Assembly (NCBI GenBank): GCA_027923505.1
Contig: BROI01000002.1
Span: 1,860,001-1,924,000 of the forward strand
Direction of reading: 5' to 3'
From: Mayamaea pseudoterrestris
Taxonomy: Eukaryota
DNA length: 64,000 nucleotides
In this document: piece by piece, positions 1 through 64,000 of the stretch
Layout of the letters: each line of letters starts with the position of its first letter
How positions within the stretch are numbered: the first letter of the stretch is position 1
The notes under the pieces: generated by a model
The model's input: only the letters and a program-made list of their open reading frames with translations
Databases searched by the model: none
What the model was told of the DNA's origin: nothing
Position numbers and translations under genes: made by a program

Positions 1-2
1 AT

Positions 3-119
3 CGCGAGTTTGAAGCTCAAATGGCTTACTACTACGAGTCCATTGAAATCATGCAGCCGACTGGCTGCCGGAATTTGAACACTGCAGTGAAAATTCTTGT
101 CGCAAAGGAACGCATGTAG
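3..119 (+). CDS. Possible 3' end of an upstream gene, cut by the window edge
   Basis: The frame is open from base 3 to TAG at 117-119 (REFEAQMAYYYESIEIMQPTGCRNLNTAVKILVAKERM*). An AT-rich spacer follows, convergent with PMS2. No recognisable domain. Confidence 0.3.
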   Translation, partial: REFEAQMAYYYESIEIMQPTGCRNLNTAVKILVAKERM

Positions 120-269
120 AATGCCAGTAGCGACACACTGTACACTATTTTGAACAAAGATTGCGCTACTGATATTGTATGTGTAGTTTTATTAGTATTT
201 TCACAAGCCGTAAACGTGTCTGTATGCTCTAGTAGCGTAGTCTCAACATGCGGATGCATCCTCGTGACT

Positions 270-2285
270 TTAAAAGGCAGCATCAGCATCATCCTGACTC
301 ATCATGGTGGTCGCCGTGTCTCCAATGAGCTCTCGCGCCTTTTGATCGTCACCTCGCAATAGGCACTCCAGCGCCAAGACGTGACGCATGGTTGGCCGAC
401 CGTGTGGACAGTTCCATGGATGCTCGACATCCTGCAACCGCCTGACGATCCGGTCCATGTCCTTTTGCGAAAGCGCTTGACCTATCATGATACTTCCGCG
501 ACACGCACGACTTGCAAACATGGCAATCGCTTTTGGTAAGCGAACTATAACCTTTTCCGCTGGATCAATGCCTCTCGATCCACTAGTGTACCGGCGAACA
601 GCATTGTTGCCGTACAATCCATTTCCATCCGCTCCGGTTCCAGTTCCGGCTGCTCCATCGTGCGACGCTGACGACTCGTCGACGCCCAATATATGACAGA
701 GCGCGGATACATCCTCCTTTCCAAATTGAACAGCCTTGCGTCCGTCGGGTGCGCCACTGTGTGGAAGCGCCGTCAGTGACAATCGATGGCGCGGCTGCTT
801 GTCCCAATCCACCTTGAATCGAAACCCATTCTTCTCAAAAATCTCCATATTGTCCATAATGCATGACTCCTCGGCAGGCATAAGCTCCAGTGGCATTGGC
901 GAAATGAGGCGCTGCTCCGTAATGATCGTCTCGGCCATAAGCTTTTCGAAGTTGAACTTTTCATCGCATGCGTGCTGGTCCAAGATCCATAAATTGCAGT
1001 CCTGGCTCACGGCGAGTAGAAAGCCTAAATTGAATTGACCAATGACACGCATGGAGCTAAAATCTTCCTTTGAAAGACTGATAATGTCAGTCTGCACCTC
1101 TGGGTGATCAAGCGACACTGCCGTGTTCTCGTAGCGTAATCTACGATCACGTAATGCTAACCGTTCCCGACGCGACATCAAAACGGCGTCATCAGTCCCA
1201 GTAAACGCATCGAAAACAATTGATGAAGTCTCGCGCTGTGGATGATCTTGCGTCGGCAGTGCAGGTTGAGTGACATCATCGTCGTCATCGTCGCCATCTT
1301 CTTGTTCATCGTCATCGGCCGACGAGGGAGGGCTCCGGCAGCGATCCAGCGATACGCGACGTTGCTCTGCTTTCGCTTCATCCCCGCCATCGCCAGTTGT
1401 TACAGCCGTTCTATTTACAAGGTCAGACTGTGCCGTTGAATTCAAGGCAGACCTCCGCTGACGCTTGGAGTGTAAACCAGACATTGACGCATCGGAGTTA
1501 CGCTTTATTGTGAATTGTTCAACTTCTTCCAAAGACTGGACTGACACAGTCTGGGAGCTACTACGCATAGATGCGAATCCATAACGATCCAAGCCAGCCT
1601 GCGAACCTCCAAGTTCATGTGCGCCATTCCGATAACGATCAAACGAATTCGCCATCATACCAACACGCTCCACAGCCGTCTCACCTGATCTCTGCAGAAT
1701 TCCCGATCGCCTCGTCTCACTTGGAAGCATCCGTCTATGCAAACTTGATGGAGCTACAGAACCAATACGAATATCATCAAGCGCCTCGCCTCCCTTGTGG
1801 TCGTCAGCGTGTGGCGTAATATGAGCAATTCCAGTCAGACCACCACTGACAGCGTTGATTGCGGCTTCTTCAATTTCATCATCAAAAAACTCTTGCTCAT
1901 GAGCTGGTCGAAGAGCCAGCTTTGGAATGACCTCGTCGTCACTCGAGTCATCTGCATCGTCAGCCATTTCCGCCATGACCTCCTTCTTACGAGCTTCCTC
2001 TTGCTCTGGCGTGGACGTTGCTCGTCCATCATCGTATTGGTGCTGCAACCTCATTCGTCGCACGTCATTGACAAAGGCGTAACGGCGTGTGAAGCGACTT
2101 GGGCTTGATGTGTCGCCGAATACTTCCGCAACCTCGTCGTTCTCGTCATCGTCCGACTCGGTTTGCTCCGCCCCATCGTCATCGCCACGTCCACCATCAC
2201 TAGTCGTTGTAGCGCCACTCGAAGACCAGTGTATTGGTAGTAGCGGTCGCGATTGCTTCTTGATGCGTAAAGGCGTGTGGCATGG
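270..2285 (-). CDS. PMS2: PMS2/PMS1-type MutL-alpha endonuclease subunit, linker and C-terminal half only (5'-truncated)
   Basis: MutL_C motifs are present: IGQFNLGF, DQHACDEKFNFE (DQHA-x2-E-x4-E), FASRACR and WNCPHGRPTMRH. The frame stays open upstream of the listed ORF until a TAG at 2286-2288. No GHKL ATPase domain is seen anywhere in the window. Confidence 0.85.
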   Translation of the reverse strand, partial: PCHTPLRIKKQSRPLLPIHWSSSGATTTSDGGRGDDDGAEQTESDDDENDEVAEVFGDTSSPSRFTRRYAFVNDVRRMRLQHQYDDGRATSTPEQEEARKKEVMAEMADDADDSSDDEVIPKLALRPAHEQEFFDDEIEEAAINAVSGGLTGIAHITPHADDHKGGEALDDIRIGSVAPSSLHRRMLPSETRRSGILQRSGETAVERVGMMANSFDRYRNGAHELGGSQAGLDRYGFASMRSSSQTVSVQSLEEVEQFTIKRNSDASMSGLHSKRQRRSALNSTAQSDLVNRTAVTTGDGGDEAKAEQRRVSLDRCRSPPSSADDDEQEDGDDDDDDVTQPALPTQDHPQRETSSIVFDAFTGTDDAVLMSRRERLALRDRRLRYENTAVSLDHPEVQTDIISLSKEDFSSMRVIGQFNLGFLLAVSQDCNLWILDQHACDEKFNFEKLMAETIITEQRLISPMPLELMPAEESCIMDNMEIFEKNGFRFKVDWDKQPRHRLSLTALPHSGAPDGRKAVQFGKEDVSALCHILGVDESSASHDGAAGTGTGADGNGLYGNNAVRRYTSGSRGIDPAEKVIVRLPKAIAMFASRACRGSIMIGQALSQKDMDRIVRRLQDVEHPWNCPHGRPTMRHVLALECLLRGDDQKARELIGDTATTMMSQDDADAAF

Positions 2286-3789
2286 CTATGTGCTCGAGAA
2301 AGAATTCTTGTAGATCTGCAAACATCACTTTTCAGTCGATGCAGCTCGTACAGTGGAGGATTGATGAACAGGACGCTTTGCAAGACATGGAATGGCGGTA
2401 GATCACTCGAAGTTGGCTGTGGGTGGAATATTTGTTTGAAATTCTTGGAGCAAAGGTTGGATACAAGTGCTCGAACTTCTTTAGTTCGTCTGCTGTAAGA
2501 AAGTCTTTTGGGTAGTCTCCTCGCCATTGCGAAAGCTTGTTGCTACAGTTCTTCTACACTTTCTTCTTCTTTCAATTCAATTGGAGGACTTGTTGTTGGA
2601 GTTGAATCTTTATCAGCGCTGCAAGTTGTGACGTTGTCGGTCTGTCATGTCGCGTCGTTGGCGTTTGTGATTGTTGGCTCAAGATTGGTGGTTTCAGTTG
2701 TGTCGCTGCTCGTTGTGACGTTATTGGTGCTGCGCGTGGCGTCGTAGCCGTGGTAGGGATCGTTGAGATTGTTTGCTTGCTCTTCAATTGATGGAGTGCA
2801 CTTGTTGCTCTGATTTACTTGACTTGTCTTGTTCATGGAATGGTAGACCCTTCCTGTCTTGCTTGCCGATTTGCTCCAAGTGTTTCAATGTTTTGAATTA
2901 AAGTGCTGAAGTGTCTCCGTTCTTGCTCGGTTGAGTCTTGCTTGTTGAAGGTCGTCTTCAAAGTCGTTCTTCTTCATCACTTGTGCTTGGGTCGCCGCCA
3001 TATGGATGCCCAACTGCGTCCATTAAGATTTGACGATGGAAGATTTAGGTTTGGCTTTGGCGACTCACTTGTTGTTGACGACTTTGTTAAAGGCACCAGT
3101 TTGACGGCTTGCTTCTTGTTGGTGGAGCTTGACGTTGGTCTTGTGCGTTTCGTTCGAGTTGTTGATGGAGCTGGAGGCTGCTCGATTGATGAATCATCTT
3201 CCGATGAATAGTCTTTAATCTGATGTGGCTGTAGACCGCGCCAATTGGTTTGTGGATATAAAGGCAACGGTGTTGGAGCTGAGGATTGCAGGGAGTGCTG
3301 GATAAGTTCCGTCAACTAAGTCGGCATGTATGAAGGCCGAAATCGCTCCTGAGTTTGTAGAAGGATAACGGGGCTTGAAGACGTTGCATGAGGAACGATC
3401 GTCGCGAAGTCAACTGAAGGGCTTCGGTGTACTGCTGCAAGTCCTTGTTCGAGTAATGGCGCTTGACGAGGCACTTGTTCACGCATGATGGTTGCGGGTG
3501 AGGCTCTTGACGATGGTTTTGATGCTCAAGTTGACGCGAGTTTGCTCTTGATGATCTCGACACGATAATCATTGTCTCTTGGTTGGTCTCTTGGCGCTCG
3601 TTGTTGCGATTCTGGCGATAACGGCGGTCTTCTTGTTGATCATCTTGAGGAAGACGACGATCTTGATGCTCGATTTGAATTGCGGGCAGCTCTCTTGGTC
3701 ACGTTCTAAACCCCGCTCTTGTTGCTCGTGCTTCTTCATCTTCCAATTGACGACGGCTTCGTGACAGAGCGGGTGTTCCATCCCGAGAC

Positions 3790-4700
3790 GTGATGGGCGT
3801 TGGCTACCGTTCAAAGCAGTCGGCAGCGCGATGTCTGGTTGATGGCAAGGTAGCATTTGAATGATGGCGGTTCGCGTGTTGTTATAGTTGGTTTGTGGGC
3901 GTTCATTACGAGTTGGCGGCGCTTGATGCTGACGAGTGTTTTGTTGGCGTAAAAGTTTCTTGTTGCGGCGGTTCTGGTTGCGCTGCATATAGAACAATCT
4001 CGTTGACTCCCTTGTATTAAAGCTTCTTCATCTTCTGCTGCGTAAATCGTTTGGTAGATAGTCGACCTGGCGCCCTCCATTCGGTCTTGGTCAGGCGTTG
4101 CTTGGTCTTTGCTACTTTGCTCTGGCGAAGCAGTATTGAGGCGGCAGTTTGTACATGAGCGTAGCCATCAGGTCTTCTGCAAGAAGTGTTTGGTTGAACT
4201 TGATGGCTTGCGATTGCATGAGAGTCGATGAGGTCTTGAGAGTTTGCAGTTGGTCGTTCGAGCTTGAGATTTTGAATGCCCGTCGGTAAAGTGTTGGCGC
4301 CATGAACTTTGTCTGGAAAAACTTGATTTCCAATGCGTTGATAACCTTCCAAGCTTCGCCTCCTGGATACTCTGTTGATTCTGCTCCGACAAGATGGTCG
4401 TTCAACTCGGGGAATGGCGACAATGCGATGGAGAGCGTTTGCATGAGCGTTTATGCTTGCGTTCCGCTTGTTGGTTTCAAATGATTTGGATTTCGTCTGC
4501 TGTTGCGTTCGCTGCAGGATCAGTAATGACTTCATGTTGAGTAGCTGGTAAATGCTCGGGTCGACTGCCTCTTATAGGAGCGAAGCAGCCTGCAATTTTT
4601 TGCATGATTCTTGAACTGGTTGAACCATGATGGAAAGGCTTCGATGGTATTGGTTATCTTTGGCGTTTTTGTGGCGCATTCATAGTGATGTCTTCTTGTT
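3790..4700 (-). pseudogene. Copia-like gag remnant with CCHC zinc knuckle
   Basis: Fragments read EAFPSWFNQFKNHA, GEAWKVINALEIKF and LMYKLPPQY. At 3816-3855 the minus strand reads TGC TAC CTT [T]GC CAT CAA CCA G[G]A CAT CGC GCT GCC GAC TGC, giving CYLCHQPGHRAADC after restoring two single bases. Confidence 0.65.
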
Positions 4701-5386
4701 GGTCGGTCATGGAGCGATTAGAATGAGTAGTAAAAGTTTTGGCTATTGGTTGGACGTTGATAGCTAACGTTGTTGTCGGCGAATGAAGATTGACGGTTTG
4801 GGGTAGCTAAACGTTGCTGACGTGGCCAATTGAGTTGCTGATGTGACGGAGTTTGAAAACGTGAACGAGCGTGGAACTGCTGAGCGTGTTGATCGCGACG
4901 ATGGACACGTTGTTGATTTGTCACTTGTCGATTTCGTTGAGCTTGTAAGTGCAGCTGTCGTTGTTGTTGATTAAGAAGATGATTTAAACGAGTTACTTGA
5001 GCTTGAAGACTGTTTATATCGCGTGTATGATGAGTTGTAGTGTTGCGCGTGTCGTTGATGCGAGGCTGGACTCGAAGGATTGGATTGGAGGTTCGGTTTT
5101 GCTGTCGGGTTGGCGTGACGCTTCGATTCGCTTGTTGTTGTCTTAAACGCTGCTGGTAAGGACGATTGCTGTTCGTTTCGTTGCGTCTTTGACTAACAGT
5201 GATTCGATTGCGTTGAAGATTGATCGAAGCTTGTTGCGTTGTTGATGCGCGCTCTTGACTTGCTTGTCGCTGTCTGTTTCGTTGTTGAAGAAGTGCTTGA
5301 CGACGGTCTGCAACGCTTTGAACTGTTGCGATGCGAGGTGCTTCTTGGTAAGTGCTTGAAACGTTCTGAGAGCGAAGAGTTTGTTG

Positions 5387-6637
5387 CTATGGTCTCGTGT
5401 CTTGGCGATGCGCTTGTCTAACTGGCGCTTGATTTGCTTCTTGTTGGCGAATTGAATTGATTGATCGGCAAGTATGCGTCATGCTTGTTGGCGATGTCTC
5501 TAATTGCTCGTTGACTGGCGATGAGTTGCTGCTTGGCGAGGGTACGTGTGTTTGCGTATTGGCGATGCACACAGAACAAGCGCACGTCGTCTCTGTGTTT
5601 ATATCTGGTACTTCAGAAAGTCTTTGCAAGTCTTGACGTCTGATTTCTTCGTCCTTTTGAAGCAGGAAACGAGTCTTCTTGAGGAAGTAAAGAGTTACTG
5701 GATGCGATAGGTCTTTTGCTTCGAATTCGTCTCGCTCGTTGCGCAAAGTGTCTTCTAGTAGAAGAATCTCCTTCTCTTCGGGCGTGAAAGGATTGTTCGG
5801 TCGGCAAAGATCAAGGCTCTTGTAAAAGTCTGCTCGCTTTTCGTCAAGGAAGATTAATGACTTTGGAGAAAAGATGAAGGCTTTGAGAAAGGGTACGTTG
5901 CTGTCGATGTAACTTGTTTGTCGCCCTGAGTTTGCGGTTGACGCGGCAACTTTTGCTAATCCGTCTTCTTTGAATTCTTCCGCAATGTGACTGTAAAACA
6001 CTTCATTGTTGGCAAGGTCTTTAAACTGATTGAAGCGCTGCTCACAAACTTGTTCCGGGTCGATTGGCTTTGATGAAGGCGGCGGTAGAATGCCTCGAAA
6101 GATCCAGGCGAAACGCTTGTCTTCTTCGTCCCAAGTCCAAGGGGTTGGAGGAGAGACGCGCGGGTCGTAACGATACCAGCCGTATCGAACGTTCGGGTGG
6201 TTGTAAACTGCTTTCTCTTCGTCAGAGGCGGGTCGTCCAGTTAAATGCCAGTCTTCGGGGTTGTTTGGTGAAAGGCGACGAAGGCTGTCGCGTGTGTTGG
6301 ACTCGGTTGGAATGCGCTCTCGTTCTTGATTGCTTGCAATTTGATCGGCGGCGGTAAGTCGGATTACTGGGCGGCCTTCTGGAGCGACCGATTGGAGACT
6401 TGAAGGGTTGAACTCGTGTAAAGTAATGTTGGTGAAGAGGACGACGACTTGTAGAAGGCGTCGTGAAGAATTAAAGACTTGGCGGCTTGTGTTGAAGCGG
6501 CGAAGGAAACTGTAAAGAAGGCGCGTGACTGGTGGAGTGAGAGGCGACTTGGAAAGAGTGCTCGGCAGACTAGGTAAAGTAGTTCTGCTCAACTGATGGA
6601 GACTTGAAATCTGCTCGACGACGTTGGCCTTGATCAA
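5387..6637 (-). CDS. 416-aa ORF of unknown function inside the retroelement-like block (possible N-terminal extension of gag)
   Basis: Long stop-free frame just downstream of the putative LTR and on the same strand as the gag remnant. No recognisable domain. Confidence 0.4.
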   Translation of the reverse strand: MIKANVVEQISSLHQLSRTTLPSLPSTLSKSPLTPPVTRLLYSFLRRFNTSRQVFNSSRRLLQVVVLFTNITLHEFNPSSLQSVAPEGRPVIRLTAADQIASNQERERIPTESNTRDSLRRLSPNNPEDWHLTGRPASDEEKAVYNHPNVRYGWYRYDPRVSPPTPWTWDEEDKRFAWIFRGILPPPSSKPIDPEQVCEQRFNQFKDLANNEVFYSHIAEEFKEDGLAKVAASTANSGRQTSYIDSNVPFLKAFIFSPKSLIFLDEKRADFYKSLDLCRPNNPFTPEEKEILLLEDTLRNERDEFEAKDLSHPVTLYFLKKTRFLLQKDEEIRRQDLQRLSEVPDINTETTCACSVCIANTQTHVPSPSSNSSPVNEQLETSPTSMTHTCRSINSIRQQEANQAPVRQAHRQDTRP

Positions 6638-6934
6638 ACGCTTGATCCGACTCGAGGTAAACTAAAAGATAAAGGCAAAAGGGTCGCTTGTAGACTTGCT
6701 CTTGCTCACTCAATACTCCGCTTGTTGCTGCAGAGCTTTGGAAATTCGAGGTTGACAGAAAGGGCTTGAAGAAATCCGCGTCCGGTTTTGTTCAATGCTT
6801 TGGAAACTTGGTAAAAAGATCTTGGTTCAATCGGCAAGTAATTACTTTGCTTGAGATCCAAGATGAAGGTCCGTACGGAAGTAGGGAGAAAAGACGGTTT
6901 AAACGCTAAAAGACTGGGGAAACTTTGAATCTAT

Positions 6935-7385
6935 TGTTAGTAGATCCTCTAGAATGAGACGAAAGTGAAGCGGTCGATTTCGCATCCAAAAGTGGCTTCT
7001 CATTCATACGTATGTATATTGTCTACCGGTCGTGTCATTTTGTACTGGCCATCCCGTAGGCGGGATGGCTCTCGTCCGTCTACAGAATTGGCAGTATAGT
7101 CTTCACTGCTGGTAGTGTTTGCACGGCTTCGCTCTGTAGGGGCCAAACATTCGCTGTGTACGCCGGTTCCAGTATTCGATGTGCTTGTGGTAGTCTTTCT
7201 ACGGTTGTCAGTCGTGACTTCTTCGGGTACGGTGAAGTGTGTAGGGTTTGAGCCAGTGGCTGACTTTCTCGCCGTCGTTGGGGTGTGGTCGGGAACGGGA
7301 TCTTCCGTGTCTTGGTGCCGCTGAGACCGTGTCGATGTCCTTTTCAATGTTGCTTTGTTCGTCGGCCAAAACGGGGATCCCAGCA
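6935..7385 (-). repeat. Putative 5' LTR (~451 bp) of the gag-bearing element
   Basis: The minus strand begins TGCTGG exactly where satellite similarity stops (7385) and ends CTAACA. Its + strand edge (tgttagtagatcctctagaat) resembles the edge of the intact Copia LTR (tgttggatctagaat). No partner copy was found to confirm it. Confidence 0.4.
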
Positions 7386-10300
7386 TTGCCATCTACTGAG
7401 GGCCCAGCCAGGTAATGCATCTTGTAGCGCACCTGAATTAAGGATGTAAGCACCATTCTGGAATGATTAGGGCATACACATGGCTCTAGGTATGGGTGTT
7501 TGAAAGTCATGGCATCCTTTGGCTTAAACTGGTGACAAGTTGTCACCAATCCCATTGCAGTCTACCTAGGGACTAGTCAGGCAAAGCATCTTGTAGCGGA
7601 CTTACAATAAGGATGTTAGCACTATTCTGGCATGATTTGGGCATACATATTACTCTAGTATGGGTGTTTGAAAATCATGGAATCTGCTGGCTGAGACTGG
7701 TGACAAGTTGTCACCAAATACATTGCAGTCTCCAGGGGACCAGCCAGACAATGCATCTTGTAGAGCACTGGAAAAAAGGCTGCTGGCACCATCAGGCTAA
7801 ATTTGGTCACAGTATGGGCCTAATCATTGGCACCATTCTGGTGTAATTTGGGCACGTACAGGGCTTGCTGTAGGGGCATTTGAATGTCAAGGCATCTGCG
7901 GGCTGAGACTGGTGACAAGTTGTCACCAAATACATTGCAGTCCCCTGAGACACCAGCCAGGCATACCATCTTGTAGCGCATCCCATATAATGATGTTGGC
8001 ACCATTCTGGTGGCATTTGGGTGTATACATGGCCTGCTGCAGGGGTGTTTGAATGTCAAGGCATCTGCGGGCTGAGACTGGTGACCAGTTGTCACCAAAT
8101 ACATTGCCATCCACTGAGACACCAGCCAGGCATACCATCTTGTAGCGCAGCCTCAATAATGATGTTGGCGCCATTCTGGTGTCTTTTGGGTGTATACATG
8201 GCCTGCTGTAGGGGTGTTTGAATGTCAAGGCTGTCTGGCGGAGACTGGTGACAAGTTGTCAACAAATACATTGCAGTCCCCTGAGACACAAGCCAGGCAT
8301 ACCATCTTGTAGCGCAGCCTATATAATGATGTTGGCACCATTCTGGTGTCATTTGGGTGTATACATGGCCTGCTGTAGGGGCATTTGAATGTCAAGGCAT
8401 CTGCGGGCTGAGACTGGTGACAAGTTGTCACCAAATACATTGCAGTCCCCTGAGACACCAGCCAGGCATACCATCTTGTAGCACAGCCTAAATAATCATG
8501 TTGGCACCATTCTGGTGTCATTTGGGTGTATACATGGCCTGCTGTAGGGGCGTTTGAATGTCAAGGCATCTGCGGGCTGAGACTGGTGACAAGTTGTCAC
8601 CAAATACATTGCAGTCCCCTGAGACACCAGCCAGGCATACCATCTTGTAGCACAGCCTGAATAATGATGTTGGCACCATTCTGGTGTCATTTGGGTGTAT
8701 ACATGGCCTGCTGTAGGGGCATTTGAATGTCAAGGCATCTGCGGGCTGAGACTGGTGACAAGTTGTCACCAAATACATTGCAGTCCCCTGAGTCAAAAAA
8801 CAGGCATACCATCTTGTAGCGCGGCCTAAATAATGATGTTGGCACCATTCTGGTGTCATTTGGGTGTATACATGGCCTGCTGTAGGGGCATTTGAATGTC
8901 AAGGCATCTGCGGGCTGAGACTGGTGACAAGTTGTCACCAAATACATTGCCGTCCCCTGAGACACCAGCCAGGCATACCATCTTGTAGCGCAGCCTGAAT
9001 AATGATGTTGGCACCATTCTGGTGTCATTTGGGTGTATACATGGCCTGCTGTAGGGGCGTTTGAATGTCAAGGCATCTGCGGGCTGAGACTGGTGACAAG
9101 TTGTCACCAAATACATTGCAGTCCCCTGAGACACCAGCCAGGCATACCATCTTGTAGCGCAGCCTAAATAATGATGTTGGCGCCATTCTGGTGTCATTTG
9201 GGTGTATACATGGCCTGCTGTTGGGGTGTTTAAATGTCAAGGCATCTGCCGGCTGAGATTGGTGACAAGTTGTCACCAAATACATTGCAGTCCCCTGAGA
9301 CACCAGCCAGGCATACCATCTTGTAGCGCAGCCTGAATAATGATGTTGGCGCCATTCTGGTGTCATTTGGGTGTATACATGGCCTGCTGTAGGGGCATTT
9401 GAATGTCAAGGCATCTGCGGGCTGAGACTGGTGACAAGTTGTCACCAAATACATTGCAGTCCCCTGAGACACCAGCCAGGCATACCATCTTGTAGCGCAG
9501 CCTGAATAATGATGTTGGCACCATTCTGGTGTCATTTGGGTGTATACATGGCCTGCTGTAGGGGCGTTTGAATGTCAAGGCATCTGCGGGCTGAGACTGG
9601 TGACAAGTTGTCACCAAATACATTGCCGTCCCCTGAGACACCAGCCAGGCATACCATCTTGTAGCGCAGCCTGAATAATGATGTTGGCGCCATTCTGGTG
9701 TCATTTGGGTGTATACATGGCCTGCTGTAGGGGTGTTTGAATGTCATGGCATCTGCGGGCTGAGACTGGTGACAAGTTGTCACCAAATACATTGCAGTCC
9801 CCTGAGACACCAGCCAGGCATACCATCTTGTAGCGCAGCCTAAATAATGATGTTGGCGCCATTCTGGTGTCATTTGGGTGTATACATGGCCTGCTGCAGG
9901 GGCGTTTGAATGTCAAGGCATCTGCGGGATGAGACTGGTGACAAGTTGTCACCAAATACATTGCAGTCCCCTGAGACACCAGCCAGGCATACCATCTTGT
10001 AGCGCAGCCTAAATAATGATGTTGGCGCCATTCTGGTGTCATTTGGGTGTATACATGGCCTGCTGTAGGGGCGTTTGAATGTCAAGGCATCTGCGGGCTG
10101 AGACTGGTGACAAGTTGTCACCAAATACATTGCAGTCCCCTGAGACACCAGCCAGGCATACCATCTTGTAGCGCAGCCTAAATAATGATGTTGGCGCCAT
10201 TCTGGTGTCATTTGGGTGTATACATGGCCTGCTGTAGGGGCATTTGAATGTCAAGGCATCTGCGGGCTGAGATTGGTGACAAGTTGTCACCAAATACATT

Positions 10301-13300
10301 GCAGTCCCCTGAGACACCAGCCAGGCATACCATCTTGTAGCGCAGCCTGAATAATGATGTTGGCACCATTCTGGTGTCATTTGGGTGTATACATGGCCTG
10401 CTGTAGGGGCATTTGAATGTCAAGGCATCTGCGGGCTGAGACTGGTGACAAGTTGTCACCAAATACATTGCCGTCCCCTGAGACACCAGCCAGGCATACC
10501 ATCTTGTAGCGCAGCCTGAATAATGATGTTGGCACCATTCTGGTGTCATTTGGGTGTATACATGGCCTGCTGTAGGGGCGTTTGAATGTCAAGGCATCTG
10601 CGGGCTGAGACTGGTGACAAGTTGTCACCAAATACATTGCCGTCCCCTGAGACACCAGCCAGGCATACCATCTTGTAGCGCAGCCTAAATAATGATGTTG
10701 GCACCATTCTGGTGTCATTTGGGTGTATACATGGCCTGCTGTAGGGGCATTTGAATGTCAAGGCATCTGCGGGCTGAGACTGGTGACAAGTTGTCACCAA
10801 ATACATTGCCAACCCCTGAGACACCAGCCAGGCATACCATCTTGTAGCGCAGCCTAAATAATGATGTTGGCGCCATTCTGGTGTCATTTGGGTGTATACA
10901 TGGCCTGCTGTAGGGGCATTTGAATGTCAAGGCATCTGCGGGCTGAGACTGGTGACAAGTTGTCACCAAATACATTGCCGTCCCCTGAGACACCAGCCAG
11001 GCATACCATCTTGTAGCGCAGCCTAAATAATGATGTTGGCGCCATTCTGGTGTCATTTGGGTGTATACATGGCCTGCTGTAGGGGCGTTTGAATGTCAAG
11101 GCATCTGCGGGATGAGACTGGTGACAAGTTGTCACCAAATACATTGCCGTCCCCTGAGACACCAGCCAGGCATACCATCTTGTAGCGCAGCCTAAATAAT
11201 GATGTTGGCACCATTCTGGTGTCATTTGGGTGTATACATGGCCTGCTGTAGGGGCGTTTGAATGTCAAGGCATCTGCGGGCTGAGACTGGTGACAAGTTG
11301 TCACCAAATACATTGCAGTCCCCTGAGACACAAGCCAGGCATACCATCTTGTAGCGCAGCCTAAATAATGATGTTGGCGCCATTCTGGTGTCATTTGGGT
11401 GTATACATGGCCTGCTGTAGGGGCATTTGAATGTCAAGGCATCTGCGGGCTGAGACTGGTGACAAGTTGTCACCAAATACATTGCCATCCCCTGAGACAC
11501 CAGCCAGGCATACCATCTTGTAGCGCAGCCTGAATAATGATGTTGGCGCCATTCTGGTGTCATTTGGGTGTATACATGGCCTGCTGTAGGGGCGTTTGAA
11601 TGTCAAGGCATCTGCGGGCTGAGACTGGTGACAAGTTGTCACTAAATACATTGCCATCCCCTGAGACACCAGCCAGGCATACCATCTTGTAGCGCAGCCT
11701 AAATAATGATGTTGGCACCATTCTGGTGTCATTTGGGTGTATACATGGCCTGCTGTATGCGTGTTTGAATGCCAAGGCATCTGCGGGCTGAGACTGGTGA
11801 CAAGTTGTCACCAAATACATTGCTGTCCCCTGAGACACCAGCCAGGCATACCATCTTGTAGCGCAGCCTAAATAATGATGTTGGCGCCATTCTGGTGTCA
11901 TTTGGGTGTATACATGGCCTGCTGTAGGGGCATTTGAATGTCAAGGCATCTGCGGGCTGAGACTGGTGACAAGTTGTCACCAAATACATTGCAGTCCCCT
12001 GAGACACCAGCCAGGCATACCATCTTGTAGCGCAGCCTAAATAATGATGTTGGCGCCATTCTGGTGTCATTTGGGTGTATACATGGCCTGCTGTAGGGGC
12101 ATTTGAATGTCAAGGCATCTGCGGGCTGAGACTGGTGACAAGTTGTCACCAAATACATTGCAGTCCCCTGAGACACCAGCCAGGCATACCATCTTGTAGC
12201 GCAGCCTAAATAATGATGTTGGCGCCATTCTGGTGTCATTTGGGTGTATACATGGCCTGCTGTAGGGGCATTTGAATGTCAAGGCATCTGCGGGCTGAGA
12301 TTGGTGACAAGTTGTCACCAAATACATTGCAGTCCCCTGAGACACCAGCCAGGCATACCATCTTGTAGCGCAGCCTAAATAATGATGTTGGCACCATTCT
12401 GGTGTCATTTGGGTGTATACATGGCCTGCTGTAGGGGCATTTGAATGTCAAGGCATCTGCGGGCTGAGACTGGTGACAAGTTGTCACCAAATACATTGCA
12501 GTCCCCTGAGACACAAGCCAGGCATACCATCTTGTAGCGCAGCCTGAATAATGATGTTGGCGCCATTCTGGTGTCATTTGGGTGTATACATGGCCTGCTG
12601 TAGGGGCATTTGAATGTCAAGGCATCTGCGGGCTGAGACTGGTGACAAGTTGTCACCAAATACATTGCCGTCCCCTGAGACACCAGCCAGGCATACCATC
12701 TTGTAGCGCAGCCTAAATAATGATGTTGGCGCCATTCTGGTGTCATTTGGGTGTATACATGGCCTGCTGTAGGGGTGTTTGAATGTCAAGGCATCTGCGG
12801 GCTGAGACTGGTGACAAGTTGTCACCAAATACATTGCAGTCCCCTGAGACACCAGCCAGGCATACCATCTTGTAGCGCAGCCTAAATAATGATGTTGGCG
12901 CCATTCTGGTGTCATTTGGGTGTATACATGGCCTGCTGTAGGGGCATTTGAATGTCAAGGCATCTGCGGGCTGAGACTGGTGACAAGTTGTCACCAAATA
13001 CATTGCCGTCCCCTGAGACACCAGCCAGGCATACCATCTTGTAGCGCAGCCTAAATAATGATGTTGGCGCCATTCTGGTGTCATTTGGGTGTATACATGG
13101 CCTGCTGTAGGGGCGTTTGAATGTCAAGGCATCTGCGGGCTGAGACTGGTGACAAGTTGTCACCAAATACATTGCAGTCCCCTGAGACACCAGCCAGGCA
13201 TACCATCTTGTAGCGCAGCCTAAATAATGATGTTGGCGCCATTCTGGTGTCATTTGGGTGTATACATGGCCTGCTGTAGGGGCATTTGAATGTCAAGGCA

Positions 13301-16300
13301 TCTGCGGGCTGAGACTGGTGACAAGTTGTCACCAAATACATTGCCATCCCCTGAGACACCAGCCAGGCATACCATCTTGTAGCGCAGCCTAAATAATGAT
13401 GTTGGCGCCATTCTGGTGTCATTTGGGTGTATACATGGCCTGCTGTAGGGGCATTTGAATGTCAAGGCATCTGCGGGCTGAGACTGGTGACAAGTTGTCA
13501 CCAAATACATTGCAGTCCCCTGAGACACCAGCCAGGCATACCATCTTGTAGCGCAGCCTAAATAATGATGTTGGCGCCATTCTGGTGTCATTTGGGTGTA
13601 TACATGGCCTGCTGCAGGGGCGTTTGAATGTCAAGGCATCTGCGGGCTGAGACTGGTGACAAGTTGTCACCAAATACATTGCCATCCCCTGAGACACCAG
13701 CCAGGCATACCATCTTGTAGCGCAGCCTAAATAATGATGTTGGCGCCATTCTGGTGTCATTTGGGTGTATACATGGCCTGCTGCAGGGGCGTTTGAATGT
13801 CAAGGCATCTGCGGACTGAGACTGGTGACAAGTTGTCACCAAATACATTGCCGTCCCCTGAGACACCAGCCAGGCATACCATCTTGTAGCGCAGCCTGAA
13901 TAATGATGTTGGCGCCATTCTGGTGTCATTTGGGTGTATACATGGCCTGCTGTAGGGGTGTTTGAATGTCAAGGCATCTGCGGGCTGAGACTGGTGACAA
14001 GTTGTCACCAAATACATTGCAGTCCCCTGAGACACCAGCCAGGCATACCATCTTGTAGCGCAGCCTAAATAATGATGTTGGCGCCATTCTGGTGTCATTT
14101 GGGTGTATACATGGCCTGCTGTAGGGGCATTTGAATGTCAAGGCATCTGCGGGCTGAGACTGGTGACAAGTTGTCACCAAATACATTGCCGTCCCCTGAG
14201 ACACCAGCCAGGCATACCATCTTGTAGCGCAGCCTAAATAATGATGTTGGCACCATTCTGGTGTCATTTGGGTGTATACATGGCCTGCTGTAGGGGCATT
14301 TGAATGTCAAGGCATCTGCGGGCTGAGACTGGTGACAAGTTGTCACCAAATACATTGCCGTCCCCTGAGACACCAGCCAGGCATACCATCTTGTAGCGCA
14401 GCCTAAATAATGATGTTGGCGCCATTCTGGTGTCATTTGGGTGTATACATGGCCTGCTGAAGGGGCGTTTGAATGTCAAGGCATCTGCGGGCTGAGACTG
14501 GTGACAAGTTGTCACCAAATACATTGCAGTCCCCTGAGACACCAGCCAGGCATACCATCTTGTAGCGCAGCCTAAATAATGATGTTGGCGCCATTCTGGT
14601 GTCATTTGGGTGTATACATGGCCTGCTGTAGGGGCATTTGAATGTCAAGGCATCTGCGGGCTGAGACTGGTGACAAGTTGTCACCAAATACATTGCCGTC
14701 CCCTGAGACACCAGCCAGGCATACCATCTTGTAGCGCAGCCTAAATAATGATGTTGGCGCCATTCTGGTGTCATTTGGGTGTATACATGGCCTGCTGTAG
14801 GGGCGTTTGAATGTCAAGGCATCTGCGGGCTGAGACTGGTGACAAGTTGTCACCAAATACATTGCCGTCCCCTGAGACACCAGCCAGGCATACCATCTTG
14901 TAGCGCAGCCTAAAAAATGATGTTGGCGCCATTCCGGTGTCATTTGGGTGCATACATGGCCTGCTGTAGGGGCATTTGAATGTCAAGGCATCTGCGGGCT
15001 GAGACTGGTGACAAGTTGTCACCAAATACATTGCAGTCCCCTGAGACACCAGCCAGGCATACCATCTTGTAGCACAGCCTATATAATGATGTTGGCACCA
15101 TTCTGGTGTCATTTGGGTGTATACATGGCCTGCTGTAGGGGCGTTTGAATGTCAAGGCATCTGCGGGCTGAGACTGGTGACAAGTTGTCACCAAATACAT
15201 TGCCATCCCCTGAGACACCAGCCAGGCATACCATCTTGTAGCGCAGCCTAAATAATGATGTTGGCGCCATTCTGGTGTCATTTGGGTGTATACATGGCCT
15301 GCTGTAGGGGCCTTTGAATGTCAAGGCATCTGCGGGATGAGACTGGTGACAAGTTGTCACCAAATACATTGCAGTCCCCTGAGACACCAGCCAGGCATAC
15401 CATCTTGTAGCGCAGCCTAAATAATGAGGTTGGCACCATTCTGGTGTCATATGGGTGTATACATGGCCTGCTGTAGGGGCGTTTGAATGTCAAGGCATCT
15501 GCGGGATGAGACTGGTGACAAGTTGTCAACAAATACATTGCAGTCCCCTGAGACACAAGCCAGGCATACCAACTTGTAGCGCAGCCTATATACTGATGTT
15601 GGCACCATTCTGGTGTCATTTGGGTGTATACATGGCCTGCTGTAGGGGCATTTGAATGTCATGGCATCTGCGGGATGAGACTGGTGACAAGTTGTCACCA
15701 AATACATTGCCGTCCCCTGAGACACCAGCCAGGCATACCATCTTGTAGCGCAGCCTAAATAATGATGTTGGCGCCATTCTGGTGTCATTTGGGTGTATAC
15801 ATGGCCTGCTGTAGGGGCGTTTGAATGTCAAGGCATCTGCGGGCTGAGACTGGTGACAAGTTGTCACCAAATACATTGCCGTCCCCTGAGACACCAGCCA
15901 GGCATACCATCTTGTAGCGCAGCCTAAATAATGATGTTGGCACCATTCTGGTGTCATTTGGGTGTATACATGGCCTGCTGTAGGGGCATTTGAATGTCAA
16001 GGCATCTGCGGGCTGAGACTGGTGACAAGTTGTCACCAAATACATTGCCATCCCCTGAGACACCAGCCAGGCATACCATCTTGTAGCGCAGCCTCAATAA
16101 TGATGTTGGCACCATTCTGGTGTCATTTGGGTGTATACATGGCCTGCTGTAGGGGCATTTGAATGTCAAGGCATCTGCGGGATGAGACTGGTGACAAGTT
16201 GTCACCAAATACATTGGGATGCCATGTCCCAATCTGAGACACCAGCCAGGCATACCATCTTGTAGCGCAGCCTAAATAATGATGTTGGCGCCATTCTGGT

Positions 16301-19300
16301 GTCATTTGGGTGTATACATGGCCTGCTGTAGGGGCATTTGAATGTCAAGGCATCTGCGGGATGAGACTGGTGACAAGTTGTCACCAAATACATTGCCATC
16401 CCCTGAGACACCAGCCAGGCATACCATCTTGTAGCGCAGCCTAAATAATGATGTTGGCGCCATTCTGGTGTCATTTGGGTGTATACATGGCCTGCTGCAG
16501 GGGCGTTTGAATGTCAAGGCATCTGCGGGATGAGACTGGTGACAAGTTGTCACCAAATACATTGCCGTCCCCTGAGACACCAGCCAGGCATACCATCTTG
16601 TAGCGCAGCCTAAAAAATGATGTTGGCGCCATTCTGGTGTCATTTGGGTGTATACATGGCCTGCTGTAGGGGCATTTGAATGTCAACGCATCGGCGGGGT
16701 GAGACTGGTGACAAGTTGTCACCAAATACATTGCAGTCCCCTGAGACACCAGCCAGGCATACCATCTTGTAGCGCAGCCTAAAAAATGAGGTTGGCACCA
16801 TTCTGGTGTCATATGGGTGTATACATGGCCTGCTGTAGGGGCATTTGAATGTCAAGGCATCCGCGGGCTGAGACTGGTGACAAGTTGTCACCAAAAACAT
16901 TGCCATCACCTGAGACACCAGCCAAGCCTACCATCTTGTAGCGCAGCCTGAATAATGGTGTTGGCACCATTCTGGTGTGATTTGGGTGTATACATGGCTT
17001 GCTGTAGGGGCGTTTGAATGTCACGGCATCTGCGGGCTGAGACTGGTGACAAGTTGTCACCAAATACATTGCCATCCCCTGAGACACCAGCCAAGCCTAC
17101 CATCTTGTAGCGCAGCCTAAAAAAAGATGTTGGCACCATTCTGGTGTAATTTGGGTGTACTACAGGGCCTGCTGGTAGGGGCGTTTGAATGTCACGGCAT
17201 CTGCGGGCTGAGACTGGTGACAAGTTGTCACCAAATACATTGCCACCCCTGAGACACCAGCCAGGCATACCATCTTGTAGCGCAGCCTGAATAATGATGT
17301 TGGCACCATTCTGGGCATTTGGGTGTACCTACATGGCATGCTGTAGGGGCATTTGAATGTCACGGCATCTGCAGGCTGAGACTGGTGACAAGTTGTCACC
17401 AAATACATTGCCAACCCCTGAGACACCAGCCAAGCCTACCATCTTGTAGCGCATCCTAATGAATGATGTTGGCACCATTCTGGTGTATTTTGGGTACCTA
17501 CAGGGCTTGCTGTAGGGGTGTTTGAATGTCACGGCATCTGCGGGCTGAGACTGGTGACAAGTTGTCACCAAATACATTGCCAACCCCTGAGACACCAGCC
17601 AAGCCTACCATGATGTAGCACAGCCTAAAATGATGTTGGCACCATTCTGGTGTATTTTGGGCACCTACAGGGCTTGCTGTAGGGGCGTTTGAATGTCACG
17701 GCATCCGCGGGCTGAGACTGGTGACAAGTTGTCACCAAATACATTGCCATTCCCTAAGACACCAACCAAGCCTACCCTCTTGTAGCGCAGCCTAAATAAT
17801 GATGTTGGCACCATTCTGGTGTCATTTGGGTGTATACATGGCCTGCTGTAGGGGCATTTGAATGTCAAGGCATCTGCGGGCTGAGACTGGTGACAAGTTG
17901 TACCATACTTGCGTGACACAGTTGTCAATGGCCACCTAATGTTTTGCTGATCATTGGCATGGGGCATTGTAGTGGTTGTCCATAATTTGGGGTGTTGGCC
18001 ACACCCATTTGATGTGTAGGCCTCCAGGCAGACCGTTTTCACCATGTCAGCCATCCGTGTCAATGGCACACCCTGGACATGTTTTGCGACTCATTCTGGT
18101 GTCATGTTGGGTGTTCATGGCCATGCTGTAGGGGCATTTCAATGTCAAGGCATCTGCATGGTGAGATTTGGTGACAGGTTGGCCACACCATTTGTAGACC
18201 AGTCCATGCTGTAGGCCTCCAGGCAGTCCGTTTTGCACCATGTCAGACCATCCTCATGTCAATGGCACACCCTGGACATGTTTGGCATGACTCATTGGTA
18301 CATTGCCATCCCCTGAGACACCAGCCAGGCATACCATCTTGTAGCGCAGCCTAAATAATGATGTTGGCGCCATTCTGGTGTCATTTGGGTGTATCCATGG
18401 CCTGCTGTAGGGGCATTTGAATGTCAAGGCATCTGCGGGATGAGACTGGTGACAAGTTGTCACCAAATACATTGCAGTCCCCTGAGACACCAGCCAGGCA
18501 TACCATCTTGTAGCGCAGCCTAAATAATGATGTTGGCGCCATTCTGGTGTCATTTGGGTGTATACATGGCCTGCTGCAGGGGCGTTTGAATGTCAAGGCA
18601 TCTGCGGGATGAGACTGGTGACAAGTTGTCACCAAATACATTGCAGTCCCCTGAGACACAAGCCAGGCATACCATCTTGTAGCGCGGCCTAAATAATGAT
18701 GTTGGCACCATTCTGGTGTCATTTGGGTGTATACATGGCCTGCTGTAGGGGCATTTGAATGTCATGGCATCTGCGGGCTGAGATTGGTGACAAGTTGTCA
18801 CCAAATACATTGCAGTCCCCTGAGACACCAGCCAGGCATATCATCTTGTAGTGCGGCCTAAATAATGATGTTGGCACCATTCTGGTGTCATTTGGGTGTA
18901 TACATGGCCTGCTGTAGGGGTGTTTGAATGTCAAGGCATCTGCGGGATGAGACTGGTGACAAGGTGTCACCAAATACATTGCAGTCCCCTGAGACACAAG
19001 CCAGGCATACCATCTTGTAGCGCGGCCTGAATAATGATGTTGGCACCATTCTGGTGTCATTTGGGTGTATACATGGCCTGCTGTAGGGGCATTTGAATGT
19101 CATGGCATCTGCGGGCTGAGATTGGTGACAAGTTGTCACCAAATACATTGCAGTCCCCTGAGACACCAGCCAGGCATACCATCTTGTAGCGCAGCCTGAA
19201 TAATGAGGTTGGCACCATTCTGGTGTCATTTGGGTGTATACATGGCCTGCTGTAGGGGCATTTGAATGTCAAGGAATCTGCGGGCGGAGACTGGTGACAA

Positions 19301-20322
19301 GTTGTCACCAAATACATTGCCATCCCCTGAGACACCAGCCAGGCATACCATCTTGTAGCGCAGCCGGAATAATGATGTTGGCACCGTTCTGGTGTCATTG
19401 GGGTGTATACATGGCCTGCTGTAGGTGTGTTTAAATGTCAAGGCATCTGCGGGCTGAGACTGGTGACAAGTTGTCACCAGATACATTGCAGTCCCCTGAG
19501 TCAAAAGACAGGCGTACCATCTTGTATCGCAGCCTGAAAAATGATGTTGGCGCCATTCTGGTGTTATTTGGGTGTATACATGGCCTGCTGTAGGGGTGTT
19601 TGAATGTCAAGGCATCTGCAAGCTGAGACTGGTGACAAGTTGTCACCAAATACAATGCCATCCCCTGAGACACCAGCCAGGCTTACCATCTTGTAGCGCA
19701 GCCTATATTATGATGTTGGCATCATTCTGGTGTAAATTGGGCACCTACAGGGCTTGCTGTAGGGGCGTTTGAATGTCATGGCATCTGCGGGCTGAGACTG
19801 GTGACAAGTTGTCACCAAATACATGGCCATCCCCTGAAACTCCTGTCAGGCTTACAACCTTGTAGCGCAGCCTGAATAATGATGTTGGCACCATTCTGGT
19901 GTAATTTGGGCACCTACAGACGTGCTGTAGGAACATTTGAATGTCATGGCATCTGCGGGCTGTGACTGGTGACAAGTTGTCACCAAATACACTGCCATCA
20001 CCTGAGACACCAGCCAGGCATACCATCTTGTAGCACAGCCTGAATAATGATGTTGGCACCAGGTGGGCACCTACAGGGCTTGCTGTAGGGGTGTATGAAT
20101 GTCATGGCATCTTCGGGCTGAGACTGGTGAGAACTTCTCACCAGTCACATTGCCATCCCCTGAGACACCAGCCAAGCCTACCATCTTGTAGCGCAGCCTG
20201 AATAATGATGTTGGCACCATTCTGGTGTAATTTGGGCACCTACAGGGCTTGCTATAGGGGCATGTGAATGTCATGGCACCTGCGGGCTGAGACTGGTGAG
20301 AAGTTCTCACCAGTCACATTGC
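7386..20322. repeat. 169-bp tandem satellite array, roughly 75 monomers
   Basis: The monomer ccattctggtgtcatttgggtgtatacatggcctgctgtagggg...gagactggtgacaagttgtcaccaaatacattgc...taatgatgttggc repeats directly. ORF-track starts recur every 169 nt (8859, 9028, 9197, ...). Confidence 0.98.
17901..18300. repeat. Unrelated short repeat interrupting the satellite
   Basis: The segment tgtaggcctccaggcag...tgtcaatggcacaccctggacatgttt occurs at about 18015 and 18210, with a partial third copy near 17920, interleaved with satellite fragments. Confidence 0.7.
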
Positions 20323-21520
20323 AGAGCCAACTACTTGTTGGATCTGCCAGTGGTGCACCTCAAGTGGCAAGTCAGACTTGCAAAATGGCCTACGGACCCC
20401 ATCATACAACAGACATGGACTTTAACATTAAATGGGACTCATCGACTTGTCAATTTGGATGTGGAACCCACCACCATTTGATGGGACTCTGCACATTCAA
20501 CAAATGGTTGAATGTGCCAGCATTGCACCCTTTTTGGTGGCAGGGATCATCACTATTGCTAAACTGAGCCCTATGATTGCTTTCAATTCATGCTTGTTCT
20601 CATAATGGGCCAATCTTTGGTCAGTAGCACCTCAGTTTCCACCACCATATGTGCCATGGTGAGACTCGGCAGATCCAACAACTTGTTTGATCTGCCAGTG
20701 GTGCACCTCAAGTGGCAAGTCAGACTTGCAAAATGGCCTACGGACCCCACCATACAACAGACATGGACTTTATCATTAAATGGGACTAATCGACTTGTCA
20801 ATTTGGGTGTGGAACCCACCACCATGTGATGGGACTCCGTGCATTGAATGTGCAAACATTGCACCCTTTTTGGTGGCAGTACTCATCACCATTGCTGGCT
20901 GAGCCCTCTGATTGCTTTCAATTCATGCTTGTTCTCATGATGGGCCCAACAGTGATCAGTAGCACCTCAGTATCCACCACTATATGTGCCATGTTGCGAC
21001 TCAGCAGAGCCAACAACTTGTTGGATCTGTCAGCGATGCACCTCAAGTGGCAAGTCAAACTTGCAAAATAGCCTACGGACCCCAACATACAACAGACATG
21101 GAATTAACATTAAATGGGACTCATCGACTTGTCAATTTGGATGTGGAACCCGCCACCATGTGATGGGACTCTGCACACTCAACAACTGGTTGAATGTGCC
21201 AGCATTGCACCCTTTTTGGTGGTAGGGATTATCACCATTGCTGGCTGGGAGCATCACCATTGCTGGTTGAGCCCTCTGATTGCTTTCAATTCATGCTTGT
21301 TCTCATGATGAGCCAACGTTGGTTAGTGGCACCTCAGTATCCACCACCATATGTGCCATGGTGAGACTCAGCAGATCCAACACCTTTTTGGACCTGCAAG
21401 TGGCACACCTCAAGTGGCAAGTCAGTCTTCCAAAATAGCCTATAGAAATCATAAAACAACAGACATGGAATTTAACATTGAATTTGACTCATAGACTTGT
21501 CACTCTGGGTGTGGAACCAT
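20323..21520. repeat. Second tandem repeat, ~335-365-bp unit, about 3.5 copies
   Basis: cacctcaagtggcaagtca recurs near 20357, 20704, 21039 and 21406. Each unit carries two palindromes. Confidence 0.92.
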
Positions 21521-21965
21521 CACTATGCCCTAAGACTAAGAATGCTAGCACCATCTTGGCTTGATTTGGGCATACACATGGCTACAGGTATGGGCATTTG
21601 AAAATCATGGCATCTGTGGGCTGAGACTGGTGACAAGTTGTCACCAATTGCATCGCAGTCTACCAAGGGTACCGCCAGGCAATGCATCATGTAGCGCACC
21701 TGAAATAAGGATGATGGCACCGTTCTGGCTTGATTTGAGCATACACATGGCTACAGGGATGGGCACTTGAAAATTATGGCATCTGTGGGCTGAGAAGGGG
21801 GACAAGTTGTCACCAATTGCATCGCAGTCTACCGAGGGTACCTCCAGGCAATGCATCATGTAGCGCACCTGAAATAAGGATGTTAGCACCGTTCTGGCTT
21901 GATTTGGGCATACTCGTGGCTACAGGTATGGGATTTGAAAATTATGGCATCTGCTAGCTGAACCT
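21521..21965. repeat. About 2.6 divergent monomers of the 169-bp satellite family
   Basis: gagactggtgacaagttgtcacc is retained. Diagnostic variants (gcacctgaaataaggatg, gggcatacacatggct, gaaaatcatgg) are shared with monomers at 7386-7790. Confidence 0.9.
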
Positions 21966-22163
21966 ACCTGTAGTTAGCGAGAAAGCGTCAAAAGTGTGTG
22001 ACGTACTTTTTTTCGCTCGGTCACACCTCCATGACGATTTCGCTTGGCGATCGCGGTCGATGAGGAAAAGGTAGTCAACAATGTTTGTAATCAATTGTGA
22101 TCCAGGCTTGAACAAGACCGTTCCAATATAATCTACAGTTCGAAACTCCGATCGAAACGCACC

Positions 22164-22769
22164 ATGCCGACATACCGACGCCTCGCATTGGCTGTCGTCG
22201 CATCCGTTCTACTGCCTTACACTTGTAGCTTTTCCGTTCAGAACTTGCATGTCCATCAACAGCAATCTAGCATGACCCGATCAGGCTTTTTTCAGACTGT
22301 TGTAACTGCAGCTGCCTTGACAATCACAGCAACTCCATTGGTCGCCAATGCCGATGTCACGGCCAAGCTGGCATCGTCGACTGCCTTGCGCAAAGTCAAG
22401 AGCTGCCAAAACAAGCTTGCAACGCTTGAAACTGCAATATCGGAGACAGATTACTTGGCCGTTCGACAGTCGCTTCGTGAAGCTCCATGCAGTGACTTGC
22501 GCAAAAGCATGACCACTTTGGTCAAGGGTGCCGAGGATGGATCCAACGCGCAAGAGATTTCCGCCAAATACAAGACTTTTATATCAAGTCTAGAAACACT
22601 CGACGCCAAGGCTGGTTTGGGGTTGCGAGGACAGTCAATATCAGTGGAGGAAATGACCAAATACTATCAAGCAGTGTTGATCAATCTGCGCGAGTTTTTG
22701 GAGGCCGCGCAAGCAGCAGCCGAGGTTCCACTGCAGTACAATGATGATATTGCTACCGGCAGTCAATAG
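22164..22769 (+). CDS. Plastid/thylakoid-lumen protein, PsbQ-like
   Basis: Signal peptide ending CS-F, a lumen-targeting-like segment (TRSGFF...VANA) and a small helical mature domain. Confidence 0.6.
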   Translation: MPTYRRLALAVVASVLLPYTCSFSVQNLHVHQQQSSMTRSGFFQTVVTAAALTITATPLVANADVTAKLASSTALRKVKSCQNKLATLETAISETDYLAVRQSLREAPCSDLRKSMTTLVKGAEDGSNAQEISAKYKTFISSLETLDAKAGLGLRGQSISVEEMTKYYQAVLINLREFLEAAQAAAEVPLQYNDDIATGSQ

Positions 22770-22839
22770 TATTGGTATTACAAGGTTTATCTAAGAATGA
22801 ATTACATGGTAGAAGGCATAGCTAACGCACAAGTTATCG

Positions 22840-24006
22840 TTACGCTGTCGAAATAGAATCAAACTCCTGATCGGGATGGTAGCCAATGAGCGCCTCCGTC
22901 TCCCAATCCACATGCTTCTTCATGTATTCCACGTACTTGTAGGGAAGTTGTCGACGAGACAGTCTTTGCGGTCCACTTGCTATGCACTGCGCCTTGGTGC
23001 CAAGTATTCCTTCAATGTTTTCCACGAGCCTTTGCGTGCCGCGCAGTGCCATGTCTTCGTACTGGACGGCAAAAAAGGATGTAATAAACCGAAAGTGCTC
23101 AATCGATAGAAAGTTGCGAATCTTGTCTCGTCGAAGGTCCAAAATAGAGTCGTAGGGTTGCCCCGAGCCGTCGTTGCGCATTTCGTAGCAGGGAAACACT
23201 TCGCGATCTTTGTGGACACGAAGGGCGTCCACCTCCAAACATGGAATGACCTGGCTGGGTCGGAACTTGTATTGGCAGATTGTTTCATTTGATGACAAAT
23301 CAATATCAATGTCCTTGCCAAAGCGAGGCATTGTCCATGGCTTGGTGACGTACTCTTGCCATGTAAGATTGAAATGTTCGGGTGCATGGTAGCTATCTGT
23401 ATGCATGGCCTTTACCCATTGCAGGGGATGCCGGAATTGTGAAACTACGAGAGCCGTTTTTCCAATCTGATTCTCGCTATAATCACCGTCTTCCTCTGTT
23501 AGAAAAGAGAAGAGGGCATGGTATGAGAATGTGTTTAATCTTCAGGCAAAATGGCAGGTAGCCCAGCGCAACGCTTTATGCGACTCACGAAACCAGTGCT
23601 TCCACCTTGTCAAGCCTCGCCGTACTTGGGCCGTATGGTTAAAGCAATCAGACAAGTGCTGAGTGATCCATTTCGTTCCAGAGTGGCGCTCTCCCAAAAC
23701 GTGAATCGTTGGTTTCTTTTGTCGAAATATTGTCGGATGTTGCTGCTGCTGATCTGGATGTTGGTCCGTCGACGACAATGCTACATTGGTCGGCAACATG
23801 GAAACATCATTGGCAGCATCTGCTTTAACTGCATTCCAATCTTTCGTGAGCAGCGTTGATGAAATAGAGAGCGATCGTCCACCGACAACTTCTCGAATGG
23901 ACAAGCCGCAAAGCAGAGTTGCAATGGCGAGGGTGGCAAGGAGCCCTATTTCCGTCGCTGATTTCCGTCGCCGTCTGAACACTCCTTGTGAATGTAGCTG
24001 TACCAT
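22840..24006 (-). CDS. Type II membrane sulfotransferase-like protein, paralog 1; exons 24006-23589 and 23495-22840
   Basis: N-terminal TM helix, LGERHSGTKW, WKHWF, FRHPLQWV and VQYED motifs. A GT-AG intron at 23588-23496 joins the two ORFs in frame. Confidence 0.75.
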
Positions 24007-24304
24007 TTTCGTCAGCTGATTTATAGTGCGAGGGTTTTGTTAGAAGGCAGGAAATCGTTGTGTTTTGCAATGGAGCATCAAGCCATGGTTGAGGTGCTGT
24101 CGGTCGACTTTTGGCGACGATTGAGTCACTGTGCGACTACTGCCACGACGCAATGCGAGCCTCCAGTATGGCGACGACCAATTCTCCAACAATTAATTAC
24201 AGGTAGAATACTTGTTCTCTTTACGTAAATGCAACATTTAATACATAGTAGATGATACTATGTGGCAGTTTTAACTCAAAGTCCAGGTGGAGAATTCACT
24301 AATG

Positions 24305-25487
24305 CTACTCAATTGCCGTTGTTACCGGTAGTTGCGGTCCATATCCAATCAACCGCTCAGCTTCCCAATCCACATGGTTCTGCATCCACTCCATATATTC
24401 GCGAGGCACTGGTCGAGATGAAAGGCTCTGCTGCGGCGCTGTCGGTTGACACTGCGCCTTGACTCCAAGTACTTTCTCCAACGTTTGGATCAACGATGCC
24501 GTTCCCTGTTGCACCATGTCTTCGTAACGCACACTTTCAAAGTGCTGAACGGATATAAAGTTAGCTATACTAAGAAAGTGGCGAATCTTGTCGGCTCGGA
24601 GCTGCAGTATATTGTCATATGGCTGACCTGAACCGTCGTTTCTAAGCTCATACAAGGAAGCAACCGGTCGAAAGCCGGTCACTCTAATGGTGGAATCTTC
24701 ATGGCACGGAATGGCTTGGAAGGGTCGAAACCTGTATTGGCAGGTTGGTTCGTCGAAATCTTGTGTACTGTTGTTTGCAAATGCATATAGCTCTCGATCT
24801 CGTCCATATCGCTCCATGGTCCAAGGCTGTGTGACAAAATCCTTCCACGTCAAATTGAAATGGTTTGGCGCATGGTACGGCTGTCAAAAGTGAGCAGCGA
24901 GGAGAGTACCCAAACAGTGAGACGATACATACAAACGCGAGTCTTCTCTTTAGCAAAGTAACGCGTCATGACGTACATTGATGCGCATGGCTTCGACCCA
25001 TTGATGAACGTCTCGAAACTGAGCAACGACAATCGAGCTTCGACTTGCGTATGCTCCATTCTCCTCTGCAACAAAGACAAACGATGAGTGAGAGAGTTAT
25101 TCCGTAACATCTCTAGTTTTCAATATCCATTCTCATTAACATACGAAACCAGTGCTTCCATCGACTGAGTGCGCTGACCACTCTGACTCGTGTTTTATTG
25201 TTGGCAAAGCATTCCGTCAAATGAGCCGTCATCCACTTGGTTCCGGAATGCCGCTCCCCGAGCAAGTGAATCGTTGTCATTGGCTTGAGTTTTGGCTTGC
25301 TATTGAGTTGGCGTAGACTGTTGTTGTTACTATTGGTTTCAATGATCAAGCCGAGACGACGATTGTTGTTGCAAATGACGGCTCCAGTGAAAAAGAACAG
25401 AACTGCAATGGCTCTTGTCGTGCTATTGCAATTAACATAGCGAGTCTGATGGGCTGATTGTTTTGATTTTATTGACCGAGACGACAT
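24305..25487 (-). CDS. Type II membrane sulfotransferase-like protein, paralog 2; exons 25487-25145, 25065-24977 and 24880-24305
   Basis: Same motifs as paralog 1 (LGERHSGTKW, WKHWF, YELRNDGSGQPYD, HVDWEAERLIGY). Two GT-AG introns restore a continuous frame. Confidence 0.75.
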
Positions 25488-25680
25488 TGTATGCAGCTGC
25501 TTTCTGTTCCATAATCGCCATGGTCGTTGGTCGAGTTGTCGTCGACAACGGATTCCTCGGGCGTCGTAGCGGTTTTGGAGTCTTGGTGAGACACGTACAT
25601 GACGTCGTTCCACCAATCGCAGCGAGAGGCTCGTCTGCCATGGCACAATCAAGCTGCTTTGTTTCGACCAAAGCATCGTC

Positions 25681-28600
25681 ATGGTCAACTTTCCGCCTCC
25701 TCCACCTCCTCCTCCACCAGCAGGGAGGCCTTCTGGTAGCAGGGAAAGCGTACCGTCGCACGCGCCCGCGCCGTTTCCATATCAATCGCACCAACAGAAT
25801 CCAGATTCGTCGACTGCTTCGTTCGCCCCTCCTCCACCACCTTTGCCTCCGACGAGTACCTTTTCGGCTCCACCCCAGGCTCAACAATATGCAAGTTATC
25901 CTCAAGGAAGCATGGGAAATGGAGAAATTTTGAATTCCAGACCAGTCTTCCCTCCGCCGCCGCCTCCAAGGCCTGTTCCAAACGCAGCTGGATCACTGGT
26001 TCATCCGCCTCCGACTACTCATTCAGCTCCGCCAAATGCGCCTTTATACCCAGCGACGCAGCAATCAACGTACCAAAATACGATGCAGCAATCTACATCT
26101 ATGAATTATGCCATGCCGCCATCGAACTTCGCGCCTCCAGCCGCAGCAATGCAAATGCAAACTCCGATTCATCCGCCTCTGCAGCACGCATATGCGCCTC
26201 CTCCGCCTCCAGGAATATACAATCAGCAGCCGCAGCAGCATCAACCATCACACTTGATGCCTCCAGCTCCTCCGCTTGCTCCTTCTCAGGCAAGACCCAT
26301 TGCTCCTCCAGCGCATGCAGCCAGTTACCAGCCGGCAGCTGTTGCCGCTCGCTTGGACCCTTCCCACATGCCCCGACCGCCACTTTGCACCTTTCCGCAG
26401 AATGATGGTCCGCAGCAGTCGCTACCAATATACTATCCTCGCGCGGCTGCAACAGACATGCAGTCGAATCCAGTCCCACCCGACGCAAGTACGCGCTTCG
26501 CTGCACTCGATGACGGCAATGCCAGTCCCAATTTGATGCGATGCACCACCTACGCCTTTCCGAAAGACCGAAGCGTGTGGCATGCCACCGGCGACTTGCC
26601 GCTGGGAATATTGTGCACGCCACTAGGTGTACATTCGGATGACTTCATGCCGCGGCCGCGACGAACCATTCATGGCAGTGACGAAGATTGGCAGGACGTG
26701 GAGCGCGTTCCAGTGGTGGCGTGCGCCAATGGTAACTTGCCGCCGCGCTGTAAGCACTGCAGCGCCTATCTGAATCCATTCTTTGGGCAAAATGGGAAAT
26801 GCAACTTTTGTGGAACACGCAATAATCAATTGTTAAATGTCATGAATGGTTCCTTGTCCATGCAGCTTGGAACAATGGAGTACATTGTCGAGGGACCGTA
26901 CGTGACGCGCGAGCAACCGGTGCAAGCAGCGGTGCATGTATATGCACTCGATGTGACTTGTCCACATGTTTTGGAATATGTTAGCATATTGCGCCAGGTT
27001 GGTTGTGAATTGCATCGACACTGGACGAGGCAGCAGCAGCAGTCACAAGAGTTGCAACCAAGGATTGGAGTGTGTTTAGTGTCGTCCGTTGGTATAATGC
27101 TGCGGAGTACAGATGGCAAGTTAAATGTCATTATTCCGGACGTGACGGAGAACCCGTTTGCTCCGTGGCCGCTTTACGACTGGTCTTTCGACGTATCAGC
27201 CAAGGAAGGTCTAGATGCATGGACAACCTTCTGTGACGAGCAGTTGGAGGGCGACGTTCGGGGGCTAAAAGAGCGAGCCAAGGGAAAAAATGCTCAAGGC
27301 ATGGATAACTTTGAGCTATCATGTGGAGGAGCAGGATTGGCGTTTCTGGCAGATGCATTGAAGGATAGCGGTGGGCGTGGCACACTCGTTTCGTGGAGGC
27401 GGCCAAACTTTGGCGTCGGATCTATACCTCATCGAAGCAGCAAGGCACGAGGTAAGCTTCGGGCGGAAGATGATGACGTTCCGTCGACACCGCTGCAAGT
27501 GCAGTCGACGTTTCGCAGTTCTCAAGATGAAGCTGCTGCTACATTTTACCAACGTTTGGCAAAAAGCTGCGTCAAGAATCGCGTTTCGCTCGACATTGTC
27601 ATGCATAGGGATCCCCTTTTGCAGCACCCATTCATGGACCTTGCCACGCTGGGAGAGCTATGTCGCGTCACGTCGGGCAAGCTCGCCTGGATTGACGTCA
27701 GCACCTGGAAGACACAACTATATGAAGAGCTTGTGCGTCAAATTTACAGCTTTTCCGGATGGGATGTTGTCTTCAAGCTGCGCTGTTCGGACGGTCTCCA
27801 AATTAAGTCCTTGATCTGTTCACCGGGAACTGTTGTCGAGGAATTGGTCGGCTCGCCAGAGGTGGAGCTCACGACGCTTTCGTCCACGACATGTTTGGCG
27901 ATCGAGCTTGACCATCGCATCGGAGGCGTACGAAAGGATCAGCCATTCGTCTTTTTCCAATCGGCGACACTTTACACGACAATGAGTGGTCAACGACGCG
28001 TTCGTGTTTCGACGCTTGCTGTACGAACTGCTACTACGGCAAAGGAAGTGTTTCGAAGCGTTGACTTTTCTACTGTATCGTCCGTTCTCCTTCGACGAGT
28101 TGTCGCAAACCTTCGTCGGATGGAAGGAAGCGAAGATGTATCACTCCGAGCGCAGACTCGCGACGCAATCTACATTCAATGCGTACATATGCTTGCCGCC
28201 TACCGCAAAGAGACGGGATCAATGAATGATCAACTTTTGCTACCGAGCCGAATGCAAACGTTACCGCTGTTTCTCATGGCTTTGCTAAAAAGTTTAATGC
28301 TTCGGCCAGGTGTTCCTGTTCGTATGGAAGGTGCTGGCTCGCCTCTTCTACTACGACCATCTGCTGACGAGCGTTCCGTTTTTCAGTTCCATAGCGCCAC
28401 TACAATCCCAGCATTTTGCCTGCAGCTGCTTTACCCTCGTATCTTTGCAATTGACGACGCTGCACTGGAAGGTTACGGAGATTGGTGTGCGTCTGAAGCG
28501 TCTGCTGAATTCAATGGTTTCGTTCGGCTACCACCGCCACTCTATCCGAGTCTCGAAGTGCTTCAAGACGAATGCTTGTATCTGATTGATGGCGGTTTAA

Positions 28601-28923
28601 AGATGTATCTTGTTGTTGGTAAAGACGTTGCACCCGAAGTCAAGGAGCAGGTTCATAAATGCGCTCTTGGCGAGTGGAATCCTCGTGCGCAGAACTTGTT
28701 GTGGCAACTGCGTGCGTTCAACTCTATCGGTCGGGGCTCCGAGTCCGAACTTCGTCCTACGTATGCTACAGTATCCATTGTATTTCAACAAGGCAATCAT
28801 CAGAATCCGCTGGAGATGGCAGTGATGGATCTCATGTTGGACGATGCGATCGGAGGGCAACGGGACTATAACGATTTCCTCATTGCGTTACAGAACAGCA
28901 TTCGCACTTATAAAATATCCTGA
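25681..28923 (+). CDS. SEC24: COPII cargo adaptor Sec24 family protein
   Basis: Pro-rich N-terminus, zinc finger RCKHCSAYLNPF...CNFCG, trunk domain, LYTTMSGQRRVRVSTL beta-sandwich motif and gelsolin-like C-terminus. Confidence 0.9.
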   Translation: MVNFPPPPPPPPPAGRPSGSRESVPSHAPAPFPYQSHQQNPDSSTASFAPPPPPLPPTSTFSAPPQAQQYASYPQGSMGNGEILNSRPVFPPPPPPRPVPNAAGSLVHPPPTTHSAPPNAPLYPATQQSTYQNTMQQSTSMNYAMPPSNFAPPAAAMQMQTPIHPPLQHAYAPPPPPGIYNQQPQQHQPSHLMPPAPPLAPSQARPIAPPAHAASYQPAAVAARLDPSHMPRPPLCTFPQNDGPQQSLPIYYPRAAATDMQSNPVPPDASTRFAALDDGNASPNLMRCTTYAFPKDRSVWHATGDLPLGILCTPLGVHSDDFMPRPRRTIHGSDEDWQDVERVPVVACANGNLPPRCKHCSAYLNPFFGQNGKCNFCGTRNNQLLNVMNGSLSMQLGTMEYIVEGPYVTREQPVQAAVHVYALDVTCPHVLEYVSILRQVGCELHRHWTRQQQQSQELQPRIGVCLVSSVGIMLRSTDGKLNVIIPDVTENPFAPWPLYDWSFDVSAKEGLDAWTTFCDEQLEGDVRGLKERAKGKNAQGMDNFELSCGGAGLAFLADALKDSGGRGTLVSWRRPNFGVGSIPHRSSKARGKLRAEDDDVPSTPLQVQSTFRSSQDEAAATFYQRLAKSCVKNRVSLDIVMHRDPLLQHPFMDLATLGELCRVTSGKLAWIDVSTWKTQLYEELVRQIYSFSGWDVVFKLRCSDGLQIKSLICSPGTVVEELVGSPEVELTTLSSTTCLAIELDHRIGGVRKDQPFVFFQSATLYTTMSGQRRVRVSTLAVRTATTAKEVFRSVDFSTVSSVLLRRVVANLRRMEGSEDVSLRAQTRDAIYIQCVHMLAAYRKETGSMNDQLLLPSRMQTLPLFLMALLKSLMLRPGVPVRMEGAGSPLLLRPSADERSVFQFHSATTIPAFCLQLLYPRIFAIDDAALEGYGDWCASEASAEFNGFVRLPPPLYPSLEVLQDECLYLIDGGLKMYLVVGKDVAPEVKEQVHKCALGEWNPRAQNLLWQLRAFNSIGRGSESELRPTYATVSIVFQQGNHQNPLEMAVMDLMLDDAIGGQRDYNDFLIALQNSIRTYKIS

Positions 28924-29427
28924 TACAAATCTTACTGTTATCGTGTTTCTAAAATATTCTATTAGATCAGCAGCAGTCTCGTGGCCACCGGAAGAGGCGG
29001 CAGGGCCACAAGAAAAAGCACCGACTCAACAGATCCAAGAGATAGAATCATCCGAGCGATATTTCTTCTAGATGAAGGTCTGACATTTGATTTACTTAAA
29101 CAGGGTGATATACCGGCGCCATGCGCCATGCCATGGTCAATCTGAAGAATGCACGGCGAGCAAAAAAGCGTGACGAATATCGTAGCGGTTCTGAATTAAC
29201 GTCAAGCGGTTATGAAAAGCTGTCACATTATTTGCGTACGTCACTCGACGAAAATCAGCTGCGCGGCAGATCTTGACGATGGCGGCTCATCGCGTCAATC
29301 CATCGGATCTTTTTCCATCCATCTCTCTGCGCTGTTCAGATCCTTCTTATTAACGACAGAACGACGAGCTGCACATACCTGCATGCGCCAATTGCTCAAA
29401 AATATAATTAGCAAACGACGACAAATC

Positions 29428-30711
29428 ATGAAGCTCGCTCTTCCAATTTCGACATTACTATGCTGTCATACTTTTGCCTCAGCCTTCCAAGCAACTACAA
29501 CACGACGACAAGCGACAACATCATCTAGCCGTTCGGCTCTATTCGTGGATCGTCGACAATTTGGGAAAGCTTTGCTAACAGGAGGCGCTTCCATCATTGC
29601 TGGCTCGTCACTGTTACTTCCAACCACCCCAGCGAATGCACAAGTCTTTTTCGATCCCGCTCAATACGGCGATCAAGAGCTCCGAGTCGGCGCGGTCGAC
29701 AGTGTGCGCGAGAGCGTTCGACGCGCCATTCTCCGCAACCCAAAGCTGGCGCCATCCTTCTATCAGCTTGCTGTATTGGATGCACTCTCATTCAACGCGC
29801 AAACACAAGAGTATGGACCAGATGGGAGTGTACTGAAACTAGTATTTTCCAGCAAGGAGACGGACGAATACACCAAGAACCTACAAGAGGCGAGTCTGGC
29901 ACTATTGGATGCCGAAAAGGCATTGCGAAAAAAGACTGCCATTAGTTTGGCCGACGCCATTGCCATTGGAGGTGCCGAAGCAATCGAGTCCATCGGCGGA
30001 CCCGTTTTGACGGTTCAACTGGGCCGGGCGGATACGCCAAAGAATGGTCGCGTCACGGACTTGCCGCTCGATTTGATGTCGGGCAAGCGGTCCAATGCAG
30101 AGATTGCAGCTGCGTTCAAGAGCGCCGGCATGACGGAGCGAGAAATGACAGCACTTTTGACGGCATTCATGACGCTGGAGCGAGTGGAAAAGTCGCGAAC
30201 GACGGAGGACTGGAAGCAGAGTGCCAAACCAAAGTTCCGGGAACCTGGCAAGATTGGACGCATGTCAGACTTCAAGAGACTGACGGATGAAGACATTGCG
30301 CAAGCGGAGCTTGATGCAGAGCTGGAGGATCCGGACGATGGATGGTACATTGCGGATAGCTTTGGAACTCGCGACGATAGATTTGGTGACAGAATTGGCA
30401 AGGATGAAATTAGCGAAAAGACTTTCAACAAGTATGTCATTGAATTCAATGACTCTTTGCGGAAAAAAGGTGGCGATGAGCCAACATCTTTTGGCTGGGT
30501 TGGAGTTTTGTTATCCGATTCAAACTTGCCGACGGTTCAAACCTGGGTTCAAAAGTATGATGGCTCCAATCTGAGCTACATCAAAGACCTGTCGGTTTCA
30601 TACAACTCGTTGACGCAGCTTGGTGCTGTCTACACTGGAGGAAAGTATGAAAATCTGCTCAAAAACAAACCACGGAAGAGTCTGAACGACGACGACTTAA
30701 AGCTGTTTTGA
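29428..30711 (+). CDS. Thylakoid lumen TL29/APX4-like peroxidase-fold protein (probably non-catalytic)
   Basis: Likely start MKLALP. Signal ends ASA-F, followed by twin-arginine DRRQF and an ANA cleavage site. Class I peroxidase motifs ISLADAIAIGGAEAI and VQLGRAD are present, but the heme His residues are absent. Confidence 0.8.
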   Translation: MKLALPISTLLCCHTFASAFQATTTRRQATTSSSRSALFVDRRQFGKALLTGGASIIAGSSLLLPTTPANAQVFFDPAQYGDQELRVGAVDSVRESVRRAILRNPKLAPSFYQLAVLDALSFNAQTQEYGPDGSVLKLVFSSKETDEYTKNLQEASLALLDAEKALRKKTAISLADAIAIGGAEAIESIGGPVLTVQLGRADTPKNGRVTDLPLDLMSGKRSNAEIAAAFKSAGMTEREMTALLTAFMTLERVEKSRTTEDWKQSAKPKFREPGKIGRMSDFKRLTDEDIAQAELDAELEDPDDGWYIADSFGTRDDRFGDRIGKDEISEKTFNKYVIEFNDSLRKKGGDEPTSFGWVGVLLSDSNLPTVQTWVQKYDGSNLSYIKDLSVSYNSLTQLGAVYTGGKYENLLKNKPRKSLNDDDLKLF

Positions 30712-30904
30712 AGGAGATGGTTTAAGTTAATGAACATTCTATTTCATACTGAGTAGAAGCTAGCTAGCAATATGAATTTTGTTAAATGAAACTTTCGATT
30801 ACTATTTTTACTATGCCTTACAGCGGCGTTCCTGCCAAGAGAAACCCGCATGGTGGACGTGAGTGAACTGAGCTGCGCTTTTGTGCCATCGACGAATTGC
30901 GCGC

Positions 30905-32855
30905 TTAATAATTTTCTTTTGAGACACCAAATGAATAAGTAACAGGCGAGTCCGGGAACAGTGTTTTGGAAATGCCGAACGAAAATCCATTTGTGTTGCA
31001 CTCGGGGGCAATGTTCTGATCCGGAGCATCATCTTTGGAGACGCAGTACTTGTCAAGCAGACCAACCGCCATCTCGTAGATTTCATTGTTTGGATGGCTC
31101 TGCAAGTCTTCCAACAGGTGTAGCCCCTCGCGATCGGCAAAGCGCCCCAAGTACTTGATGTTGTTGTGAAACAGCGTATCCAGCGTCTTCAACACTTGGG
31201 TGAGCAGCGCAATATCCGTGCGGGGCAAGAGAACGTCGACAAAGACCTCCATAGCTTGATTAACTTCAATCAATAGACGAATCTGTTTGTCATTTCCTCT
31301 TTCGACGACGTTGCACAGGGCGTAGGCTGCTTCCTTTTTAACTTCATGTGAAGCGTTAAGCGCCATGTCGACGACTTTCTTGAAGACTCCGCAGTATCGC
31401 TCCTGATCAAAGATCATCTGCACCTGCTCTACAGAGCCAGCAGCAATGTTAGACAGAGTCCAGCAAGCGTCCTTTTGGATTTGCTTCTATGAGGGATTAG
31501 GTGAAAAGTAATGTGGTCAGCCAATACTTTGTAAAGGTCCTCACAACTCGCAACACCTTCCACTTACGCTGTTATAGTTCAAAAGGGAAAGCATATGACG
31601 CAAGTATCCAGCATTGAGGATGTGCTGCGTCTGCTCGTCCGTGCCGCGAGTCAAGCTCCCAATGGCACGCACCGTCGGCAAGAGCAATGCTTTTAGGGGT
31701 GCGCGCGCAACAATGCGAACCAACAGAGGAACGGCGCCCGCATCAATTAATGCTTGAATTCCCACGTCATGCTCGGCAACATACGAAATGGCCCAGATAA
31801 AATCAATGCTGAGCTTATCAGCTTTAGAGCGTTCATCATCACAAGCTAGGTCCAATCGTGAGAGAGCATTGATCAAGGGCCGAATGAACGGCTGAATGGA
31901 ACCAAAGTCGCGGCTGGAGCGACACAAGCTAGACATGGCCCAAGCAACATTTCGCATGTGTTCCACCGAGCGATAATTTTCTAGGTTTGCAATGCTATAG
32001 AGCAACGAACGAGTTTTAGTGAGCAATGTGTCAATGTGGAGGCATGCTCTTGTGAAAGGATCGGCGAAGCAAACTCAAACAACTTACAGTCCATATACCA
32101 CCTCGGGCATTTGCAAAAGTCCCTCGCGATATTCCGGCTTGTCACCCGCAATGTTTCCCAAGCACCAAGCAGCCTGCAAGCTAACTGATGTATCTTCATG
32201 GCCCAAGTTCTTGGCAAGACAGTGAACCGCCCCGGGCTGTTTGACCACGACGGACGCAAGCTTGGTATCTGTAATGTTCGTCAAGGTCCACTCGGCTTCA
32301 AAGACGATGTCTGCATGTTTCGTCATGCTCAAGAAGCGTACCAGATGCGGAACAATATCCATCTTCACCATCTGCACGACAAGGTCGACGGGAGGATGTT
32401 TGGGACGACAAAGGAGGCGGCGGACACTGCGAACTGCTTCCAAAACCAAAGTTGTGTTGTCTTGACTTGCCACCATGACCTCGCGCGCTTTCTTGAGAAT
32501 GTAAATATCTTCCTCCATAGAAGGCTGCTGTGTCGACTCGTCAATTGTCATGGCCGTATCGTTTGTCAACGTATAATTCATGGACATGTCGCTTGCCAAA
32601 CGCCGGGCCTTGAGCATTTGCTCCTTCTTGTTTTTGCGGAGTCGGATGGTCGTCTCCTCGCGGCCACGACGAAGCGCAGTAACAACATCTTTTTTGCTGA
32701 CTGCGAGAGTTATGTCAAGACAGGAGGGTGGTTAGAAAGTGATTGTTTTCGTCGAGACTTTGACGCGTCGTTCAAGCCGACCGTCCATTGTCCATTCGCT
32801 TTCGCTCACTCGTTCACTCGCATCGAAACTCACCGGACTTCATTTTCGAGCTCAT
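30905..32855 (-). CDS. Importin alpha; exons 32855-32834, 32700-32088, 31994-31568 and 31486-30905
   Basis: IBB domain (RRGREETTIRLRKNKKEQMLKARR) and ARM repeats (EAEWTLTNI, AAWCLGNIAGD, ACWTLSNIAAG, KKEAAYALCN). C-terminal LQSHPNNEIY. Three GT-AG introns join in frame. Confidence 0.92.
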
Positions 32856-33275
32856 TTTGTTTCTAATAAGCTTTTGCAATGATGAGTGAGTGTGTGCGAG
32901 TCGGAAGCTAGTAGTCTTGGAATAAAGGAAAGCAAAGCCGAGACGAGACGAATGCAATGAGACCGGAAGCAATCGCAGAATTGTGTTGGCGATGGGAGTC
33001 CCATCTGGGTGCAGCTCATCGTCCACCTCGCGAGCATGGCGGTACTCTTTGTTAAGTATAAAACGTGTTCAAAACTTGGCATGTGATGGACAGACGTGGT
33101 GAAGATTCGTGGTCCGCAGCTGCTCCGCGTCATCTGCGTGACGTCGAAAGCGTTCCATCCGCGTCGATGGATCCGTGATGCGAACCGTCATGGGCTTCAT
33201 CGTCATGGAAGATCTTTCGCGCGATCCTCACAAATCATAGGCAAGCTGCTTGAAACGGAAGCATCTATTAACTAG

Positions 33276-34555
<1,280 letters not shown>

Positions 34556-35226
34556 AGATGCTGTTGTCTTGACAGTGGATTGCCAGTTGAGATGAATTGC
34601 AAGTGCGAGGCGTTCATTTATCACGTTTATTAAGGAGTTATCAATAGATACGAGGTTATTGTGTGCTGACTGCGGTTAGTAGAATTGACAACGCTATGGT
34701 GTCCGATAAAGTACTTGCAAAGTAGTAGGTAGGGGAACGTTGAGCTGTGGCGAAAGCAAACGTCGTACTGGTACTGTCATTCTTTTGTCGATCGCCATCC
34801 GCCTACCGGTAGGTACATCTCGCAGTCAATTTAGAGCCATCTAGCGAACCATCAAGATGATACCTACGAGCGATATTCATCGATTGAACAGCGCACGAGG
34901 ATTGACAGATGCTACGGAAACTCTGCTTTCGTTTGTCGGTGAGGAAAACGTCCATCAGCGTAGCGTGTGGATTTTTGCGTCCCTCTCGTCTGGTCGCCGG
35001 ACCCAGCCTCGCCACTTCAAGCAGCTTGCTTTCTGCGCAACAGACCTTTCGGAAATGCTGTTTATTGCATGAACTTAAGAAGTGTATCCTGTCTTCATTG
35101 GCGGGAGTCAGCTTCAACGGCGACGGAATGAAAGAACGCCCAATTCCCACCTACCCTTGTGGACATCGGCTTCAGTCGTGCCGTTGTATATCGAACTCTT
35201 CTACGACGTCAGAAACGACGTCCGAT

Positions 35227-37137
35227 ATGTCGAAAACGATTTTTATTGGAGTCGATGATGAAAAAGTCATGCGCACGAGAGTTTCAGGCCAGAAATCACT
35301 CGATAACATCCTCATCAAGGCTGTGGGTTCGGCCCATGGAGGCATGGCCTTTCTGGTCGACGAAGATCACCGTATGGTTCGAAATTATAAGGCACTCGTC
35401 GAATCTGCAATTTACACGATCGAGTCGCTTCCGCCGCCGTCCGATGTGTTTCCTGTAGTTCCAGTTCACGCGATCAAGCCGGAAAAATATGTCTGTCCGG
35501 AGGGCTTTCTTGAGTCGCTTTTTAGTCAAGTAAGCCGACATCTTGAAGGCGACGAACGCGTTCCTCCAATGGCTCTCGTCGGATGCAGCCGCAGCGGCAA
35601 GACGGCGTTGCTCGAAGAAATTGCGACTCGACTGCCGGATTACCTTGCGGCTCATGGTAGCGAGCCCGTTGCGATTATTATGATCACTTTCAATGACTAT
35701 TCACCAGTGTCACTTATCGATCATGAAGGTGCGCTGCAGGCGCTTGGTCGGCGACTTTTATTTTCGATCAACGTCAAGGAAACGGAACGGAACCAAGCGT
35801 TTAATTACTACGTCAAGGCATACGACACATTTCGTCGCAAAAATTACGTCATTGCTCTAGACGATATCATGGAGTGGCTCGACGGATTTCGAGTTATTCT
35901 ACTCATTGACGAGCTCAATAATTTAGATTTGAAGCATTCTGGCGACCAGTCAGAAGTCGGAGATTTCCTTCGAGCATACTTCCTTGACGACACAGGTCGA
36001 TATCTTGTCCTCACGTCTCATGAGCTGGGAAGCGTGGACTCATTCGCGGACATCATCGATACTTCGAAAGGAAGCAGTCGCGACGTGATTGTGCAGCATT
36101 TGCCACTAGCTTTGAACCTCGAAGATGTTGTGCTGTACTTGAATCCTGATTTGAGGGGACCGCTGGAAGCCTTGTACTATGGCTTGCTACCAGGACTTAT
36201 CTTTGATCAGGGCCAACGCGTGAAAGTATATCGGAAGCACAAGGCAGCAATCAATACTTTCGAACTGCGGTCATCTGAGGACAAGCGGAGATGCATCACT
36301 CGAATCCTCGCGAGCTTCTTTACCGGTAAAGAGAATGATGTGCCATTAGAGCTACGTAAACTTGTGACGACAAGACCTGATTTAGACGTTGCGGGCAGAG
36401 AAGTTGTCAAGATCAGTTGGGTGCCTTTCAACCTTCAATTTGTGTTGGCAATGAGTACGCTTGACGAGAGGAACTGGTTCGACGAAGGCTTGCACAGCTT
36501 GAACCAGTTGTGCAATCATTTGAAAACGACCAAGGAATCATCAGGGAAAGGCTACGAGTATTTGTTTGCTATTGCCTACCTAGCACGCTGCATTGCAGGG
36601 CTTCCGTTCGACAACCTCTTGCCAAGGGAGTGGTTCATGGATAGTGGGCTAGAAGTAGAGTTTAACCCCTACCGTCAGGAAGTCGGAGGATTTTTGGAAG
36701 ATTGTTGCGACTGGGACCAGTTAGAAAAGGGTATTGATTATAGTGGTCCGCAGCCCAAATTAGCCGTATTTCTCCCGACGAACCCTCGCTTTGAAAGATT
36801 TGACATTGTCGCTTTGCTGATAACAAATGGTAGAATTTCTGATCGGCGGGCATTTCAGGTCCAACAGGCAACTCATAATCCCTCACATGAACCATGGCCA
36901 GGCTTTGAGCACACCAGTTTTCTTGTTAAAGGCGATAGTCCGCAACGAAGCCATACGAACGCAAAGGGATGGAATGTTGTGGGCGACGATGATCTTGAAC
37001 GATTCTTTGGCGAGTCGGGTAAACATTGGACGCCGAAAGTATGGCGTCATCTGACGGCAACGTATGTAAAGGCTCGGAACCAGCGAGCTGAAGAGGAGGA
37101 GCGAGCGAAAAAGCTCTTCACAAGCGACGAAAGCTGA
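35227..37137 (+). CDS. Crinkler/RHS-like protein: short header + P-loop NTPase + restriction-endonuclease-like C-terminus
   Basis: Walker A GCSRSGKT, Walker B ILLIDE and C-terminal PTNPRFERFDIVALL...AFQVQ. Intronless. The start is uncertain, since the frame is open from 34909. Confidence 0.6.
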   Translation: MSKTIFIGVDDEKVMRTRVSGQKSLDNILIKAVGSAHGGMAFLVDEDHRMVRNYKALVESAIYTIESLPPPSDVFPVVPVHAIKPEKYVCPEGFLESLFSQVSRHLEGDERVPPMALVGCSRSGKTALLEEIATRLPDYLAAHGSEPVAIIMITFNDYSPVSLIDHEGALQALGRRLLFSINVKETERNQAFNYYVKAYDTFRRKNYVIALDDIMEWLDGFRVILLIDELNNLDLKHSGDQSEVGDFLRAYFLDDTGRYLVLTSHELGSVDSFADIIDTSKGSSRDVIVQHLPLALNLEDVVLYLNPDLRGPLEALYYGLLPGLIFDQGQRVKVYRKHKAAINTFELRSSEDKRRCITRILASFFTGKENDVPLELRKLVTTRPDLDVAGREVVKISWVPFNLQFVLAMSTLDERNWFDEGLHSLNQLCNHLKTTKESSGKGYEYLFAIAYLARCIAGLPFDNLLPREWFMDSGLEVEFNPYRQEVGGFLEDCCDWDQLEKGIDYSGPQPKLAVFLPTNPRFERFDIVALLITNGRISDRRAFQVQQATHNPSHEPWPGFEHTSFLVKGDSPQRSHTNAKGWNVVGDDDLERFFGESGKHWTPKVWRHLTATYVKARNQRAEEEERAKKLFTSDES

Positions 37138-37688
37138 CGCGAAGAACAATTAATTGTTGCAGCTGCATGATGGAAGGTAGCTGCAAGCATCGCATAAAGT
37201 ATTCAGTATTGAGAAAAGAATGCCACCATGAGATGGATTAATTAGAATCTAAATATTAAATGTCTATTTCCTGTCAATAGATCCTCGCACAAGGAGAGCC
37301 ATACTTTCATTACGGCCTTTGGCAAATCACTTCAGTTCCACGAACTCGGACTATTATTAGCTTCTACCTTCCATTTCGCCTTGCCACTGAAAACGCGGAG
37401 CAATTGTCAACAGAGCGACGTATCTGCAGAACTGAACCGTTGGGACCGACTTGTGGTGACATGTGCCGTTTCTTCCCGGTTGCGACTGTCGCTTGAGTCG
37501 GGTGCATATGCGGTTAAGCGGGACCATAAAAGAGACTTAAGACGGCGCTGAGTGGAAAGCGACCAGTTGCGAGCGTTGTTGCCAGGGTTTGGTGATTAAA
37601 GGCAGTCGCATTTTACATAAATAGCTCGGCAGACATCAAAATGAAAGCATGTTGCCCAATTGAATTCAACTTTAGGCTCGTCCTATAG

Positions 37689-39263
37689 CTACACGCCGGT
37701 CCGAATGCCCGCAGGTTGCGCTGACCGAGAACCAAACACAAAGAGGTTCTCGCGCAGGAGGACAAAGACGCAATATGCGTCATCATTCACTTGTTCTATT
37801 ATTCGAACAACCTTGCACAGATTTCCAGGGTCATGCTCCAATCCGCCGCGGCCGCTGCAATTGAGCCTGAGCAACGTGTTCATCTCCGTCAGCATGTCCG
37901 AGTCCCAGGTGTTTTGATGTCGGTTCATAATTGCCGAAAGGTGAATGTTCTTCATCGTGTAATTGGATCTAAGCGCACCAAGTAAAGCGGGAAATGCAAA
38001 TGGTGGATCCTTATGTAGACCTACCACACAGTCCAACTCGATTGTCTCCAGGTTGGGGTTAGTTCGTACGCACTCAGCCAGTGCTTCGTCCATACTGATT
38101 GTAAAGTCATGAACTGAAAGCTTTAATACCTGTAAGTGACGGCATTGGATCGCTGCTTGAGCCACTCTCAAAGAGACGTCCTGCCCAAAAAAATTCATAA
38201 TATCTAATTCATAAAGGTGGTGCATTGTTGGAAGACCCTGGACGAAATTAGTCAAAAAGGTCTCTCTGGTGTCAACAAACTCCGGCAGACTGTCATTCGG
38301 GTCAGTCTCTACAGTGTCGTCCAACAGCACAACGTCATCCATTGGATTATAAAACTCAACTGACCCAAGGCACAACTTTCGAAGTGTCGATCCTGTCAGT
38401 GCTTGCGCCACTTCCCTCACATCCGATGGAGCAACACATATTATGATTGAAGCCAGCTCAAGGCCTTGCACTGTCATGTTGGTGATTGCATCAAGAAACA
38501 CTTGGAACGATCCTTCATGGTCTGTTAGGTTGATGCCTTCAATCTTTAAGTCAATCGGACGGTTCATAGTGAGCGTTCCAGCAAGTGCTTGCGCTTGCTC
38601 GGGCTGCATGACGACCATGGTATAGATTCCTGCAGCAGCATCAATGACGACTCTTTCAAGCAGAGGCATGGTTTCCAGCGCAGGCAATATAATCGAAAAA
38701 ACGCGAGGATGCATAAGTAGGTTTACTTTCCGAATGGATGGATGGTTTGAAAGTCCTCGGGCGAGTGCTCGAATTCTTGGAATGTGAAATTCAGCCATAT
38801 AGTACTTTTCCCAAACATTAATCGAAACAATTTTCGACAAGAATCGAATGACGTCGTCAAACATGAATCGCGGATCAGGGAAGTCGCCTATTTTAATTGT
38901 CGCTGAAACCATTGTGGGTATCTCACCAATGCATTTGAAAAGCTGGTTCCAGCGGCCACGTGCCTTTTTGCGTCGACGTCTTTGTCGAAGCAGCCTCCGT
39001 CGACCCGGATGCGCTGGACGAATATCTTTACCATCAAGACAAACGGCATCCAATGGCGTCACTGACAGAGCAGACAAGAGCTTGTTTATGTCATCATCTC
39101 CAAGTCTTGAGTATTGCTTGACAAAAGCATTGTCAATGACAAGTTCGACTTTTGCGTCAAGAGGCTTCTGGTGATGCTGCTTGCTGTCCACGATTCGCGG
39201 AATATCTGTGTCGATAAATTCCTGCAGATTTTTCTCTAGCGACCATCGAAATGTAGATATCAT
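37689..39263 (-). CDS. RNI-like/LRR-like protein of an expanded diatom-type family
   Basis: 524-aa ORF with degenerate LxxLxL repeats and C-terminal LRSNYTM...LRLNCSGR...CVFVLLREN. Confidence 0.6.
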   Translation of the reverse strand: MISTFRWSLEKNLQEFIDTDIPRIVDSKQHHQKPLDAKVELVIDNAFVKQYSRLGDDDINKLLSALSVTPLDAVCLDGKDIRPAHPGRRRLLRQRRRRKKARGRWNQLFKCIGEIPTMVSATIKIGDFPDPRFMFDDVIRFLSKIVSINVWEKYYMAEFHIPRIRALARGLSNHPSIRKVNLLMHPRVFSIILPALETMPLLERVVIDAAAGIYTMVVMQPEQAQALAGTLTMNRPIDLKIEGINLTDHEGSFQVFLDAITNMTVQGLELASIIICVAPSDVREVAQALTGSTLRKLCLGSVEFYNPMDDVVLLDDTVETDPNDSLPEFVDTRETFLTNFVQGLPTMHHLYELDIMNFFGQDVSLRVAQAAIQCRHLQVLKLSVHDFTISMDEALAECVRTNPNLETIELDCVVGLHKDPPFAFPALLGALRSNYTMKNIHLSAIMNRHQNTWDSDMLTEMNTLLRLNCSGRGGLEHDPGNLCKVVRIIEQVNDDAYCVFVLLRENLFVFGSRSAQPAGIRTGV

Positions 39264-39528
39264 TGTTCGTGTTCAAGATAGTGCGTATAGATGATGTAGC
39301 AGCAAGGAGATTTGGGAGTGGGAAACGAAGTTTTGGCGGTGAAGCGTGAAGCGAAAAAGATCCTGTCGCAGCGCGATCTAGCTGTCGCGCTGCGACAGAA
39401 GATGAGCTGGGGCGCGCACGCTCCAACATCCCCATGACATCATGCTCCACCATGACGCTCTGCTACTGGGCCTACTATATGAATGAAACTAAAGTGGACG
39501 TCAGACTAGTGGATAGTCATCTTCTGAC

Positions 39529-40698
39529 ATGAAGCTTGCAAATTTAGTCGGATGCGCCGCAGCAATTTTGGCATTTGAAGCGCCTTTGACATTTGCATCG
39601 TCCACTGCCCTCATTTTTTCATCATCGGCATGTGCATTTGCTGGAGGCTTTGGGTCTATGAAACAGACTTCAAATGCAAAATCAAAGCAGAGGAAACGCA
39701 AAAGTGATTTGGAAGACTTAGCTCCGCTTCCTGTGGCGCCCATAATAAATCAACATGACGTCGGAAACAACGAGCTTCAACTCGACAAATGGGGACTTCC
39801 TCCGCCGACAGAGGCAGACATCTTTCCGCCATTGCCCCACGACACGGAGCTCATTCCAGTTTCCAAAGACGACTATACATTGATGGAGATTCAACGAGTC
39901 TTGGACGGATACATTCCTCTCAACTTGGATCGGTTTGACGCAAATGGAGTGGAGAAACAGACATGGATGAGTGAAGCGCCCATGAAAGTTCGACTCCTCC
40001 ATCAATCCCCTCCTGTACTCGCTATAGACAATTTTCTGACTTTCGAAGAATGCTTGGACATTGAGCGAGTTGCATGGCCGTCGAAAAAAGATACGCAAGT
40101 TGATGGCGAAGAACCACGACGACGGCCCGTCCAAGTCACGTCGCAAACCTTTCAAGGCGCCATCTCGCGACGGACATCAACCTCATGGTTTTGTTTCTTT
40201 TCCCAACTTCCACAACTATTGACCAAGATGCAGTATATGCTTGGCTTGACACTTGAACACATGGAGGAGCCACAAATTGTTCGCTACGAGACTGGCCAAG
40301 AGTTTAGTTGGCACTACGACGAGGTTCCAAGTACGCTGCTAAACAATGGCGGCCAGCGATTAGCCACACTATTGGTATACTTGAATACACTACCCGAACA
40401 TGCTGGTGGTGGAACCGTCTTTCGGGACTTGCGCGATGCCAATGGCGAAACACTTTGCGTGCAACCAATTCAAGGAACGGCCTTGCTCTTTTTTCCAGCC
40501 GACGCCAACGGCCGACCCGACGATCGAACCTTGCACAAGGGCGACGTTGTTGCCAAGGGATTTGAAAAGCGCATTGTTCAAGTTTGGACGCATGAGGAAA
40601 CGTTTGCGGCGCGCCTGCCGCCTGGCAATCTCCAGGCGGATGCACGAGAAAGCGTGAACGAGATGGCACGACGACTAGGCTACATTCAAAACAAATAA
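39529..40698 (+). CDS. Prolyl 4-hydroxylase-like 2OG-Fe(II) oxygenase, signal-peptide bearing
   Basis: QIVRYETGQEFSWHYD (HxD), GGQRLATLLVYLN, GGGTVF, TLHKG and distal K. Confidence 0.85.
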   Translation: MKLANLVGCAAAILAFEAPLTFASSTALIFSSSACAFAGGFGSMKQTSNAKSKQRKRKSDLEDLAPLPVAPIINQHDVGNNELQLDKWGLPPPTEADIFPPLPHDTELIPVSKDDYTLMEIQRVLDGYIPLNLDRFDANGVEKQTWMSEAPMKVRLLHQSPPVLAIDNFLTFEECLDIERVAWPSKKDTQVDGEEPRRRPVQVTSQTFQGAISRRTSTSWFCFFSQLPQLLTKMQYMLGLTLEHMEEPQIVRYETGQEFSWHYDEVPSTLLNNGGQRLATLLVYLNTLPEHAGGGTVFRDLRDANGETLCVQPIQGTALLFFPADANGRPDDRTLHKGDVVAKGFEKRIVQVWTHEETFAARLPPGNLQADARESVNEMARRLGYIQNK

Positions 40699-40836
40699 CA
40701 GTATTTGGATGATTACAATAACAATGTAAGTCTTCAAACTGCAAGAATAGCAAATCACGCGGCGTCCCGATAGCATTCAAGAACCGATGCGACACAAATA
40801 AATCAGAAACGGCGCAGCAACCGCGTGAATTACACC

Positions 40837-43800
40837 ATGGCGAAAGCGTCCGCCCTCCTCGCCAATCGTACCATGCCAGCTAACCCAACGACTCGCCAAG
40901 CTGATGATGAGCATCCTCTCGTTCAGACGCTCAAGCTTATTGATCCGTTCTTGATATTTTTGACAAGGAAGAGTGGACACGTTGCCATTCCAATTTCCAG
41001 CCTTGCCAAGGCGCTGCCGGCAACCGTCCTGACTCCAGAGTTGCTTCAAAATGTACAAGCACTGGCTCATATTGGTGTCATGAGGTTCCATGGAAGAAGT
41101 GACAGTGACTTGACATGGAGCGATTCGACGACGCAGTTGGGCTTTCCGCCGCCAGCGGATTCGGTCGAGGAAACGGCACAAATGAAGGAGTTGCGTCACA
41201 GTTTTGGCAGTCTACATGGAAGCACCAAGATTGGATCCAAGCGACGAATCAAGGCTCTTTTGCGCGTTTTGGAGCAGCAACGAAAAATACAGAGAGATGA
41301 GAATAGTGAGAAGAGTTGCAACGCGGTGATGAACGCCTCTGATGCAACTGTTGATTCGGCTGCTGCAGCCATTGCTACAATCACCCCTGTCAAGACATGC
41401 GACGATACTGTAATGCAGCGACGCAACAATTCACATGATGAAATAGAACCTTTGCCTAGTGACGAGGCTATCCAAGCGCAGCAGGATTTGGAACGTTTGC
41501 TTGGCTTCAAGTTAGGAGACAATGAGGCAGCAAGTTCGCTCGATGCGGCGACGACGAGCAGCCCCATTCCAACCTGCATTCTCGATAGACAAGTCTCCTA
41601 CGCGGGGACTCATCCAGCGCAGAATTCTATATACCAAGACTTGTCAGCGTCAACACTGGAGCAAATCCCGCAGGCACTACTACAAGCCTTTGGCTTGGCA
41701 ATAACCACGCAGCAATTGGCAACATCAACAACTACTCGACGACTCTACCGGCATCAAGCGCTTGCAGTTGAGGCTGCGCTGGCAGAAACACATTGTACAG
41801 TTAGCACTGGCACGGGGAGTGGCAAAAGCATGTGCTTTTTGCTGCCCGTCTTGACGGCAGCCTACCAAGCTGATCGAGTTTCATTCATACTGTATCCAAC
41901 CAAGGCACTGGCACAAGACCAATTGACGCAGTTGCAAGATTTACTACAAAAAGACTCTAGTCTAGGCGCTCGCATTCGTCCAGCCACCTTGGATGGAGAC
42001 ACGCCGCACTCGACGCGCACGCTCATTGCGGATTCCTGCAATGTCATTCTCACAAACCCCGACACGCTGCACGCTTCGATTCTTCCAAATTGGCGACATT
42101 TATATTCCAAGCTCTTGTCTCGACTAGCCTATGTTGCATTGGACGAGGCCCACTTGTACGAGGGAATATTTGGTGCGCATGTAACCATGATACTAAGTAG
42201 ATTGCTCCGAGTGTCCGTGGCAGCGGCCAACCACAATGGCCTTCCACCGACGCTCCCAACCTTTATCGCTACCTCGGCGACCATGCCGTGGCCCGAGGAA
42301 CTGTTTCGGCGTCTATGTCCGATTGCGCATGATGCGCCGGTTCTTGTTCTAACGTCCGAGCAGGACGGTAGTCCTCGGGCGGCCAAACATTTTTTGCTTT
42401 GGAATCCACCTTTGCTGCAACTTTCGGATCGTTCATCGACGGGGCAAGTTGCAAAGTTGTTGCACAAGGGCGATTTACCACCAGCAAGTGCTGAAACTTG
42501 TGACAATCTTGGTCGAAAGCGAAAGCGTGCACCTGCTGCAGCATTGGAGAGATATGACATGGAACGTTTGCGTCGGTTGGATGCAGCTGACCAGCCATCT
42601 GTTGGTTGCGATCGCACGGTCGAGCGAAATGTACACCGTCGTCACGCTGCAGAGGAGACGGCGTTGCTACTCGCCAAGGCGTTGGTGACCGGCGTCCGAT
42701 GTATTACTTTTTGTCGGACGCGCAACCTTGTGGAATGGGTGTACGAACGAACTGTCGCTGCCCTGAAACTATCATCATCAACGGCTCATTTAGTCCACCA
42801 ACTTGAATCGTACCGAGGCGGCTACAGCAAACAGGAGCGTCGAATAATAGAACAGAAATTATTTCGAGGGGAGTTGCTTGGTGTGGTCGGCACAAATGCG
42901 CTCGAACTCGGAGTGGACATTGGTGGAATTAACTTGACCTTGCATTGCGGATATCCGTCGTCGTATGCGAGTCTTCTGCAGCAGGCCGGACGGGCTGGGC
43001 GAGATAAGAACGCTATTGATGTTCCGTCGTGCAGCGTTGTCATTTGTTTTGACTCCCCAGTGGAGCAGCACTTATGGCGGCATCCTGAATCGCTTCTTGG
43101 TCGGGGTTTGTCGCCCAGCTGCTCCATTCCCATCACATCTGACCTGGTCCAGTCGCATTTGCTTTGTGCCTCTGAAGAGTTTCCTCTTACGAAGGAGCAC
43201 CCCATCTCCGTAATCTTGGGAGAAAAGGAGATTAATTGTTTGCTTGACAGGCAACTCTTCGGAAGAGAAGTTTTCGATGAAGCTTTTGATGAATTATTGT
43301 CCGCTCGAGGATTAGTTGACACACAAATAAACATACCCGACGGATCTTCTGTTTCTGCCTACCAGGCACATTTCTCGCGTCGCAAACCCTGGGCGAGCGT
43401 TTCGATCCGAGCCATTGAGCCTGTGAACTACTCCCTTGTAAATCTCGCACACCCTGGCCAGGGCGACAGGATGGATGCAATCCATGACGAAGGCGCAGTA
43501 ATGGACACAATCCCCTATTCGCGTGTGTTCTACTACAGTCACCCTGGCGCTATCATACTGCACCGAGGGACGCGGTTCAAAATAATTGCCATGTCAAGCC
43601 CACCGCCGATCTGCGAAACTAAAACAAGTCAGCGATCGAACCTCTTTTTAGCTGCCTTTGCGCGTCCTACGAATGCAGCATATTTCACCAGGCCATTAAG
43701 CAATTTGCGCATTACCGTTGTCAAAACCCTTCACCGAATTGAAATGTCGTCGGCGACACCACCGTCGGGCACTTCCGGTATTAATGTCGGCGATGAAAGG

Positions 43801-44665
43801 AATGGCATTGCTGCAACTGAGATTCATTCAAAGATGGCACATCTTGACGACTCTTCAGCAGACGTATTGTCTTTTGCTGGTTGTGGCACCATTACCGTGA
43901 AACGAAGAATTCGCGGTTACTCAAAGTTGTCCTTAGTGACCAGGACAGAACTTGCACGATCCGAGTTGTCGTTACCGGAGTTCGAGTACGTTCTTGCTGA
44001 AGCCAACATATCAAAGGACTCGACAAAACCTAACAATATCTTTCACCCTCAGGTATGACACGTTTGGTGTTTGGCTAGACGTTGACAGGGACTTCTTGCT
44101 TCCCAAACTAGGCGAAATCGAATTTGGTGCTGGTGTGCATGCGCTTTCTCATGCGATCTTAGCTGTTGCTCCTATTTACCTACTCGGTATCGTGCGACAG
44201 GACCTTGAATGCGATCATTCCTTTTACGCGCCAAGACGGATCATGCTGTTTGATGAACGAGCAGGAGGCTCTGGAGCGTGCCAACGGCTTTGGAACGTGA
44301 TTTTTCAACCGAATAGCGTGATAGATGCTGCGGTCGACCTCCTTGAGGAATGCCGCACTTGTTCCTCAGATAAATCATACGATGGTGGCTGCCCAGCTTG
44401 CCTCCAATCATCAAAGTGTCTCAACTTTAACTTACGTTTGTCGCGTAACGCGGGAGCAAGCATTGGGCGGCATTTGCTCTCTCGCATACGGCAAGTATCC
44501 ACCGGACTGGCAAGGGACGATCAAGCAGTCATCGCGACAAATGCGGCAAAAGAATTGTCGCCGCGGCGTCTGGCACGCGAAAGGGGTATCCGCAAAGCGA
44601 AGGAAATGCGCGCCGCGCAAGAACGACAATTTGTCGTTGGTCGACCATCGTGGCCACTGGGGTAG
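40837..44665 (+). CDS. HRQ1: Hrq1-type DEAH helicase with C-terminal DUF1998/Zn-binding domain; exons 40837-43985 and 44053-44665
   Basis: TGTGSGKS, YPTKALAQDQ, TNPDTLH, LDEAH, SAT, TNALELGVDIG and QQAGRAGR helicase motifs. C-terminal HALSH and C..C...GCPACL. A 67-nt GT-AG intron joins the two ORFs. Confidence 0.9.
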
Positions 44666-44793
44666 GCGGCTGCAAATTTGCTAATTGGTGTGGTTTCATT
44701 TTGCTACAAGGCGACAGGTAAAAGGTAGTCTTTATACATATTTACTCGCAACGAAAAAGCCGGAGAACTACACGCCTCGTCGCTACCCGGTGT

Positions 44794-47752
44794 TTAAGGG
44801 AAGGCTTCCGAATATTTCGTGATTGTCTCTCCAAGTGAAACGAACGACTCGGCCGTGCCACCTCTCAATCCGCTTTCAATTTGTCGCGCAATCATCGGTG
44901 GACCGTTGGGAAACTCTGCTTCGACACTGCAAGTCATTTTTACACTATTTCCACCCAAATTCTCGAATAGCAACATAGTCCAGCTAAAGAAAGTGCCACC
45001 AAACGGAACATCCGGTGTATGTGCTTTGGTAAATGAAATTAGATGAGCGAGAGCCTGTGTTGTGTATGTATTGAACGCAAATAAACAGCAGCGACTTACT
45101 CTTCTTCTTTATAGCGAAGCAATTGTCGTTATATGCAGCAATAAACACCGTGTCATAGGCCATGTTGGCCGAAACGAATGCGGACTTGGGCATGAGGTAC
45201 TGTTGTTCTTTGCTGACGCCAACGAAATCATCAGGTTTTACGTCATCAGGTAGTATCACCTTGCCAATATGATCGCTGTAACGTTCCCAAGGGTTAATTG
45301 TAATGTTTTCGTATTTGCCCTCGGCCTTCATCATAACATCAAGCGTAAACTTTGACTCGTCGCTGAGTAAAGCCCACCGGAGCCGACGGAAGCCAACGGG
45401 CAGCTCCACCTCCAAACTTATGTATTTTAAATTCTCTGGCAGCTTAAAACCTTCAGGGATCGGCGGAGCTGGCTCCTTATCTGTCTTAATAGTAGGACCT
45501 AAATAGTTCCCTAAAATCAAACCCACTTCTTGTGCTTCCGTTTCTTGACGCTTCTTCTTGAGCTCACGACCGCCCGCTCGTATTTCGCGAAGAGCTTGAA
45601 GCATAAACGACGCCTGACTGTTCGCTTGGAGCACGCGAATCTCCATCTCCATTCCCTTTTGTTCCACGTAGAAGAAAATCTCGTCGGTTACACTGGAAAG
45701 GATGAACATGCGAATCGTTGTCGCTAGCGGCGAGTGATATGCTAACCAACAGATTGGCACGGAAATGATCCAGTGAAAATAATAGAGCAGCGAAAGGACA
45801 CGAGTCAAAACGTCAAACCAAGTCAGACTCATTAGACGTCGAAAATAACTGTACCAAGTGTGCCAAAACCATTCTTTTGCTTTCACTTCCTCGTTTCGCA
45901 ACAGTTCCTCGGTCTTCCACCGCTTCAAACGGTTCGCCACATCAACCACATTTGCCTTCATTAAACGTTGCCAGTCAATGGCAAGAATGTTCACCGCCAA
46001 TACAAAATACCCACCAACGCGATATTCAATCTCCGTTTCAATCGCTACCCCACGTCGCTTGAGGCGAGGCGTCAGTAATCGATATAAGTCATTGGATAGT
46101 TGAATGGCAATTCGACGCGGCGTAAAATCACTCGCCAACGCCAAACCCGCCAGCTTGACCATGTTCACATGTGCATAGACACGAAACCGTTGAAACTTGC
46201 TGATTGCTTCATCCACCTCTCCTTCCGGCCGTTCCCATTTTTCCTTTGCCAAACGTTCAAGCTCACGCTTAACAACCTGGACGCTGTTTTTGACCATGAC
46301 ATTAACGTAAAGCGTATTCTCACTGTGGGTCATGGCATGAACATCCTTATCGTTGCCTGCATTAATCTTGTTGTACTGATCGGTCATGCCTCGCGTATTG
46401 TCACCCTGCTTCATAATTTGATATGCGTCCAGCAATTTATTGTGCACCTTGTCGCGAACAGTGTCTCCTTCAGACCGAAACCGATTGTAAGGATTCTTGC
46501 GACGCACAATCGCTCGGAGCGCCAAGTCGTCGTAGTAAGCCTTGTCGCGAGAAAGCAATGCGAGGTTGCGTTCCGCCTTCAACTCTGCATTTGTCAACAG
46601 CAACGACTGCGCCCTCTGGCAAACGCTCACCAAAGCTTCGTCAGCCGGCAATGAATAGTCTTCCATGCCTGCAGAGCCAAGCAAGGCGTTGTAGTCGCCA
46701 TCTTCGTCGACGCAAAACTCGTTGAAGCGAACCTCCTGCTGCGCACGCTGCTTGGACGGCGGTGTCATTGGCACTGCTGCATCCATGACGGATTCGCCAT
46801 GGTCGATCTCCCACGGTTCCTTGGAAACAGCGTCGTCATCGATCATTAAAGGGTTGCGATTTTTTGCTGCAGCCGGTAGATGTAATGGCGGCGCCGATGA
46901 GAGTCGTCGTTGTTCAGGCTGCTTATTGTCAGCTGAAAATGATTCATCCTCGGTGAACAACCGCTGACGCGTCGACTTGAAGCGGTTGCGAGTCTCGCTT
47001 CTTACTGAGCCATCCATCGACAAGTTTTCGTTTCTGTCGATTGCTGCATTTCCATTCAATCCATCTTCGCCAAGAACGCTAACACAAACGGCCTGTACGT
47101 GCCATTCCTCGTGCTTGTCACAGGCTTCGTATGTGGCAAACGCCTTGCCGCAGACTCCGCACATCCATGCTTCGGAAGCATTTTCATTAACTGTTGAAGA
47201 TGCAATTGAACCATTCTCCTTCCTGTTTCGTCTCCTTCTCCATAATTTCCGTTTGCTTCTGGATTCTGTCGGCGCTGCATTCGTAGTAGCTACAGTTGAC
47301 GTTCCATTGTAATTGCTTCTCGCACTCGTTGTAGCTCCATATGCACCAGCCCTATTCGCCGCTGCGTCGCTATCAATATGCGCTTCCATTGTCAAGATGC
47401 TTCCAACATCATCCGACATTAACGTAAAGTCAGAGTCTCGCGTGTTTCGTCGCTCCCTAGATTCAGATTGTCCCATGCGAACGCCTCGCATGACGGCTCG
47501 TTCATTGCTGAAATCGGTCCGACTCGAAGCGATACTATCGCCATCATCAATATTACTTTCGTCGATAAACCTGGAAGCATCCTTTGCAAAATTCGATGTT
47601 TTGGCTTCCTGCAAAAGTCGCTGCGAAAGCTGCTGGGAGGATTGTCGTGCCAGTTGAATCGTTCGGTCGTCGCCGATTCGTTTCGAGGCGCGCCGACGCA
47701 TGGAATCTTGGTAGCGACTGTCATTGTCATGCAGTGAATGGGAGCTGAACAT
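44794..47752 (-). CDS. Membrane protein with C2H2-like finger and C-terminal VASt (StARkin) lipid-transfer domain; intron 45099-45024
   Basis: CGVCGKAFATYEACDKHEEWH finger, a hydrophobic segment, and YLMPKSAFV...TPDVPFGGTF after splicing. Confidence 0.65.
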
Positions 47753-48113
47753 GCCGCTTGTCTCTATTCAGAAGCAAACTGTGAGTTGCGGCTCGCATCA
47801 TGGTGGAGGCGATCTTCCTTTGTCGACGAAAAGGTCATCCATCGCAGCGTTAGTCAACCATCGTGTACCGTTGCGACTGACAGTGTAGTCGTACTTGTCA
47901 ACCTTTCTGGTTGTACCATAGCATCCTTCGAAAGCAAAGGTTTTCCTCCATTCAGTACTGAGATGCCAGCTGACATTGAAACTACAAATAATAGATAAAA
48001 TGATACGATAAATATACTATGTAGCTAGAGGGGAGCAGCAGCTATGACTCCATGCACGCTAATCAGTCCCCAACTCTGCTCGTGCCAAACTATCCATAAA
48101 TCCATCTATGCCT

Positions 48114-49544
48114 TTACCCCATGGCAGCGATTTGCTGCTTGAACTGCTTGACAGCAGGAATCTGCGACGCAATCGAAGCTCGTCGAAACTCGTCATAGTT
48201 CCACTGCATGGATTTCTTCAAGTTGTCGCTTGGCCCTTCAATCTGGCGGGCACGCTGCGCCTTGACAAACTCGTTGAAGTATTGGCGATATGACTCCTCG
48301 TTTAACTGAACACCCAGAATGTTGTCCAAGGTAGTCTTGGTGAAGGGAACTGACTCATCCATTGCATCCAAATCCTCTGGGTTCATCGCTGCGACCAACT
48401 GGCAAATGAGATGAAAGCCGCGAGTATACGGCAGCGCCGCTCCCTGATCACGCATCACCTCGGCCGCCTCATCGGCAAAGTCGTCCGATTCCGAGCAGTA
48501 TGGAGCAACCTCTTCAGCGTCCTTCATCCATTCCACCTCCTGATCCTCATTCGTGCAGCTCAAAAACGTCATGGGGTTCTCGGCTGGATTCTGGCGGTTC
48601 TTGAGAATGTTAATAATCTCTCGCTTGGCCATTTCACCGCCATTCGGTGTTCCATCTCCAAAAAAGTAGCGGGCAATGCTAGCGCCTTGGCCTCGAATGA
48701 ACGAGTCCTGCAACTTCTCCAAGGCTGGCGTTGTTCCCATGGGTCCACGCGCAAACACGGCATCAACCTGCTGATAGGCATCCGCCAGGAACGTGTGAGG
48801 ATCGCGGCCTTGACGCGTCAAGGAAATGCGATCCTTGCGATTCAGAAACTCAATGCCAATCTGGTTGAAAGGTACATATGCAAGAATCTCCAGCATTTCC
48901 TTGAGACGCTCCTTGGCTTCCATCCAGCGAGTGTTTGGCTTGCGCGTCACCTTGTCAATGGTATCTGACAAGCACTGCATGGAGCCCGAATCGTCAATGA
49001 TGAATTCGAGTGACTGAAACTCGGATAGCATCATGAGTTTATTCATGAGGCCAATGGGAACTTCGTACTTGCCAAGCACGGCACCTAGCTCATCCACCAT
49101 GGTGTCGGCTGTCACTGCAAGACCGAGATGAAGAGGATACAACGTTAGTTTAAGAACAATCGTGAGCATAATACTGCATCTGCCTTTCATCAATCGTGTG
49201 GATCGCATGCCCTATATAAATAGCCTTGTGCCATTTCAGCCACCCACTGCCACAATGCTTCAATGATACTTGTAAAACTTACTTCCAGCAGCTAAACTAA
49301 TCTCAGGCTCTTGCATCATTTCAATTGTTGCATTCGTAGACTCGGAGAGAGGCGTCTCCATGCCCAAGTCTGAATTGAATTGCGCGTAATCATCCATGCT
49401 TGACACCACCGGAAGCGCCGCATCGGGACGAGCCACCGTCGTTGATGGAACTCCGCCCGCCTGAGCATCCTGAAACCTCTTGTATTCGGGATTAAGCTTC
49501 ATCACGCCACCGACTTTGATGTATTTCTTCGGAGCAGACGACAT
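48114..49544 (-). CDS. von Willebrand factor A domain protein; exons 49544-49283 and 49114-48114
   Basis: MIDAS motif FIIDDSGSM, GTTP and FFGDGTP. A GT-AG intron joins the two ORFs in frame. Confidence 0.8.
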
Positions 49545-49866
49545 GGTAAGGTAAATAGGAGTTGTAGTCTTGAAGGAAGGGTTGGTTTCGTTTTGGATTG
49601 TGCGTGACGGCACGAGTCGAAGGCGCCTGCCGTTTCGCGGAAGATCTTCCGAATTCGATGAGTCATCAATGAGTACCGTTACGAGTGTCGTACAACCACT
49701 CGACCGTTTCGGCGGCGACGAATGACCATGACGAACAACATCGCGGCCACAAACACGACGCGTAATAACTGCGGAGCAATCATTGGAAAGGAAGACCTCT
49801 ACAAGCTGTAAAGCATAGTTAGAACTGAAGTTCCTGCTGCACTGATATCAGTACTGTACTGTCAAT

Positions 49867-51207
49867 ATGAGTACAATGACCATGAGCCCAAGCGCTCCAA
49901 CATCCATGTCAGCTGCAACATCATCATTTTACTACCCATCCATTTCTAGATCCGACGAATTACTTTCATGCGCCAAGACTGTAGTCAAAATGGCGCAGCG
50001 ACAGCATGCCAACAATACGCAGTCCATGCAGGATGCAGCATCAGACTCTAGTGCATGGTGGTCTCACTACAACCCGACGCACATGCATTTGCACCAGGTG
50101 GAACACTCTGCGCCCACGTCATCCATTCTTGAAGACTGCCTTGCCCTTCTCCGCACCATGGAGGGTGAACTGAAGCAGCTTGAACTCTTGGTGAGACGCC
50201 GCGGCCATACCAACGACCCGACGGAGGAAATTACCCGCGCCGTGCAGCGACTTGAAGCGGACGCCAAGCAAGTGTCACAGCTGATGCGCACCATGGTACC
50301 ACCAACGGCTCGCGGACAGTGTCGCAAGCATTGGGAAGTCTTGCAGCAATGGTTTCAGTCAGTGGCGCAAAAGCAGAGTGAGCGACTCAAGGAAATTCTC
50401 AAAGTCAGAAGCAAGGTGCTGGAGGAGCAGCAGCAACGGCGGAAGCGGTTTCAAGCGTCATCAAGTTCGAACAGTAGCACCAAGGCTGCCTATCAGGACA
50501 ATCCACTCTTTCAAATACAAAAAGTCAAGCCGCCTGCTAATGGAGCTTTGAATACAGCTGCTACAAATGGACAAGTGTCGGCTGCGACGTCAAAGGCAGT
50601 GCAAGCGCCATCTACTGGACAGAATGGAAGTAACGTTACAAAGCTACCCCGACAAAATACTAATCACCAACCTCCATTGACGGCAGGAGGATACTATGCA
50701 GCCTCTTCAAGCAGCAACAACGCTACCAGTCTATACAATAGCGCATCTGCGGCTGGTTATGGCGGAGCGGCAGCAGCGTCCACAACCTACTACAGCGCTG
50801 GCAGCCACACCACTGGCATGCGACAACGCCGCGTCACTCCATCCTTTTCACATCACGACAATCATCAGCAGCACAATCAGCAAGACGCTCAAACCCAGTT
50901 TCTCATTCAGCAGCAGCAGGAGGAGCGCGCCACGCAGCAGCGACTACAGGAAGCTCGACACGCGGAGCGATCCTTGGCCGAGCTGGGCACATTGTTTGGT
51001 AAAATGAGTTCCTTGATTAGTCAGCAGTCGGAGGTTTTGGAAAATATTGAGGATGACGTTGAAGCGGCGTGCATTGACGTTGCGGCAGGGCATGCGGAAA
51101 TTACGACACTGTATTCGATCAAACGGGGGAATCGAGCGTTGATTCTAAAGGTGTTTGGTTTGCTGATTTTCTTTATCATTTTCATGCGACTTTACGCTAA
51201 AAAGTAA
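49867..51207 (+). CDS. STX5: Syntaxin-5/Sed5-like Golgi Qa-SNARE
   Basis: Habc region (NDPTEEI...HWEVL), SNARE motif ELGTLFGKMSSLISQQSEVLENIEDDV, NRALILKVF and a C-terminal TM anchor. Confidence 0.85.
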   Translation: MSTMTMSPSAPTSMSAATSSFYYPSISRSDELLSCAKTVVKMAQRQHANNTQSMQDAASDSSAWWSHYNPTHMHLHQVEHSAPTSSILEDCLALLRTMEGELKQLELLVRRRGHTNDPTEEITRAVQRLEADAKQVSQLMRTMVPPTARGQCRKHWEVLQQWFQSVAQKQSERLKEILKVRSKVLEEQQQRRKRFQASSSSNSSTKAAYQDNPLFQIQKVKPPANGALNTAATNGQVSAATSKAVQAPSTGQNGSNVTKLPRQNTNHQPPLTAGGYYAASSSSNNATSLYNSASAAGYGGAAAASTTYYSAGSHTTGMRQRRVTPSFSHHDNHQQHNQQDAQTQFLIQQQQEERATQQRLQEARHAERSLAELGTLFGKMSSLISQQSEVLENIEDDVEAACIDVAAGHAEITTLYSIKRGNRALILKVFGLLIFFIIFMRLYAKK

Positions 51208-51326
51208 GATACTGGAGTATAACTCTTAAAGTTTTTGCGAAACTGGAATAACACTGTAAACGTTTTTATAGACCAATTTCGAAATCGTATCGTACATATG
51301 AGTGCAAAGGGAAGCCCATGCCCGCG

Positions 51327-52685
51327 TCATTTGCTAATAACATCGCTCGTAGAAACGGTTGCATCTGGCTTGCTCTTTTCGATCCAGTAGTCTAGCATCT
51401 CGCCGAGTGCCGTTTGGAAAACGCGGCCCGGCGATTTGGCAAGCTCTGTCAAGAGGCGTATCTGAATGACTTCAAGTATCATGTCAATCGGTTGATAGAC
51501 GGCCGGAAAGGCAGGATTTTCCGCGTCCTTGCAGGACAAGGGTGGACACAATTCTGCTGCTCGAAACACTACTTGTTTCAAATAGATTGGTTTGCCCCAA
51601 CACGTCAGCAACGAGGAATGATCCTCCACGCCATTTCCATCTTCGACTACCTTGCTCATACCTCCAGCACCTTCCTGAAAGTGGTAAATATTATCGCGCG
51701 TAAATATGCGAGCATCCTGCACAACAATCCTTCCGACTCGACCATATACAATCTTTTCCTTTGCCAGCTTGCGTCGATGTGGCTGCACCACTTGATGCAA
51801 CTGCCGCTCCTTTTCAACAAACTGCTTGGAAACATCCCGCACGATCTTGATACCTTCCTGCATGACTTCTGACTTGTTGCTCGACTTTTGGAGAGCCTTG
51901 AGATGAGTGGTAATGGAAAGTCGCGATTCGTAGAGGGCGTCCTGAAAGGTTCCCTTCTTTGCGGCTCGTCCAAGCGCGCGAAGCATGCCGTCCACTAGTT
52001 TTTGGGCCTTGTCTTGGTTTTCTCCAGTGCTACTATCATGGCTAGTAACGCTGTCGGCTGAGTTCGATGGAGGATGCTGTTGGGCATCCACAAAGTGATC
52101 AGATTGCTGCTGCGTCAATAACTCCTTGCGCTGCCGCTCGCCTCCATTATTACTGCTACTACCAGCATCACTTGTCCCCACAGCCCCAGCAACGTAATCT
52201 GGAATTTGTACATGAGGATCCAGCAAATAAAAGTTGAAGAGTTCCTGCTTGCGCTCGACAAAGACTTGAACATCCGCCAGCTCCACGCTGTAAATGTCGA
52301 GCGGAATCTCCTCAAAGCCCATGAGCCAAAAGCGAATCAAAATGGCCAAGACATTGGATTCAACGTGAGCCTTTCCTATGCGAGCAAGTACTGGAGATTC
52401 CCACTGCCATGTCTCGCGTCGGGGCGAATGAATAATGACTTCATTGATCCAAGCGTGGCCACGCAGTATATCAAACTGAACGGATCCAATTGTGACGGGA
52501 GTATGGTTGAGAATCTTGGAGGCTTCCGACTCGAGAATATATTGTATAAAGCGATGAATCCAGCCAAAGTAGTAGGCCATGGAGAGGAAAAGTGCGATAC
52601 CAAGGAGTGCTTGACTTATGTAAATGATGACGAGCGAGCTCGCTTGAAAGAGCAAAACTGCTGGTTTTAGAATGATTGACACCAT
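51327..52685 (-). CDS. Membrane-anchored protein of unknown function, AsmA-like N-terminal region
   Basis: 452-aa ORF with an N-terminal TM followed by ASKILNHTPVTIGSVQFDILRG-type beta-rich segment. The family assignment is tentative. Confidence 0.55.
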   Translation of the reverse strand: MVSIILKPAVLLFQASSLVIIYISQALLGIALFLSMAYYFGWIHRFIQYILESEASKILNHTPVTIGSVQFDILRGHAWINEVIIHSPRRETWQWESPVLARIGKAHVESNVLAILIRFWLMGFEEIPLDIYSVELADVQVFVERKQELFNFYLLDPHVQIPDYVAGAVGTSDAGSSSNNGGERQRKELLTQQQSDHFVDAQQHPPSNSADSVTSHDSSTGENQDKAQKLVDGMLRALGRAAKKGTFQDALYESRLSITTHLKALQKSSNKSEVMQEGIKIVRDVSKQFVEKERQLHQVVQPHRRKLAKEKIVYGRVGRIVVQDARIFTRDNIYHFQEGAGGMSKVVEDGNGVEDHSSLLTCWGKPIYLKQVVFRAAELCPPLSCKDAENPAFPAVYQPIDMILEVIQIRLLTELAKSPGRVFQTALGEMLDYWIEKSKPDATVSTSDVISK

Positions 52686-53020
52686 GATTTTGTATCCTGC
52701 GTCTCCAATAGGCGCTACAGAAGAGTCATGAAGGGCTAGTGCTCTAACAAGGGATCTGCTACTGAATCGTTGAAGAATTTTGTTGGATCAATGAGGGTGA
52801 CATGTCCATGGCCGAATTGCTCGAGCATCACGACGACGTCGCATCCATGTCGGATCGGTTTTCATTCAACGGATCGAACGGTCTTGATGCGGCGCGCCAG
52901 CCCGCCGCGCCCGGAAGTTGCCGACGACACACAATCGTCAAACCTTTTGTTCTTCAAGACCTTTCCATCCTTGTTGACTATCTCTCCTTCATTACATCTA
53001 CAACTACTAGTACTATTAAA

Positions 53021-53935
53021 ATGCCATCTTCATTTGACGAAAAAATCCGCCAGGCAATTCCCGCCGAATTTCACATGATTTCCGGATCTCACGACAAGCA
53101 AACCAGTGCCGACGTTTCCAATGTTGGACAGTTTCGTCTGCCGGATCCAGCCGGTCGGGCGGGAGGAGCCTGCACGTCAGCCTTGTTAAAAGTCTTGTAT
53201 CGGGATGGCATGGGGACCTATGTGGAGACGTTACGTAAAATGAGACAAGTCTTGGTGAGAGACATGGGCTTTTCGCAGGTGCCGCAGCTGACGAGTAGTC
53301 GCATGATTGATGTCAACAAGCCCATGCATATTGTTCCGCCGCAGTGTTCGCACGGACGACGACGAGCTGTACTGATTGGAATCAATTATACAGGACAGCA
53401 AGGCCAGCTATCTGGATGTCACCATGATGCTATGAACATCAAGAAATATCTAATTGACGTTCAAAAGTTCAACGAATCGGAGATGCTCATTCTCATGGAC
53501 GACGGCAAACACCACTCTCCCACGAAGCGCAACATTGAGGATGCCTTTCGACGCATTACAGAATACAGTCAAGCGGGAGACGTTGTGTTTGTGCATTACT
53601 CTGGTCACGGAGGACGCGTTCGCGACTACAGTGGCGATGAGGAGGATGGCTATGACGAAACACTCATTCCAGTTGACTTTAAAACGGCTGGGCAAATTAT
53701 TGATGATGACATTTTAAAAATGTTGGTTAAACCAATGCGCGCTGGTGTTCATGTGACAGTGCTCATGGACTGTTGCCACAGTGGAACGGTCTTGGATCTG
53801 CCGTATCGATTCTCGGCGGATGACTCGCAGATGCATGTCGACCAAGGCTTTAAAATGCAAAGCTTGGGAATGGGTGCGCAAGTGGCGATTGGATGCTGTC
53901 TGTTCATGTTGCTAGAGTCCTTGCTGGATGGATAG
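53021..53935 (+). CDS. Type III metacaspase (p10 before p20)
   Basis: p10 motifs MISGSHDKQTSAD, GGACTSALL and FSQVPQLTSS precede p20 motifs RAVLIGINY, HYSGHG and DCCHSG. Likely start MPSSFD. Confidence 0.92.
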   Translation: MPSSFDEKIRQAIPAEFHMISGSHDKQTSADVSNVGQFRLPDPAGRAGGACTSALLKVLYRDGMGTYVETLRKMRQVLVRDMGFSQVPQLTSSRMIDVNKPMHIVPPQCSHGRRRAVLIGINYTGQQGQLSGCHHDAMNIKKYLIDVQKFNESEMLILMDDGKHHSPTKRNIEDAFRRITEYSQAGDVVFVHYSGHGGRVRDYSGDEEDGYDETLIPVDFKTAGQIIDDDILKMLVKPMRAGVHVTVLMDCCHSGTVLDLPYRFSADDSQMHVDQGFKMQSLGMGAQVAIGCCLFMLLESLLDG

Positions 53936-54123
53936 GTATTGCGAAGTGCTTGAACTGCTGGAGGAGGACAATAGCATATTGTATTTTGTTACTAATGTAG
54001 CATAGCTGCCAGTAGAAATGTTGTAGTCCATGATGCGCGATGCCTAAACAAAAACAATTTAACTAGCGCATAATCAAAACTTTCATGTTGGCAATCAGAT
54101 ACTTTCAAAATACTTTTATATAG

Positions 54124-56514
54124 CTAATGCCTTGTCGTTTGAGACTGCAAATTCGATAGTGCGCGACGAAAGCGAGATGATGAATGTTCATCCCACCACT
54201 TTTTGAATGCCGCAACAGTCACGCGACCTTGTCCACTGGCGTCCATTTCTGCAATAACCTTTTCAACCTCATTATCGGACAGGTCAAGACCTAGTCGATG
54301 AACAACTTGTGATACGCCCTGCCTGTCTATAAAGCCATCCCCGTTCAGGTCAAGTGCGGTGAACAACGATTCAGGCGAGTCAACAACCGCATCGGTAATA
54401 TTCACCGAATTTGTCAGCGCAGCAGACAAGTGGCCTCCATACGACGCAATGTATCCTTCTGCCGCTGCTACTTGCTTCTGCTTCACCTGGTCCGTCCAGC
54501 CAAGCTCATGAGCCATGATATCCGCCACGCGCGGAACCGCTTCCAATGCAGCCTTTTGATTCAAAAACGCCAATCTCGTGCGCCGACTCAGTACATCTTC
54601 AATCGTGCAAGCATATTCGCGGCATGCGAAAGTAACCTCAGCGCTGACATATGGAAAGCCTTGGATGAGACGCTCACTAGCACTGTGTTTATCGGAATGC
54701 CCAGTAGCGTTACCGAGCTCACATACTTCAACAGCGCGCGCCCCATAGGTTCGTACCAAGTGCTCTGCAACATCCTCATCTAAACCATACTTCTGTATCA
54801 GATCCACCGTCAGATGATCTGAAAAACCGTCACCTCCGTGTAGCTTAATATTTAACGTTAAGCACTTTGGACCATGCTGGCCAACGACTCGATCCGTCAC
54901 TTCCTCCGCCATTAGTCGCCAGGTCGTCCACTTGCCTCCAGCAACAAACATTACTCCCGACGTTGGATTCTCCGAAATAATATGATCCCGACTGACAGGA
55001 GCGCCGGGTGCTGCATTTGGGTCGACTGCCAGTGGCCGCCATCCTCGCCATGAGCTCAATACGTCGGATCGTTTCATCTTGAGATCGGGACTCAAATATT
55101 TTTGACATTCGTTGAGTAGCCACTCAATTTCGTCCTCTGGCGCACTCGGTAGTGTCTCGGCGCGGTTCTTCTTGTCGGTCGTTCCTACCAATGTATGCCC
55201 TTGCCAGGGCAGCATAAACAGAAAACGCCCATCGCTGGTATTCATATCAAGCAAACCCAAATCCTTTGGCATGAAATAGCCCGGTAGTACAATGTGTGTT
55301 CCAGACGCTCCTTGGACAGCCTCCTTGACTTGATGCTGTTGTTCATCGTCAACCTCCATCTTTCGCAAACCATCCGTAAATGGTCCACCCGCCAGTACAA
55401 TTTTGTTGGCATAAACATTCCAAGTTTTACCAGTCGTTCGATCCATCACCTTGGCGCCAATGACAATGCCATTTTCGTTGCGAATGAAATCAATCGCCTC
55501 CACGTAATTGGCAATGGCGGCACCTCGCTGCGCCGCCGTCATGGCAATGGCCAAGTTGGTACGTGCGTCATTGTGCTGGGCCTCGTAAAAAACGGCGCAA
55601 TATTTAATGTGCTTCTCGTCAATGCCAAGCTGCGGAAAGACTTGCTTGGCGCGCGACTTGCTCAACATGTAGGATGGTGGACAGGAAAAGCTGGAGAGTG
55701 CGTCGTAGAATTTAAAGACCAGTGGTGCCAAGAAAGGAATAAATCCAAAGAGCTTATTGTCCATGGGTGGAGGCGATACATACCAAGCATCAAAGGGAAC
55801 GACAATCGGTATCCAGTTGGTCAAGTGTTTCTGCTGCTCCACCATGTAGCGACGCTCCTGATGGCAGTGCTTGACCATGCGGAGCTCCTCGGTGAAGTCA
55901 ATAATGGTTTGACGTGGATTCGTAATCAAGTTCACACTCAGCAAGGCACTCGTCGCCGTTCCCAAATACTTGAGTCCCGCCCAAATGAGTTTGGTGCTTC
56001 GTGAACTTGTTTCCGAAGCAAAGTCACCTCGCTCAATGCAGGCAACGCGTAGGTTGCGCGTGGCAGCGTCAAGGGCAATCCCCGCGCCAGTGGCTCCACC
56101 GCCAATCACCAACACGTCGAATGGAGCTGCAGCAGCAGAATCGGACGCTTGACTAGAATGATCCTTGTCATTGTCACTAGAAGCATCATTCGCATCAATA
56201 GATTCATTCGCATTCTGCTGGAGCCGACGAATCTGTTCAGCTCGACTTGGAATTCCTTTCGGCCCAGGCACTTGCTTTTGCGAGTCACCATCATCATCAT
56301 TCACTACACTGGTCCATCTCAGACCAGCGTCTCGAGCCGCAGAATTCAATGACCGATGACGATGATTGCTGTTAAAGCTTGCCTCTTGCTCCTGTCGTGA
56401 CGACGACGCAAAGGATCGGCGTCGCGGAACGACCGATCGACGAGCCGTTGACCAAGAATTCATCTTGGCGCTGGAGACGCAGGAGCGTCGAATGGTAGAC
56501 GCGGATCGTAACAT
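54124..56514 (-). CDS. GPD2: Mitochondrial FAD-dependent glycerol-3-phosphate dehydrogenase with C-terminal EF-hands
   Basis: R/S-rich presequence, DVLVIGGGATGAG, ETSSRSTKL, GGKWTTWR, DVLSRRTRLAFL and EF-hand loops DLNGDGFID and DASGQGRVT. Confidence 0.93.
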   Translation of the reverse strand: MLRSASTIRRSCVSSAKMNSWSTARRSVVPRRRSFASSSRQEQEASFNSNHRHRSLNSAARDAGLRWTSVVNDDDGDSQKQVPGPKGIPSRAEQIRRLQQNANESIDANDASSDNDKDHSSQASDSAAAAPFDVLVIGGGATGAGIALDAATRNLRVACIERGDFASETSSRSTKLIWAGLKYLGTATSALLSVNLITNPRQTIIDFTEELRMVKHCHQERRYMVEQQKHLTNWIPIVVPFDAWYVSPPPMDNKLFGFIPFLAPLVFKFYDALSSFSCPPSYMLSKSRAKQVFPQLGIDEKHIKYCAVFYEAQHNDARTNLAIAMTAAQRGAAIANYVEAIDFIRNENGIVIGAKVMDRTTGKTWNVYANKIVLAGGPFTDGLRKMEVDDEQQHQVKEAVQGASGTHIVLPGYFMPKDLGLLDMNTSDGRFLFMLPWQGHTLVGTTDKKNRAETLPSAPEDEIEWLLNECQKYLSPDLKMKRSDVLSSWRGWRPLAVDPNAAPGAPVSRDHIISENPTSGVMFVAGGKWTTWRLMAEEVTDRVVGQHGPKCLTLNIKLHGGDGFSDHLTVDLIQKYGLDEDVAEHLVRTYGARAVEVCELGNATGHSDKHSASERLIQGFPYVSAEVTFACREYACTIEDVLSRRTRLAFLNQKAALEAVPRVADIMAHELGWTDQVKQKQVAAAEGYIASYGGHLSAALTNSVNITDAVVDSPESLFTALDLNGDGFIDRQGVSQVVHRLGLDLSDNEVEKVIAEMDASGQGRVTVAAFKKWWDEHSSSRFRRALSNLQSQTTRH

Positions 56515-56821
56515 TGCTTGATAAAGAGGGTATAGGACAGATTCTTGTTGCAAATATACGACGGGATCGCTTTCGTCGTCGATGATAATCGTTGAATGGG
56601 TGATGGTTGCCTTTCGATTGATGTGTTTTGCAGTTTCGCGATGTCACGCGTTGGGATGACGCTCCCACGACTGACTTGGTCGCGAACGAGTCACAAACAG
56701 TAACGATGCGACATAGGGTGACGCATCACAACCAATCGGAGCGCTCGCGAACGCAATCGCGATCCACAGACACGAAACATCATCAACCAGCAGCAGCATC
56801 ATTCATTCTTGTCGCTCTACC

Positions 56822-57784
56822 ATGATGAAGCCGATAACAACCATCGGCATTAGCATATGCATCGGCTCATTGCTCGCCAGCAGTGCAGCAGCTTTCACTA
56901 CCAGTAGAATACAGCAGCTTGGCTATACATGCCATCGCCATCATGCGCAGCCGTCGCTTCTAGTCCGACCAATGGTTCTTTCGACGCCATCTGCCAGCAC
57001 CTCTACCACTGTTCGAGACGACGAAACGATCACTAACGAAGGAGAGGACCAGGAATGCGTCATTAGTACATCACCCGCCTCTGTCTTTGGAAGTCCCATT
57101 GACCAATCCACCAAGGATTTTAACTTTAACTTGGTCAAAACACTCAAATCATTTCTATTCGACAATATTTTCCAAGGAACATCCGTCCAACGCGCCTACG
57201 CTCGCTTCTACGCACTCGAAACGATTGCCCGCATGCCATACTTTTCCTATCTGTCGGTCCTGCACTTGTTTGAAACGCTTGGTTTGTGGCGACGAGCCGA
57301 TTACTTAAAGATACACTTTTCGCAATCGTGGAACGAGCTGCACCACTTGCTCATCATGGAGGAGCTTGGCGGAAACGCACAATGGAAGGATCGATTCGTG
57401 GCGCAGCATATTGCCTTCTTTTACTACTGGATCGTTGTCAGTTTGTACCTGCTGAATCCGACGAACGCCTACAACTTGAACCAAGCCGTCGAGGAGGAAG
57501 CCTTTGCAACGTACGACGCCTTTCTCAAGCAAAACGCCGACTATTTGAAGCAACAGCCAGCGCCGAGCCAGGCTGTCAAGTATTATAGTGGCGAGGACTT
57601 TTACTTGTTTGACGCCATGCATCACGGAGCATCGAGCAATATGGGTAGTGATAGTGGAGGTGCTGCCACGGGTAGAAGGCCCGACGTCAAGACCTTGTAC
57701 GATTGCTTTGCCGCCATTCGTGACGATGAGGCCGAGCACGTCAAAACCATGGCGCATTTACAAAAGGACGACAGTGAGTGCTAG
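56822..57784 (+). CDS. PTOX: Plastid terminal oxidase (alternative oxidase family)
   Basis: Bipartite signal ending AAA-F. Di-iron motifs RFYALETIARMPYF, WNELHHLLIME, VEEEAFATY and IRDDEAEH. Confidence 0.9.
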   Translation: MMKPITTIGISICIGSLLASSAAAFTTSRIQQLGYTCHRHHAQPSLLVRPMVLSTPSASTSTTVRDDETITNEGEDQECVISTSPASVFGSPIDQSTKDFNFNLVKTLKSFLFDNIFQGTSVQRAYARFYALETIARMPYFSYLSVLHLFETLGLWRRADYLKIHFSQSWNELHHLLIMEELGGNAQWKDRFVAQHIAFFYYWIVVSLYLLNPTNAYNLNQAVEEEAFATYDAFLKQNADYLKQQPAPSQAVKYYSGEDFYLFDAMHHGASSNMGSDSGGAATGRRPDVKTLYDCFAAIRDDEAEHVKTMAHLQKDDSEC

Positions 57785-57960
57785 AATATGTACAAGTAGT
57801 TTATCATGCTTAGAGTTACACACAATGTGTAGATTCATTTTCCACACTACGCTTCGCTCAGACATACACCTCCGAGCGTAAAAGCCATTTGCGAGTCTGG
57901 GCTTTCGCATCTCCAATCTATCATCCAAAGGATGAAATAGAGTCGTTGATGCCAAAAATG

Positions 57961-58764
57961 CTAGAGGATTTCGAGGTTGTCATAGGTCACCTGCAACGAC
58001 TCGTCGCCACTATCCGATTTCATATCAAGCTGATCCTTCCTGAGCTTCTCAACTACTTTTTGAAGCAACAAAGAATCCTTTGGACTGGCCATGACATACT
58101 CCGATGGCTTGTCGCCAAGGCAGCGCAGACAAAACGGAGAAGGACGTTTGTCAGAGTAAAAATGAATATTCTTTGCTAATATAAAAAGCATGTTGCCATT
58201 CACATCAATCGATATACTTAAGATATCAGCAAATGGAAACAAATATCCTAGTCCTGAAAATTGAAAGAGAAAAGTAAAATCGAATGAGAGATGAGAGGGG
58301 CAGCAAGCAGTTGGCAAGTGGGACGCCATGACGACTAAGAACTTACGATCTTCATCGAAGTGCACTACCCCTTCAGCGCTGATAGCAGTATGAGGAAGGG
58401 TGCTTCGGCATTTCTTGATGATTTCACTGATAAAGCCCGACCCCGAAATGATAATCAAGAAGCCTGTTAACGCGCTGATCAGCAGAGACAAGAGGATGCC
58501 AGCAGCATACATGACGACAGCGCCAACGAGCAAAAAGTTCATAACTTTTCGCTTGACAAAGTTGAAGTGCTCTGCATCGTGATCAAATACAGCAATAATG
58601 CTGTGTTTGCTGTCGTTGAAGAACTCATCTTGCCAAACATGCGTTGCAAGTTCCGGAACAATCACTTGCGCTCGAGCAGCCGAAACTATGATTGTTACAT
58701 TCTCCTTCTTGCTGGTGTCATCGCCGTGAACTGGCACGAGGCAATTTATACTACTAGCTCCCAT
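57961..58764 (-). CDS. Small two-TM protein of unknown function; probable in-frame intron 58346-58254
   Basis: 267-aa ORF with two hydrophobic helices and an internal 93-nt GTAAG...TTTTCAG segment. Confidence 0.55.
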   Translation of the reverse strand: MGASSINCLVPVHGDDTSKKENVTIIVSAARAQVIVPELATHVWQDEFFNDSKHSIIAVFDHDAEHFNFVKRKVMNFLLVGAVVMYAAGILLSLLISALTGFLIIISGSGFISEIIKKCRSTLPHTAISAEGVVHFDEDRKFLVVMASHLPTACCPSHLSFDFTFLFQFSGLGYLFPFADILSISIDVNGNMLFILAKNIHFYSDKRPSPFCLRCLGDKPSEYVMASPKDSLLLQKVVEKLRKDQLDMKSDSGDESLQVTYDNLEIL

Positions 58765-58860
58765 TGTTTAAGGATATTGTCCACGTTGACGTCTTGCCTT
58801 TTTACTTGTGATGTCGAAGAGGAGTAAAAACGACGAGAATAAGCTCGCTTTCTGCACATT

Positions 58861-59071
58861 TGTTGGATCTAGAATATATCTTGCGCGCCCTTGAAGCGAC
58901 ACTAATGATTAAGCAGAACAGAGTCAATAAAACCACTTTACTTATTTTCTCCAAGAAGTGATCGTCCTCGATCCACTCCTTCGGTTGCCGCTTACCGCGC
59001 TTACTTAAATGTGACCGTCTTCGTGACGTCACCGCTGCCGCTTCGGTTTGGGTTCTCATCCATGCTCAACA
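58861..59071 (-). repeat. 3' LTR (211 bp) of the Copia element
   Basis: TGTTG...CAACA termini, preceded on the minus strand by a purine-rich AAAGGAGTG tract (PPT-like). Matches 63872-64000. Confidence 0.95.
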
Positions 59072-62000
59072 CACTCCTTTGGGCCGAGTAGTACTTACTG
59101 CTCGAGGCCAGATTCATAACCAGGTTGCGGAGCTTGCCAAACTGGGCTCCCTGCAATGGTTTCGTGAAGAAATCCGCGACCATGTCTCCGGTCGGACAAT
59201 GCTCAATGTTGACTTCACCAGCTGCCACGCGATCTTTCACAAAGAAGTACCGAACATTCATGTGTCGCGTGCGCTTTGTACTTGAGCTTCTGCCATTCTT
59301 TTCCAACAGCATTGAACTCATATTGTCTTGATACAATTTCGTGTCTTTGACCCCGAAACCTTGCGCCTTCAGAAAATATCCTGTCCACAGCAACTGCGGT
59401 AGCACATCATGAACTCCCACAACTTCGCTCTCCGTCGAGCTTCTTGTTACCAACTTCTGTTTAGCCGACGTACTGTACACTGATCCTTGGCCAAGTGTCA
59501 TTGTTCCACCAGTGTGACCCTTCATGTCTGGGTGCACCGCGTACGACGCATCCACCCACCACTGGACTATCCCGACTGGTCCGCCTTCAGCGTCAACACC
59601 ATGTCCACGCTTCCGCGTAAATATTTAATCACTCTTGCAGCCTTCTTATAGTCGTCTTCGTCAGGCTGCTGCAGCCTCGTGCTCAAGAAAGAAATCGCTG
59701 TGCGAATATCCGGTCGCGCTCGCTGACTCAGATACAGACACTGCATCACAATCGTCACAAAATGCTGCTTCTTCGCTTCGCTCAACATGACAGGATTTTC
59801 CGATATCTGAAACAAGTGACTGGCTGCCGGAGTAGCTGCCGTTCCATCCATGTCGTCTGGCGCATGATGCAGGATGTTCTTCACATAGTCAACCATGTTG
59901 ATTGCTACTTCTCCAGGCTTAGTATAGTCCAATACCATGCCGAGGTAGTCGTGCACTTTTCCGCGTGACTTATTCATTGGAGTCTCCTTGCCAAACTCCT
60001 CATCCATCTGCGCGATGAACTCATCCACTACGCTCACGTCGACGTGCGAAATCTTCAAATCGTCCACGTGCCATCCCACGGTGATTTGCTTCCCATTGAC
60101 AATCTTGTTGCACACACACGGATCGTACGGGTTCTTCTCGAAGCCCCACTCAAGCAATTTTGCGGACAACTTCTCCCAGAATAGTCGCGCTGCTCGAAGC
60201 GTACCATAAAGCGCCATGAGTAATTCAACATACATGACTTTCTCGCCATTCTCCATTGTGACGCAAGGCTCGTACATCTCGCGATCAATTTCCAACAGTA
60301 GCTCCACCATCTTCCCAGTGAAACGAACGTGCACCAACTCATCCATTTCCGCTTGCATGAAAGCACCCGGTACATCAACCACAGCAACCTCGCGCCCTTC
60401 CATAGCGTCAATGATAGCTGTCAGAAAGATGGCCTCTGTCGCTATCGTTGGAGATGCTGCGTCTTCCTTTGCAGTGTATGCTCGTTGCTTGCGTCCATCC
60501 GCGCATCCGCGTCCCTTCACAGTCCCGCATCTCTTGCGCTTGAGAAACATCAAATACGCCAGAGCGTCCTTGCGCTGCTGCGGAGTCAGAGTGCATTGGG
60601 GGACTGCCTTCATGACGTGCCTGTCGTGTAGCTGCTGCATTTCCTTGCGCACTGCCTCCACTCCAGCATCGCCAAAAGCCTTTAAACCTTGTCGCATATT
60701 CATCTGTGCCGTGACGAGTGGCTCCGACACTTCCTCTGCAGCGTCGAGCGTGAACAAATGAGCGAACGAGCGAGGTTTGCGCGCACGCAGGCCATACCGA
60801 CCAGTGCGTGGGCCATAGCGCGCATCGAAATCCTCTTCGTCTGCAGCAGCTGGCACTCCTTCAATTTCGCCTTCATCGGGCACTCCTTCAATTTCGCCAT
60901 CATCCACGGCTGGCGCGTCGTCAAGTTCGCCGTCAATGGCCTCACCATCCTCGTCGTTCGGCACTCCTTCGATTGCGCCGTCAGCACCATCGTCGTCGTC
61001 GTCGTCGTCATCGGTCGCATTCACTCCTTCGCTTCCGCCGGCAGAGTCGTCGTCACCGCGAGAAGCGTCGTCATCATAATCAGAGTCATCATCATCCTCG
61101 GCGTCATCTTCGTGCCACATGACTGGCTCAGCAGCCTCCGCAACACGGTGGCGGTCCATGAACACGATGCCCGGATTGGCCTTCTGTTGACGAGCGAGAC
61201 GATGCACGCGCTCAATGACATCATCAGGCATGGGCAAAGGCGTAGCGTGCCCACGATTCAGAACTTTGCCCGAAGACAAACTGAGGAAATAAAACCCACC
61301 CTGCACATTACCAGTCGGGCGCAGAGCCAGCGCACCGATCGTGCGCGCCTGCATGTCATTGCTGTGCGACTCATGCGTTTGCACATACTGACCAAATTCA
61401 TACTTGCAATGCCGATTAAAGTCAACTGTCTGACCAGTCACAATAGTGCGTGGACTGAGATCCTTCGAAATGCCACGCTCGTTCGGAAACGCATTCAACC
61501 AAAACACGGCAGACTTCGTCATTTCGATAACCAAGCGTGCCGGCACGTGCTTAAATGGCAACGTGTTGTATGTCGCGCGCACCCGTTCTTTCACGACACG
61601 GATAAAACGTTCAATTTCGCCAACGTGTTCATCCTCAGATGTCGCATTGAGCGCCACTCCGAGATCAGCCAACGCGCCAAGCATTGGAGCGAACTCCCCA
61701 TCCATCAGAGCCGCGACGACACGGAACCCACCGCGTGCGTAAATCTTCAACACAGACTCGATTGCCTTCAACATAACCGGAAGCGTACGGTTTTGAATCA
61801 CCTCAACCGTAGCAAAACGAATGCTGCGGGAGAACGTCACCAACATAGGGACTTTGTTGATATACATGATGTCAGCACAAAGAGTAACGTCTCGATAGCG
61901 ACTCATGATAGCCGGTGGAAGCTGCTCAACAATCGCAGGCTTCACCAGATGCGACGCGCGACGCGTCGTCTTTCCTTTAACGAGACAACATCCGGTCCAA

Positions 62001-63844
62001 AGATGTGCTCAACAGCCAGGATGTCGGCCTTCGTCACAGGACAGTTCGGCAACTGATTGCTAGTAACGCTGCGCAGGTAATCCTTGAGGCTTGGCCGTCC
62101 AATTTTGAGTTGCAGTTCCTCAGCTCTAACAGCGCGTAAATAGTCATCATTGGTGTAGTTAGTACGGTTATCGTCTACCGTAGTCAACATCGCCACTCCA
62201 TCCTTGACATCGCTGCGCTTGCCCTTCGAAAAGCTCTCGCAAACATACAGCCCAGAGTCAGTCTCGACAAACTCGCTGCTTACCATCCGGCTTCTCCACA
62301 ACGAACATTGGACGATCCACGCCGTGCATGAGATACTCCACGGTAAACTTCTTGCGGACTTGCGCCAAACTCAAAATGTTCGCCAGTCCCTGCGGATACC
62401 ACCACACCGGACCATAGCCCTCCAGGTCGCCCATCATGTTCGTCCTTACTGTACCAGCGTTGCACTTGATCACCATCCACGTTGGCACCGGGCGAATGTT
62501 CGTCAGCATCTTGGCGTTGCAGAACAGATCCACTGTCGACTGATTGTCCAAGAGCACAGCCTTCTTCGAGATGTTCACCTTCGGCGGCTGCGCGAACATG
62601 TATCCGACCTCATCGTCGTCATCGCTTTCTTCCTCGCTACCCAGCGTGAAGTGCTGCGCCCCACTAGCCTCTGCAGCCGGCGCACTCTCCGTAGACTCCG
62701 TTCTCGTAGGACAGTCTCGCTGCACATGACCAACCTGTTGACAGGTCCAGCATCTGGGAGGGTCACGCGCTGTACCAGTCGTGTGAAACGCCACGCCCTC
62801 GTTCGTTGGCAACGTGGCTTCTCCATCCGCATGCTCACGACGCTGCATGATGTTGTATGCATCGTGGATCGTCAACGGGAAGTTGTCGTGCCCGTCGAGG
62901 TAGCAGTTGCGCAAGTGCTTGCAATACCCAGCGTATTCGCCCGTTGCGCCACGCACGAAAAGCATCGCAAGCTCGAGCTCTTCGGCGGCCTTGATATCCT
63001 CCTTGTTCGCCTTGTTACGATTGTCATCCTTGGCAATGTTCAACGCCACAATCTCGTTGTGCATCGTGACGCCAACCGCCTTCGCCACGTCTGCCAGCGT
63101 GACCATGCTTTCGTAATATTTCTGCAGGCTTTCGCGCGCTCCTTGAGTACGTCCGAACAACTCAGCTTGAATGTCCACGACTTGATCCACAAGTTTGCAG
63201 CGCCCTTCGTACGTATGCGAGATCTCCTTGATAATCGCCAGCAACTTAATTCCGTCCGTGTCCTCCTCGGCGTCTCGGAACTTGGCGTGCGACTTGACAC
63301 GATCCTTCATACGCTCCGTGCATTGTCCATGCAACACGGCGTAGAGACCAGCGAGGAAGTCGGAGTATACACGCACGCGCTCGACATGCTCTTTCTTGTC
63401 GGCCTTGTATTCCTCGAGCATTATGGACCAGTCCGAGTCCGTCGTGTCGGCATCCTTCGTTGGACGTGCAGGCTCGTCAGGAATCTCCAGTTCCACGTTG
63501 CGCATGCCCTTGAGCAGCTCCTTGGTATATTTCTTGTAGGAGCGCCCGACGAAAGTGATGATCTCGTTCGTCGTACGGATGAATCCATCGGGATCGCGCG
63601 AACCGTTATAGTCGTAGATGAATCCAGCGAGCGTCGGCTCGCTTCCTTGGAAATTTCCACTCGGCGCACGACTCGGTCCGTTGAGTCTGTTACCATTGCC
63701 TTGATTCCCGGAACGATTCCCAGCACGATTCCCACGACGATAATGACGGTTGCGTCGGTTTCCTTCGCTTGCTGGCGGAGCGGGAGGTGCACCTCCACCG
63801 CTCGACGCCGCTCCTGTCGTCGGAGTATTGCTCGTCGAAGACAT
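59001..63844 (-). CDS. Copia gag-pol polyprotein, split by three single-base frameshifts (~62275, ~61975, ~59571)
   Basis: ORFs 62258-63844, 61942-62301, 59567-61945 and 59001-59555 join into one polyprotein if one base is restored at each junction. The stop codon lies inside the 3' LTR. Confidence 0.9.
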
Positions 63845-63871
63845 GTCTTTTCACTCGCTTCTTGGAGAAAA

Positions 63872-64000
63872 TGTTGGATCTAGAATATATCTTGCGCGCC
63901 CTTGAAGCGACACTAATGATTAAGCAGAACAGAGTCAATAAAACCACTTTACTTATTTTCTCCAAGAAGTGATCGTCCTCGATCCACTCCTTCGGTTGCC
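63872..64000 (-). repeat. 5' LTR of the Copia element (partial)
   Basis: Base-for-base identical to 58861-58989. Confidence 0.95.

Follow-up and report, generated by a model that had tools for sequence, protein, structure and literature searches.

Does a tandem array of nucleosome-sized monomers, with its most divergent copies at both ends, mark a centromere? The question is raised by a 169-bp satellite array with 75 full-length monomers at G000:C2:1.867-1.882 Mb, within a 64,000-nucleotide stretch of Mayamaea pseudoterrestris DNA (hereafter the window; coordinates are window positions unless a contig is named). The initial annotation, seeing near-identical monomers between symmetric age layers, proposed a satellite-based centromere or a heterochromatic block in a diatom-like genome. 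The diatom-like host was confirmed by ten silicon-transporter matches, nine of them above the Pfam cut-off. Near-identical monomers do fill the core of the array: TRF placed period-169 arrays in the window at 7384-7768, 7827-17905, 18299-20324 and 21537-21953, and the 47 core monomers (8270-16212) have a mean identity of 98.3% to their own consensus, 37 of the 47 being distinct. No higher-order repeat was detected among these 47 monomers, the distance being flat (0.022-0.027) at lags 1-15. The monomers are arranged head-to-tail and are non-coding, with no open frame of 150 codons or more in the array. A structured RNA reading was rejected, the monomer fold having a z of -1.28 and the array giving no match in Rfam.

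All blocks of the array were annotated on the forward strand. From left to right, old-type monomers (two full, one partial) with a short degenerate stretch (7385-7826, TRF; differing by 1-2% from its counterpart where contig C22 begins) are followed by a single partial monomer with subfamily-B bases (7827-7933), in which orthology to the C22 copy stops at about 7891, and by the subfamily-A core of about 53 monomers of 169 bp (7934-16898), every one carrying a 19-bp dyad (monomer positions 146-164). Next, monomers of B type or mosaic between A and B (16899-17905) lead to a 395-bp mosaic in which a 181/352-bp satellite is combined with a portion of one 169-bp monomer (17906-18300; arrays of the 181/352-bp family lie on C8, C13, C23, C30 and at several contig ends), then to a second A block of eight monomers with divergence rising rightward (18302-19653) and to four diverged B-type monomers (19654-20320), the last two of which carry changes on both dyad arms with pairing kept. 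There follow 1.2 kb of an unrelated 335-348-bp satellite in 3.4 copies (20321-21518, TRF; 282 matches on many contigs, its resemblance to the 169-bp unit being no greater than that of shuffled sequences) and the right old-type monomers, one full and two partial (21534-21961, TRF), which form a natural array end. The intermediate and divergent motifs quoted earlier were recovered in their places: the intermediate, B-type motifs at 7827-7933 (one partial monomer), about 16.9-17.7 kb and 19.65-20.3 kb, and the divergent ones at 7385-7760 and 21534-21962, where each full monomer shows 41-46 differences when set against the core consensus.

How symmetric are these layers, and do they record age? 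Subfamily strings and consensus distances place the old monomers of both ends in one old subfamily, and this part of the proposed layering stands; the symmetry is partial. Variant B does not occupy a middle level of divergence: its consensus differs from that of A by 6.6%, and A and B both lie about 20% from the old one (20.1% and 19.6%, respectively). Nor is the left edge a natural outer end, as the array is bounded there by the terminus of a Copia LTR that went into an old monomer. This Ty1/Copia-type element (2217-7385, reverse strand, 28 genome matches) is the 5' half of an LTR retrotransposon truncated at 2217, with its LTR at 6848-7385 (TG...CA). A complete 10.8-kb copy at G000:C22:4214-15055 has two LTRs and RVT_2 (Pfam, in one of the element's four frames) and sits within an old-type monomer, of which 5 bp were duplicated as target site. 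Old monomers of the left edge differ from those of the right by 21-27%, and both sets find closer relatives in other arrays. An exclusive clade of both edges was absent from the free trees, and constraining it was not rejected (AU p values of 0.72 and 0.445). The two edges shared no more derived bases than random old pairs (24-36% of 4,069 pairs equal them), in a comparison retaining 148 of 153 old monomers (stray divergent monomers of five stretches were left out), with the monomer at 21821 including about 27 flank bases that inflate its differences.

Is there one such array per chromosome, as the proposed satellite centromere implied? The array count proved unrelated to that number. A 19-bp monomer word gave 7,799 exact matches, which group into about 100 sites and occur on 36 of the 41 contigs (control, 0). 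The family thus comprises at least 7,799 copies and at least 1.3 Mb, or at least 4.3% of the 30.6-Mb genome, and the 75 monomers of the window array make up about 1% of it. C2, the window's own contig, carries seven sites, of which three measure about 13 kb and the others are smaller, and C1 at least 11 among those listed, where contigs are not equivalent to whole chromosomes and misjoins are possible. The old, A and B subfamilies and some minor ones, assigned over 34 stretches with 1,197 monomers, recurred genome-wide, were common to arrays on different contigs, and each built whole arrays elsewhere. Old monomers edge many other arrays, frequently but not universally, in a survey for which some loci were chosen with an old-type query. 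Since weaker homogenisation at the ends is also general in satellites (PMC10048060), the layering is not diagnostic of a centromere, contrary to the first interpretation. At least six other, unrelated satellites have units of 162-181 or 335-356 bp, and at least seven unrelated families share islands. A single superfamily for all of them was rejected: among 36 pairs scored, only known relatives and a weak hint between the 169- and 181-bp units (z 2.6) emerged.

The observed/expected ratio of CpG is 0.31 in the array core and 0.10-0.36 in all 18 satellite consensuses; it is 1.10 in genes, and the neighbouring Copia piece, at 1.20, is not CpG-depleted. CpG columns are about five times more variable (minor-allele frequency 0.121 versus 0.023). 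Among rare variants, with alleles at 3% or more left out, there was no C-to-T excess at CpG over other C (4.8 versus 4.7 per site). The depletion fits the heterochromatic block of the initial annotation, and its pattern points to a predicted methylated chromatin. Every unit also contains the 19-bp hairpin-forming dyad, which is the best-conserved 19-bp window of the young monomers and lies within a 28-bp run common to the A and old consensuses (P=0.018). This conservation hints at a putative bound protein or a self-repairing hairpin. In the one monomer analyzed for it, ten-base periodicity gave p=0.024 for AA/TT/TA and p=0.21 for GC/CC/GG; no paper on diatom nucleosome repeat length was found among the matches listed.

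With about 100 scattered sites and the look of a silenced repeat, the array is unlikely to be the sole centromere of its chromosome. We consider it, with reasonably good confidence on sequence grounds, to belong to a high-copy satellite family that is dispersed through the genome and predicted to turn over by exchange between arrays; most likely it is a small methylated-chromatin island with no centromeric function itself. Arrays would have been seeded while the old type was current. Unequal exchange, gene conversion or re-insertion of circles would then carry newer variants from array to array at non-allelic positions, and the variants would expand inside the recipient arrays; homogenisation would fail at array ends, and old monomers would be left stranded there for that reason. 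In the window, A may have expanded inside a B array. The duplicated array edge shared by the window and C22 is 1-2% apart, and further in, the monomers have lost their position-by-position correspondence. CG methylation (by DNMT5 in a model diatom) may silence the arrays, a unit near nucleosome length may favour packing, and LTR elements would accumulate and, together with the arrays, seed rearrangements. Several points weigh against this reading: old edges are not universal, the adjacent Copia piece lacks CpG depletion, the dyad is conserved, the array size and the mean spacing of about 300 kb are of the order of those in repeat-based holocentromeres, and no competing centromere was found at 15 sites probed for low GC, with a probe sensitivity of 14-19%.

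The closest parallel is offered by the Cast1-Cast9 satellites of Tribolium castaneum. In this beetle, units of about 170 and 340 bp dominate the non-centromeric euchromatic satellites (PMC4675708), and such dispersed satellites swap between chromosomes (PMC4675708; 10.1101/2023.04.24.538079). As described there, Cast1-Cast9 are several unrelated families that together occupy some 4% of the genome and lie interspersed with genes, with arrays that can exceed 10 kb, exchange between chromosomes and degenerate edges. The Cast arrays were, however, shown to be apart from the centromeric satellite, whereas no separate centromeric satellite is known here; moreover, here a single family by itself accounts for 4.3% or more of the 30.6 Mb of a protist, and CpG is strongly depleted in every family.

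Could the dispersed arrays act together? In Tyba of Rhynchospora, a 172-bp unit forms arrays of about 20 kb across euchromatin with CENH3 (10.64898/2026.01.17.700053). By analogy, the window array would be one unit of a holocentromere or polycentromere, in which about 100 arrays of the 169-bp unit, perhaps with other nucleosome-sized families, would load CENH3 with the dyad as a seeding site and replace the short AT-rich centromeres of model diatoms: a Tyba-like system in a stramenopile. We assign little probability to this. The 169-bp unit, arrays ranging from a few kb to over 25 kb and 40 listed sites in 12.2 Mb speak for it, as do the conserved dyad and a single candidate CENH3 gene (G000:C2:130344-130610), whose product we take to be a CENH3 candidate from diagnostic residues; a PDB search of it did not tell CENH3 from H3. 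Also in favour is that no low-GC island emerged at the sites probed. By the criterion used for Phaeodactylum (at least 10 windows of 100 bp at 32% GC or less within 3 kb), none of 15 A/T-run sites on C1-C6 qualified, the best having 3 windows. These sites came from the first 100 of 368 listed matches of 20-base A/T runs, a probe that catches 14-19% of such islands. Tyba likewise shares with our arrays a unit length near 170 bp, gene-interspersed arrays some 10-25 kb long, more homogeneous centres and LTR invasion. But Tyba is regularly spaced, CENH3-bound and partly Helitron-carried, whereas here the spacing looks random, with megabase gaps, mixed families and no carrier found. The coefficient of variation of inter-site spacing was 0.79 versus 0.94 for random placement (P=0.13), no more regular than chance; the longest site-free stretch, 1.71 Mb on C2, exceeded expectation (P=0.027), and C5 has one site in 1.24 Mb, with 1.11 Mb free of detected sites. 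These figures rest on a listing that caught five of the seven known C2 sites. The seven or more unrelated families sharing islands and the small monocentric low-GC centromeres of Phaeodactylum argue in the same direction, and among the matches listed for the diatom kinetochore literature no title reported a holocentric diatom.

Alternatively, the window array could be the active regional satellite centromere and the other arrays spill-over, as for alpha satellite, a reading we hold to be similarly improbable. Its core is the youngest-looking and most homogeneous of the seven C2 sites (the other two 13-kb arrays of C2 being B-type), LTR elements insert in such arrays, and its layer order resembles primate alpha satellite, where partly symmetric older layers surround a homogeneous core and the succession is shared between chromosomes through waves of transfer and amplification (PMC2729386). 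Unlike alpha satellite, the present family has no higher-order repeat, many arrays per contig and two clear age classes. Alpha satellite extends over megabases, versus 13 kb here. Larger A arrays exist on C1 (over 25 kb) and C8 (22 kb), no single array dominates C2, and the array's small share of the family weighs against it as well. Its surroundings also argue otherwise: it lies among genes, the nearest on its right, a PsbQ-like open frame (22101-22769, forward strand), beginning less than 250 bp from the right end, and a 31-kb island of other satellites sits 20 kb before the window. The centromeres of Phaeodactylum tricornutum and those predicted in Fistulifera solaris belong to diatom hosts that likewise have a CENH3 candidate gene (10.1101/096016; 10.1101/2021.11.10.468027). 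They are short, low in GC and about one per chromosome, those of Fistulifera lacking highly repeated elements, whereas the tandem repeats here have 50% GC and contain no 100-bp window at 32% GC or less.

Might the layering, or the left flank, be a product of assembly, through a collapsed array or haplotypes joined at repeats? We think this very improbable. In its favour, ten of the 40 contig ends read lie in satellites and one has a telomere, C11 beginning with TTAGGG repeats; a repeat of 8 bp that separates inverted C1 arrays was considered as an unusual telomere and rejected, being present at none of the 40 ends. In the left flank, a block 92-93% like C17 is joined to a block shared with C22 via the truncated Copia, and C34 and C1 have a near-identical array edge. 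Against an artefact, runs X1 and X2 each yielded one contig that spans the right junction into unique DNA (the source may be X1 itself; X2 has the same variants), the unique flank being uncovered in X4 and X7, the left LTR-monomer junction with its target duplication is also present on C22, and most core monomers differ from one another. Least probable, and rejected as largely refuted by the scatter of array ends, is a mobile carrier (a Helitron-like, MITE or foldback element) that placed the arrays and left old monomers as its fixed ends: the hairpin dyad in each unit, the inverted edge blocks of several arrays, whose strand switch lies at the dyad or close to it, and the carriers known for Tyba and oyster satellites favour it, but the 79 block ends are spread across the whole monomer, no shared flank occurred among the unmasked segments of 15 stretches save the C22 duplicate and LTR copies, and the direct repeats flanking one array are the LTRs of two separate retroelements.

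For this genome, nucleosome length and layering are thus no evidence of a centromere. Among the titles listed on diatom centromeres or satellites, mostly from the open literature, none described such a satellite family. The single array matters little; of greater weight is the picture across the genome, in which a diatom with 30.6 Mb of gene-dense DNA holds at least 1.3 Mb of one nucleosome-sized satellite together with at least six other families, in a group whose mapped or predicted centromeres are short, low in GC and poor in repeats.

The array in the window is real. We consider it probable that it is satellite DNA of a dispersed and likely methylated kind, and that its layers record turnover across a whole repeat family. 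TRF resolved four arrays of period 169 (7384-7768, 7827-17905, 18299-20324, 21537-21953) and one of period 335 (20321-21518). There are 75 full-length 169-bp monomers, and the 47 of the core (8270-16212), 37 of them distinct, average 98.3% identity to their own consensus, with no higher-order period across them. The near-identical core described by the initial annotation was thus borne out, as were its quoted motifs, each found where it had placed them. The array has a GC content of 50%, no long open frame and no Rfam match. Of the symmetric layering that had been proposed, the old monomers on both edges stood, but the "intermediate layer" on the left is one partial monomer only. On the right, the old monomers are preceded by two "intermediate" blocks, a second young block and pieces of two other satellites: one of 395 bp, in which a 181/352-bp satellite forms part of a mosaic, and one of 1.2 kb, from a satellite of 335-348 bp that is unrelated.

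Clustering of 1,197 monomers from 34 stretches assigned the core to a subfamily A (n=656), the "intermediate" type to a subfamily B (n=192) and the edges to an old class (n=153). Each builds entire arrays at other loci: old-type on contigs C24 (436 kb) and C1 (1304 kb), B-type on C13 (905 kb) and others. The A and B consensuses are 6.6% apart, lie 20.1% and 19.6% from the old consensus, respectively, and have similar inner diversity, indicating two age classes rather than three, so that B does not form the third age layer initially suggested. The placement of B relics suggests that A grew inside a B array. Within a 90-row tree, a branch with SH-aLRT 95 separates the old class from the rest. 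Monomers at the left edge of the window array differ from those at its right edge by 21-27%, and each has closer relatives in other arrays (12-17%). An exclusive clade of both edges was absent from the free trees but was not rejected either (AU p 0.72 and 0.445), and the derived bases common to the two edges did not exceed those of random old pairs. Many other arrays, though not all, end in old monomers, part of these loci having been picked by an old-type query. Satellite arrays in general are less well homogenised at their ends (PMC10048060).

The assembly comprises 30.6 Mb in 41 contigs, and the window is positions 1860001-1924000 of contig C2. Ten silicon-transporter matches, nine above the cut-off, identify the host as a diatom, in line with the earlier suggestion; three transporter units lie within one 1,445-codon open frame (C1:2.971-2.975 Mb; stretches L072, L073). 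The host is a heterozygous diploid, since two alleles, up to ~5% apart, occur at 23260-23800 of the window in both sequencing runs, X1 and X2. Among 40 contig ends read, one carries a TTAGGG telomere and ten end in satellite, so the contigs are chromosome pieces. Among environmental data sets that contain the monomer, coverage was best in metagenomes from soil, rhizosphere and leaf litter (four runs; shares 0.36-0.50).

A 19-bp palindromic word, the dyad, occurs once per monomer and has 7,799 exact genome matches (reversed control, 0); the family occupies at least 1.32 Mb, or at least 4.3% of the assembly. Listed positions gave 83 clusters on 35 contigs (25-kb gap rule), and C1-C7 with part of C8, among 100 of 517 matches listed, added 20 sites and contig C5. 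As three neighbouring sites would fuse under the rule, this amounts to at least about 100 sites on 36 of the 41 contigs, part of them short relics.

That the window array is a satellite monocentromere is improbable. Layered waves are shared with alpha satellite (PMC2729386), but instead of one array per chromosome, C2 alone has seven known sites, all read, with approximately 2.9, 1.0, 13.0 (the window array), 4.3, 13.4, 0.3 and 13.2 kb of 169-bp DNA. A distribution of this kind is what the initial annotation had named as refuting its centromere reading. A repeat-based holocentromere is likewise improbable: unit and array size resemble those of Tyba, the Rhynchospora holocentromere repeat (10.64898/2026.01.17.700053), but regular spacing is Tyba's alone. 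Forty hand-listed sites in the 12.2 Mb of C1-C7 (mean spacing 306 kb) are no more regular than random (CV 0.79 vs 0.94, P=0.13), and the longest site-free stretch among sites detected is 1.71 Mb on C2 (P=0.027); detection was incomplete, with five of the seven known C2 sites recovered among the matches listed for C1-C8. Known diatom centromeres are low-GC, small and monocentric (10.1101/096016; 10.1101/2021.11.10.468027). The window array lacks any 100-bp window with a GC content of 32% or less, and none of 15 AT-run sites on C1-C6 is a low-GC island at the Phaeodactylum threshold of ten windows, a weak null since the probe detects only 14-19% of such islands. Among the titles listed on diatom centromeres and satellites, none dealt with a satellite of this kind or with holocentricity in a diatom. 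A single divergent H3 among 20 histone-fold matches (C2:130344-130610; L055:1501-1767) has a loop longer by one residue and W in place of F84, which we take to mark it as a candidate CENH3; a PDB search gave no discrimination. The closest working comparison is with Tribolium Cast1-9, several euchromatic families of ~170 and 340 bp making up ~4% of the genome, which exchange between chromosomes and stand apart from the centromeric satellite (PMC4675708; 10.1101/2023.04.24.538079).

It is very unlikely that the array is an assembly product; one X1 contig (X1 being possibly the source) and one X2 contig with the same variants bridge its right junction. On the left lies the 5' half of a Copia LTR element (2217-7385; 28 genome matches). 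A complete copy (C22:4214-15055; two LTRs, RVT_2 domain, 5-bp target duplication) is inserted within an old monomer, 64 more bases of which follow the duplication. The LTR-monomer junction is common to both loci, which differ by 1-2% up to ~7891; the next two 169-bp bins hold 31 and 14 differences, and interior monomers lose positional correspondence. Such an edge beside unmatched interiors would mean either that the cores turned over next to a static edge or that two arrays recombined there. The element adjoins satellite at five of nine loci with ends read, and both loci with intact ends outside C22 sit in unique DNA. A MutL_C/PMS2-like frame (270-2217), its 5' part missing, is fused to the interior of the truncated Copia; this flank is 92-93% alike to C17 (L153:5176-8518), where a 92.8% alike copy holds the whole frame (1,035 codons), and would be a rearrangement, a diverged haplotype join or a misjoin. 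A second Copia-type element (RVT_2; 59570-64000) is accompanied by a 129-bp exact repeat (58861-58989 and 63872-64000), probably its LTRs.

Spread of the arrays by a carrier element is most unlikely, as 79 block ends scatter over all monomer positions and the arrays have no common flank apart from LTRs, other satellites and duplicated edges. One near-identical edge (C1:2186-2193 kb, L085; C34:176-183 kb, L086; 0-1% per monomer) may have been duplicated recently or may be a haplotype that was retained. An older duplicated edge, with an inversion, is common to C1:670 kb and C13:539 kb. Another LTR family (329-bp LTRs at L027:3346-3674 and 7340-7668; also L158, L160, L087, L042, L049), beside which lies a presumably chromodomain-like frame, has five of seven copies whose outer end lies within a 169-bp array or abuts one, which is no test of targeting because these stretches were selected for satellites.

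The CpG observed/expected ratio is low in the satellites, at 0.31 for the core and 0.10-0.36 across all 18 consensuses, against 1.10 for genes and 1.20 for the Copia piece, and CpG-holding columns are ~5 times more variable than others. From this composition we infer that the window array carries DNA methylation, which in Phaeodactylum is gone on DNMT5a loss (PMC9998398). The dyad, intact in 834 of 918 sites, is the top-conserved window of young monomers but merely average in old ones, and lies within a 28-bp run common to the A and old consensuses (P=0.018). Two window monomers carry paired dyad changes, and several strand inversions start at the dyad, which may be a putative protein-binding site or a self-repairing hairpin.

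The same islands also hold other satellites, at least six in number (162, 171/172, 176, 181/352, 335-356 and 354 bp), with no clear mutual similarity among the families. The 169-bp and 181-bp consensuses show weak in-register similarity (z 2.6, 0 of 60 shuffles, 1 of 36 pairs), and a remote common origin is possible. A 31-kb island 20 kb before the window (C2:1808.6-1839.5 kb; L149-L151, L091) has a 162-bp core between 172-bp arrays, the same nested layout in unrelated families. The 181/352-bp satellite adjoins the sole telomere found (C11 start, L104:1-2000) and occurs at seven of 40 contig ends read, including C4, C9, C10, C17, C18 and C20; a partly subtelomeric location is possible. Two inverted 169-bp arrays (C1:2.719 Mb; L028:6751-7685) are linked by some 115 copies of an 8-bp repeat that was found at none of 40 contig ends, and each of the two junctions shows a short homology with the monomer. 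A 174-bp satellite (34 copies; C2:2664.6-2672.4 kb, L157-L158 region) and an 11-bp repeat array at the C18 start (L111) were also seen. The significance of the findings lies mostly in this genome-wide satellite picture, and less in the window array alone.

What the first reader, a model, noticed from the sequence alone, without database searches (positions are those of the whole stretch)
63855..63972. Copia retrotransposon with an apparent self-priming site instead of a tRNA primer-binding site
Seen: on the element strand the 5' LTR ends ...GATCCAACA and is followed directly by TTTTCTCCAAGAAG (63871-63858). There is no TGG start complementary to a tRNA CCA end, and the gag ATG is only 27 nt from the LTR. 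The LTR itself contains the exact complement CTTCTTGGAGAAAA (63969-63956), a 14-bp perfect match that extends to 17/18. This complement sits right after an initiator-like TCA and downstream of an AT-rich ATTTAAGTAA box, a plausible transcription start. Established: Tf1/Tf2 of Schizosaccharomyces pombe (Ty3/Gypsy) prime minus-strand synthesis by annealing the 5' end of their own mRNA to the PBS, whereas Ty1/Copia elements normally use a tRNA or half-tRNA. Inference: this Copia lineage may have independently evolved tRNA-independent self-priming. I cannot tell from here whether this has already been reported for diatom CoDi elements.
Basis: partly seen in the sequence, partly recalled or inferred. 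Interest (0 to 1): 0.88.

Follow-up and report, generated by a model that had tools for sequence, protein, structure and literature searches.

The report
Self-priming Copia retrotransposon lineage in diatoms
A diatom Copia-type retrotransposon, and dozens of its relatives, carry next to the left repeat a site that pairs perfectly with the predicted first 14-17 bases of their own RNA, so they most likely start DNA synthesis from their own transcript and not from a host tRNA.

Summary
On the minus strand the 5' LTR ends at 63872. The 15 nt at 63872-63858 are a perfect complement of the LTR-internal 63969-63955 (17/18 over 63972-63955), and gag starts 27 nt after the LTR. I found no tRNA-type site (TGG) after the LTR.

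The pairing is not peculiar to this copy. Of 79 related metagenome loci, 41 have a perfect 14-17-nt pairing in the same place, and 2 more have decayed versions. Together with the window there are 34 different arm sequences, all complementary. The outer arm starts directly after a conserved (C)TCA, which is the published diatom initiator-like motif TCAH+1W, so it is predicted to be the very 5' end of the transcript. The inner arm starts at, or one base after, the last LTR base, which is where a primer must anneal.

This is the Tf1 self-priming layout. Because the arm sequence differs between families, a conserved tRNA cannot be the primer.

The transcription start and the cleavage that frees the primer are inferred, not shown; no RNA run was available.

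Self-priming was already predicted for plant TAR-lineage Copia elements, so this is a new lineage of a known kind. My searches found no report of it for diatom elements.

The parts
63872..64000 (-). 5' LTR, last 129 nt only. The full LTR is 211 bp and would start 82 nt beyond the window end.
   Evidence: The direct repeat with 58861-58989 is 100% identical. The LTR length comes from the 3' copy.
63970..63972 (-). TCA, initiator-like motif. The predicted transcription start (+1) is the next base, C63969.
   Evidence: CA directly precedes the outer arm in 34 of 42 elements. 29 of 34 distinct elements match TCAH+1W. The motif is taken from PMC4686930 (passages). This part is an inference.
63955..63969 (-). 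Outer arm: the predicted self-primer, i.e. the first 15 nt of the transcript (CTTCTTGGAGAAAAT).
   Evidence: Homologous arms occur in 41 loci.
63873..63954 (-). R-U5 segment enclosed by the pairing, predicted to form internal hairpins.
   Evidence: The fold of 63969-63858 has MFE -30.7 kcal/mol and z -3.38, with 0 of 200 shuffles as low. Relatives have two covarying hairpins here.
63858..63872 (-). Inner arm: the primer-binding site (ATTTTCTCCAAGAAG). Its first base is the last base of the LTR.
   Evidence: The position relative to the LTR end is the same in 41 of 42 elements.
62258..63844 (-). gag (with a CCHC zinc knuckle) and the following part, up to a frame break of this copy.
   Evidence: PF00098. 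The dominant copy in four DNA runs carries +CT at 62271 and +T at 61975.
59567..61945 (-). Central pol ORF with the Copia-type reverse transcriptase.
   Evidence: PF07727 RVT_2, E 7.8e-17. It is 98% identical to a Mayamaea pseudoterrestris protein.
59001..59555 (-). C-terminal pol ORF, presumed RNase H. In this copy it is separated from the central ORF by a 1-nt frame break. It runs 71 nt into the 3' LTR.
   Evidence: The dominant copy has +G at 59573. Pfam gave no match.
59072..59080 (-). Polypurine tract AAAGGAGTG, directly before the 3' LTR.
   Evidence: The motif RGRGTG|YGTTG is found upstream of the outer arm in 31 of 42 elements.
58861..59071 (-). 3' LTR, 211 bp, TGTTG...CAACA. It carries a second copy of the outer arm at 58958-58944.
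   Evidence: The LTR start is fixed by contigs that diverge at 59071/59072 in run X6 (table 7).

Best explanation
The element is a Copia-type (RVT_2) LTR retrotransposon of a pennate diatom; the closest protein is from Mayamaea pseudoterrestris. It most likely primes minus-strand DNA synthesis with its own RNA, as Tf1 does.

Proposed steps:
1. Transcription starts in the LTR at C63969, directly after TCA.
2. The first 15 nt of the RNA fold back over about 82 nt of structured R-U5 and pair with the 15 nt that begin at the last LTR base (63872-63858).
3. The element's RNase H cuts the RNA at the inner end of this duplex.
4. The freed 3' OH is extended through U5 and R to give strong-stop DNA.
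5. Later, plus-strand synthesis copies the primer back into the primer site.

Step 5 would rewrite the site from the 5' end in every cycle. That would explain why the two arms stay perfectly Watson-Crick complementary while their sequence drifts between families.

Shown here: the pairing, its exact position at the LTR boundary, its conservation with changed sequence across a whole clade, and the conserved initiator-like motif at its outer edge. Inferred: the transcription start, the cleavage, the priming itself, and whether pairing is within one RNA or between the two packaged RNAs.
For: 1. The pairing in the window is exact and non-random.

2. It recurs in relatives. One search fetched 79 related loci (39-68% aa identity in the best segment). 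Of these, 41 have a perfect 14-17-nt inverted repeat whose 3' arm begins at the last LTR base (28 of 42 elements, window included) or right after it (13 of 42). Spacing is about 85-105 nt, or about 27-53 nt in a subgroup. In four loci the outer arm is seen only in the 3' LTR copy and the inner arm after the truncated 5' LTR, as expected for an LTR-borne primer.

3. There are 34 distinct arm sequences in the 42 elements.

4. On an alignment of 27 leaders, RNAalifold predicts only this helix, and all 14 pairs show changes on both sides. 98.4% of cells are paired, against 58.7% in shuffles (0 of 500 reach it) and 37-53% when the partner is slid. These 27 were chosen because they have the repeat, so the percentage is partly by construction.

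5. Unselected control: in 387,205 nt there are 45 perfect repeats of 13 nt or more (loop 20-200). 38 of them are this one. Block shuffles give 0-3.

6. Carriers sit in all major clades of a quick RT tree.

7. CA precedes the outer arm in 34 of 42 elements. 29 of 34 distinct elements match the diatom initiator-like TCAH+1W, and +1 is the first paired base in 27 of 33 (motif from PMC4686930).

8. G:U pairs number 0 of 402 in this helix against 82 of 668 in the inner predicted helices. The relaxed search that allowed G:U added only one old copy, L034.

9. No element shows TGG after the LTR. There is no tRNA gene in the window and no Rfam match.
Against: - No RNA data. No RNA run holds the element, so the 5' end of the transcript is unknown. 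If transcription started upstream, the arm would be internal. Priming after cleavage would still be possible, but the analogy to Tf1 would be looser.
- The host tRNA set could not be compared, because no genome is held.
- Which loci count as evaluable was judged after the fact. 35 of 79 loci show no pairing. I inspected seven of them: L001, L008, L047, L049, L053, L060 and L070. In these the 5' leader is absent, truncated or rearranged. The others lack a gag N-terminus by tblastn and were not inspected one by one. L078 is ambiguous.
- A conserved helix at this place could also serve packaging or translation.
- No TATA-like box sits at a fixed distance.
- The poly(A) site, and hence R, is undefined.
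Confidence: 0.8

Rival explanations
1. The helix is a structural RNA element (packaging, dimerisation, translation control or genome cyclisation) kept by selection. Priming would use some other primer.
For: It closes a structured domain with two covarying hairpins. The window leader folds better than shuffles, z -3.38. Long-range 5' pairings exist in other retroelements (recalled).
Against: The 3' arm begins exactly at the LTR boundary in 41 of 42 elements. That is the place where the primer's 3' end must sit, and no other candidate primer site lies between the LTR and gag (13 nt remain in the window). A helix kept only by selection should tolerate G:U, as the inner hairpins do (82 of 668), but this one shows 0 of 402 (with the selection caveat). 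The outer edge coincides with an initiator-like motif.
Confidence: 0.12
2. The site binds a host tRNA, a tRNA half or a tRNA fragment, as in copia, Ty5, Osser or Bianca. The LTR complement would be coincidental.
For: Half-tRNA priming is the known non-canonical mode in Ty1/copia (PMC6317226, passages). The host tRNAs could not be checked.
Against: Relatives carry 34 different site sequences, each matched by its own LTR. Conserved tRNAs cannot follow such changes. There is no TGG after the LTR. The chance of a 15-nt self-complement is negligible.
Confidence: 0.03
3. Chance inverted repeat, or an assembly artefact of this copy.
For: None beyond the a priori possibility.
Against: The element, internal region and one LTR copy, is assembled as one contig in two of the four DNA runs laid, and a third covers it in pieces; the call listed no difference at either arm, but its table of differences was cut (96 rows not shown). 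It recurs in 41 related loci. Shuffles give 0-3 such repeats in 387 kb.
Confidence: 0.01

Closest known systems
Tf1/Tf2 of Schizosaccharomyces pombe and the Tf1/sushi and Tcn1 groups (Ty3/gypsy): self-primed reverse transcription
   Same: There is no tRNA site. The sequence immediately downstream of the 5' LTR is complementary to the 5' end of the element's own transcript, which loops back to prime. This mechanism is described in passages of PMC5006619 and PMC5445492. Structured RNA lies between the two arms.
   Different: A different superfamily: RVT_2 Copia-type RT here. The arms are 14-17 nt here, against 11 nt in Tf1 (recalled, not from a call). The Tf1 mechanism is proven by genetics and biochemistry; here it is inferred from sequence only.
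Plant Ty1/copia TAR lineage (Houba, Osr-1): predicted self-priming
   Same: Copia superfamily, and self-priming predicted from sequence (Neumann 2019, PMC6317226, passages).
   Different: The host is land plants. The relationship of the diatom clade to TAR was not tested. I did not see the TAR arm anatomy, which is in supplementary files I did not open.
Fungal GalEa Copia elements with a 'conserved hairpin site' in place of a primer site
   Same: Copia elements without a tRNA site that have a conserved structure at the expected position (PMC5445492, passages).
   Different: The authors report a local palindrome and hairpin and state that they found no LTR sequence complementary to it. Here the partner lies in the LTR.
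copia, Ty5, Osser and Bianca: priming by half-tRNA molecules
   Same: Copia superfamily, with non-canonical sites lacking TGG (PMC6317226).
   Different: In those elements the site matches a conserved host tRNA interior. Here the site varies between families and matches each element's own LTR.
CoDi, diatom-specific Copia-like elements (Maumus 2009, PMC2806351)
   Same: Diatom host and Copia-type RT.
   Different: That paper's main text holds no discussion of primer sites or tRNA (term search). Membership of a named CoDi group could not be tested, because no reference sequences were available here.

Membership tests
Ty1/copia (Pseudoviridae) LTR retrotransposon | Copia-type reverse transcriptase (Pfam RVT_2) | tested here: met
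   PF07727, E 7.8e-17, 62.1 bits against a cut-off of 31.6.
Ty1/copia (Pseudoviridae) LTR retrotransposon | Integrase encoded upstream of the reverse transcriptase | tested here: inconclusive
   About 600 aa lie between the CCHC knuckle and RVT_2, and only about 280 aa follow the RT. Neither Pfam at E up to 1 nor a profile search of PDB sequences detects an integrase.
Ty1/copia (Pseudoviridae) LTR retrotransposon | LTRs with TG...CA ends, a polypurine tract, and gag with a zinc knuckle | tested here: met
   211-bp LTR TGTTG...CAACA and PPT AAAGGAGTG. PF00098 zinc knuckle.
Self-priming LTR retrotransposons (Tf1 type) | No tRNA-complementary site after the 5' LTR | tested here: met
   No TGG after the LTR in 42 of 42 elements, and the site sequence varies between families. 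Direct comparison with the host tRNAs was not possible.
Self-priming LTR retrotransposons (Tf1 type) | The sequence abutting the 5' LTR is complementary to a segment in the LTR | tested here: met
   15 of 15 nt in the window. 14-17 nt in 41 loci.
Self-priming LTR retrotransposons (Tf1 type) | The complementary segment is the 5' end of the transcript | not testable with these tools
   No RNA run was listed. Indirect evidence only: TCAH+1W is matched in 29 of 34 distinct elements, and +1 is the first paired base in 27 of 33.
Self-priming LTR retrotransposons (Tf1 type) | Pairing is required, and compensatory changes keep function | tested here: met
   Natural covariation only: 34 arm variants, and 14 of 14 pairs with changes on both sides. 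No experiment.
Self-priming LTR retrotransposons (Tf1 type) | RNase H cleavage of the RNA duplex frees the primer | not testable with these tools
   This needs biochemistry or cDNA end mapping.
CoDi (diatom Copia-like) groups | Phylogenetic placement with the reference CoDi1-7 RT sequences | not testable with these tools
   No reference sequences were available. Named relatives are from Mayamaea, Nitzschia, Fistulifera and Fragilaria.

The most novel reading that the evidence does not exclude
A whole, old clade of diatom Copia elements replicates without any host tRNA. The capped 5' end of the transcript, starting at the diatom initiator, is the primer. The primer site is rewritten from that primer in every cycle, so the two arms evolve in concert. 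This would give perfect Watson-Crick pairing without G:U and fast drift between families. The C that follows the site in 30 of 42 elements may even be a copy of the cap guanosine. Independence from host tRNAs could ease spread between diatom species. It would also mean that pipelines which demand a tRNA primer site miss these elements.
Probability: 0.45. Interest if true: 0.72.

Novelty: new member of a known kind. Interest (0 to 1): 0.62.

Why it matters
- It extends self-primed reverse transcription to a large lineage of Copia elements in diatoms. The mechanism is proven only for Tf1 and predicted for a few Gypsy groups and one plant Copia lineage. Here the natural covariation is unusually clear, with 34 arm variants.
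- It gives a sharp and cheap prediction: the transcript 5' end lies at the base after TCA, and an element-derived RNA of 14-17 nt sits on strong-stop cDNA.
- It has a practical consequence. Annotation pipelines that keep only LTR elements with a tRNA-type primer site can be expected to drop such elements. One diatom genome paper describes filtering LTRharvest candidates with LTRdigest to keep elements with a PPT and a primer binding site (PMC7466962, passage).
- The contrast between a helix free of G:U and neighbouring hairpins with G:U offers a sequence signature that separates copied primer sites from merely selected RNA helices.

Tried and rejected
- No whole genome is held for this window, so I could not scan host tRNAs or count copies across the genome.
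- The look-up of sequencing runs listed 9 holders in 3 studies and no RNA holder, so no transcription start could be mapped.
- Read laying gave contigs only. That was useful for the LTR start and for the indels of this copy. Depth is not a copy number: element contigs are about 25 times deeper than flank contigs in run X6, which is only a rough hint of many copies.
- No related locus ends in poly(A), so none can be read as a transcript.
- Viral contigs holds no relative.
- Earlier findings of this scan: nothing by place, by words or by sequence.
- A TATA-like box at a fixed distance was sought and not found.
- Rfam gave no match in 63700-64000.
- Integrase was not detected by Pfam or by PDB sequence search.
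- The careful tree search did not finish; the tree used is the quick one with a midpoint root. 20 of 79 loci were left out because they lack a stop-free RT match of 300 aa or more.
- MAFFT aligns the loops poorly. The inner hairpins are therefore supported only in a subset of 14 leaders and by single-sequence folds.
- Literature: five searches found no paper linking diatom or CoDi elements with self-priming. Subscription journals, and the supplements of Neumann 2019, were not seen.

Full report
**What is in the window**

On the minus strand lies one LTR retrotransposon. It is the only copy in the 64 kb.

- LTRs. The 3' LTR is 59071-58861: 211 bp, TGTTG...CAACA, preceded by the purine tract AAAGGAGTG at 59080-59072. 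Its start is fixed by contigs of run X6 that match up to 59071/59072 and then diverge (table 7). The 5' LTR is cut by the window end, and only its last 129 nt (64000-63872) are present, 100% identical to the 3' copy.
- Coding region. It has a CCHC zinc knuckle and a Copia-type RT, PF07727 at E 7.8e-17.
- Frame breaks. This copy has three frame-breaking indels relative to the dominant copy in four DNA runs: +G at 59573, +T at 61975 and +CT at 62271.
- Host. The closest protein, 98% identical, is a hypothetical protein of the pennate diatom Mayamaea pseudoterrestris. Other named relatives come from Nitzschia, Fistulifera and Fragilaria.

**The observation**

It holds as described.

- The 15 nt that begin with the last LTR base (63872-63858, ATTTTCTCCAAGAAG) are a perfect complement of 63969-63955 (CTTCTTGGAGAAAAT) inside the LTR. 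The match is 17/18 over 18 nt.
- TCA precedes the LTR-internal arm at 63972-63970.
- The gag ATG follows at 63844.
- The RNA from 63969 to 63858 folds with this helix closing a structured domain: -30.7 kcal/mol, z -3.38, and 0 of 200 shuffles as low.
- There is no tRNA gene in the window and no Rfam match.

**Relatives**

A profile of 61 polyproteins (A1) fetched 79 metagenome loci with 39-68% aa identity in the best segment. I scanned them in three ways.

- A blind scan for perfect inverted repeats of 11 nt or more, in the 56 loci of 3 kb or longer.
- A scan for split cases, where the outer arm is present only in the 3' LTR copy.
- A relaxed scan anchored on CAAC, over all 79 loci.

Together they gave 41 loci with a perfect 14-17-nt pairing in the homologous place (table).

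- Two more loci are decayed. L034 has 15 bp with two G:U pairs and LTRs only 92.9% alike. L050 has a 1-nt bulge.
- L078 is ambiguous.
- Of the other 35 loci I inspected seven (L001, L008, L047, L049, L053, L060, L070). In these the 5' leader is absent, truncated or rearranged. L047 and L060 still show an arm-like segment after CTCA in their 3' LTR.
- The rest have no gag N-terminus by tblastn and were not inspected one by one.
- I found no locus that holds both an LTR and an intact LTR-gag junction but lacks the pairing. I judged evaluability after the fact.

**Anatomy shared by the 42 elements (window plus 41 loci)**

- There are 34 distinct arm sequences. Arm lengths are 14 nt (13 elements), 15 (19), 16 (7) and 17 (3).
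- The inner arm starts at the last LTR base (...CAAC|A, 28 elements) or right after ...AACA (13). There is one exception.
- No element has TGG after the LTR.
- CA directly precedes the outer arm in 34 elements. In 5 more the A of TCA is itself the first paired base.
- The purine tract and LTR start, AGGAGTG|TGTTG, are found in 31 of 42 elements. U3 length varies from 54 to 358 nt. The arm-to-arm spacing, in contrast, is about 85-105 nt, or about 27-53 nt in a subgroup.
- Between the arms, single-sequence folds and a consensus fold of 14 leaders show two hairpins that covary and that tolerate G:U.

**Statistics**

- On 27 leaders (A2), RNAalifold predicts only the arm helix, and all 14 pairs show changes on both sides.
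- 98.4% of cells are paired, against 58.7% in shuffles (0 of 500 reach it) and 37-53% with slid partners.
- These 27 leaders were picked because they have the repeat, so that figure is partly by construction.
- The unselected control is. In 387,205 nt there are 45 perfect repeats of 13 nt or more with loops of 20-200 nt, and 38 of them are this one. Twenty block shuffles gave 0-3.
- Carriers occur in every major clade of a quick RT tree of 59 rows. The careful search was unfinished, the root is at the midpoint, and 20 loci were left out.
- Sister families differ by paired changes, for example L012 against L014 and L018 against L029.

**Where the RNA starts**

No RNA data were available, so this step is inference.

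- Kadono et al. 2015 (PMC4686930, passages seen) report for Phaeodactylum the start-site context CAY+1A and propose the initiator-like consensus TCAH+1W. In both, +1 is the base after CA.
- 29 of 34 distinct elements match TCAHW. The predicted +1 is the first paired base in 27 of 33, one base inside the arm in 4, and one base before it in 2.
- The complementarity therefore ends exactly where the transcript is predicted to begin, as in Tf1.
- No TATA-like box lies at a fixed distance.

**Mechanism**

The primer's 3' end must anneal directly 3' of U5, and that place is occupied by the inner arm. Its sequence differs between families and is matched only by each element's own LTR. A conserved host tRNA is therefore excluded as the common primer.

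The layout is that of self-primed reverse transcription. That mechanism is described in passages of PMC5006619 and PMC5445492. The 11-nt primer and the RNase H cut of Tf1 are recalled, not taken from a call.

G:U pairs are absent from this helix (0 of 402) but make up 12% of the inner predicted helices (82 of 668). The selection caveat applies. The relaxed search that allowed G:U added only the old copy L034. This fits a site that is copied from the primer in each cycle, not one merely kept by selection.

**What is known**

- Self-priming is established for Tf1.
- It is predicted for the Tf1/sushi and Tcn1 groups and, within Ty1/copia, for the plant TAR lineage, Houba and Osr-1 (Neumann 2019, PMC6317226, passages).
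- The CoDi paper (Maumus 2009, PMC2806351) has no text on primer sites (term search).
- Fungal GalEa elements have a hairpin site without an LTR partner (PMC5445492).
- Five literature searches found nothing that links diatom elements with self-priming.

**Verdict**

It is a new, well-documented lineage of a known kind, and experimental proof is still missing.

Noticed in passing
window 59573, 61975, 62271: The window copy lacks G, T and CT at these places relative to the single dominant contig in all four DNA runs. This breaks the gag-pol frame twice. With these letters the element would read as one long ORF, like its relatives. It may be a decayed copy or indel errors of the assembly.
   Followed up: partly
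window 63857, and the base after the inner arm in 41 loci: The base directly after the primer site is C in 30 of 42 elements (A in 10, G in 2). It could be a copy of the cap guanosine made when the primer is copied back, or an unrelated constraint.
   Followed up: no
window 59001-59071: The pol ORF runs 71 nt into the 3' LTR, so its last codons and its stop codon (59003-59001) are U3 sequence.
   Followed up: no
window 60847-61109: Degenerate 27-nt and 9-nt direct repeats (D2 and D3) encode an acidic, Asp/Glu-rich linker between the presumed integrase part and the RT.
   Followed up: no
L019:7240-16237, L037:4500-10706, L043:7791-13679: Tandem arrays in which two elements share an LTR: long direct repeats that include LTR, primer site and gag start.
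   Followed up: no
L008:3780-3930: An LTR followed by only the first 9 nt of the primer site and then unrelated sequence. It is a truncated or recombined copy.
   Followed up: no
L016:180-505: A cluster of 15-22-nt perfect inverted repeats, unrelated to the leader pairing, upstream of the pol fragment.
   Followed up: no
window 58500-58860: In run X6 the flank next to the 3' LTR is read in two versions of about equal depth with many differences (table 3). This may be two haplotypes or strains.
   Followed up: no
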